This document shows positions 1-64,000 of a stretch of DNA of 64,000 bases, one piece after another (within the stretch, counting starts at the first letter, position 1; the number at the start of each line of letters is the position of its first letter). Both the position numbers and the translations under genes were made by a program. The stretch lies in the NCBI GenBank assembly GCA_036172245.1, contig JAYWIR010000043.1, positions 930,001 through 994,000 on the forward strand. Reading direction: 5' to 3'. The notes beneath the pieces are model-generated. The model saw only the letters and a program-made list of their open reading frames with translations. It had not been told where the DNA came from and searched no databases. The DNA is from Raillietiella orientalis (lineage: Eukaryota).

Positions 1-3000
1 CGCAGGAAGAGGCTCAGCCCCAGCCCCTTGCCTGCGTCTCTCTCTTCCCCTTTCTTCCCTTTTTCTTCCCCCTCAATGCCGATCTTTCTTCCCCGGGGGA
101 CTCGACGAACTCCCAGCCTGGCAAGGGAACACCGGGGGAATTCGATCCCCTCCGCTATTGCCCCTCCCCCCCGGGAGGAAAGGGGCATTCCGATGGAGCT
201 CGTCCAGGCGGTTCCTCTTGGACGCGGCGCTCGGCGGGACCTCTGTCCTGGATGGAGTCCCCTCCGAATCCCGGATTCCTCCCCCCTCCCCCCCACGCCT
301 GTCGAGTTCCGGTCCGTCCTCCGCTCTTCCGGATGGCTCCCGGAGCCCGCGCGGACTGGAGATGATCGTGGCGGAAGAAGATCGCGTCTTCCCGCGCAGG
401 TCGCCTGCATCCTCACCCCCATCTCTCCCCTATTCCCCCAGGAAACGCGACGCACGGAGCCGGGGTGCTCGCACCCCGGCGTGACGTGACGACCCTTTCG
501 ACGGCGAGGACGGCATCCTGGAGGGCGGACTGAACTCCCGGCAGGGTCACCACCAGAGGATGTAGAGCCACCTCTCTCAGCGCGCGCGAGCGTCCCTGGC
601 CAAGTTTTCGGAAAGAACCAGGAAGACGAAGCGCTTCCTGGAAGGGGAGAGAGGCGTGCGACTCCCTCCCCAGATGGGGGGGGAGAGGTCATTCGGTCCG
701 CCGCGTCCTCTCTGGCGGAGAGAGTTGCCCCGTAGCGCCACCTCGTGGGAACGAAGGCAGCCGCGTCGGCAATCTCCCTGCTTCCTGGATCCGGACGCAG
801 CGTGGTGCGGGAGGCGCCAGGGGAGGGCTGGCGCTTCGTCCCGCAGTGGAAGGGAAGCGCGAGCGCCGCGCTCGCCGTTGCCAGGAGATCCGGGAATTCC
901 TCTAGCTCGCCGTCGTCGTCGGGCCCGTCCCGGAGTAGGGACGGGGAAACTCCTCCGTCTCAGGGGAACTTCGGGATGGGGGACGAGGAGATGCGGAACG
1001 CGGAGCGGCGAACTCCCTCCACCTCTCAGACGGAGCCTCCCAACGCCCTCCCGGGGAGGGTTGCTACGCCGCGGTGGAGGCCACGGTTGCTACAGTCTTC
1101 GCGTCGAAGAAGCGGGATGTTGAGGGATTCGATGCAGCGGCTCGCGACTATTTGCCGCTGCCCCCACCGCTCGTTCCCCACCATCGGACTGAGGACGCAT
1201 CTTCCCTGAACGGCCGCGAACGCATCTCGCGTGCTCCGCATTTCGAAGAGGATCCGATCCTTGAGGATCGGTTGGAGCATCTCGCAGATGTCTTCAGAGT
1301 CGTGAAGCGTTTTCCAATGTTGCGAGTCCCCAGTGCAGCGTCCCGCTCTCAAAGATTACCATCGAAACAAGTGCGGGGGAATCGGAATTGGAAAACTCCC
1401 GGGCAAACGAAACTCCAGTAAATTCAGTTTTTCGCCTTTTCCTTCCGGAACCCCGCTCCCCTGGCTCTTTACACCTTTGCGCACAAGGAGTCATTCCGAA
1501 GGGTCGCTTGGATTTTAGGGCAACGCGAACGTTCAGGTTACGAGCGTATCTTTTTGTGGTTGTTCCTGTTCCTTTCCTGTTCCCGTTAGTTTCACTACGT
1601 ATTAATAGATGGCAGGCTCCGCAGGAGTCGCTGCTTTGATTTTTTGATCATCGGACATTTCGACACCGCACTTTAGTCATCGTGAAAACAAGGAGAACGG
1701 CTAATCACAAATACTTTACCAATGGCCATGTCGGTCCTTCGAGTGCTCGAAAAGTGGACGGACGACATTACACGCATGCGTGCGCATTACGCGTGCATTG
1801 GTACGTACGACCGCATCCCGCGGTCTCACTTCCCAGCTCTGAATTTAACCGATGTAATCGGAGCACTGTGGAGCTCCCCACAAAGCATCTCCGGAAATTG
1901 TTCTTTGGAACAAACTGAAAAGCAAAACCAGCGGGAGCCGTCCAAGTTTTTTTTTTTTTGTTTTTTCAAAAAAAATCGTCCAGCTTCTCGCCTGAAAGGA
2001 AACCGATACAAAGCCGTAGAGGAGGTTACTTTGATGAAAAATTCTTCCTCCTTCAAAGCGTTGCGTCCTCGCCTGCTGAACGTCCTTGCAAGCTCTTTCA
2101 ACTGTGCTCTTTCAAAGTGGTGAGGCTGCTTCCCGAAGGTGCCGCGTGCAACCAAGCGAGGGTGGCCTAGCGGGCCCAGTGGCCTTCCGCTGCACTTCGA
2201 CTGAGGACTTTTAGAAAAGAGGTTTGGTACAAACTTTTGAATTTGTCTTCCGTTGGGAACATCAACATGAAAACAGAGGATTTTCCATATCTCACGGTAA
2301 ACTTTGGAAAATTAGAACGGGAAACCTCGCGCCATCAGTGAATTGGTTTCCGTACGGTTTCCGAGAAGCAGCAAGCACACTTGGTAGTCCAGAGCAAACG
2401 TCCTCTCCTTATCCCCCGATCAGTAGCATCATTGGTTTCAAATATTGGCTCGTGGCGTTTTTGATTGCACACCTTCCAGAAGATCACTTTTGCAGAAACG
2501 CGTCCGTCAAGCCTCGAGTCTTGCGTACGAATTCAACTGTACGAAATCGCACGAGTCGCGGGGATTGGGATGCCTGTACCAGGTGTTACCAGAAGTGAAT
2601 AGCATGAATAGCAGTCCAGCAGCACGCGCACCCTGGAGAACCCCTGTCCAGTTCCTTCTGGGTGATGTTGCTGCAACTGGTGAGGTTTGGCTAGTTGTTT
2701 TTAGCGGTAATGATTGAATGAACTTAAGTTAGCAGCCACCATCTTCTTGATGGATTCGTTCTCTTACAACTGCGAGCAACTCAGCCACGGAGACAGCTTC
2801 CAAATTTTCGATCTGCAAAAGATTCTTGTGCACGTGCATGCGGACGATCTGACCGAAAAGGGATGGGTGGAAGGAAAAAAAAAAACGATTAAAGAAGAGC
2901 GATCGGTCCGAAATCCGTGTGCGTGGCCGAGATGGATCGGATCCAGAGAAGAAAGGGGCTGTTATCTCCTTGCAAAGTTCCATGGTAACCACCTCGATTC

Positions 3001-3086
3001 TTGGAGGATTTTGGTCAGTGGGAGGGAAAAAGTGGTACACGGTGTCCTAGAAGAAAGCGTCTCTGCCAAAGACGAAGGCAGCGCCA

Positions 3087-3327
3087 GATAGTCTGAAGAT
3101 GATTTTATGCTTCCTGTTTCTTCTCCCCTTTTGCTCCACGAATATATTGTTCTTCTATCAATTTTGAACATCTTGCTTATCTCCTCCATAGTCATTTTTT
3201 TCCTCGTCTACTACTTTCAAAACACGTTCTCTGAGCTCCTCACTATACGGTCTCGGCCTCTATTATTATTCAATGCCATATTATACCTTTTTATCCCTTG
3301 GGGGAAACATTTTTTGGGTTAGCTATA
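3087..3327 (-). mobile_element. Bacterial IS630-family element, left end plus N-terminal HTH fragment of the transposase (pseudogene)
   Basis: Minus strand reads RPYSEELRERVLKVVDEEK, then a +1 A frameshift, then MTMEEISKMFKIDRRTIYSWSKRGEETGSIK. This fits the IS630 HTH pattern YSxDLRERV...IxRxTIYxW. The end TATAGCTAACCC starts with a TA dinucleotide at 3327. Truncated at ~3087. Confidence 0.8.
3280..3285 (-). promoter_or_regulatory. Possible bacterial -10 box (TATAAT) upstream of the IS630 transposase
   Basis: Perfect TATAAT on the minus strand ~25 nt before the transposase coding start; no good -35 element. Confidence 0.3.
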
Positions 3328-3330
3328 GCA

Positions 3331-3650
3331 ATGGGGGAGCCGCGAAGAAGGAGAAGTATTCTTGGTGAGTATGTTTGATGTTGTTGGGCATTTGGTTGTA
3401 GGACCGGAAGCAAAAAAGAGAGAGAGAAAGGATACAAAATAACCACCTGTGAAAGAAAAACCAAAACCTGCAACGGAAGGCAAACCGAAACCACCAGTAG
3501 AGAACAAAACCTCCTGTGGAAAAAAAGCCAAAACCTTCAACTGAGGAAGAACGAAAACCGCCAATGCAACCAACAGCGGAAGGAAAAACAACTGAAGCAG
3601 ATAAGGAAACCACTGCTGTGGCAGATGGGGGGGAAACACCACCACCAGGA
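3331..3650 (+). pseudogene. Degraded bacterial lipoprotein-like ORF with Pro/Lys/Glu-rich repeats
   Basis: Across frames: basic N-terminus (RRRR), hydrophobic stretch (VFLVSM..MLLG), AFG-C-RTGSKKER, then PPVKEKPKPATEGKPKPPVENK / PVEKKPKPSTEEERKPPMQPTAEGK. Contains stops and frameshifts and ends at the IS5 left end. Confidence 0.4.
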
Positions 3651-4462
3651 GACTTCTGTCAAAATCGCCAGGGAGGGGGTCAGATAATATATTTGGAAGA
3701 GTGAAATACGAGGAAATAAAAGAGTTAGGAGAAGAAAAGTTTCGACGCTTAACCGGGATAACAAAAAAAAAGCAACACTTAAGCGAATGGTGGAAATTCT
3801 AGATGAGGAGGATAAAGGGGAAAAAGCTAGAAGTGGAAGAAAAAGTAAACTTTGTGTAGAAGACAGGTGGGACTGGAATCCACTGGAATACATGAGGGAA
3901 TATCGTACATATTTTCATATAGGCCAAAGTTATGGCATGAGCGAAAGTAACTGTTTTAAAATGATAAGGTGGACAGAAGACACATTGATAAAACATCCAG
4001 ATTCTGCATTGCCTGGGAAAAAAGATCCATTACATAGTGATACAGAATACGAAGTTTTGGTAATAGATGGAACCGAAACACCAGCAAAAGCGCTTCGACT
4101 CTGGAAAGAAAAAACAGTAACAGAGAAGAGTAGAAAGGTCGTATGTACATCTTTCTCCAGTGGTAGGAAGCATGATTTTAGGATGCTTAGGGAATCAAAG
4201 GGAGCAATATTACTGCAAGCTGAAATCTTAGCTGATGCTGGCTACAGAGGAATGCACAAAAATGTTGAGTTACCTCTCAGGAAAACGAAAAAGAATCCGT
4301 TGAACAAAGAGCAAAAAAAAAAGAACAGAGCTCTTTCTGGCCAAAGGGTGATAGCTGAAAACGTAATTGGCTCATTGAAAAGATTTGAAATCATCTCTGG
4401 CAGATCGTGGAAATAGCCGAAACCGTTTTGGTTTAAGATTCAATTTGATTGCCGCTGTTCGC
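3648..4462 (+). mobile_element. IS5-family insertion sequence remnant with probable left end; right end missing
   Basis: gagacttctgtcaaaa at ~3648-3663 lies ~50 nt before the transposase start and resembles ISL2/IS702-group terminal repeats (recalled, not searched). No matching right inverted repeat is seen. Confidence 0.65.
3701..4462 (+). pseudogene. Bacterial IS5-family (ISL2/IS702-like) DDE transposase, degraded
   Basis: GTG at 3701 gives MKYEEIKELGEEKFRRLTGI. After a frameshift near the A-run at ~3765 it continues as ORF 3787-4416 with LEYMREYRTYFHIGQSYGMSES, VLVIDGTETP (D1), GRKHDFRML, LADAGYRG (D2) and RVIAENVIGSLKRF (E). A further frameshift gives the typical tail RNRFGLRFNLIAA. Small deletions lie near 4080-4115 (QKRFDSGKK is out of frame). 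No introns. Confidence 0.9.
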
Positions 4463-7400
4463 TCCCTGATTTTGAGCTCCCTCACAGATGCAGACAATCT
4501 GAAAACTCAAAGTCGCTGCCGTGTGAAGGGAATGGACGTTCCGAACAAGACGGAGGAAAGCAGCGATTCGGACGACGACGCTGGCCGTCCATGGCGGGGT
4601 CACGGACTGCCGAGACGTATCGCTTCCTGCACGTGAACAGAAGGAAGACGGTGCAGCCGTATACGAGGAAAGAAAGTGTGAAAGGAAACGTCAGCCCGGC
4701 TGCTGAGCTTCCCCAGCGTGGCACTTCACTAATCGAAAGAGAAGAGTTCGATCTTTCGGATTCAGGGACTCCAGAGACGATCATCCTTCCTGCTTCCAGA
4801 AACGCGGAGCTTCCAGAACGTTACGAGCAGGCGGATGACGACGACCGAACCTAAAAGAGTTCAAAAGCGTTTGCTTTTCCCAGACTCACGACATTGGAGC
4901 GATGGTGGTCATCAAGTGCGTAACTTGAAGCATTTCTAGAAGAGAAGGGCAAGAAAGGATGCTGCTTCTTGAAAGAAAGTGAAAGAGCTCGTCACTGATC
5001 CTCCAGAGGTCACGAACGATCTCCGAGAGGCATCAGTTTGTCCTGCCGTCAAGTGCGAATGCCACTGTGGTCGTTCTTCCTTCTGGTTCCTGCTGGACCG
5101 TCCGAGAGGAACGAGAAGCGAGCTCCGAAGAGCGGGCGGAGGGAGGGAACAACGGGTCTTCCCTCGCGCACGGTGCGCTGCTCTTCGGAAGAGACATCGC
5201 CAGCACTGTGGATGCGCTGTCCAGAAGCTGCCCAGAAGCTTCAAGAAGCTCTAGCCGTCTCGGAATATTTCATTACTCATAGGATGGGAACAGCGATCCG
5301 CTGTTTACACACGCGAAGCGGAAGCTTATGGTCGGCGTTCTCTAAGAGACGGAAAGCCAACAACCGTAACCAAGAATGGAAGAGAGCTCCTGGGACTCTG
5401 AGACTACCATCTTTGGGATCGAAAGAAAACACTTGAGTGGGATGCACAAATAGAAAAGCGCGAACCGGCAACCAACCTCGAGAAGGAAACCGTGAATGTG
5501 GCCGAGGGGAAGAAATGGTTCATTGGAGATCAAGAATATCGCACAAGCACTTTGCTTAGTCTCTTTGGACGCGCGTCTCACGCTGAGGAACATTCGGCAG
5601 ACTACCAAAAGCGTTCCATGAAATGAAAGACCTCTCCAGGAGCTACAAAAACAAAGAGTTTGGGTTGCCTTTTGCTGTTCCTTCCCATCTCATCTAGGTG
5701 GAGCTGGTGAAACTGGGATTCCCTGGGGTACGTCAGCACGACCAGTGGTCCAACCGATGCTTCCAATGTACATCCTCGGAGTGCTGCATGTTCAACGTTT
5801 CCATTCTCGCAGCCACCCGAGAGCATCCTCCCTCTTGAACTCTTGAGCCCCGGTCAAGGATGGACGTTGGATTGGTATCACACCGCCCTCCCTTCCTTCG
5901 AGTGAAGAGAGCTGGAGAGAATCAACTCTTGGATCTCTCAGAAGCCTTGCCGATGCTTTTCATCTGATCCCTCGTAATTTTCGTGAACCCTAACTTTTGC
6001 GTGGGTGCTTTCTCATAGACACGGGTATCTCCTGCCTCCCTTCCCTATCCTTTACGCCTTTCTCTTCGTTTTCCATTTCAGGAAAATTTCTACCCTCAAC
6101 GCACTCGGTACTTGGAGCGTTCCCAGTTGGCCAACGCGATGCCACACGATACGCGAACTGGAATTTTTTTTTTTTTTTCTTTTTGCGCACACGCGTTCGC
6201 ACCACCTGATGGTTTTCCGTGCTCCGTCTTCACATAAGCGCCAGTCTCCTTTTTTCCCCTTGCTTCCTACCCTAATCCCCATTCTCCCTCCATTCATCCT
6301 CGAAGGAACAGATCAGGGATTCCTTCCACACGAGGGATGCCAAGATCTTCGTGACGGAACGCAACAAGGGCACAACCCTCGCCCTTCTGTCCACTACTGA
6401 GGAGGAGGAAGCAGGTGGATCCTCTTTTTCAGTGCCCTCCGACAAACTGACCCATTTGCGCCTCCCCTTTAGTCGCTTTCAAGGATCAGGATCCCCGTTT
6501 TGTGCTTCAGCCGATAACTACTACGTTTTCTGAATTCAATCATAGGATCACCGGTCGACCAGGGTCATTGGAAACTGTCAGAGGAAGGAGAGCATCCCTA
6601 AAACAGAACCTGATTCCTTTTTGCCCGTCCCTGGCCAACTGAGTCCAGTGGTGCAGTTGGAGTCGGTAGACACCTGTAGCGACTGCTGGAAGAGAGGAAC
6701 CGGGAATTGCTCTTCGTGTCTCCATTCATCTTGAGCATCCAAAGGTCCTCGGGTTCCTACCTTCATCTTGTTGGGAACCGATGGGAAGCAGGTCTTGCTG
6801 AGACTCTTTGGACCGTAAAATGTCATCTGTAGAAACCCATTTTGCTTCCAGGGTACCCATCGCCGCACAGGCGCGTTTGTTCCTCTTTTCCCTTCAGCGC
6901 CCTGGGCCCAAGTCCCTTGTGGTCTCGGTTCCCCATGTGGGGTTTTCACCCTTGCCTATGGTTCCTGGTGAAACTTTCGGCGGTGCATGTTTGGTGGAAC
7001 GGCATGGAAATTGATCACAGAAACGAGATGGTCCGACAAAGAACCCCTCTGGCAAAGTGCGAATAACCAATTGCCTTTGGAAGGCAAAAGACAACTGAGA
7101 GTGCTGAAAGGACTTCAATCGGAATGTAGCGCCTGGAAGGTCCGCGAAGCTTCAACGAAGTTTCCAAAACTCCACTTATTTTCCGTTTAGCGAGAATGAT
7201 CCGAGCCGCAGTCACTCTATTTCCGCAGGTGTCCCGCAGATTGCTTGAACGTCCTGAAGGAGTGCTTGTACCGGATATAAGGCTGCCGATCATGCGAAAG
7301 ATCAGTCTGGTCCGAGGCATCTCCCTCTCCGAAGTGACTTTCGAGCTGGGCCATGCTTCCCGAGTAAGAAGCGTGGTTCAGCTTGGATCCAAGAACCCCA

Positions 7401-8829
7401 ACCCGAAAGCCACATTCTCCGGAAATAACAGCACTTTAAAACAAAAACAGCACCATGGACCATTGAAAGACAAGGATGGAAATAAAGAGAATATGAAGAA
7501 TATAAAGGAAATGGTGAAAGTAAGGAAAAACATCTCTCTCTTTATTGCTGGCATGTTTTTCCAAACTTGTCACTATAAAGGAGGTAAAACTGAGAAGGGA
7601 GGGAGCTGGGGGTCTCCAACCGGCCAATAGCGGGAGTCGCTTTTGCAAGAAACTGGTTCTTCAGAGCGAAAGTCGAGCCGACTTTTCCTGCTCTGGAAGT
7701 TGCCCAATCTGGCCGATAGCCCAGGAAGACGCACGTCGAAGAAAAGGGAGTACTCACTGGAACTGCCTCACCTTTTTGCCCCCAAGGAACTCCCGGCTTC
7801 GATGAGCAGAATAGTGGCAAGGCGACCGGGAATGTGGAGCAGGAAACATGACGAGACATTCAGGCAGCTCGGGGGTCCCTTGCACATAGGAAGAAAACCT
7901 GGAGCCGAGGGTAGTGCGTTCCAGTTGACAATCCGAACGTGTGCAGGGATCACATTCTTGGGCCACCGCTCTGGAAGAACAGTTCGGTGACCACAGATGC
8001 AGAACCTCTCTTGCGACCGGATGACCAGATAGTGGTCATCGTGGAGGATCCCCCACTAGGATTCAACTGGTGCAAGAAAACTATTAACAAAATTATGGAG
8101 TTATGGAACAAAGAGGGACTTCTGAAGGCCAGGAATGCATGATGTTGCCCTGCCGAACTATGGATGTCGAAATTGAACTCAGACCTCCATTTGGTGATGC
8201 AGAAAAAGGAGGAAACGGGAACTCGGTCGCGAAATCAAGTTGCCAGACGTCTGGAGCTCCAAGAAAGATGGAAGGAAGCCGATTCGACAGTGAGCTGGGG
8301 GACTGCGGTTTAGGTGGTTTTCCTGGTACTCCAATCTCGAAAGAAAGAGGAAACGGGAATCGAAGTTCACTTCTTTCAATTTCCAATTCTGGTCGTCGTT
8401 CGGGATCTGTACTTTTCCCTGTTTCTGTCGCTCAGAGAATCTGCTCCTCCCGGGTCCTTCGCGAAACAGCAAAGGTGTTCATGATTCCTGCCTTCGCACA
8501 GAGATGGAAAGAAATGTTACTCTTTATTCGAACATCGAAAGGAACAACAAAAAGAACGGAGACACCTTTTCGCGCGTACTCTCCGAGCTGTTTCTCCATG
8601 ACAAGCGCTGTGACAAGCGCACCTCGTGCATGCAAGAGGCGAGACTCACCGGGGCAACTCTCCGTTTCGTGGATGCCGCTTCGAAAGGAGGGTCTCAGGC
8701 GTCCTAATGGAGAGAGACTGCGGTTCAGATCAGGGATGTCCCATCTGCTGAGCTGTCCTCGGGTGATCACGCATAAAAGATTCGCGATTCCTCGCGAAAA
8801 GGAGGATCCTTCCCGCTTCCGTTGTCCAG

Positions 8830-9300
8830 CTTAACGTTGGATGGTGGAAGTCTCGTGACACTGCGGGTGTTCACGTGAACATGAGAGTGTTCCTTGCTGA
8901 GCTCAGGGCTCTATCGGACTCCCCGCCGCGTAAGACCTTCCTTTCGGCATCGGCTGTCTTCGAGTCTCTACGGCGTTGCCCGTGGCCAGATTTCTGATGG
9001 GCTTCTTCTAGGATGGCTTGTCGATCTGCACTCTGTCGTCTGGAAGGCGTCCTGGCAGCCCCTGCGTTCAGTGGATGTCCCGGCTGTGCTGCGTGCCAGG
9101 AAGCGCCATCGTCGTGGTTCGCATGGATTCTTGAAGTTTCCAGCTCCGGCAGGATGTCTCCGTTGTTGGGCCAATGTTCTCAAGAACTGGTCTTTGGTTC
9201 TCTTGGGAGCGAGGAGGGGAAACTGTAGCTCCAGTGTCTCACATCTTTTCTTCCCTTCTTCTCGAGCTGCTGTTTCGAACGCTGCCCATACGCTTCCGAA
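8830..9300 (-). mobile_element. Decayed LTR-retrotransposon (probably BEL) integrase-region fragment
   Basis: Minus strand RQAILEEAHQKSGHG (~8978-9022) fits the H-H half of the integrase zinc-binding motif; upstream LRTLAQQ and HDDG..GRL echoes. Confidence 0.35.
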
Positions 9301-10762
9301 ATGGTCAGCGCGCTTTCAGCAGTCTAATGTGGTTCCTTTCTCTCGGAACGAGGTCAGGTCGCAGTGGCGACCCACTCGCGGTATCCCTTGACTGATGACC
9401 TGTTGGATCTTTTTCTTCCTGGATGGGACCAGCATCCCCTCGAAGGGCAGGATGAGACACGACAGTAGGGGAGAAAGGGAGCAAACAAAAGAAGAAAAAA
9501 AAGAAACAAAAATAAAGGGAGGGTGGGGGTAGGGGTGCCGGGAGAGACGTCACATTTTGCTGGGGGCAGTCCTCTGAATCCTCTGCAGGATGCCGGTAAG
9601 CGCTTGCTGTTTGCAGTGCTTCAGGAGAAGCCACCGTGCCATACTCTCGAATCGGGCCGCAAAGTGGATGTGGCCCCCCTGTCTCTCTGCCCTTGCGTCG
9701 TTCCAGGCAACTACAATCCCGCGTAGGCAGCAGCAAAGAGCTGCTAGCAAGGCCGCGAACGAAGAAGGGGAGGGCGCAGTGTAAGTGCACATGGAGGCGG
9801 CCAGGGTTGTCCTTTCGTTTCCTTTCGACGTTTTCTGGGCGACGTTTTTCTGCAGAACGGTTCGTCTTCGGTTTGGTTGCGGAAGCTGGGAAAGGAACCG
9901 GAGATCGAGGATCTCACGAGGGCTCACGGTTTCACCCTGTATCTCGCGATCTGCAAAGCCGAGGTTCGCTTCTTCCTCACTCTGTGGGAGAGAGCGTGGC
10001 AACTCGTGTGAGTCCACTGGAACCTCCAGAGGATAGCGGACCTTCCTTTCTTCGGCCACTCACCGGCGAGCGGGAAGAGAGCATCTACAGGATACTCTGC
10101 AGTGACGCAGCGTCATCCTCGGAACTTTCGACTCCTTGGGCGTCGCCGCCGCGAGATGGGAAGTGGGAGGCCACCTGGTGAGCGGTTCGCGCCACTAATG
10201 TTCTTCGTGTGTCCCTCAGGTTCATGTGCCGCTCCCAAGACGACGGGAGAAAGACATGAAGACTCCCTTTCCGGGACTGCCCCGAAGGCAAACTCCATTT
10301 CCGCCGAACCTTCCGAGCTACTGGTATCCTGCCATCTCCCTGCCCTTAGGGGCGATCCGAGCTGCCCAGAAAAGAGGGGTCTGAGTTGTTGGCCACGCAG
10401 GGAAGCCGCCAAGAACGACGTCCTTCTTGTGGTCGGCAGGGCGGGGAGCACACGTGACCTCTGGCGGCGGATACTAAGATCACGCCGCAGGACCTGGGAA
10501 TCAGCTGAAATTCCCGAACTTTTCCCTGGTGCGAATCCAGCGGGCCGGGAGTGGCTGCGACGGCGATCGCAATCACCTCAGGGCTTCCAAAACGCATCTG
10601 TTCTGCTTTAGGTCCACGTGCTTCCTCCTGCTTCGCATGAAGGCATCAGCTCGAAGCACGAATGTTCCCAAAGTGTGCCATGCAGGCACACTTTGGGAAA
10701 GCGCTCTCTGTCCCCTCTGTCCCATCCGACAAACTTCCAGATAAGCACAGATGTTACAACCG

Positions 10763-10810
10763 TTATCTCTGATGTAACGGCCGGGTTCCCGACCGTTACA
10801 TCAGAGATAA
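10763..10810. repeat. Near-perfect inverted repeat (hairpin)
   Basis: ttatctctgatgtaacgg (10763-10780) is the exact reverse complement of ccgttacatcagagataa (10793-10810); inner cggg/cccg can extend the stem after one mismatch. Confidence 0.95.
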
Positions 10811-11199
10811 TCACACACGCGATAAATACATCCATACACACACACATATAATTTTTACCGCTGCATAAAAAGTTCATAACGCATTATATTATGTATATAT
10901 ATACGTACATAGGCAACGGCCGATGTACAAGTATTCCCCACATCAGCGTAGAGGGACGGAAACTGCGGGTTGCCGAGGGAGAGAAAGAGGCAGTGCATCA
11001 TCTTGACCTTACTTGGACGGAAGCGTGCATCTTACTAACCCGTTCCCTCTGGAGATTTCGAATGCACACGGAAGAGGTAGAAGAAGCAACTGGAAAACCT
11101 AGCAACGTCCTCCGTTTGTCAAGAAACTTGGAAGAACAATTGTCCAAGCAACCAGAGCGAACAAGACTTTCAATCGGGCTGTTGAGTGTGCAGCGATAC

Positions 11200-11660
11200 A
11201 GTTAATGAAAGCACTTCAAGGTCGCAGTAGTCGAAGCTCATGAAGACGGATGTTCGGGATAACAAGTCGAATTCTTCTCCAAACATAGATAAAGGAGTCT
11301 GCAGCATCTTGTCTTGGTGACCCTCGAAAGCGTATCTCCCTCTCGGCAATCGGCAGTCCCCATTCCTCTACGCTTAAGGGACCACCCATTACTTTGGACG
11401 TTCTGCTCGGAAACTCATGCTAAGGACACACCACGCTTACCTCAGAAGGGCGAAGTCCTTGGATCATATTTCTCCACGGACAGTAAGACTAAAGGGGAGC
11501 CATGGCACAGAAACACTGGAACCTCCAGCATGTTCCCTGAGCCCCAAACCCCAAAAATGGTTGAGCTTGGTGGCCCAGGCCCTGAGGCTAACGCCGTTAG
11601 CCTCAGGGCCTCGAACACAAAGTAGATCTGTGGAAAGAGCTACGATGGCTTCTTAGGTGG
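11200..11660 (+). mobile_element. Decayed BEL/Pao RNase H-region fragment
   Basis: TPRL (~11428), HWNLQHVP..PNP (~11515-11555) and WWPGPE-like (~11568-11586, across a frameshift) resemble BEL TIPRLEL, WRHVPGxxNPAD and WWxGPxWL. Confidence 0.4.
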
Positions 11661-11679
11661 GGGATGGAGACGATCAGAC

Positions 11680-11890
11680 GTCGAAGGACACGTCCCGGAC
11701 GTTGTAGGAGGCGTGCAGCTGGCCACCCTGCTGAACCGCGCGGCGCATGACCTGCCCACCAGCTCGACGCAGCTGCTGCTCTTCACGGTCGCAATGACCT
11801 ATCTCATCGATGTCCAGCAGCATGATACTTTCGTGGCGCAGATGGATGTTGCGGTAGAAGCAGTCGTTCTGCCGCTTGTTGTCTACCCCT
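11680..11890 (-). pseudogene. Glycosyltransferase family 92 (DUF23) gene fragment
   Basis: Minus strand VDNKRQNDCFYRNIHLRHESIMLLDIDE, frameshift, VIATVKSSSCVELV ... HASYNVRDVSFD. Matches the GT92 core NDCxYRN...hLLDIDE(V/I)I (DxD motif) and the downstream SYNxRNVYF segment as recalled from arthropod members. Confidence 0.6.
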
Positions 11891-12399
11891 TCCTTCGATG
11901 AGGCGCCTTTCTTTCAGGGAAGCTACATCAAGAAGCGAAGACTCATCCCTTCCTCGTTACGAAGGAATTTGCGTACTCTTCCGTTCTCGCCTCCTCGTCT
12001 AAAATCGAGAGAAGTCCCCCTCCTCCTTTAATAGATGTGAGTTGGCACGTGATCAGCTTAGTACCCTATTAGCGTTTTGGGCTTCTTTCAGGGTGAAAGG
12101 AGACGGAACAAAGAGGCCCCTCGTCGACCGACGATCACTTCTGGAGACATTCTGGTGGATAACCAGGACATTCTGCAGACAAGGGTCTGCAGAATGTCCT
12201 GGTTCCCTACAACGAGTTTCTTCTGATCTTCTCTTTGTGCACTGCCGACAGATGGTGACAAGGAAAGAGGCTGGCTCGTTTCATAAAGTCTCTGCGGCTG
12301 CAGTGAATCCTCAAAGGTTCAGAACCTTCTGCGAAGTTCAGGGACCATTTCTCAGCATCCCAAAGTGCTCCTCACGTGGGTTGTTCTCGTAGGCCTCCT

Positions 12400-14540
12400 C
12401 CTCCTTCCTTCCGTTCAAAGTGCAACGACTCGAGTGACTCAAGAATAGGTTCAGCTGGTCCATCTGATATGCAGCTATAAAGGGCTGAAGTATTAATGAT
12501 GCGAGCGATGAAATCCAAGAACGGAGCCTTGCATCTCATCTTTTCGGGGGAGCAGGGAATCATCGATTTTTTTTTTCTTTTTGCAGCGCAAGCAGCCTCG
12601 CACCCGTACTCACCAACAGGAATAAATGCACCACGTATGCTGCAATCCGAAAGGGGAAGGACGGACATCCACTGGAAACTCGCTCCAGGGTATCCCTGAG
12701 GAAAGAAGCGATTCTGGAACCTCATAAACTTTATTGTGGAAGCTCATCTTCACTGTTTGTGTGTGGGAAACACCGGATGCCACTTTGGAATTACCTGCAA
12801 CGGATCCGGAACAAAGATATCGGAATGCAACAGGAAGGCAGCCGTGAGCCATAGCAACAGGTCATGTTCTCAGTAACCCACACTCCGGAAAATATTCAGC
12901 CCACCTGCCGGAAAAAGAAGGGGAAAAAACGAAGTAACGGAGGACAATTCATCCACTGCGCGCATCCTGTTTAACCGTAAGAGCTTTCAATGTCGAGACG
13001 TACCACTCCTCTTCAAGGCATTGCTAAGACGTGAGCATATTCCTGTGTGAGGCTGAGCAGGGAGCGTCGCTGCGGCTGACAAAAGGAAACTGCTTTGCCG
13101 TGGGCGTCTCTCCGGAATCCCTCATAATGGCTTTCCTCTTTGCTCGTAACAGTACGGAAACCGTCGATGCTCTCTGCAAAGGCAGCAGACGAATTGCTAG
13201 AGAAACGCCTGGAACAACGCCGGAAACAGGGCGGACGCACAATACACGGTGAAGAAGACTTCGCTCGCAGCAGACACGTTAAAAAGGGAAAGCAAGAAAA
13301 AAAGGCTATAGCAATGGTGGAGTAGAAGTTGTAGAGTCGAATGAGCATGGAAGCAAGCACAGAGTGGAACAAAGCTGGTTGGCTGATGCTAGCAGAACGG
13401 GAAAACTCGACGGACCAGCGAGACAGAGGTGTATTTGAACGAGCGTTCCAACCGAGGACTACAAGAACTGTTAAGGAGCGAGCATTGGGAGTGGTGTGGA
13501 GTGGCTCAGGGTCGTTGCAGATTGAGATTCGAGAAAGCGGCCAGATGTGGCAGAGGGGATGTGCAAATACGTGGATAGGTGCAAATGAGGCATCCAGAGC
13601 CCATGACCACAGAGTCCGGGACCACAGAATTAAATTTTCCGTAGCCTTTCCGTAATAGTACTGGACACCCATTTTTATATAATTCCTGTGCCACACAAAA
13701 GCTCTGATAGTGGAAGATGGGAATTCTTTAATTTACTTTTTCGCTTCAGAATAACCGAAGGAAAGCACTCGAATTAGCAGCCACCTTTCGACCTTTGGCT
13801 TGCACATGGGATGAAATGGCTTTTCTGAAGATCATAAGGTAGCGATGGCAAAATTAGCTTGAAAAATGCCTCGTTAGAAACACCGACTGCACAAGTTGTT
13901 TCTGTTCCAGGAAAGTGGGGAACAAATATATATATGTAACGAGAATTATCAAAACACCAGAATGCGTGTTCGTCCTTGAGAACGACGAAAGAGGTGAAAG
14001 TTCCAGAACAAGTTGAAAGGGATGCTGACCTAAATCTCCTCGGATCTGCATCTGTAAATAATGGCATTTCGGCTATCTGGGTCACCGAAGGAAACCTATG
14101 AAATTTTTTCAGCCACGCTGGGGAAGAAAAACAAGGGAACCCGCCGCTCCCAGAGCCGAGCTCTCTCCAATCGAGTACCGCAGACGCCGAGAATTCGTTA
14201 CTCCCTGCATCCGCTGCTTCGTCGGATGACCAGCGGATTCCAGTGGGAAACGAGGCTGGCGGAAATGAGCGGGGCAAACAAAATCGAAGCTCGCTATTTG
14301 TGAAGAAGAAAAAAAGAAAGAAAAGGAAAAACCAAAGCAAAAAATCTCTGACACACTGACCACAGGATGAATTTATAATGACGCGCTCTGCTCTGAGTTT
14401 GCCGGTGAGGAAGATTGGAAGCAGAGGATTGCTGGCCAAGACACAGAATGGTCATGAGCCAGAAATGAGCTGCTGCTATCTTCATCGACAATCTTAAAAA
14501 ACCCACTTTGGAAATAACGGCCACTCCCATCATGGGAGCA
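12400..14540 (-). pseudogene. Possible decayed SV2/SVOP-like MFS transporter gene(s)
   Basis: GYGKFN/LILWSRTLWSWALDASFAPIHVFAHPLCHIW (~13655-13540) resembles the SVOP N-terminus GFGKFQ...WMADAME...LHCEW. Exon-like blocks with ag/gt borders give LFRI-VAG and GYPGASFQ..IRGAFIPV; GIFQANFAIATL near 13870. All frames are broken. Confidence 0.3.
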
Positions 14541-17500
14541 AAGGAATGCGGAGCCGCTGCTTTTTGCGGTGCGGGGTTCTGGACGGGAAAGCGCCACCAG
14601 AGGGGACTTCGGTGGACGCCATCGTCGAGGCGGAGCCGCAGAGAATTCCCACTGCCCCATCTCGAAACGGATGGGAAATGAGCGGCGTTCGGTTGGCGTT
14701 GCCCCCTCCTTCCTCCCCATCCAGCGGTGGCCCTCACTTGGCAGCAGCGCCTCTTCGTGAGCGTCCAACTCGTTGCCACCTGCAGCTGACGGCGGAAGCG
14801 TCGCCCTCGAGAAGCGCGTGTGCGAAGCGGACACGGGGAAGGCCGGGCCTCCTGTTCAGCCAGCTGTCTGGCTGGGGAGACGTATTCAGGATCGAGGGAA
14901 TGTCCTCGAGAGGAACGGAAATGCAGCCACCTTCGAGGCTCGTGGCGGTGGTCAGAGCTGCGACCTGTGCAGTCCGCGGGTACCGACGCACCCAAAGGAC
15001 AAGTGGTTCCGCCCCGCACCACTCGGAGACTCGGACCTCTCCCACGCAGGCTTAGAACGCTGTCTGATCGAAGGAGGAGAGAGACGCATCTCCCAATAAG
15101 ATTCGCGCGTTCCCGTGGCTGGAAGTACTTTCCTCCAGCTGGTGCCAGCCCCACTTTGCTGCTTAACGGTTGCTCGGTTACTCTACGCTCATCCGTCCAC
15201 GCGACTACCGTGGCAACAAGAAGCGCCGGGGATCCTCCAGCCTCATGTGCCTTTCAGCTCCAGCAAACCGGTGAGAAGTCACAAAGAGTGCGCGCGCCTC
15301 TTGCCTCTCGTTCCTTTCTGAAGCTCTCTTTTTTCTCGAAGAACTTCTTTCTCCCTTTCGGGGAAGGACTCCCGCTCGATGAGAAGATGAGGGAAGATCC
15401 TCCGGCTGCCCCTGCAAGCTTCGGACGGCCAGTTCCCTCGGCAATTTTCGATTTTCCGATTCCTGGGATGGAGCACTTCGCAGGTATTCGTCCCTCTTGC
15501 TGAGGCGTTCTCCCCCTTTTTTCTTGTCGCCATCTCTGCAGCACCCAGAGTAATCGGGTGTCTGCTGCTCGCAGCCCCGCCGGGAAAGCGAGGCATCAGT
15601 CTTTTGACTCTTTTGCGTTTCTGCCTCTTCTTATTCGGTCCCCTTCGAAGCTGCGTCTGTGTATGTCCCGCGTGCTCGTGTCGTCCTTTCGCCGCGCTTC
15701 CCTTCGGTTGACGGCGCGCTAGAGTCGCCAGTGCCCCCCCCCCCCATCAGAAGAAGTTTGGTCGGACCATTCCATCGCCTTTAGCACTCGTCGATCTCTT
15801 CTTCCTTGCCGCAAAGGGTGCATTGAGACGCACAAGCAATAAGCAATGTACTTATACATATGTGTGTTTACAAGCTTCTCAGATCGATGCGGGAAAAGAG
15901 ATAGTTCCGCGCGAAGAGAGAGACCATCGTCTCTCCTTGGTGCGATGCAGGGTACCTTTAGAACCGCAGATGTTCATGGATATCCACCTCCTGCTACAGG
16001 AGGACGTTCCCTCTTCGAAGCCTGCGTCTCCCAACAGGGTTTCTGACTCCGAGCATCCTCCCTGTCGCGTCTCTAGTTTCGTTTTCAGGGCCCGAAACGC
16101 CAATCCAGAGGGAGCCGCTGAAGAGGAAGTGTGCGCCTCGGACAGGAAGTGCAGCTTTGAATTCGACTGCTGCCGTTTGCTCCGTTTCCGTTAGGCTCCT
16201 TCCTGGAAAACTCCCTCGGAGTCTCCAGGAAACGTCTGCATATAGCATGATCGATTCTTTTCCGTCTGGTTGGCTGCGTTGCACGGAGTGGGAGGTAAGC
16301 GCGATGTTCCGTGCTGCCCCGTCGATAAATGACGTGGGGGGATTGATCCCTCTACTGGTGGCGCGAACTTCCCTTTGTAGCACTGAGGTCATCGTTTGTA
16401 GGGCTACGTACGAGTGGGGGGTCACTGGAAACAGAACGGCGTGGCGTGCAAGGGAAGCAGGGAGCGCTCTCCGCTGTCCGCGATGTGGACAAGGAGGCAT
16501 CCGGCTGCTCAGGAGACCTGGGGAAACCGTTAGCCGAGGGAAAAAAATCCCCCCCTCTTTAGGGGCGTTCTCCTTTGTGCACACAGGGAGAGGAGGAGCG
16601 GCAGTGGTCCTCGTGCGCTCTCATGAGAGACTGACTTCCCCCACGCACAGCTCATCTGCAGCCGAGATGCAGAGCTCTCTCTCTCTCGAAGCGCCAGGCA
16701 CCTCGCTGTGCTCCTGCTTCCCGTACGTTCTTCCCCCCCCCCCCCCTTCCCTTTGCTACGGTGGTTCCCGAAGTCTTCCCCTCGGGCGAAGCTGCAAGCA
16801 AAACATAAGCAAAAAGGAAAGAGCAGCGTATCGCCTCCATGGAATAATTAGATAATGGCTTCTTGTTGAGAAGGAGGATCTGCTCTCATTTTTTGCTACG
16901 CCTCCCAGAGGCGCGTTGCTATCGATGACGCCGCTCGGTGACCGCGCTACTCCAGAAAGCGCCAACTTTCAGAAAATAGGAAGATCAATACGGACCTTTG
17001 AACTTCACGGCCGTAACTGCTGAAAACGGGAGAAACGCGCCGGACCCGCGGGATGGAATCTTCGAGAAGAGGCGTCAGTCACGTTAAGGGAGTCCGGTCG
17101 ACCATTTCGGGGCGTTGCACCCCTTGTGCTCGCGAACGTCGATGGGGATGGTCACAGAAGAAGATTGGCTGACGCGCCGACTCTTGCTGGTGCGAGTCTC
17201 CCCTCCGGGCCGAAACGTAGAAAAGGAAAAGGAGAAACTGCTTGTCCCTCCTTTCGCCTTCTGTTCTCCTCATCCTTTCTATTAGTATTTATTTTCCACT
17301 TCCTTTTGAAAGCCGGAGTGTTGCTGCTCCGAGTGTAATTCGTGGCGACCCAGGTGCGAACAGCGTGGCCATGCGGCGTTCGCAGCGGGCCCCGCCGAAA
17401 CAAGGCTGCAGAGACCTGACCCATGGCTTTCCTGTACTTTGTGTGGCCGCGTTTGTCTTTCTTTCTTTTTGCTCTCCCCCCCCTCCCGTTCCTCCAGCTT

Positions 17501-19036
17501 CTTCCTCTTCCATTCCCGGAACGTCTCGGCGGTGTTCAGCTTTCCAAGCGACACGCTCTGCCTCCCGGCGCGCAGTACGCGAGCGCCGTTCGAATGCGCT
17601 CCGCTGGCGGCCCTCCGCGAGCCGCCATCTTAGAAGCGAGCATTGTTGCGGCGCGTCCGGGACCAATGGCGTGCCTCCGAATCGCGAAGATGGCGGGCTG
17701 CTTGGACCGCGGAAGCAGCAGCCGCCATGGTTTCTTCGCCTCCATCCCTGGAACCCGGGAGCATCGCTTTCCAAGGTGATCCGGCGGTCCTCGCCATGCT
17801 CTCTGTGAGGGAGGAACACGTGCGTTCGCGGGCTGAATGGACGCCCTGCGAATCCTTATGGGCGCCTGAACTCGCTCGCCGAGGAACTCATTTGACCATC
17901 CTCGGGGCTGCGGCGTACCTTCCCATGCGTACCGATTTCCAGATCCGAGAGTGCAGCATCCGCTTGGGTTGCACGCAGCCACGAGAACACGGTCGTCCTG
18001 TACATTCGCATGCAGTGCATTCGTGCCTTATCACGGTACTCTGCCGGAGGGGAAAAGAAAAGGGAAAAAGGGATGGAAAAGAATTGCGAAGGAAAGCCGC
18101 AGACATTTGCACTGGCCGAGCATACGTACATGACCGTGCGCGACAAGTTGCCGAAGATGCGTCGCGTAGCTGTTCCGAGACTGAAAATCCCGCGTTTCTC
18201 AATCCGAGAAACGCGTTCTCGGAAAGCGCCAAGCATGCAGTGGGCCTCCTCGAGTGTTCTTTTCGCAAACACCGAAGGAAGGCGAAAGTCGTCCTCACGC
18301 GGCGTACACACCAACCCTCGGAAACACATCAACACGACGGGCAGTTCTCCTCTCAAGGACGATCCGAGCAAAGTCTCCTGCTGGAAGGCGCTGCTTTCCT
18401 TCTCTCTTCCCCCCACGGGGCAGGGGGCTGGGTCGACCAACACCCCCCCCCTCCTCCCCCGTGGTCAAGTGCTGGTCAGCGGTCCCAGCTTCAAGAGGAG
18501 GTTTCGCCTGTGTTTTTCCCCGTCTTTTCGAAATCGGTCACCTCCAGCTTTTTCAACTCTTCGCGTCGATTATCATCTCAGGGCACGCGGGATAATGCAA
18601 AAAGCCCTTTGGCGAGATTCTGAGTGTGATCGCTTAACCGAATGCACGCTTTGATCTTCCAAATTAAAACGCTCAGTGCATTCTTTTCCTCTTTTAGAAA
18701 ACGCTTTGAAATGATGGGCGTAATAATATCGTTGCTAGCGCAGAACAGTTTCCAGCGCTTACTTTCACTTTCTAAAACTTAGCTGGAAGGAAGAGACATA
18801 TAAGATAGCTTACAGGAATATATATAAAGAAATCTTTGCGGTTAGATTTTTCATTCATGTCCTTTTTGAAGTTCTTGTACAGATTTATTGTTCCACCCCC
18901 AGGAGATTCGGTCGTTTGCCGGCCCTTCGAAATGAAGTAGAAGAGATTCGTACGAATGTGTTCAGTTGTGGCGCCTCCATGTAGATCGGTCAGATTCCTT
19001 GGTTACGTGCTTCTTCTCGTCCACGTCTGCTACAAG

Positions 19037-22000
19037 ATGGACGCGATCGACTTCGTTTACCTGCAGCTTCATCAGATTCAGGACTACTACAGATGGACCA
19101 TCAGCTTCTCAGGTAAAAAAAATTAGCGAAATCCTATTACCAGTGGAAACGTTCCCCCCATGAGCGGAGATCTCCTTCCGATTACCTTTGAAAAGTTCCA
19201 CGGATGGAGTAAGAAAAAAAAAAAAGGAAAAAGGGAAAAAAATTTGCTTGCGAGAATCACCGCTGAAATTTGCTGCGAGAGAGAGAGTAATTAGCAGGCG
19301 TTGCTGTTTCGCGAAATGCGTGTGTTTCCGATGCTGCGCAGTCCGCACAACACCGAGGCTGCAAGGAAACCAACTTGATGTGGACGAAACCACAAAAGTC
19401 TTCTTCCTCTCTCCCTCTCCCAGCCGTCCAGAGCAGTGCTTTCCGTGTGTGCGTCCGTTTACCGTCCGTGCGCTGACCGAAGATCTTTTGCAAACGTATC
19501 TTTCAGATACCCTTTGATCGATGACGAAACTGAGGACTAAGAGTCACCCAGAGGTCGAATTGAATTGAAAAGTCAGCGTAAACATGCCTCGTGACCTCCG
19601 GCTTGCAATCGCATATGACACACCTGTCAGCCCGTATCGGAAAACGAACGAAATCGCCGTTACTGTTGTCGCATAGAAAGAGAACGAAAAATGCTCCGAA
19701 CCTTAACACTTGCAAAGTAGCCATTTGCGAAGGACCCACGTGTGAGATTATAATGAAATTTTTTGATGAAATTTTCGGAATAGACCGCGGGCTGTTGGCA
19801 GATGGAAGAATAAGTTCGGTTCCCATGTGATGCTGCTCGATAATCTGATCTTCCCCTGGAAGGGAAAGAAAAAAAGAAAAGGGGGAATGCGCGTTGCCGT
19901 GGGACTCATTCGCACCGCCGTCCGTTGAGGGTCTTTGACGCCGATCACTTGGCGGAGTTTCGATTTTGAGAGTTTCTCAAAGCATTCGAAATCCTCGAAA
20001 TCCATGAAACCTCGTGGGTTCGGCTCCGGAGCATGGAGTTGCATGCACTGCTGATGGTCTTCCCAGCCATCTCCCATAACCGACGCAAATGCGGCACTTT
20101 GAGGCGGATCCATAGCAACGAAGGATCAAAAACTGTTTCGACTCGGTTGCAATCGGCTCTGTAGCTTTTGCCCAGGGCGGACTGTGAACCGCAACTTCTA
20201 CCACTCATTATACTCCTCCTATTTACATCCACCTTCTTCCCTTTTATATTCACATCCGAAGAAAATTTCATAATCTCTAATCCCCTGACAACCCCTTCAC
20301 ACATTCAACCTGAATGATACTTCCTATTCGCTTACACTATCCTACGATCGATCCCCAACAAATTAGGAGGAGTAATTGCACTAATCTCCAGTATCCTCAT
20401 TCTCATTACCCTACCTATGCACAAATTCCCAACCTTACCATCCTCCCACTATTACTTCAGAAAAAAAATTCTTTTATCAAGACATATACCCAGAATGTAA
20501 GGAACGCTTCTCGTGCTCATGGAGCGAGGCTCCCTTTTCCGGAAAACAAAGCTTCGAGATTCTGTAGACTTCAAAAAAGAGAAAATCAGATAGGTAGATG
20601 AGAAAGCCTGACGTAATTTTCGGAGCTCGGCAGAACGAAGTTCAAGTTTGGTTGGTTGGTTGGTTGTTTCGAGGCACACGAAATATCACAAGAGGTATAT
20701 ATACCCTCTGACGGGGTTTAAAGCTTGAGATATGCCTTGTCGAGCTGCCACAGCTTTATCCACGGTGCGTTTGCCAAACCCCACCCCTTCGATCAGCATT
20801 CCAGAGTAAACTGCGGACTCTTATCTGAATCTGGTTACTTCCCAAATCGGTCATCGGCAACTGCTCTTCTGCATTCACTTACACTTTCCTCGCACTGCTC
20901 GCACACGATCACACACCTCAGAATCGCGGGAAGACCTTGGGAGAGAGCTTTGAAAGATGAATGGTGCCCGTAGGATGCCTTCGAGAGAGTCCGCGCTTGT
21001 TCTTGCTCTTGCAAGAACCACTGCTTGGAGTGCTCGGTGGCACGAAAAAGACGAAGAAGCTGAGATCTCTGGACCAAGGCGACTCTGTTTCGCGAAACGA
21101 GTTGCGTTGGTCCAGGAGAGGGGCCACACGCGGTAGGCGAAACGGTCCACGAAGGTGACGGAGAAAATGCGAGGCAAATCTTTCGGAACCGAACGAAATG
21201 CAAAGAAAAAGTTCCCACGCGGATGCCGGCAGAGTCGGAACGGAGTTTTTTTTGCGTCCGTCTTCTTCGCTTATCGGGCGGTTCCAGAAAGAAGCGCCGT
21301 CGAAATGGCAAAACGAAAACTGGAGTCGTTCACACTGATTAACTGCGTAATCCATCACAAGTCCCGAAAACCGCTGCAAACACACTATGGTTAGACGTGT
21401 AATCGACACGGGTCAGCTAAAGAATTGGGTTTTCCCGCATGGATCGCATGCGGTGGAACTGTTCCAACAGCGTACGGTGCTTTCTTGCGAGGAGCACTCC
21501 GCGGCAGGAAGTTCTCTGCGGGCTGTGATGGCCAGGGGGAGCCAAGCGAGCCCGGGTTCGGCGTTCAGAGTGCCGCAGGCGGCAGGCGTTTTCTGGACAG
21601 GGCATTTCGAAACGGAAGCCGGGAGTTTTCACCCCGTTCAACTCGAAGGAAACGGGATGAAAACCGCTCCGCGCCGTGCGGTATGATCCGACCGAGGGAG
21701 ACGTCGGCTTCGGGGCATTTTCCAGCCTCCCGAACCCCCAGGACCCCTTCCGTGTTCCGAGCAGCGGTTTCGTGTTTTGAAACGGACCGCAGGGGCCGCT
21801 CCCTCGCCCGTGACCTCAGCTTCCTGCGCAGAATCCCAGGGTCCAGCCGCACTGCCACTTCCTTCGGGTATCGATAGGGATCCGAATCCTCCGCATCCTG
21901 CGGAGGAAGGAGCAAGATCCCTGGCTCGCAAGTCGTCTCTGCAAGCTCGGTGGTTCCGATCGGTGGCACGGCGCGAGCTCGCGCTGGTGCGCAGTCGGAG

Positions 22001-25000
22001 CCGAGTGGCACACGTGCAGAAGAGCCCTTGAAAGAATTGCCAGAAGCTCAAAGAGTACCAACAACACCTCGCTGGCACCCTTTGAGTACTCAGCATTTTC
22101 GGTACTTTTTTTTTTTTTTCTCGACAGAGTTTAGAAAAAGAGAGAGTGCTGTAAAAAAAAAAAAAAAAAAGGAACAGCAAGCGATAAGTGTTGAGAATGA
22201 TAGGGTATGTCAAGTGAAAAGACTTGCCAGGTAAAGGATCGGCGTTTGAAAAAAAAGGATGTGTTTCAGAGTTAAAAGATTGGTCCATCTGCCTCACAGC
22301 TGGAAGTAACTGAGGCAGTTTTTGTGTTCGCCAGAAAAAGGACAGTATTTCAGAATGGCTTTGTAAACATCATATATTAGATAGACAGATATGCATATAA
22401 ATAAAGACATACATAATAAATTAGTAATGCACATATAAATAGATTGTGCATTGTCACCTTCATAAGAAGGAAAGAAATATCGAATACGTAATGCTGCATT
22501 GATAGGAAATTTCGAGTTGTTCTTGCGATTCCATTTCGGCAGTTGGCGCAATTTGCAAAGGAACTGAGGAGCAGAGGAAGAACAAACTCGCAGATGCATG
22601 CGAGTTTGAACTCTCTATCAAAGAATTTATCAACAGTGAAGAAACAGTTCCATCTTCTGTTTCGATTTCCAGTTTCCTACCGCTGCGCAGATCTTTCTCC
22701 GAGGCAATGATTTCCATCTCCCTGAACCTAAGGTGTTTTTTTTTTTTTTCTTTCTTTCTTTGGGGGGGGGGGGGACCAGACTCGAAACGGTTGCTGCTGC
22801 CCACGCAGTGTTTGTGCATTGCACACGTCCCGGTTCCGATTCGTTTCTCCAGAGGCCGCACAAGCACAAGCGCTCTCTTTACGAAGATCCTCGGGAGATA
22901 TGGGACGAAATACCAACGCTTGGGCTTGGCGTTCGGGAGCGTCGTCTTCCCGATTTCACGGATGCAATTGCTATATCCTTTGACGGGGGTGGAAGCCGTG
23001 GAGCACGGCATCGGGAGAGAACGTCTGCAAAAGCATCGAGCGCTTCCTCAGCTTGCGAAGCGGTGAGAGGAAGGACCCTACGTCCCGGAAACACGAGAGG
23101 GATGCCGGAGCCTGGAGAGCACACCCAGAGTCCGGAAAGCTGAACGGAAGAGAAAGATGCGCATGCTACAGGACGGAGGCTTCTGGCGCACGCGTGTTTG
23201 TGTGAGGATGTGTGCAAAAGCTGCAGCAAAAGAGCCAACCCGAGAAGAGACAGCAACTGGACGTGAAAAGAAACGGCGAGCTTCAAAAGGAGTGGCGGCG
23301 ATCCACCGTTGAAAAGCAGGACAGACGGCCTGCGGAACGAATGCTTCAGATCGTTGCAAGGTCCTCTCCCGAGGCGATGACGAATCCTCGGAGACCGCGT
23401 TTGCCGACGGATTGCAGCAAAGTAGGAAAAATCAACGGGATGAAAGACACAGTCGAATATGCCCACTGCTCACTAGAAGGTTTCCATAAGCCAAATTTTG
23501 GAGCAAACCCAAGAGTAGATGACGGATGCACTTTCTTCCCTCCATTGATTGGTCAGATGGAAAACAATGACCTTTGCCTTCGAAAGAGGAGAGACAAGAC
23601 CGCTTGATCCATCCTGTGATCCGCACCAATCGTAGGGACTCCAGTGTTATCCTTGCAGAAGTGTCTCAGTTTTTACGTTGTCTCCTTGCCATTCTTATTC
23701 ACGGAGGAAGGACGACCTTCTCTGTCCTGTGTCAAGAGTCTCTTCTGATCCTTTGAGAAGGATCTGTGGATTACCGAGGTCAAGGTCAAGTGTCATCCCG
23801 CGATCCTGTTTGTACACAACGAAAATAAAGTACATTTGACCAACCGGGGACGAAACCCTCTGAGAGTTTTTTGATATGGCCGAACGGGCCATTTCGTACT
23901 CTTTGGCGCGCGGCGAAATTCCGCTGGAACTGAGTGTGCTCCATGAAGCTGAGACCCTCGGCGAGTCACTGCTGCGTAGCAGTCCGGAAAGAATTCCTCG
24001 ATTCACATTCGAAAGTGAAAGTTCAAGGAATTCACGAAGGGAGGGGTTTTCCCTGCTTTTTGTTTTTACCACGAGGGAGGCCCGGAGGCGAAGCAATCGT
24101 TGGGATCTTAGCGGTCGAATGAAGAAAGTAGGAGACAGCTTCGGCTGCTGCAACGGAGTGGACGGATCCAGAAAGCAACTCCCGCCCCTTCCCCCCATAA
24201 GGAGTCTTGCGAAATCCTGGACTGGGTGGGGGAGGTGCGCGTCCCGGGGGGAAAAGTACCTAAACTCCCGGAGCGAGTCCAAGTAGGCAATGGAAAATCA
24301 AAGGGAACCAACGGAGTGTCTTTCGAGTGCAGAGAAGCGTTGGGGGAAGAGGAAACCCGGGATAGCATTCCATAGTCGTTCGCGAGAGATTCCAAGATGG
24401 TTTCCAGGAGCCGCATCCCTCAAAACACCACACGCAGGGACTGTGGACTTTGGTCTTTTCTCCGCAGCAAAAGAACAGCAACAAAGAAAAAGTGAATCAC
24501 AGCCTTCGCTGCGTATTTGAAGACGACAGATCCGCAGATCCAGGAGCAAGCCAGATCACGTGATCAGCCTCTTTCATGCAAATTGCTTTGATCAGATTGC
24601 ACTGCGAGGATGCTGAGAGCGAATCGAGATGCATGCCAATACGTGCTTCTTTGGCAGCGGCGGGCACGTCCGTCTTTTGCTTGTGGGGCAAGCGGGAAAC
24701 GCAGGCGCTTGCGGCGCAGTTCCGTCTTCCTTTCTGCTGTTCAGACCTCTGCATCTCGGATGCACCGAGAAAAATCGCAGCGTGGGTGTGACTCTTCCGA
24801 GATCCCGGGAACGTGGATTCGAGCCACATCTGCACAAATGGAACGCAGTCGGAGCAGATCTGTAATGGGTCCCTCCGATGCACGACGCGCTCCCATCAAG
24901 GCCATTTCGTCTCTGCAGCCAAGGAAACACTCGAGCCGAGCAAGACCTCTTGCCAGTTCCGTTTTGCTGTTTTGCTGGTCCGACCCTCCGGTGTATCCCT

Positions 25001-27048
25001 CGATTAATGGCAAAAACAACTCTGATCACACGATCCTTTGCATCTCGGTTTGACGGATTGACGACGCACGTGTCAAATCTCCCTCCAGTCGTCTCCGTTT
25101 CACCTTTCCCTGAGACTTCCCTGCTGGCCGCGGACGAGATGTGCACATCCTATCTTTGCAGTCTGGTCCACGGGAAATCCAAACCCCACTCACGAGAGAG
25201 TATAAGGATTTTTCCTTCTTTTCCCGCCATGATTTGTGCAGGTGCATTTCCAGCCAGAGTATGAACGGGTGCAGCCCCGCTCCCTGCATCCGCCACCACA
25301 CCAGCCACCTCGGGGATAGATTGAAACTGCGAAACTGTGGCAATATCGAGAAAAGGAGGCTGGGTTTCGGAAATGCCTTGGGATCGCGTGCCCCTTTACA
25401 CACCCCCAGGAAAAAGAATGGTGACTTCGTAGGTGGGCATCTAATTTTTCACTTATAGCGTTCGGAACACTCGCTCCCGTTACGTACCTGTATATACATA
25501 TGCAAGCACACAGCTAGGATGACACAAATGGGTGTGCATGTCCTCATGCATGCATGTTTTTGCATACGAAGGTGATGTACATATCTGTGTGACATGTGAC
25601 TACGCGCGCAGAAATGAGTATGCGCATCAAGGCGTGGGCACGCATGAGGATGCAACCATAATAAGTGACACATATGTACTTCTTTTCTTTTGCTTTTTAC
25701 ACCCATAAAACACGTACAAGAAACGTAGGCAGGGAGGCTTCGTGTTTGAGCAGAACCGTTGACGCAACCTCTCTCGCTCCGTGACATCGGCGGGTCACGC
25801 GAATCATGGACAAGTTCGCGCGCTGCCAAGGATGGGATGCGCCCCCCACGGGGGAGGGGGGGACCTTCGGTAGCGAGGAACCGGATGCGCCAATTCCTTG
25901 TGCAAGACGCCCTCGCAGTGCGAGTCCGTCCAGCACAAAAAATGCCCCCGGCCGTCTTCATCTTTCCCCCGAAATGCAAAACAACAACAGAAAAGGAACC
26001 GTAAATTCACAAACAAGCGGCTCCCATGATGTGTGACCAGAGAGGCAATCGAGAAAAATCACGGGTGGATGATTTTTAGATCACAGGGTGAAAAACTGGC
26101 TATTCATGAGCAGCCCGTGGCCGACCCTGAGCTTGACAATGCTGTACCTGCTCATGGTTCAACACGCTCCTAAGCTCATGAAAAACAGGAAACCTTGGGA
26201 TCTGAAGTACGTCATGATAGTGTACAATATCTTTGTGGCCTTACTGAACTTGTACATCACCGTGGAGGTAGAGCGCCCCCTTGTTTTGGAGAGAGTAACT
26301 AGAAATCCAACCCTTTCAGCTCATTGTCAACGCCTTGTTTCTCAAGTACAACTGGTTGTGCCAAATAGTGCAGTACGTGGATGGCCCTAGGGAGATGAGA
26401 GTAAACGAGGTTTGGCCTGTCTCCGAGCAATGTCTGTCGATTTTCTGCTTGCAGATCGCGGCAGCCATTTGGTGGTACTATGTGTCCAAGCTCATAGAAT
26501 TGTCCGACACCCTGTTCTTCATCCTCCGGAAGAAAGACAACCAGCTCTCTTTTTTGCACGTTTACCACCATTCGACGATGTTCCTGATGTGGTGGATCGG
26601 TGTCAAGTGGGTGGCTGGTGGGTCCGCTTTCTTGCTCGTGTCCATGAACAGTTTCGTGCACGTCCTCACGTATTCCTATTACGGCCTTTCTGCTTTCGGA
26701 ACTCACATGCAAAAATACCTGTGGTGGAAGAAACACCTGACTGTCATCCAACTGACCCAGTTTTTCATATATTTCCTGTTGGGGTTGCGTTCCTTATTGC
26801 AAGGGTGCGCTTTTCCGACGTGGATGAGGTACGGGTTAATAATATACATGGTTATTATCATCGCTTTGTTCCTCAATTTCTATTTACATGCTTATGCTAA
26901 GAAGCCAGAGCCGAAAAGGGAAGTCTGTTGTGACGGAGACAACAACAATCACAACAATAACGAAGTTAAAAAAAATTACGCTGTGGATGACCTGCGCCAC
27001 CGATCCCTGTGCGTGGACGGAACCTCTTGCACTATAGACAACAGATAG
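19037..27048 (+). CDS. ELOVL4: Elongation of very long chain fatty acids protein, ELOVL4-like (312 aa)
   Basis: join(19037..19112,26080..26267,26320..26400,26455..27048); GT-AG introns, phases consistent, 939 nt. Protein [41 protein letters not shown]...[28 protein letters not shown]...[14 protein letters not shown]...[17 protein letters not shown], with the HxxHH box. Confidence 0.93.
20195..20470 (+). pseudogene. CYTB: Nuclear copy of a mitochondrial cytochrome b fragment (NUMT)
   Basis: With TGA=Trp the frame from 20195 reads ...[53 protein letters not shown], the PEWY region. The strand is C/A-rich and G-poor, unlike its flanks. Confidence 0.95.
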
Positions 27049-28149
27049 CAGGACTGTTCTCGCCACTCACCTTCAAGAGAAACAGAAAAGTTACTTCTCG
27101 TCCGCGAATTTTGTTCTTCTGCATTGTTTTCCAAGCATCTTGAGGGACAATGAACGATTGCCAGTGCTGGAAAACCGTTCCCGTGTGTCCTCCCCAGAGA
27201 AAACCTAGTCGAAAACCTGGTAGCTGGAAACGCACTCTCCATCTCGGTGGAAGATCGTTGTTAAGGAACACACATGACCGAGTACCTTTTAAGAGAGGAA
27301 CGTTTTCCGCTAAGGTGACATTCCGAGCCTCCCAATGGTTCCTGAAGACGGAAGCGCAGGTCATAGCAAAGGACACACGGTCTTCAACGTACCACCTAAA
27401 TCTCCCTTGGACGAAGCCAAGACACTGGGATGCATCATTCTTCCCATTCTTCTTTTTTTTTAAGGGGTTTTTTTTTTTTCCTACATGACAGGACAATCTG
27501 GAGGAATTTTCCGTGCACGAGAATCTTTTTGAGCAGGAAGGAATGCTCGTGCCGGAAGCCACAGACATGCTAGAAAGGACGCGCTGTTCGCGCCCAGCAC
27601 TTGAGTTACGTTTTGTCCTCCCGAATTGCTCCAAATACATGATTGGGCTGTTTGTGGTCTGATTCATTGCAACTGTGCATGAGCGCGGGGCAGCTCCGTC
27701 AGTCGACATCTACCGCCACCCTTCCACCAGGTGTACGTTTTCTGTAACTGTGCCCCGACCCGGGATGAGCTGCACTCCTTCCTCGCCGACTCATCCCAAA
27801 AAAGCGCCACTCTCGAGCAGGAGATGAGAGCACCCCCTATGCACTTCTGCAGCGCGTTCCAAAGAAGGGGGGAACCGGGAACGATGGATGGAGGGTCCGA
27901 GCACCGAGCAAACCTCGGTCGGAAGATGAGGCATCTCGTCCCCAGCATCCCACCCTCAGGACTCATGCCGGACCGTTCTGGGGTTTCACCCGGAGTGAAG
28001 GAAACCGCTAGCGGGCCAAAGTCCGAAAGGCGTCACCTGGCAATCCTAGCCGTTCCGATGACTGACTCCGAGCACCGGAAGAGCGATTTCAGTGAAATCT
28101 TCACCAGTCAAAAGAGTCTCCACCTCCAAGGAAATCGATTTCCGGTTTC

Positions 28150-28500
28150 ATCTCCCTCTCACCACCACGCATCTGCTTTCGTGACTCCAGCTTGGAACGT
28201 TAGATTCAACTGTTGCTCCGATGACTGACGAGCCCGAGCCTTCAGACAGTCCCAGAAAGGAATGCACGACCGATAGCATCGACTCTGTGCTGTTGCGACC
28301 TCCATCGCTGTATTTGCAGATCTCTGTCGGCAAGGTGCGATGAATGCAGCATCCGAGTACCTCGCAGTTCCGTGGAAAGAGGCACTCCCACTGCCCTCTG
28401 CACTGGAAGTAAAGCTTCTCGGTGATTCCAAGGCTGGCAAGCGCTTGTTCCTGCTTCTGGAAACGTTGAAGAAGGGCCTGGCAGGAAAACGGGGCAGACG
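28150..28500 (+). mobile_element. Decayed BEL/Pao pre-RT fragment
   Basis: ORF 28340 reads YLAVPWKEALPLP...AGKRLFLLLETLKK, resembling BEL YxVxLPWK...LP.N...AxKRLxxLxxxLxK. Confidence 0.35.
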
Positions 28501-29089
28501 GCCATCTCGAGAGGATAGCCTAGACCCCTCGGAGAGGCCAGCCTTTTTTTCTGAGGCCCCGCCGAAGGCCTTCCTCCCCCTCCACTCTCTCAAGAAACAC
28601 CAGCGAACGTCACAAACAACTCTATGCTCTCAGCAGATGCCCGCGAGCTCGGTGACCGCCCGTCCTCCCTGGAACACCGAGAGACGTGAAGGGAAATGCG
28701 TCGCCTTCCCCGCGCCTTGTTGGGTGTCCCGATAAACCCGGGGCTCGCACGCCCTACACAGGTGCCTCCAGTTTCCAGCTTCCCGACCTGCACGCTGGGC
28801 ACTCGATGTCCTCAAGTCACGGAGGCGTGTGCTCTCAGAGCTGGACAGTCAGCGCTCGCAAGGACCGCTCCTTAGGACATACCGACCTGCCACCCCTCGG
28901 CTCCTTTCCCGCCCACGAATGGCAGCTTTCCCTCTCCGGAGGATGCGGCTCCCAGAAACGACACCAAACCAAGGCGCGAGCCCATCCCCCTCCACTTCAA
29001 GCATGCAGCGCCAGCTGTACACCGGAGAACGAATTAGGACATCGGCGGGAGATTCCTACTCGCCCTCGAGACAACCCTCATTTCCTCCC

Positions 29090-29180
29090 TCTCTGCCTCT
29101 CAAGGTTAGGGCTAGGTGCTTCCTCTTCCATCTTTGAAGGGAACATCTTAAGCGAGCTGTGGGCAAATTTTCTTCTGCTT
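29090..29180 (+). mobile_element. Possible BEL gag (DUF1759-like) micro-fragment
   Basis: LSRLGL..SIFEGNILSELWANF resembles LPKLxLPxFxGNxLEWxxFW. Confidence 0.25.
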
Positions 29181-32100
29181 CAGAGGCGTCCCACTTGGAC
29201 AGGCGTGCTCCGGCTGCCACCAAAGCGCAAGGCACGTCGATGCGGGCAAAAAAGCACACGCACGCGGACACACGCACAAAAAAAAAAAAAAAAACAGGAA
29301 GCAAATTACCGGGTATCACCGCACCATAACTGGGGGAAGTCAGCACAGGATCAACCCGTAGTGGTCACTCTTTTCTACAAAGATGTCTGGACTCTGTTTC
29401 TCGCCTTCGCGGGGTGGTCGGCCTAGCGATGGGAGAGAACCCAACGCTGGAACCCTTAACAGAAAGAGATTCCGAGCTTTCAGGTGCACGCCGGCGTTCC
29501 TGGAGAACGCCCTCGGGTGCATCACTGTCGCTCCGCTGCTTCCATCTCCGCAGTTGAGAGGGGGGCCTTTGTCGGTGGAGGCGTTTCCCGGGACCCGACT
29601 GCAGCGCTGCTGCGGCTGCACGGCAAAAACAGACGAGAATGAAGAAGGAAAAAAATCACTTTCTGCTCCGCATCCTTTGCTATCCGCGCGTTCGGTTTCC
29701 ACTGCTCTGAAGACAGCGCTCCCTGATGCGTCACACCTTCCTCTGAGAGGGATGCCAAAAATACGCGCTCGGCCCCCTCACCTCCTTCCTTTCTACGGTG
29801 GGGTTCGGAAGGCTCGCAGAGCGGCATGTCCTCCTCCCCAGCGAGACTCCTCCGCACCCCCTAGAGCAGGCCTCAGCCTCTTCTTCCAGCGCTCCCCCGC
29901 AGACGGCTTACTCCTCTTGAGTTCCGACTGCGATCCGCGACTTAAGGTGTCGCGAAGAACCGCAACAGGCGTCCCTTGGGACTCGAAACGAAAGGTGGTT
30001 TCGAGAACGGGCATCTCTCCTGGGTGGTGTGACGCCAAGAGGGGCAGCAGGTGAGGGCTTACGGCCCTGATGCTGGTCGACTCTGGAGGAACGAGACTTC
30101 GAGCTCATCACTTCTTCTTAACTAAACAAAATAAAACGGAAACGGAAATGTAAAAAAAGTCGTAAAATCCTTCAAAAAGTTGGATTCCGAGGCTTCCTGT
30201 TATTCCCCTTCATGTCTTGCCCCGGGGGAAACTCCTCCCGATTGCGAGATCGCCTCCGTGCTCTGGATGTGCCCTCGAGCTGCATCTGAACGTAGGAGGG
30301 AGCGCAATCCATGATTAGTTTGGGAGGTCCATTCCGGTTGAATCAGACCTTCATCAGACGATAGACGGAGATAACGGCGCATCCTGCGGGAGCACTGTTA
30401 TGTTTCAGTTAGGCAGGGCGAGCCACTTACGGCCTCCTGGAGCTTCGCTGCGTTTCGCTGCAAAGCCAGACTTGGAGTTTCGGACCACTCGCTTTATAGA
30501 ATCGAAGATGCAAGAAGTTCAGAAAGAAAGGCGAAGAGCATGGATGGTGGCCCTGCTCCCGGTACGAGAAAGGCACGGGAAAAACTGACGGATTGCAGAG
30601 AGAGAGCAATCCGAACATCATCGAAACCGCTCTGTGAACGCCCAAGCAGTGCATCTCGCTGGCATCATGTGGATTTCCCAGTTCCGCACCTCTGATGGTA
30701 TTTGGGATAGGAGGATGTCTACAAGTGGTGGGTTTCTCTACAAACCCTATACTCACCTCACAAAGAGCTCACCGACTTGGACGTTATCGGTTCCGTGCTA
30801 ATTTCATCGCCGTCATGGAAACGTCCTACCTTGGATCGCTCGCTGTTTTGGGGAGAAAGTGAAAGGATGTTTAAGTGAAAAATCTTCTCAGCAAACTGAC
30901 ATCGATGGGTTCCTCTAGACGAGTTACAAACAGAGGTTCTGCGATTTTTACCCAATCTGTCAGGTTCACCCTTCAGTGCTGAAAGAAACCTCCGCCTTTA
31001 CAGATGAGCCTCTTCAGAAGGGCATCCATCGAAACACGTCACCATCCCCAAAAATCCCAACTCTTTTACCGTGCTTGTCTCCAAATTCCGCAACACATCC
31101 ATGTGTCGGTGAACGTCAGCAGCAACAGCATAGATCGAGAGCACGAATTTTCAGTGATCCTCTCAAAGTTGTTTGACCTCCATCAGTGCCCACTCTTTCT
31201 CCTGGCTGCATTTAGAAGTAGAAGTCGCATGAAGAGCACTGCGACTTCTCCAGAGCAGTCCCATAGGACGGGCGATGTCTCTAAAAAGGATCTACAAACC
31301 TTTGATTGAAGTTCGCCCTGCAGCATTTCCTCGAGAATCACCCACAGACTGAAGGAGCTTGAAGGATTCTGCCTTGTCGATAGAATAGCCGCATCCCAGC
31401 ATCTCTCACTTTACCTGAGACTGGAAGAATGCTTCCTAACCTGTGGTATCCATCTTGAACACCGATTAAGACGCACCGATGACCCTACCGGAAATCTTTC
31501 CGGAATGAAGTTCATCTTCGGACAGGAGTCTCTCCTCAAATTCCAAGCCACTTCCGCTAAGAAAAATGAGAAAATACTGAATGGATTATTGCCTTGTTTT
31601 CCCAACAGTTTGTTTCGAATACATCCTTAAGTATGCTTGCATACTGTGAAAAAAGTCAGCAGACTGGTCCAAGAACTTGGAAGGATCCGATCGGTGTGAA
31701 ACCTGGGGCAACCCCATCCATTCGTTCTGATGGTGACTTGCCATCTTGTCTTTTTTTTTTTTTTTCTTGTACTCAGTATTTCACTCATGGTCGCGCCATT
31801 CATAATTCAGAAGCCTCCTTCGTATCGTACCGTGTTTTTGACAACTTGATTGCTTTTAAAACCTCAAGTTTTTACCTTCAAAAGATCTGGCCGTTGTAAA
31901 CATGCTTTATGTGCTCGTGCTTATCTTCCTTGTCAGTGAGCAAATGTTTATCTAGTTCTCAAAGCAACTTCATTTTACCCTGTTCACATGGCGTCTACCA
32001 ACCTTGACACTCGGTTTCATTTCAAGTCGTCCGAGTTGCCATATTAATAAACTTTATGCGACTTCCGGGTCATGAGTGTGGTTTCTCCCGTTAGCCTCTA

Positions 32101-34230
32101 CTTTTTGAAAGAGGGCACTTTGATTTTTGATGACACTGGCTCGTCTTTGGCCACTAGAATGGTGGGGTTGTTGCTGCTGCCGCTGCTGCGGTTGTTTTGT
32201 TTTGTTTTGTGTTGTGTTCGGGTTTTTTGTTTGTTTGTTTTCCCCCTTTGCACTTGAAAAACGGCTTCGACATTTGGGAAAACTGACTTGTACTTTGAAG
32301 GTTTTCATTTGAAAACGTTTCCGAAATCCCCGATTCTCTTGAGAAACGACACTATCGCTGTTGTGATGTGACGTCCCATTCTGATTTGAGTTCCCACCGA
32401 AAGGCGTGGTGACCCTGGTGATTTCACGAGGGGCGAGTGTGGCGTTCCGCTGGCGGCCGCCATTGCAGTGCCACTGCGCAGGGCACGTCCGTCAAATGGA
32501 CGATCCTGGCCAGCAGTTCGACGAAGCTAAGCTAAAAGGAAAATCAGGAAAGAAATCATTTCAATGAGTATCCGTTTCGCCTTTTCCTCCGAAAATCATC
32601 AGGGGGAAGCAATGAAAGTAATGAGAATGCGTCATCAGTACCGAGAAAACGAATGACCGAAGTGTCAGATGCACCTGCAGGCAATTCTGTCACGAGCAGC
32701 AGCGTTTTGCAAAGTGAGCGCTGAAATATTTAAGCTGAAATGTATTGCATGCTCTTATGTAGAACCTCACGTCAATGTTATGGATAGAAGATGTAGAACC
32801 GTGCCCCACCGCAATATTGAATTGAGTAGCCTTGCATTTTTCTGCAAATCAGGGTTCCATTATCAATGTGACCATTTGGTCCCAAAGAATTTTTTAGTTC
32901 TGCTTTCGTGCATTTTAGTGGAACGTGCGATTGCATATCTGCATGCCATGCATAACTGGCTCGATTTAAAAAAAGAGATCTTTCCTTCTTTCTGCCGGTC
33001 CCCTTTAGAAAATGAAATCAAAATGTTCGAACTGTTTTCTCATTTTTCATTGCTGAATGTACCCACTGCATCGTAATTTGCACCCTTTGACTTTGTAAAG
33101 CTCTTTTTTAATTTGCTCATCCGCAAACCCAAAGGGCTGGAGATTTAGAACGAACTCTGAATACAGGATCAACAAGGGTCACTGTACATATAATTCTTGT
33201 TGATGCTTTTGATACTATTGATGGCTTACTGGCACGTAACGAGATAGCGTTATGCGTAAGTGAATGATCTCAAGAGACTTATTCATTGAAGAAAGTACAA
33301 AATGGGAAATATCAAAAAGGAGGCGAATTTTCGTTTTGGTTTCGCAGTAAACGCTGCCTGTTTGTTGAACTTCAGAGAACTACAAATGGAGCATCTCATT
33401 CACAAGATCTTCAATTCCTTGATGCAGACTCTGATGACGAGTTATTCCATTATGCGCCGAGGAAACTGGTTCTGCCTTTGGAAAGAGAAGAAAATTACAG
33501 TAATATCAGAAACAGACGGCTGCTCAAGTGATCTCCAAGTTACTTAAGGCGATGATTTCAATACCCGTCATCAGATCAAAGGGAAAAGGCAGCCAACTTA
33601 TGCATGCATAGGTACTCAGCCATCCATTCCAATTATTTGAGTTGTTTACCCTGTTGGTTTCGGTTATTCCCCTTAATAAGTTTGTACAATTGAGCTAAGA
33701 TTAGGAATACGTGAAAGTGCAATAGGGCATGCATACTTGGCACTGGCACCACAATTAGGATGTAATAAAAGATGCTATCATTGCAAAGCTTCACTCTTTC
33801 TGAGTAGTTTGCTATGTAAGATTAATGACTTGAGAAACAAACATCTCCTCTAAAATGATAATGTTCCATCACATACATGCCTTCTTTGCCCATCTGTTTG
33901 GAGAAGTGAAGAAAGTTCTTGATGCAAACTTGAAAAATCATGACATGTCATGAGCTGTCGATTTTGTTTTGGAAACGAAAGCATTTTATACTTTGATGCA
34001 ATTAATTCTATTTGTCAATCTTGTATTTTAAAAACTTTTCAAGACTTTACCGAAATTCCTGCTAAAACCCAAAAGTATGGCAATCAGTTGGCAGTTCAGT
34101 TCGACTCATTCTAAACGCATTTTGCTAACAATTGAAATTCACTCAGGTATGTGCATGTTGTCTGAATAAAAGGAAAAATAACATTTGCGCTGCATGCATT
34201 TTATTCTGGTAGCTCAACTCATAAAGAAAA

Positions 34231-36931
34231 TTACTGTTGTCGGCAACTTTCATCAGTTCCTTTTGATTTTCGTGATTTCCTCTTGTTGCCCTTATTCCAT
34301 AATTGAATAACATTTCATCTCATCAAACGGGCACCAGTACCTGAGGCCAGTCCACTTGTTCCTCCTCTTTGTCATCACCATCATGGTCTTCACTGGTGAT
34401 ATCTTCATCCTCATACTGATAAGGGCCACATGCAAATTTACAAGTGAAAAAAATAAAACAACCACAAGAACTCACCTCTGCATCCTCCTCTTCCTCTTCC
34501 TCCTCTTCATCAAGAAGAGCTTCACCTGTGTAATAACGAATAGCCTGAGGCACAATGCGTTCTCGCAACAGATTGCCAATCTCAAAGTCATTAGTCAACA
34601 ATGACTGTGTAGCTTCATCTATTTCAGCTTTAGGATCATCTGGTACTACAATTTTCTAGTATTTATAAGATCTGTGATGCCAGTGTAAGATCACTCACTG
34701 AGAGGTGGACTGAAGAAATTAAAGAAGGACTCAACCTTCTCTGTTTTGGTGACAATACGCACATCACCACGGGATCGATGCTTTTGCTTCTTACATATAG
34801 TACGTACAGTAACATCACAACCTGTTTTCCAATCAATTTTGCAACCCTTAGGGAGACCAGATATTGAATACAAAGGTGAGTGCAGCAATATGGACAGCAA
34901 TAAGTACTTACCTGACAACGATAAATCACAGGCCCACCAAATGAGAGTGGCATTTGATCATCAGGTTTACAGCGCATATCATATGTTTTAGTTAGCACTG
35001 AATTAGTGAAATGTGCATTAGGCCTAAAGTGGAATTTGAGGGAAAAATTCTACGAAAAATTTATGATCATTAGAGTTTTTCCAGATGTGCTATTCCTACC
35101 ATAGGTTCTTCCGACAACTCCACCTCAATATCTGTCAAACATATTAATATAGGTTCATCATGGATCTGCATCATATCCACCAAAAGATCAACATTTCTAA
35201 AGATGGTCAACCAAAATCCAGGAATGCCAACAATATTTTCTTTTTGAATAGTGTCAGGTTCCAACTGAATTTTAGTTTTCACTTCTTCTGTAAGTTCTTC
35301 CTCAATGTCAGATGGCCAATCACACTCAGCATCTGAAGGTTCATATTCTCCAGTAATAATTCTCTTCCTCTATAAAAAAAAAAAAGAGGCATATAAGGTT
35401 TGAAAATTGAATTCTTAAAGGCATAATTCACATACTTGAGCATATAAAGGTTTGTACTTCTGATTGAATTCACATTCCAAAAAATGAATTTTTTTATAAA
35501 ATTCAACTTCAAGCTTCACATGTTGATGTTGTAACTTTTTCAATGCCTTAACACGCCGCTTGACTGATGGAACATCTTCCTCCAAAAAAATTATTTACAT
35601 TAATAAACAAAGGCAAATAAGCCTATAGTGCAATAAATGCATTCAATCAACATCTAAAGACATCTCTTATTTTCAAGCTAAATCATTGAATGGAGGTTTG
35701 CTTCAAAATTAAGCTTTTTTTGTTTTTTCCCCCCTGAATGAAACAACTATCATTTAAGGCGATTTCTAAAATTATTTCACGTTAGGTACAAATCACAAAG
35801 AAAAAATGCTTCACTTGAATGTAACATACTGAACATTAAAGATGGAAGCAATTGTCCTAATTCCAATCAGAAATAAATGACCTTGAACAAACTTCTTTTA
35901 TTAATGCATGAACATTTGAGAAAAAAAAAACTATGATTCAAATTTTATACAACTTACTGTTATTGCCTTTAAGTCCTTAATCAAATTTTCATGATGACTA
36001 ATTTCTTCTGAATCTAATAACAAAAGAATAATTATGAAAAAGCATTCAATACACAAATACCATACAATCATCATCCATTTTCTCTTCTTTTGACGACTGA
36101 TCTGTAACAGGCTTCCTAAAAATGAGGCTACATAAAACATCCACGTACAATACAAAATTTGATGTCACTTAAAATTGCATGTAATTGTGGAAAATAAATC
36201 ACTTTTGTGCAATCCCATACTCCACACATATACTTTCAATTTGAAATAGTCATACATTATTAGTGAAATAAATGTACACTTATAGCAACATACACTGGCT
36301 GCATTAAATGCATTACTGACTTTTGATTCAGAATGAATGCCATCACAATTTAATTTATATAAATCAAAATTCAGCAAACATGGATGCTGATCAATGAAAC
36401 AAACCGAGACTGATAGAAAAAATCTTTTGTTCCAAAACAATTTATGCTGTCTTACATAATCCAGAAACGTAAACATGCATGTAGTTTACAGTTTAAGGTT
36501 TCTCTCTTTCATTTTACAAGCATCCGATAAAACATGGAAGAATGGTGCACAGAAATAACACTCAGAACAGCATTATGTAACTACATGATTAAGAAAAAGT
36601 TAAGTCTTCACGGTTGCAAATTACACTTGCATGGCTTAAATGTTATGTTCACATTCTTTCAAACAGAGCCAAGGCCCCCGGGGTGACCGGGTGGCAACAA
36701 ACAGAGCCAAGGCAATACTTCAGTTATCGGCTCGGCAAAAAAGTTTCTGCGCATATGAATATTTACAGAAAACTAAATCATGTTTTGGTCTTGGCATAAA
36801 AGTCATGATTAAAAAGCACTTTACGGCTTCGAAGGCAACATATATATTGCAAAGCAATTTCTAAGTTTATACTTCTAAGCAAATACATGGAATGCATAAA
36901 ATGCAATTACTCACATATCTTCTTCTTTCAT
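34231..36931 (-). CDS. NAP1L: Nucleosome assembly protein 1-like histone chaperone
   Basis: Exons (minus): 36931-36915, 36115-36066, 36013-35958, 35579-35436, 35369-35100, 35049-34912, 34846-34699, 34645-34476, 34415-34341, 34290-34231; all GT-AG and in phase. Motifs VKRRVKALKKLQ, GIPGFWLTIF, GCKIDWK, KKQKHR, ESFFNFFSPP, DFEIG, acidic tail and C-terminal CRQQ (CaaX-like). AATAAA at 34205-34200. The two 5' exons are less certain. Confidence 0.93.
36660..36713. repeat. 16-bp direct repeat flanking a 22-nt GC-rich insert in NAP1L intron 1
   Basis: caaacagagccaaggc at 36660-36675 and 36698-36713, around ccccggggtgaccgggtggcaa. Confidence 0.9.
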
Positions 36932-39900
36932 CACTATCAATCAAATCACAGAAAATTTTTAAAGTTTCTGAAAATAAAATTATTGAAAAAGATTATTTAC
37001 TAAACTAACAAGCGTTATAAGTTATTTCTTTATTTCAGTTACCAAAATTAAGAATTTGAAAAAATTGCAAGAAAAAAATGAGCAGCACTACAATATTACA
37101 CTTAATGATCACATAATTGAAAGTGATTAATACTTTATAATCTTCTGATGAACTTATTCAAAATTCTTACTCTAAGAATGCTACTCGGTTCTCTGCTACC
37201 GCCACTACGCGTGATGGTAAATAAGCAAGTAACCATGTACAGAATTACCAAGTATGACCATCAAGGTGCAGAAATGGAAGCGGCTAAATACCAGAATACA
37301 TGTGATATTATTTCACTTGTTTTCACTTATATGGTTCTATAAAAATCAACTTTTAAGATACTCTTGTTTTTGTTGAACAAATAAATGATTAAAAGGAAAA
37401 AAATTGTAGAAAAACAAATAGAGGAAAAAAATGTTGCAACTGTGTCTAATTTGGAGTAAATAAAAATTTTCCATTAGCATTTTGTAGATTATTGCAAAAA
37501 TACGTTTCTATACTCAAAAGCAAGATTTTGATACGCAAATTGAATAAGAAATTCATATAAAGAAGCTTGACTGATATTAAAATATGAAAAATGATTTACA
37601 TAATGATTTTTATTTTAAGAGGTAAAAGTCTGATAATAAAAGAAACTTCATTCTAGGAAATAGGCTACACATTGGATTTTAGAATACAATTTCAGTATGA
37701 ACAAAAAACATGAAAACTAATACATATTGTAAGGAAGCCAAATTCATTTCAGCAACCAAATGAGACACAAAGCAAGCAAATCCAAAGTTAATGTAACTAG
37801 ACACTTGGAAAAGAAAAGCATAAGAATTCGGATAAGTTTCCACTTGAATCATCAGCTGAGTAGTAATCACCTGTAACCAAGATTGTATAATTATAAACAT
37901 TGTATAATACATGTATTAAATTATAAACATTAAAAGGGTAACGTAGCTGATTGTAACCGTGAGCAGAAGTGTCTAACTAAAAAAGTTAAAAAAGGGATTC
38001 TTATAGAACTGAATTGTGGGAGTCTTATCCATATAATCAACTCGTCGAATGATTTGAATTCATCACACATGGAACTTAATAAAAATGAAAATAGTTACTT
38101 AACAGATGCAGATAGCATACAAAATAGTTGACATTATATCAGTTCTAGAGAAATAACATGATTAGATCAAAACCTAAGTTTGGTTGCCGATGAATAAAAC
38201 TACTATTATGTCAGGTTTCATTTTTAATTATTCAGCTGCTTCTGGATGCGAGAGCCTGACAATAATAATCGAATACTATGAGCACAAGCCTATAAAATAA
38301 AATGGACTTGGTCAGGCTCCTCAAAAACGAATAACTAAACTTTTTGAAGAACAAAACTTTTTTTTTTTTCTGAGAAAAAAACGTTTCCTAAAATAGATTT
38401 CAATTGCTTTCTCTTATAAAAGAATCTAAAATGTAGCAAACAGTGCTCAAATGCCTTCTAATGCTTGAAGTTTGTGTTTGCGAATTTTCAAAGAAACAAA
38501 GAACTTTCAAATTTGGAAAATTGAGGAGTTATCGATTTGAAGGAGGGAACTCTTTAAAGATTCGTGTGGCCTAGAGTATGTCTTTTAATCTCCCAGTATC
38601 TTACTCAATCTGAAAAGTTTCGTAAAGTATCATGGTAATTTAAAAGAATATCAGATTCATTTCGGAATCTGGAACCTTAGAGCATTCACATTTCTCATAA
38701 TCCTTTTTTAAAAATCCACTCTGGATTCGAAGCAATTTTTTATTTGGAAAATTTCGTCATTCCATTTGCATCAATGCGGTAAGTCTAACCTACCAAATAT
38801 AATACGAGCTCTCGGACTCAGATTATGAAAAACAGAATGAATTATGAAAAAAGCTTCTTCGTCTTTATCAATGAATGCTTCAAAACATGAGATCTGAAAC
38901 AGGACAATAGACCTTATGCACACATGTAAAACTTGTTCAATCCCAATGACAAAATCTTGATGAATTATGCAGTCTTATTAAAATCTTCATAGCACCATCA
39001 GTGCCGGGCTAATGGAGCATTGGAGCTAAAGTCATTTGTCCCTTTGACATCCACAAATGTGGTTTGTCTGAAATCTCGATCTTAGTTGGAACGAACGTCA
39101 ATTTAAGAACATAATAACCAACTTTTCTTACGTAATCCTATTTGAATTAAGAGGTAGTTTGACTCTGAGAATAGAGAACCAGGAAATCGGAAAACCATGG
39201 AAAATTGGGAACGTTCGTTCTGAAAGGCATGAATTCTTTAAAGTTTCGTAATTTAGATGTGTTTGTTGAAAAGTCTAAAACAGTTCATTCTGCGAAATTT
39301 TTACAGATTATTTATGAAGTTCACTAGCACTTACGAGGGCAATGATATTTCTTCCTATTATTATATTCTTATTATTATTTCTATTATTTCTTTCTATTTC
39401 AAAAAGTTCTTTGTCGAGTAGTGCGCACAATTTTAAAGAATGGATGAGGTAGAGTGATGCAATATAGCACGGTTCAGAATCGATTCACAGGTAGAATCAG
39501 ACATTTAGTCCGTATAAACATGGTTGTCCCTCCATACTGATTTCACAGGTTGCAGTAATGCTCCGAGCCTTGGAACGTGGTTTTGGACTGTTCTGTGAAT
39601 TACTTCTCAAAAGAAAATTAAAAACAAATCAGGAATGGTTTCTTGTTCAAAGAATGGTTTCCAATATGAATAGGAATAATAGCAATTCCAACAAATAAAA
39701 AACTCTTGCAGTTCAGTTCCAAATATTAAAAGGAAAGATCCTTCTCATTATTTGGGACCCATACTTTCCCAAGTCATCGTCCCAACTGTGCATCGTGATT
39801 CTTTCGTCTTTTTCCATCCCAGTATGAGAAACCCTCCCAATCACCATCACGAGGAATGGGAGACCAGGAACCGTCCACAAGGGCCCTCAGGTACCCGAAT

Positions 39901-42591
39901 CTGAAAAGTCGCGATTCCGGTGGAACCAACAAAAATCGAACTTTCACTTTTTCACTTCAGTCGTTTTCCAGAAGGAATTCTTCTTACTCTGTCCTTTTTA
40001 TCCCCACAGGAAAAAAGAGTGCGAATTCTCGGAATGTAAGTTTCCTGTGTTTAATTGAATAAGTCCCCCCCCCCCCCTGAAAAAAATGATCCTAGCTTTT
40101 CAAGAATTCGAAAATGTTCCACTGTGGCATATAGAGTTCCATTCATCTGAATCTTCTACAGAAGGTTTCCTTTTTATGATTGCAAATACATGCTGGTTCT
40201 ACGTGACTTCTAGAGAAGTCCGCCATCGTTCTGAAGCATGCATTTTGAAAACTCCTAGTCTGATGTGTGCCCTTGCAGTTTTTCAATACTCTCTAAACTT
40301 CCTGGAGATTCTTTGTTTTCCTTTAATCAGAATTTGTACCTTTTCGACGTTCAACTGAATGATGAGTGAGACGAGTGATTGCATCGATAGTCCGAGAGCA
40401 TCACATTCTCCTCATTTGGAAGTTCACGTCTCGTCTCGTTCTTCTTGAAGTCAGTGTTATCCGGGTCATCATTTATCTTTTTTATTTTCGGTGCACTCTG
40501 CTCTCCATTTGGAATTTCCACCACTTTCCACATTAAGGTACTTCTGCTGAATCCATCCAGACGCACTCCAGTCTCCCAGCATGATGCCTAAAACTGGTTT
40601 CTGAAACGAGCAGCAACCTTAACCATTTAGAACGGTCAATTTCTTCCTTCTGTGGATAAACTCGAATGGATTGAGTGAAGTATTTCTGATGAAACGCTTT
40701 CCAGCAACTGACTCCGGAGTAAGTCGTTCTCATATGGAGTCTCGTCCGACGAAATGTTAATAAGCGTTGTTCCTCTTGGATCCTTCATCCCAACGCCATT
40801 TTCGAATACGCACGTACTCTATTCGATACTGATCCGTTTTTACGTTTGGGAAGTTTCTCACCTTACTATAGGTATTTCGTGCTGAAATACTTATGAGCAA
40901 TACTCGACAGGTAACTCATCTCTTGTCAAAGAGCTGCCGAAAGTGCTCATCGCACTGTGGTAATTCGTTGCGAATCCGCCTGGTGGTCGTAGAATCGAGC
41001 CTGAATGAAACGAGTCCAACCTGATTAAGCAGTCGGAATCCTCGAACAAGTAACGCATAGATTTCTTTAAATGCTCTGTCTCCGCATGAGCCACTTATTA
41101 GGAGTAAACCGAGGTGTGAGCTTCCCTGCATTGCAATCGATGAATTGGAGATAACATCCTCTTTCCTCCGAAGTCCCTCTGGAAAGGACCGTTATCCCAA
41201 ATGGGTTATCCTTGCTTCACTTCCCAAATCAAGCTGTTTGGATGCTTAACAGGCTCCCTTGGCACTCGCAAACCTGGTGCAGGGAGTAGGAATTAAGTTC
41301 CCCACATCAGTAAGCTCTTTTGGGAGTTTCGAGGATTTATCAGACTCCTTTTCTCAACTGCATTCCACCGAAGAGAAAAAAAAAATGTGGAAAACGTTCG
41401 TTGTGGCTGCGTCATCGAACGGTGATCCACCGGATCGTGCAAAAACGTCCAAGAGGTCCGAATTCCCGGTGTGCGTTTGCCTTCTTGCTTTTTACCACCG
41501 AGGAAAATATGCTTAATTTCACACTGGTCAACCGCTCCCGAAACTTTCTCCGCCAATGGGCTCCTCCCTTCCCCCCTCCAGATAACTCCATTAGCAATTC
41601 TTTTACTTTCTCAGAAATCATTCGTCCCTCCAGCCCAGACAAAGGCTGACTGCTTCCCTTCCTTCAGCCAAGCTTACTGGGCACTTGCCTATTAGAAACA
41701 ACCTTTTTTCTAAAATGCTTTGAAGAAATCGTAACTTGAGATTTTCATCACTACTACTATAGTTAATTACATACTGAAAACCTGTCAGGCAGTCGATCGA
41801 TTCATCAGTTACAAACGAAACTGAAAGCAAATCACTGCTGCATAACAGTTCTGGAAATTTACAATCCGGATGAATTCTCAGCTTATAAGCACTCAGTTGC
41901 TAATGACCCTGCACTCTTCAGTCAGGAACTTCTTCTTCCAAAGCGGACTCTGCAGCATCTGCCAGAAGCATTTGGCACAGAAGACGGTGCGTGTACTTCA
42001 GCTCCTTCAACATAACTTTCTCGAATGGGTTCGATGGCAAACATTCGGTGCAGAGAAGCTCACTTTGTTGAGGCAGATTCGAATTTTCAAATTACACTTG
42101 AGCAGCATACCACACCAGAAGTACTGGAAGGCATTCAACCTCGAACTGGAACGGGAAATGACCTAGAACATTAATACGGCACAACACTGCTGATGCGTTG
42201 GTCTAACCTTCCATAGTTAAACAGGAGTGTGACAGCAATGTGACCTATAATACCTATGATTGATTTATGAAAGAACCGAAAAGACAAGACTGAGAAACAC
42301 TTCAACACGTGTTCTGAGGTTGTTGGGAACATACCAATAAATAGAAAAAACATTTACATTAACGACTGGATTACATTATAAATAAACACTGTTTTCACTG
42401 TGCTGCACTCATAACACTCTGGGATCCTGCTGTACAACGCATGGCGGATGACAATCTTGACGGTTTAAATGCTTTGAATCTTGCTTTCTGATGGTAACTG
42501 ATTTAGGTCGCCGGAGAAAGGCATTAAACAATGAATAACGAATAGTTTCACATAATTTACTTTTTAATTGACTATTACAATGAATGTAAAC

Positions 42592-45500
42592 TCACTGTAC
42601 AAACTCTATCATATTGGAAAAAAACTTATTATAATCAAGTCGTAGCAATAACTTAACCAAATGTGTTCGACCTTCAGATCGCTGTACGAGAATTTTAAAA
42701 AATAAAGCAATTTCTTTATAAAAGGCATCGTGACAACTTTGTAATAATTCAGGAGTAACACAATTTTTTTGTACTGAAGAACCATAATTAGAGCACACAC
42801 TCAAAATTGCATGAAGGCGGCACAATAACATTCGATTCAAAAGGAAAGTTTCTGCCATGATGCTATTGAGAAAGACATTGTGTGCATGCTGAATAGCTTC
42901 AAAATCACGTGTGCTATTAACATCATTTTGCAAATGCATTGCATGTGATTCTAAAACATCAGCCATGAAGTAATACTGGAGATTTTCCAACAAAAAAATC
43001 ATATGATTCAGCAAATGGAACACTCTATGCTCCGTTGACCTCCATCTTTTGTTTTGCATTAGTGTGGCCCAAGCATCATGCAATAACAACTGAATGCGAC
43101 GCACTTGAAGAAGCAATTGCATTACAGTATTGTACTTGACCAATTCAGAATGATTGAACAAAATATGCAAAGGCCATGATACTGTAATTTTCAAGCACAC
43201 TTGTGACCATCCTTAAAAAGTGTTCAAAATATTTATATTTTCATTTCTACCAACCAGATAAAGCTGTAGAATCAGCTGTGGACAAAGATATGGAAATCCT
43301 GTCTAATATGTTTTCTTGCACTGACACTTGATGAGCAGCTAGCTGGAAATTCATAGTGACATCTGAAAAACTGGAATAGAAAACGAATGAAACCAAATTC
43401 CTTACCATGTGCAAATGCTGCAGATGGCTCCACAGGACTAGATAAAAGTGTTTCTGCTTGTCTCAAGAAGGCATGAAATAATTCTCCACGTCCTAACAGA
43501 TAAATGTCCTTTAGTAACTGAAGGTTGACAAGAAAACTTCCTTTTTCCATTATCAGCTCGTACAACCGCTAAACTTACGTTGGTCAAATGGACTTACAAT
43601 AAAGGTCTAACCTCAGCCACAGTATTGCGCATGTTACATATAACTTGTTCGAATTCTGTTATGGAAAAACGTTCATTACTGCTTAATTTTTGCAACATGA
43701 TTGCAAACTGTTCCTCTTGTGAATCCCAAACAAGAGAACTGAATCTTAACTGCTCAGCATTTAAAACAAATTCGACTCCTGACAAAGGCTTAGTAAAAAG
43801 TAACACAGACTGTCCAATAAACAATATTTTTGATGCTATTTCTGATGAAATGTAACAAGGTATTAACTCTGCTCTAATGGAGAAAGAATTCATGACCACA
43901 TCTGCTTCATCCGACTACAAGCACAATTAACATACAATTGTCAAATTTGGCAGAATACACACTGCTAGGAATTGTTTACTACGAGTATGTATAGATCACA
44001 ATGCATTAGTATGGGAAAATGGAAAAGAGTAAAGTTTTCGATTATTCTTTTCATAAACTGCGTGAAATGAACTTTGAGTACTAACTTGAAACAAACACAC
44101 TTCACTTATGATCAACATCATTGCAGACCATTACATGTAGATGACCATAAATGTACACACAAGCCAAATTATATTTATGCATGCAAGTTATATTTATGCA
44201 CTCGATGATTGCATTTAATATTCTAGAAATAGATAGATATATACAGATTACATATGCTTTATGCGCAAATTCTATTTACTTTTTCAAAAAATAAATACAG
44301 AAATTTTAATCAAGATTTTTAAATTTCCAACAGAACTTACTTTACTCTGTGGCTGAATTTGATATATGAAAAATTCATTGTAAGGATCACGCAAAATTCC
44401 ATGCAATAGCCAAATGCTTAGTTGATTAAATAGCACAGTATGACAATTTTGCAGCAAACTAAAAAAATTATATACATAAGTGAAATGGTCATCTTATTTG
44501 AAATTCTCATGAATTCTAAACTTTTCAAAACAAAGTTGCAACTTATGATTAAAACGTTTAGTTCAGGAACATGATATTCAAAATTAATGAAACAAAAATC
44601 TAGATATTATACTTCATCGGGATCTCTGATACAGTATAATTATCACAAAAAAGAAATTGGAAAGAAGCAACAATGATTCAAAACAGCCAAATACAAGAAG
44701 TTCATAAATCCCATTTCTATTAAATTTTTTTAAATATCCATTAAATGAGCAAAGTGCTGTGAAATTGCTATTCACATGAACATTATTACATCATCCAAAC
44801 CATGAACAAGAAAAGGTTCTTTAAAATGTCATACCCAGACATTACTCTTGATACATCCTCAAAGCCTGATGAACAGTGACGATATAATTCACTTAATATC
44901 TGACATCCTCGAATATTTTTCATTTTTATCTGAAATTAGTATAAGTCAAAATTTATAAAGATAAATTTATTTAATTTATGCAAACATTGATTTAATTTAC
45001 TAATGATGTGATCAGTAGTCTGCTAACAATTTTTTACTGATATAACAAAAATACTGTTTCGAAGTGTTTCTAGACTAGTTGATAGATATATCCATTCTTT
45101 GAAATGACTGTTGGATTAACTTATTTGACTAAATAATCGAAGTTTATAAATTTATGCAAAAATAATGCAGTGTCAATGTACAATATTTTATTCAACATAA
45201 TAATTTATATTAAAAAATGCAAAAACAAAAATAAACAGAATACTTTTCATTGAATTACATCATTCATTGATTAGTATCTTCAATCTAGATATATTAATCC
45301 AAATGACATTTGCTACATAAAGAAATACAGATTTCAAAACAAACACATGATCAGCATCTTTTAATTCTTGTTTTGAATGGTAAGAGGAGGGAAGAATCAA
45401 TGAAGTGTGTCCTGTTTCGCCAAAGACAATTTCCAAAGACTTTCTGCTAAGATCATCCTTGGTCTGGCTTTTTATTTTCCAATTAGGATTTTATGTACAA

Positions 45501-48500
45501 GATGATATTGCCATTTACATTGTGGAATATTTTTAAAGAGCCCCGTAGTCTCCTTTTTGTTTTGTTTACCTTCAAAGATACAATATAAGATATGAACTGA
45601 AAACAACCTCTTATGTTCTAATTCTGCAGCATGGAGTGTTCTGTGTGATGCAGTGTTACCATAATGCTGCATTAGTTTGTCACAATCACTATCCAGATCA
45701 TCCACAATAGAATTCATGATAAACAGCACCAAATATACACTTACTTTTGGCTATTTCAAACCTTCCCGTATAGTCATACACTGGTACATAAAAAACACTC
45801 ATACTTTCTGAAATTGCATACAAAGATGGCTTACTGATTTCCAGGGACTCATATTATTTTTATATTTATATTAAAGAAACTTAAATCACATATGTTTAAT
45901 ATAATTCTGCCAAACTGAAGATATCCAATCAAAGATCTACTCATTAGAGAACAGAAATGAATACATTTCATTATTTTAAAATGTACTAATTGTTGCTTCT
46001 AAATAAACTTTGGAAACCTATAAACACACGCACACACATCCTTACACTCAACAAACAAGCAAATGGAAACAGCATCTTCCATTCTTTTGAACTGAAATGA
46101 CAAATTTTTTGTTTTTTAAATGTTCATGATATCTGGATTTTTATTCTTTTCAAATACTGTGCCCAGTGTTAGAAAGGAATAAGAAATACTTGTTTTAGTA
46201 AGCTACGGATATAAATATGGCAACTTTAAATGATAATTTTCGAGCATCTACTATAGAATTAAATGTTTTGTTTACTTGGGTGATAAAAAATAGCCTACCA
46301 ACAACTCATGAAATTAATTTCAGATATTTCCTTTACCAAACCTTTTCTTTATAAAACAAAAACATTTACCTTGTGAATAAAATTTATTATTGAAGGAAAG
46401 AGTATGCTATAGCAATGAAGTTCTGATAATAATGATGATAATGGCAATGAACCGTTTCTATCAACTTTTCTTGCTATTTCTGCAATTGTTTTCTTATAAT
46501 TAGAAAGAATTTTATCCAGACTATAATGCAAAATGCTGATGTATTGACCTTGAGCCTGTGTTTCTGAAAAGGAAAGTAAGTATTCATTATTCCCAAATTT
46601 CAAAATAAGTTCAATTACATGAATTTAACTATGACAATCATTAAAATCAACATATCATTACATGATATATAAAAACTAAAATTAACTTGGCATGCAAAAA
46701 TAAAACATGAGAATCGAGAACTTAGTAACGAAAGTTGTAGGAACAACACCCTGATTACTTAATAATATTGCTGACTGTTTTACAGACTACAGAAAAACTG
46801 ACTTCACTTCAGGACTGTGATTAAGCAAGAAATTTTTGGATCAAAGTCCAGAAACAACTTATCTGCGATGCTGTTTACTAATTCATTTGCTGATTGTAAA
46901 AAACACAAATGATACTTTTGTGAAAGAAAAATATTCCAGGGAAACTCTTACACAACAGATTAACTATGCATAGCACAGGCTCCACATAACAATTCAAATG
47001 ATTCAAAATGATCAGAATAAACCATTTATAAAGTCAAAACTGCATTTGCAATCTTACTTTGAAGTTCGGAAAAAATAAACATGTAGTCATACACATAATT
47101 GAATAATTTGCTTCAACAAAATGAAAGATTCCTTCTAGACAAGTTAGGCATCAAATGCACTTGAAAACTGAATGATTTTAAAATTAATGGAATATTGGTG
47201 AATTAGGTGCATTATCAACCTTTCTACATTGACATATGGATCGATTTTCTGCACAAAACAAGCCCAGCAAAGCATTACCACAAATGGAAAAATCTGTTTA
47301 CAATAAGGGAATAATTATGGACACTACACACTCAAAGCTACAAAAAGTGATTTGCCAATGAATTTACTGGGAATGATATAATGAGTACACTGCAACATCT
47401 TGGAAAGATAATGCTGTCTAGATATCTATATCCTGAATACATAACAGATATTGATATTTATAATCAACAGACCAGAAAATAAGCAAAATTTGCATAAATA
47501 CCGACAGCAACGAAACTGCACATTTGATAGTTAGTCATGATGGTCTGTGCATCAAGAAATGAACAAAACACACAGGACTAATAGTGTTCGTAATAAAGAA
47601 CCTCATAAATTCATTATTGAGAATAAAAGTGTACAAAGCAAGAAAACGATTGCTAATATATTACCAAATGAGGCATGATAGCCATGCATGATACAGAACA
47701 CAAATCAGCTCAAAGATCGAATCACAGGTTACTCATATATTGATTAAGAGTAAACATTTAAGGCACAAAACAACTGCTCCTAAGAAGTTAACACAAGACA
47801 AAGTCATTAAAAAAAATGAAAAAGAAAATAACAAAACTTTCTGGATAATCCTCATTTTCTATTTACTTAAGACACAGACTGATAAACCAGGAAACTGTAT
47901 GTTAAGTTGCCTAGGTTTGAACTAAAAAGTTTTGTGATTGGGATAAAGTTAGTACCCTTCTTATCATCACCATTTCAGTTAGAAAAATAATGGCTGATAC
48001 TCCAATGATGCTATTTTGCAGTTCCAGATTTTCTTACATTTGCTACTGATGATATAAAACAAAAAAAACTTGAATAAAACAAAACGTAGCTTTTAGCACT
48101 CTTATCACTATCAAAATATTTTGACATAAATATTGCATGCATTACTACTCATTGATATTCAAAAGTCCCACTGAACTGACCATTTTTTATAAACTCCGTT
48201 ATTGAGGAAAACATGCTTCCATATTTCAAAATTTGATTAAGAAGAGAAATTTCCGAGGGATGAAACCAGGACCACACTTCATTGACCTAAGAAAAGCATT
48301 TTCACTGTTAAAAAATCCAGAAAAACTGTTCGTTCGCAAACTGAAGCTTTAAAATCTCATCATCGTGGATGACATTAACAACAGTGTCAAGTTAGTTGAA
48401 AAAATGTAAATAAAATTGATAAATTAGGCCATTCTCAAATTGTTGCGAGTAAAGATCATATAATACTTTAACATACTGTAAACCTCTTACACAATGTTAA

Positions 48501-48787
48501 ACACATTGAAAACAAAACATACTTTAATAGCACTTTAGTTAAATTACAATTAATTTAAGATGCTACACACTTAACGCAGGAAAAATGTGTCTAATACTCT
48601 ACCATTACTTGCACTATCATTATCACAAAATTTCTATATGTAAAACTTTGTGAAATGCATGTTTCAATCACTCTGACTTGCAATAATCGTTGTAAACACC
48701 TGAGGTACTTACACAAATTGCATCCCCCTTCTTGACAAAAATTTTTCCCGTATATCCAAGCAACGCCAGTAAAATCTCATGTTGCAT
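42592..48787 (-). CDS. TUBGCP4: Gamma-tubulin complex component 4
   Basis: Exons (minus): 48787-48713, 48286-48181, 46563-46370, 44929-44835, 44458-44341, 43914-43612, 43568-43406, 43362-43255, 43211-42592. Motifs MQHEILLALLGYTG, FHPSE, RGCQIL, QLSIWLLHGILRDPYNEFFI, KILFIG, KDIYLLGRGELF, VSWPLHILF, NLQYYFMADVLE, LLLRLDYNKFF. Confidence 0.93.
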
Positions 48788-51039
48788 GCTTTACAACAGA
48801 TACAGGGGACTCCACAAAATTGCAACGGGAAACTTACATCAATAGCATTGACAAATTCCTAAATACGGGGCAAAAGTGTTTTTTCTTAGGCATCTGATGT
48901 GCACTTTGAAAAACACGCTTGAATAACTCTATATTCACGCTCAAATTAGATTTGCAACCGGTCTAAATAAATTTACACCACTTCAGCAATAACAGTAAAA
49001 CACCTTAGCCACTGCTAAGCAAAACATATTTGAACCGTATGAATACCAAACTCCCCAAAATTTCATAATTGAAACACAGACCTTGCATTGAAAACGAACT
49101 ATTGGAGAAGTCATCAAAAAAAATGATGGAATAAAATCATAGGAGAAATAAAGGACAGCAAGATGAGCTCTTTTTTTTGGCACGCAATACGTGAGATGTG
49201 TATTCTCATATAACGAAAATTAAGAAAGAAAAATGCATAAATTCTATGAATACTTTTATTTTTTCTTAATGGAAAAAAAATTGTTATCCCTATAGATCTT
49301 TGCGAACTAAGAGTATCCTGCAAACCGCGAGCATCTCATAAATTATTCAATAGTTATATTCGTGAATTTCATTTTCTTTAAAAATTACTTTCAGTTGCAC
49401 CAGCATTCCCTCAATTATTGACTCTCATCAATAGTGATTTGATTTTCATTTATTCAAATTTAAAATGATCATTTGTCGAGTGATGGCAATTTCTATCCTA
49501 ATTTGCTTAATGCGACAAGGTTATTGTTTAATTACTGCAATTTTTGCTACTTTCATAGTGGTAAAAGCAGCAACATGTAGTTATCAAATGTAGGTCCCCT
49601 GTTCGAAAATTATCAATAGATTTAGTTTTTACGGAGGCTCCATATCGTATCATCAGAATCAACTATTGGCATTTGATTCAAATTTATGCATAAATATATG
49701 ATTCCATTTGACTAAATGAATGTCACCATTTTGTGATATCTCTGTATACAGTGAATCTCGTCACAGAAAACATTAGGTATCTTTGCATGGATAAACCAGA
49801 GTGACTCGGATGTACCTGTAATTTACGAACTAAAGACTTTTAATGTGTGCTTACGAAAAATTTCCTTTTATTGCTACCAAGCAGTAGCAAGAAAAATATA
49901 CAGAGGATTGCTTTGCAGCAAAGTGTCCATTGGAAGTATGAAATCAACGATTATTATACACCATAATCCCCTTTTCTTTTTCATTTTTATTGTCTCCATC
50001 ATAACTCATTTTATGGGCAATTGACTGCTATAAACATCAAACAAAAAACAGAAATCTCAACAAAATATGCAGTCATCTGGAAATGAGAAACTAAGCTCTC
50101 ACAAAGTAATAAGAAATAAAAGAGCTCAAGAAGAGATGAAAGGCTAGTTCAACTCTTAAATAAGTCAGATTATTGGTGCCTTATCGAAGACCTTGGGAGA
50201 TGTTCGACTGAAGAAACAAAGACTTAAGAATTGATTATCTTTATAACCGTCCTCTGATCAACCTACCAACTGCGCCCGTAACGCTTATGCTATATAAGAA
50301 ATAAAATAATTACAATAGCTTCGTAATTTCTTTGTTCATAATAGCACCTTCCATCCCTTCAACTTCTTACAACTTCCATCTTCCAGCTCACACTTCGTTT
50401 TATTCGCAAATAACGAAGAAAACAACAGCAACAACTTGGAAAGAAACTCCAATTCTTTATTAAAATTTTCATTGCCCTTCTTCTTGTATTCTTCTTTATT
50501 ATTCTATTAAGTCTCATTCCCTATGCATTCCTATCAGAGCATCTCTTTCACTTATAATAGCATCCTGTAGACGAAACTGCTTAGATATTTGTTTCAATGA
50601 TATCAATTAGTTCGTTACGTACCTTAGCGAGAGCTATTTATTTTCCATTTCACATTTTCATCCATTTTAGTTTTTAGGTTTTCCACAATAGCATCTAATA
50701 TTTTTACTTTTATTCAATGCAAACATTAATTTCTTGAATCTTTTCCTTGCATTTCAAACAGTTTAAGGTAACAAGGAATCGACTGAATAGGTGGAGTGGG
50801 TGTTCTGTAAAGTACAGATTGAGAATATAATGATTTCTTATTGATAAACTTTTCCGCACATACAAATGACTTTTCTAGTACGAAATTCTGCTCCTTAATT
50901 TATTTATGAGGTCTAGTCTAGATGAAAGTGGAAGAATTGGTGAAAATATTATTAACGTAAAGTCGTAAATTTTATACATACTGAGACATTTACTTATCGA
51001 AAATTGGAAAATTTATCAATTAAAAGTGAATCAACCACA

Positions 51040-52330
51040 CCTGGCAATGCTTCTTCTCCAGAATCGGTCTAGAATGAAGATTTGGAATCAACAGTTCAAA
51101 AAATTCGTTTGCTTCGTTAGGCTGAATGATGGTCCCTAATTCGATCGACTTTACATTTGAGAAGGATAAAATAAAAATTTCATCTCCTGGCACATGGTGG
51201 GAGAACTGATATCACTAATACAACGTGGATGTCGGTACTTATTAGAAAAATGAACAAAGAAGAACATATCTTTTTGGATTACTTCAGTAAACTCCAATTC
51301 ATGGTGTCATCGGGAAGGAAACTTATTAATGGAGTTCAATAACTAAAACTTACCATATGAAAAACTTGTGGATGTAGCTAGAGAGCAGCACAACAGAATG
51401 GCTAATATGGGAAGACAGTGCTCTTGTGGTCGAAGAGAAATTGTTCTGGAAGAGAAATGGAAGTTTAACGGCCTAAATGGGGGAAGTTCAGTGCACTGTC
51501 TCTCCATCATACATCAAGAACAGCTTTGCGTCAAGTGCTTAGTAATCAATTCAGCGATTTCTGTAGTAACTGAATGTTTCGTTGAAACTCGGAGCGACTG
51601 TTATTTGGATCAGAGGCAGGATATATCTGCATTATTTCCATGTTAATTAACGCCGTAGAGGTTAAATGTTAAAGCGTTTTCCGGAACTGAAAGGAGAAGG
51701 AAGGTTGTTTATGGATGAGAATCATAATCCGGTCCTGAGATGGGAAAGAACAATTGGCTTGGAGATCTCACATTTCTCGTAGATGTCACTGTCCATTTCC
51801 CAAAACTGGACGTGAAACTTCAGGATTCCATAAAGTTGATGAACTGCAATGTCACAAGCTTTCAAATAAAACTCAAACTGTAGTAAGATGGCTTCCCAAC
51901 TCTTCCCAACAGTGACCTAACATATTTTCCCAAGCTGCAACCCATGAATCAGGCGTCTTCATGAAATGTGGAGAGGCACGTGAAAAGCTTCGAAAAGATT
52001 TTGAAAACGGGTCCAGAGGATTGAAATGCAACTTGGTTTCTTTTCTGCTCCATTGAGAGTGCAACCAATGGTGACTCCTTTTGGAAAAGCATGTATCTTA
52101 AAAATGTGCACTCTGTATGCTTGGAACCACCTATGTTAAGGACAGAACCTTCTCAAAAATCGAAAATGCAAAAAATGTATCACTGGGAAAAAGCTCAGAT
52201 GAAAGTCTTAATAAAGAACTTCATTACTGATTCTCAATCCGACCCTGACGTAAACAAGCCTGCACATAAGAAAATACCAAAAGGTGCATTCTCATTGCGA
52301 AGCTCTTCTAATCAGCCGCAATAGTAAACA
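51040..52330 (+). mobile_element. Decayed BEL/Pao remnant
   Basis: TFTFEKDKIKISSP (~51150) and WERHVKSFEKILK-like (~51967-52008, across a frameshift) resemble BEL pre-RT and integrase WERxVRSxKxxLK motifs; many stops. Confidence 0.35.
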
Positions 52331-55300
52331 ACAGTTGATCAATGAAAATAATATTTGGTATCACTTTATTGGTTTTTTATTATGCATACATTACAGGAAA
52401 GCGAGACGAAAGTCATAAGCTCATTTTAAAAAGTTAAAGTTATTTTTCATCATTCTATTGAGCATTTTTACGACTATAAAGAAGATACGCTTCTTGTAGA
52501 CGTAATAAATAATGTGCTTCATAATGTATCTATTATTTTAATCTGCAACCTTTTCAAAAAATATATATTGAATATAGGGACAGCTTTTTTTCGCTATTCC
52601 CCTACTTATGAAATGGTTGGCTTTTCTCGAGGCTCGCCAACTTTGTTTCTCTTTTCCAACGAAAGTTGTCTGGAACTCTCATCTTTTCTCAGTGACAGAG
52701 TTGATAACATTCCTGTGATTTGCAAGAGCTCAAAGGAAATATCCGATGTAAAAGAAGAAGAAGAAGAAGAAAAAACGAGTCGGAAGCTAACAAACTGGGA
52801 GAAAGGCTAATCTTGAGACTAAGTTTCTGTTTCAGGACTTTCGGCGGTCCAAAAAAGAACAAAATAATATTCATTTGCTAAACTTCCAGAAAGATCGGAA
52901 AAGCAGAAGTGATGACTTCGTTACGTCAGTCACTTCCCATCCAACGCTGCTCTCATGAGAGCCACCGAATTCAAAGAGCCTGAAAAGCATCCGCTGGATA
53001 GCTTTCACAGGTCAATTTTTACGGATGGCAGACCCGGGGGCAGAGGATAAATGGTAAAAAATTCATTATGATCTGTCGAGAGGTGAAAATCAAGAGATTC
53101 CTTCGGAAGCATTCCAGTTGGCCTCAATATGTCGGAAGGATCAGGCCATGCACGTTTTCCATCCTGAGTGCCTCGCCTGAATAGTCCTCAATTTAATGGA
53201 CTTTGGCTTTTATATACTTTTAATTTGACTTTCCTAATGGATTCATCAACTCGTGTGCATGCCCTATTTCACCCAATTTTTGCTGGTTCAGAATTCGTTG
53301 CAACCGTGTGAATTTTCAGCTTTGCAGAAAAACGTAGTTGCATCATTTTTTGACGAGAATTAATGAACTCAGCATGGAGACTTGGAGAATTGGAGAATCC
53401 AAAGGAGAATTTTGTCAAGCGAAATCCTTTAGATTCCTTAGATCCTTTAGACTTTTTTTCAAAATTTCTATTCCGTTCCTGGAAAGCCAAAATCAACTCT
53501 GAGCGATCCGTGTGTGCAAAGGAGTATAAGCCACAGAAAACAGGGGACCACGAAGAAAAGTGGCCAACTACGGAGCTGTAAAAAATCAACTGCGTGTATG
53601 GAAAAAGCCCACCACAAAACCTTCACGCATTAGCTGCATCCACATTGTCCAATGCAAAGGAGCTCGCATGAAAAGGATTGATCATGGTTGCCCTATCCAT
53701 GTCTTCCTTGAGGTTGCATCCAACTTTCATCCTCCTCTTCTCGCTCGTTTCGTTAAGATGGGCTCTTCGTTCGCTTTTTTTTTCTTTCCTCTCTTCCCTC
53801 AATCCTCGATTCAATTCGTTTTTTTTATTGCATTAGGAATATCTGATCACGGAAAGTTTGAATCAAAAACCCAGCCGAATGCAGAATCTCGTGATTTGCT
53901 CACAACGTTGCTCATCAGATACTCCGCTCCTATTCTCCTCATTTTTCTTGCTTGTGTCTTTTGCCTGTACTCACATGGAATGCCAACGGTTCGTAGGGAA
54001 GGAAAACCGGATTCCTGGTCTCTCAGTGGTCCAAAGATCGCAGTGCATCAATCCGTTCTTTTCATTTCAACAGGAATCATCCGAAATTCGTTTCAAAATT
54101 CATACCTACGAATTAGGCAGCGCGCTTTTTGAGGCACACTTTTCAACATTCCCATTCGAGGATCCTCTAGTGTTCAGGCACGCACGTCACTGCTCGTTCC
54201 AAGTGGAGATCCCGTTGTCTCCAGTGTAGTGCCACACACCGGAAACCTTCGTCATCTTGTCGGGTGACGACTCCCGTGTTCTCAAGGTTCCCGGTGATTG
54301 CGTCGAGTCATGTGCTACTGCAGCAAGGGATGCATCTTCGAAAATAAGATCCTCTCCACTTTCCACCAACCGTTGCGCAGCCATCTCATTTTCCTAACGT
54401 CTTGTTTGTCTTGGAAAATAATGACCATTCCGAGAAGTCGTAAATGTTTCTTTGATTTGGCCGTTCAGAGAAATAAGACACGGCAGTTATTGTTATCTGC
54501 TGGAAATGAGAGGAGAGCGAACGTGTTCCATCATTTACTATGAATTCATGGCGCTTGTAATACTATTTAATGAAGGGATTGTAGAAAAACAAGCATCCGA
54601 GGCTCATCAAACCAGGAATGATTGTTCAGATCAGAGAGTCACAAACTGGGAGACTCCGATCAAGTTTTGGGGTGACTCTTTTTGAAACTTCGGAAAGCAC
54701 TCGACTACTCATCTGCATGAATATTCACGACAAATCGAATCGCTCTCCTCCCCCGCCACGCACCCATCGAATAGGATCCAAAATGACACTGCAAAAAGAC
54801 CGGAAAAAAACTTTCCGACACAGAAAACATGTGATATGATCTGCTCCAGACGATCTCCCCGGAATGATTTGCTACACAGAAATCAGCTAAAGTGAATGCA
54901 GAAATTTCGTGATTGTGAACGTGGCATTTTCTTTTGCCTCTAGCAAACGACTGTGCACCTTCTAATTTGTCTGAAAGGATCAAGAAAAATGGCTCCAGAT
55001 ATTCACTTACATTCCTCACGGGAAGGAAGTATTTGCAGCAGCACTGAATCCTGATGTTTAAGCTATGCTTGAAATAATATACTGTAGTCAGTGCGTCTTC
55101 GAAGCCATTTTTCTCTCGAGCCTGATTTGCTAATTATCCTTGTTTTCGAAAATAAATCGTATGCATTTCCCTTGAACATCTAAGAGAACATGACCGGCGA
55201 CTTTGGTCTCTAAGCTGTAGTACCACTATGTTAGTTATTAGATTATGATTCAGCATTCTATTGCATGCACTCGTGGCTCTCCATATAAAATGCCTTTTGA

Positions 55301-58300
55301 GCAACTGCTTTTCCGAAAAGCAATTTCGCCCAAGCTCCGCCGTCCCTCGAATTTCCAAAACGGATGAAGAACAGTGTTCCGCTGTTGCTGTTACCATTCG
55401 ATGATGCTTTCCTTGCAAACCCTGTCGATTCTTATGCCTGCGTCTTGCTAAATGTTTGTATCTTTGAAAAATCGTTTTTTTTCTGTCCTTCCCCCCTTTC
55501 AATATTGTCCAACATTTCTTCACATAATAATATTTTTCCACTCTTCCTAGTTGGTTTCTTGGTTTCCGTGTTGAAATATCAGTTCGATGAAATGCTGATA
55601 TGGGCTCCATACTGTTGCCAACCTTTTTGCACAATTTAAAATTCCGTACGAATACCTTTGATCTGAAACTTCGCAAAGATAGGAGTGATCATTTCTAAGA
55701 GAGTGGAGTAGAATTTGATTTTCCTGTCTACTCCAGAACATTGTACCTTGAATATTGTATTGATTGAAAAAATCAATCGATATATTTGAAGGCGTTGAGA
55801 TACATTTAATGCGAAATTCAATCAGATCTAATTTATTGAAGTCAGTAATAGCGCTTGGGGAAAAAGTATCAGAATAATAAATATAAGGCAAATACTTTAA
55901 ACAGAATGTTATTCGACAAACAAAAATTGAAAAAGAAAATGATTTCAGTTCAGGAGCCCAATTTCTTTGGTTTGCCGAGCAACTGACATACCTATCAATT
56001 TTTTTCCTCAACTTGGTTTGCTTTATTCACTGCATTTTTCCAATCTCGTAGCCTAATCGAAGGATCTGAATGCTTTGGATGCTCCTTAAATCCTGTAATG
56101 AGGTGAAATTTGGACAATCCGGGCTTTTGCGTAGCTCATTGACTCATATATCGGCCTGCTCGTGTATGGACTGCATTATTAATAAAAAGAGATTAAGAAA
56201 TAACATCATAATTACAAACCAGTCCTTTTATCTATTTAAAATTTTAAAACCTCACGCATGACAGGCATTGTTTTGCAAAATGCAATCATATCTTTCTTAG
56301 GTTCTTCTGCCCAGGCTGTTCATTAATACTTAATTCTGCATTCAAGTTGAATGCTCTTCACGTTCCGTTCACTGTTTATCCATCAACTTAATTTCTTTGT
56401 TTTGATGACGAAAATTTTACTAATGTTTCGATTTGAGTCCCGTCGTGACATTACTAATATACGTTATCCCGTTCTTTTTCTTTTGTTATATTTGCTTCCT
56501 CTCAAATTATGAATCCCTTTTCATCAGGCGAATGAGCAGTCCGATTGGAAAGAATCAATTAGAAACGCCAAAAGAGCAAATGACGATGCAGAATCACATT
56601 CCAAAAATAAGAGTAAACAGGAGAGTAAAGACATGTAGAAAGTGCAAACGATCATTTTTCTTTCCTGTTTTGAATGTTTGCCTCTCAATTAATTACAGTT
56701 GGGCCATATGCTCCAGAAGTAAAAGGGAATTCGTACGAATGTATTGGTAAATGATCGTACAAAAAGTTGAAACCCTCTGCTTCCAATGTCCAATGAATAA
56801 TAGTAAAGTCTCAGAGTATTCTAATAGCTGCATCATCTACGAGGTTTCACAAGCAGAAATGTTCAGCAATATGCACTTACATGAACACAAAGTAATTTGA
56901 TCAAGTTTATGAGGAAAATTCTTTAGTTGAAAACCAAATTGGTGTCTCTCTCGGATACTCAATAGATGTGATTTTTAGGAATATCTTTTGCCTAAAAACA
57001 TGGATGCTCTTGACAAACACAATTATAATTAAGAGCATCTGCACGAAAGGAGTGCAAGAATGGATCTCATTGATAAGTTCTTGATATTTATTTTTCTGTG
57101 CATTATTCAACATTAGAAAATTATGCTGAAGAAAATAGGGAAAAGTAACCTACTTAAGACCAAGCATGTATTCATCATTTTTCGAATATTCAAGAAAATC
57201 GTTGCAATGAATTAATTTCCTAAATGTTGTTAAATAAGAAATGACCCTATGATTATTCTTTAACAGATGAACAAAAAAATTCCACGACACTACTGGCTAC
57301 AATGAAAATTTAATAAATACCAAACATAAGAACTCTGATGGAAAAATTAAGAGCCAATAACTAAAATTATGATTTTTCAAAATTAGGAATTTGTTTTTTC
57401 AATTCATTTCGTTCATTACAAGGGATTCCGTTTAAAACTAAGATGCCCCTTCACCTTAAGGTCAGGAAAGAGTTCATCTGTGGTGGATAGTGAACACATC
57501 TGTAATTAGTTTAGAAGAGAAATTTGTATGTTCGTGAGAGCATAGGTTCAACGTGTTATAAATGAAAATGAAACGAAATGCGTTCGTTTACACTATGAAT
57601 GAAGAGAAAAGCTTTTCGAAGGTTAATCAAATGGATTCGAATAAATCGACTTTTTTAATGCGATCAGTAGCTAATGGGAGTTTCATTGAGTATATTTTGT
57701 GAAAGAAAAAAATTATGACTTTGATTCTGACAGGTCAAGTTCCTAAAATTTGCTTCTTCTATGTAGTACAAAGAAATGTTCCATGTTATAATTGAAATTC
57801 AAGATTATATTTATGATTATCAATATGTTTACGTCTTTACGTCTGAAAATAATAGCGCATATGTTGCTTCTCATTCAGCTTTCATACAGAAAGCATGTTT
57901 CACTATTATACCGGTTCAGTTTCCGTCAATTTTCAAGTGCTAATATTATTTTAGCTTATTTGATTTTCAGTTATTAAGATATTTACCCCTTAATTTAGGT
58001 TTCCGAACATTCGATCTTTCAATCATTGGGAGGCATATAGAAACTTTTTGCATACAAACAAGTTTTTGTATTTTCTCTTGTTTCACATACAGATCCATCG
58101 TATAGATGATATAAGCAATTAATTTTTATTTTCCGTCTTACTTTCTCAATTTTTCCTTTTCTAATTATTTTCACTTCAAACGGATACATTTTTGACTTTT
58201 TCAGAAAGTATTCATATAATTCAAAAATAAGTGTTCATTCAACACATACTAATTTGGCAATCTCATGTTTATAAACATATTCGTAAATTTGGGCGATGTT

Positions 58301-58521
58301 CTCCAAATCTCACTAGACACATTTGCAAAGGGTGGTAATTCTGACTGGTTTGAGATGTGCAAGAGGTGTAATTTTTTAGTCGAAGTGAAGTTATGTGAAT
58401 CAGATTTAATATAGATGGTTGCAAAATAGGGAACTTAAGTGTAGATTTTCGGCAGAGGCGATTTCGGCCCAAATGCCCAATTGGCTCTGCCGTAATTTTA
58501 ACAAATTTGCATCCTAATGTC

Positions 58522-62586
<4,065 letters not shown>

Positions 62587-63194
62587 CATTTCATGTCTTA
62601 TTTAAGGAAGACATTAAGATAATAAAATATCATCGCTGATCCATAAGAACCAAGGACATATTATTAAGCTGAGAAATGTGTTTGAGCAAATTCAAGTATT
62701 CAGTTGATGTGCTTAGATTGAATGATATTTAAATATTAAATATCCCACCATTAGGTGATATTCTATAAAGAACATAGTAAAGTGCATCAATTCGGATAGT
62801 TTGCAATTAGTTATTGATTGGCTGTTATACAACAAATTAAAAAATAGGAACTGTCATTTAATTGCTTTAGTAAATATTTATGCAAGATTTAATAGATTAT
62901 TTGAACAAATAACACATTACAATAAATAAATACAAAGAAAAATACATGTTTTTATTTATCTTCAACATCGCAGGTACTAGGGCATGTGGCTTGTGATGTG
63001 TTGAATTGACTTGGCCTTATCCATTCATGCTGTATTTTCATCGCATTTTAAAAAATTGCTACCAAGCAGCAGCACAAACAGTTTTGGTACATGTAATTAA
63101 TGCTTGAAAAAAATATTTTGTAGTTGTGGTAATGGAAATCGGTGTGTTTTCGATAAGTTGGATGGTACTTTTTTTTTTTTTTTTTTACTTTGCC

Positions 63195-63480
63195 ATGGCA
63201 GTGCAATTTATCGCAGTGTCCGAGCGCAAGGCGCCCGGGTTCAAGGTCTGGGTCCCGACCTGTAGAATTTATCCCCGAGGTGCAAGGGAAACCCAGGTCT
63301 CAACGATAGGGAGGGGAAAGTGGGGTGGGGTAAAAAGAGGAGCGGCCCCACAGAAGCTGATTTCTGAAAGCTATAGAGCTTTCGAGGAAGGGCAAGTGAT
63401 TTGTAGTAGAAGTTTCGGGCTTGGCACCGGCAAGATGAGTCTTGGCGAGGATGGCTGCTTCTGGCTGAGTGCTGAGTGTA
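63195..63480 (+). mobile_element. Possible tRNA-derived SINE remnant
   Basis: gtgtccgagcg (A-box-like) and ccgggttcaagg (B-box-like) at ~63215-63250, followed by a GC-richer body in AT-rich flanks; no cloverleaf. Confidence 0.2.
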
Positions 63481-64000
63481 CCTGAATGCATCAGAATGAA
63501 TAAGAGGGAAAACCGCGATCGAGTTTCATTGTATGGGGGGGTGGCGGCCATAAATGATTTGTGTGGCAAGAGAATAGGCAAAAGCTGATAAGCGCAAATG
63601 CGTTTCTTCAAGCCCAAAATGCAAAATGGTTGCCGGAGTGCCGAGGTTCCCGTATTCAAGTCGCTCGAATTTTCGTAAATGCAAGCATTTTAGCGATTCC
63701 CCAGATTAATGAATGGTGGTGTATTATTATCGAATTTAATAAGAGATTACTTTGATACTTTAACCATAGCATGTTGTCCAACTTGGCCCGTCGTTTCTAG
63801 AAGTGTGCTCCGAACAGCATTCCCCCCCCCCCCCTCTTGGGATGTGCCGAGTGGTGTATAGCAGGAAGTCGCAAAGTAATGGGAAAAGCATTCCTGAGGG
63901 GAAAAAAAAAAACAGGACCATTGCAAAAATCAGCTTGCTCGAGAGGTTCCGTCTGTTCAATGGGAACGCTAAATCTGAACTGCCAAGTTTCTAGTGTACA

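What the first reader, a model, noticed from the sequence alone, without database searches (positions are those of the whole stretch)
3087..4462. Fragment of an IS-rich bacterial (endosymbiont-like) genome inside an animal chromosome
Seen: three intronless, AT-rich bacterial-type pieces packed back to back (IS630 left end and HTH on minus, a lipoprotein-like relic, and an IS5-family transposase with all three DDE residues), set in GC-richer eukaryotic DNA. Every piece carries stops, frameshifts or deletions. Known: these IS families are abundant in intracellular symbionts such as Cardinium, Amoebophilus, Wolbachia and Rickettsia. Inference: an old symbiont-to-host transfer recording a past or present infection. 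Two IS elements within ~320 nt suggest a heavily IS-invaded donor.
Basis: partly seen in the sequence, partly recalled or inferred. Interest (0 to 1): 0.8.

Follow-up and report, generated by a model that had tools for sequence, protein, structure and literature searches.

The report
Decayed Wolbachia DNA in animal chromosome
A 1.4-kb stretch of broken Wolbachia DNA (two insertion sequences flanking a piece of a surface-protein-like gene) sits inside arthropod-like nuclear DNA, an ordinary fossil of symbiont-to-host gene transfer.

Summary
Window 3087 to about 4480-4492 is one contiguous block of Wolbachia-like DNA in three parts. The first is the 5' end of an IS630 element on the minus strand (3087-3325). 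The third is a nearly full-length IS5-family element (3650-4480).

The transposase is 70-71% identical to Wolbachia IS5 transposases (next best 52%) and groups with them in a tree at 100/99 support. All three parts also match Wolbachia genomes at the DNA level (76-86%). Both inner junctions are IS insertion junctions, so the block was assembled in the bacterium and moved as one piece.

Every part is broken. Substitutions are spread over codon positions and skewed AT to GC, towards the GC-richer flanks, which fits neutral decay in the nucleus. The flanks show no Wolbachia similarity, and the window carries eukaryotic exons.

A second relic (3' end of citrate synthase gltA, 20917-21100) and a mitochondrial insert (cytochrome b, 20165-20500) lie 16-17 kb away.

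Read-level proof of the junctions was not possible. This is a known kind of feature and of low novelty.

The parts
3087..3325 (-). 5' end of a Wolbachia IS630-family element: the terminal repeat end near 3300-3325 and transposase residues 1-58, with one frameshift. It is cut off at 3087, the left junction with host DNA.
   Evidence: DNA is 83% identical to G001:C1:261351-261587 and 86% to G001:C1:248342-248488. Protein identity to L095:1574-1933 is 79% and 85%. The second ORF of that Wolbachia element hits NCBIfam transpos_IS630 at 8.6e-22. Wolbachia copies continue past the point matching 3087.
3326..3327 (.). TA dinucleotide at the junction between IS630 and the gene fragment. It is the TA of the uninterrupted gene (GATC-TA-GCAATGGG), as expected for an IS630 insertion.
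   Evidence: Alignment of the window with three uninterrupted Wolbachia genes. That IS630 elements target TA is recalled knowledge.
3326..3648 (+). Internal fragment (about residues 145-259 of 342) of a Wolbachia gene for an outer-membrane beta-barrel-like protein with a Pro/Lys-rich repeat. It carries stops and frameshifts.
   Evidence: 76% DNA identity over 323 bp to G038:C48:16057-16401 (E 3e-72), and 81% to G012. The ORF is shown and the tblastn match. Pfam gives only sub-threshold OMP_b-brl and Surface_Ag_2 hits for the Wolbachia ORF.
3650..4480 (+). IS5-family insertion sequence of a Wolbachia lineage. The left inverted repeat is at 3650-3667 and the transposase relic runs from about 3701 to about 4492, with seven indels. 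The right inverted repeat is not recognisable.
   Evidence: The shuffle test for the right repeat is negative.
20917..21100 (+). A second, separate Wolbachia-like relic: the last ~80 codons of citrate synthase gltA with an internal deletion, at 53% GC.
   Evidence: 74-75% DNA identity over ~100 bp to gltA in 14 of the 16 Wolbachia genomes (of 60 searched) that match, and 71-74% in the other two. See also the alignment, the tblastn match, and weak NCBIfam citrate synthase hits at profile positions 375-415 of 430.

Best explanation
The block is a non-functional fossil of Wolbachia-to-host lateral DNA transfer (a nuclear Wolbachia insert). In the donor Wolbachia, an outer-membrane-like gene had been hit by an IS630 element at a TA and, 320 bp downstream, by an IS5-family element. 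A fragment of that chromosome of about 1.4 kb was released in a germline cell and joined into a break in host nuclear DNA; the joining step is inferred and was presumably end-joining. One end of the fragment lies inside IS630 and the other lies at or just short of the IS5 right end. Since then the block has decayed neutrally and drifted towards the GC-richer host composition. It does nothing now. It records a past (possibly still present) Wolbachia infection of an arthropod-like host.
For: Donor.
- The best protein hits are Wolbachia IS5 transposases at 70-71% identity over 88% of the query; the next best (Chlamydiae) is 52%.
- The window copy sits with all 6 Wolbachia rows, out of 23 reference rows, at support 100/99.
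- At the DNA level the IS5 part is 77.6% identical to a Wolbachia copy. G001 holds 15 near-full copies of this element and G002 holds 7.
- Window 3060-3660 matches 36 of 60 Wolbachia genomes.

The block was built in a bacterium.
- The IS630 end abuts the gene at a TA of the intact gene.
- The gene similarity stops at 3648, one base before the IS5 left repeat at 3650.

Nuclear residence.
- The flanks have no Wolbachia similarity.
- The window has no N and holds ELO, NAP, GCP and G-alpha exons. The ELO exon is nearest to arthropod proteins.

Decay.
- There are seven indels in the IS5 copy.
- Mismatches by codon position are 36/31/60, against 16/8/54 between two Wolbachia copies.
- Changes from Wolbachia A/T to window G/C outnumber the reverse by 80:41 (IS5) and 33:11 (gene fragment).

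Precedent: Wolbachia DNA in host genomes is common (abstract of PMC4299567; PMC10083226 read in full).
Against: - No reads could be laid across the junctions, and no depth or population data exist.
- The nearest recognised host features are a mitochondrial insert at 20.2 kb and an ELO exon at 26.3 kb. That the immediate flanks are host DNA therefore rests on their composition and their lack of bacterial similarity.
- Broken IS copies also occur in living Wolbachia genomes (for example the fragments at L086 and L087), so decay alone does not prove nuclear residence.
- The right boundary is known only to within 4480-4520.
- The AT-to-GC skew is weak for the IS630 piece (12:9 and 17:15).
- No sampled Wolbachia genome shows the same IS630-gene-IS5 arrangement.
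Confidence: 0.85

Rival explanations
1. Assembly chimera or contamination: reads from a living Wolbachia were mis-joined into a host contig.
For: Junctions were not verified by reads. Wolbachia genomes do contain degraded IS fragments.
Against: The block is a small internal piece with non-bacterial DNA on both sides in a gap-free window. Substitutions are spread over codon positions and skewed towards the flanks' higher GC. A second relic at 20.9 kb is ameliorated even further, to 53% GC.
Confidence: 0.06
2. IS-assisted transfer: an IS end, or a break made by the transposase, produced or integrated the fragment, as proposed for an ISWpi4-containing insert in a butterfly chromosome.
For: The right limit of the block falls within about 40 bp of the expected IS5 right end. 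PMC10083226 (read in full) proposes such a link.
Against: The left limit lies inside IS630, not at an inverted repeat. The IS5 right repeat is not recognisable: 1575-1851 of 2000 shuffles score as well. No target-site duplication is visible at the outer junctions.
Confidence: 0.06
3. The donor was another intracellular bacterium (Rickettsia, Cardinium, chlamydiae) carrying related insertion sequences.
For: Related IS5 transposases occur in Chlamydiae, Rickettsia, Orientia, Spiroplasma and cyanobacteria.
Against: Those relatives are at most 52% identical, against 70-71% for Wolbachia. The tree groups the window copy with Wolbachia at 100/99. The IS630 and gene pieces match Wolbachia DNA at 76-86%. 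Non-Wolbachia genomes were not searched at the DNA level with those two pieces.
Confidence: 0.03

Closest known systems
Nuclear Wolbachia transfers (nuwts) in arthropods and nematodes, e.g. Drosophila ananassae and Brugia malayi (PMC4299567 and PMC3849323, abstracts seen)
   Same: Wolbachia DNA integrated into a host chromosome, and non-functional here.
   Different: This one is very small (1.4 kb) and consists mostly of insertion sequences. It is clearly decayed and ameliorated rather than recent, large or duplicated.
'Sequence X' on chromosome 7 of the butterfly Aphantopus hyperantus: ISWpi4 plus Wolbachia flanks (PMC10083226, read in full)
   Same: A Wolbachia IS with adjoining Wolbachia DNA inside an animal chromosome, standing out by base composition.
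   Different: The IS families differ (IS5 and IS630 here, IS481 there). Here there is no repeat at the outer ends, and one end lies inside an IS, so IS-mediated integration is not supported.
Genomic fossils of Wolbachia in Dictyocaulus viviparus ('palaeosymbiosis', PMC4046930, abstract seen)
   Same: Degraded Wolbachia fragments read as a record of past infection.
   Different: That case involves nearly 1 Mb in a nematode. Here only two small relics are seen in 64 kb of an arthropod-like genome, and the current infection status is unknown.
IS5-family elements of Wolbachia (ISWpi1 group, whose transposase is made from two overlapping ORFs; PMC2515875, passages seen). ISWpi19 and ISOt6 are named in PMC10083226.
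   Same: The Wolbachia homologues used here carry two overlapping ORFs (146 and 150 aa in G001), an A-run between them, and terminal inverted repeats.
   Different: Which named IS this copy belongs to could not be tested because ISfinder is not available. The window copy is dead.

Membership tests
Nuclear Wolbachia insert (bacterium-to-animal LGT relic) | The sequence is closest to Wolbachia rather than to eukaryotic transposons or other bacteria. | tested here: met
Nuclear Wolbachia insert (bacterium-to-animal LGT relic) | It is flanked on both sides by host nuclear DNA in one molecule. | tested here: inconclusive
   The window is contiguous without N, the flanks are not Wolbachia-like, and eukaryotic exons lie in the window. 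No reads or genome were available to verify the junctions.
Nuclear Wolbachia insert (bacterium-to-animal LGT relic) | It shows signs of residence in the nucleus: neutral decay and drift towards host composition. | tested here: met
   Codon-position spread is 36/31/60 against 16/8/54. The AT-to-GC excess is 80:41, 33:11 and 14:2. Seven indels are present.
IS5 family insertion sequence | A DDE transposase of the IS5 type with an N-terminal HTH. | tested here: met
   Pfam DDE_Tnp_4 and HTH_Tnp_4 score above their cut-offs. NCBIfam transpos_IS5_4 scores 87.8 bits, below its 140-bit cut-off, because of the deletions. The D, D and E columns are conserved; their catalytic role is recalled, not tested.
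IS5 family insertion sequence | Terminal inverted repeats at both ends. | tested here: inconclusive
   The left repeat is present at 3650-3667. The right repeat is not distinguishable from shuffled sequence.
IS630 family insertion sequence | A transposase with an N-terminal HTH and a DDE domain. | tested here: not met
   Only residues 1-58 (the HTH part) remain; the DDE part is absent. The piece is a fragment of an IS630 element, not an element. The Wolbachia homologue is IS630 by NCBIfam.
IS630 family insertion sequence | Insertion at a TA dinucleotide. | tested here: met
   The junction falls at the TA of the uninterrupted gene. Only one side of the element is present, so duplication of the TA cannot be seen.
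   The piece aligns to residues of about 145-259 of a 342-aa Wolbachia ORF, so it is internal.

The most novel reading that the evidence does not exclude
The fragment entered the host genome through an IS-associated break. The right junction lies within about 40 bp of the IS5 terminus, so bacterial insertion sequences may help to generate or integrate the DNA that animals acquire from Wolbachia. Together with the more strongly ameliorated gltA relic 16 kb away, this would also mean repeated transfers over a long association in a poorly sampled arthropod-like lineage.
Probability: 0.07. Interest if true: 0.65.

Novelty: new member of a known kind. Interest (0 to 1): 0.3.

Why it matters
The block is a dated-in-principle marker that this host lineage carried Wolbachia. 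It also preserves an old copy of two Wolbachia insertion sequences and of a variable surface-protein-like gene, which could help to time IS invasions in Wolbachia. For genome annotation, it should be masked as a bacterial relic rather than called as genes or removed as contamination. It does not change what is known about symbiont-to-host transfer.

Tried and rejected
- Sequencing runs for 2500-5100: none was listed, and no RNA holder was listed. No reads were laid.
- No whole genome is held for this window.
- Earlier notes of this scan: nothing by place, by sequence or by words.
- A protein search with the GCP exon found nothing because of the length filter. This search was wasted.
- I considered that the break at 3087 marks a group II intron or another shared Wolbachia breakpoint. 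Rfam found no intron in the window (1-9000) or in three Wolbachia loci. The ten-copy alignment shows that most Wolbachia copies simply continue past that point.
- IS5 right inverted repeat: not supported by the shuffle test.
- Continuation of the gene after the IS5, or of IS630 left of 3087: none found. A tblastn extension to 2992 has only about 3 identities in the stretch past 3087 by my own eye count, so it is an overrun of the alignment, not homology.
- Copies of the block elsewhere in the window: none.
- Rfam at gathering threshold over the whole window, and tandem repeats in 1-24000: none.
- Naming the host species: the ELO exon gave only 45-63% identity to varied arthropods and other invertebrates.
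- Naming the IS (ISWpi1, ISWpi19 or ISOt6): not testable here.
- A feature search with the cytochrome b reading under the mitochondrial code was not accepted and was dropped.

Full report
**What is in the sequence**

Window 3087-4480 is AT-richer (40.6% GC) than its flanks (48.8% on the left, 52.6% on the right) and falls into three adjoining pieces.

*IS630 piece.* On the minus strand, 3259-3158 and 3207-3087 read, in two frames, as the first 58 residues of an IS630 transposase. Against the N-terminal ORF of a Wolbachia IS630 copy (L095:1574-1933) the identities are 17 of 20 and 30 of 38 residues. The second ORF of that Wolbachia element hits NCBIfam transpos_IS630 at 8.6e-22.

*IS5 piece.* On the plus strand, ORF 3688-4416 (242 aa) hits Pfam DDE_Tnp_4 (3.9e-13) and HTH_Tnp_4 (2.3e-9). 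It also hits NCBIfam transpos_IS5_4 (7.7e-25, 87.8 bits, below the 140-bit cut-off).

*Middle piece.* Between the two lies 3326-3648, which has no family hit of its own.

**Donor**

A search of the large protein collection with the IS5 ORF gave six Wolbachia IS5 transposases as the best full-length hits, at 68-71% identity over 88% of the query. The next best are Chlamydiae at 52% and Neochlamydia at 48%, followed by Fukatsuia, Rickettsia, Orientia, Legionella and Spiroplasma.

I built a tree of the window ORF with 23 full-length relatives, chosen from the named or full-length rows among the first 50 hits; the 145-aa half-length hits were left out. The window copy falls in one group with all six Wolbachia rows at support 100/99, on a long terminal branch of 0.41.

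At the DNA level, 3650-4480 aligns to Wolbachia IS copies at 77.6% (L005) and 76.5% (L012). G001 (a Wolbachia of a beetle by the record title) holds 15 near-full copies, and G002 holds 7.

Window 3060-3660 was searched against 60 genomes of the same genus. Of these, 36 matched at E <= 0.001 and 24 did not. The IS630 piece matches at up to 83-86%. The middle piece matches in 5 of the 60: G038 at 76% over 323 bp (E 3e-72), G012 at 81%, and G046, G032 and G028.

**The middle piece**

In G038 the matching DNA lies inside a 342-aa ORF (L091:1068-2096). That ORF has an N-terminal hydrophobic leader, a Pro/Lys-rich repeat, and a C-terminus shared with a tandem paralogue. Pfam gives it only sub-threshold OMP_b-brl (0.0036) and Surface_Ag_2 (0.022) hits, so 'outer-membrane-like' is a weak label.

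The window fragment corresponds to residues of about 145-259.

**Junctions inside the block**

The IS630 end (...GGGTTAGCTA) abuts the gene at the TA of the intact gene's GATC-TA-GCAATGGG. That is where an IS630 element would be expected to insert; the TA target is recalled knowledge.

The gene similarity ends at 3648, and the IS5 left inverted repeat begins at 3650.

Both are therefore transposition junctions made in a bacterium. No sampled genome has this exact arrangement.

**Outer limits**

*Left limit.* Seven of ten aligned Wolbachia IS630 copies stay homologous to one another beyond the position matching 3087, whereas the window becomes unrelated there. IS630 is therefore truncated at 3087.

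*Right limit.* BLAST similarity ends at 4480, and the last codons can be followed to about 4492. The expected right inverted repeat is not detectable: 1733, 1851 and 1575 of 2000 shuffles score as well.

*Beyond the limits.* Neither the rest of the gene nor the rest of IS630 is present in the flanks.

**State of the pieces**

Against L005, the IS5 copy has seven indels:

| Position | Change |
|---|---|
| 3760 | +5 bp |
| 3878 | +3 bp |
| 4082 | -19 bp |
| 4114 | -25 bp |
| 4254 | -9 bp |
| 4406 | +1 bp |
| 4463 | +5 bp |

The N-terminal 25 residues are in another frame. About 15 residues after the first D are lost, with an out-of-frame patch in their place. The C-terminus is frameshifted.

The IS630 piece has a frameshift and the gene piece has stops.

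**Evidence for time spent in the nucleus**

Mismatches to L005 fall 36/31/60 on codon positions 1/2/3, against 16/8/54 between two Wolbachia copies.

As a rough inference of mine, this splits into about 49 substitutions with the selected pattern and about 78 evenly spread ones, roughly 10% neutral divergence. I give no age because no rate is known for this host.

Changes from Wolbachia A/T to window G/C outnumber the reverse by 80:41 (IS5) and 33:11 (gene piece). For the IS630 piece the ratio is only 12:9 or 17:15.

**Host context**

The window has no N. It holds exon-like ORFs for ELO (6.4e-49), NAP, the gamma-tubulin complex C-terminal domain and G-alpha (9.3e-59).

The ELO exon is 45-63% identical to proteins of many arthropods and other invertebrates, with no close relative. 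The feature search names Arthropoda as the commonest phylum. The host is therefore an animal, probably an arthropod from a poorly sampled lineage. I could not name it.

Wolbachia-like DNA was sought over the whole window in three ways:

- blastn of the whole window, in five overlapping or adjoining pieces, against G001 and G002;
- blastn of 4481-24480 against 60 genomes of the genus;
- blastx of the whole window against all ORFs of at least 60 aa of the G001 genome.

Apart from the block itself, only one further place appeared.

**Second relic and a mitochondrial insert**

Window 20917-21100 (+) matches the last ~80 codons of Wolbachia citrate synthase gltA. DNA identity is 74-75% over about 100 bp in 14 of the 16 genomes (of 60) that match, and 71-74% in the other two. 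There are weak NCBIfam citrate synthase hits at the right profile positions.

This relic is at 53% GC, with A/T-to-G/C changes of 14:2. It is thus more strongly ameliorated than the IS block, which may mean an older, separate transfer (inference).

About 400 bp upstream of it, 20165-20500 reads as the C-terminal part of cytochrome b only if TGA is read as Trp (Pfam Cytochrom_B_C, 5.6e-22 under table 5). This is a nuclear copy of mitochondrial DNA.

**Comparison with what is known, and verdict**

Wolbachia DNA in arthropod and nematode chromosomes is well documented (abstracts of PMC4299567, PMC3849323 and PMC4046930).

One paper, read in full, describes a Wolbachia IS with its flanks in a butterfly chromosome and proposes that insertion sequences assist such transfer (PMC10083226). 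Here one end of the insert lies inside an IS and the other cannot be placed at an IS terminus, so that idea is neither supported nor excluded.

The feature is a dead fossil of a known kind. What remains open is read-level proof of the junctions, the host's present infection status, and the age of the insert.

Noticed in passing
window 20165-20500 (+): A nuclear copy of mitochondrial DNA: the C-terminal part of cytochrome b. It is open only if TGA is read as Trp (Pfam Cytochrom_B_C, 5.6e-22 under table 5). It lies about 400 bp from the gltA relic.
   Followed up: partly
window 20917-21100 (+): A second Wolbachia-like relic (3' end of citrate synthase gltA, 53% GC, A/T-to-G/C changes 14:2). It is more ameliorated than the IS block and may come from an older, separate transfer.
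   Followed up: partly
window 1-32000 versus 32001-64000: There is a sharp compositional split: about 48-60% GC (up to 69% in 400-bp windows at the start) in the first half, and 28-44% in the second half. The NAP, GCP and G-alpha exons lie in the AT-rich half; the ELO exon (26.3 kb) lies in the GC-richer half. No recognisable genes were found in 1-26 kb among 90 of the 167 ORFs of at least 100 aa that were scanned.
   Followed up: no
L100, L101, L104 (Wolbachia genomes G002, G053, G006): A subgroup of Wolbachia IS630 copies loses DNA similarity to the other copies within about 10 bp of the position that matches the window's left junction (3087). No group II intron was found by Rfam in the locus of this subgroup that was scanned (L088, the G002 copy). 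The coincidence remains unexplained.
   Followed up: partly
L091:94-2096 (Wolbachia genome G038): Two tandem paralogous outer-membrane-like genes share their N- and C-termini but carry entirely different repeat-rich middle regions. This looks like a hypervariable surface loop.
   Followed up: no
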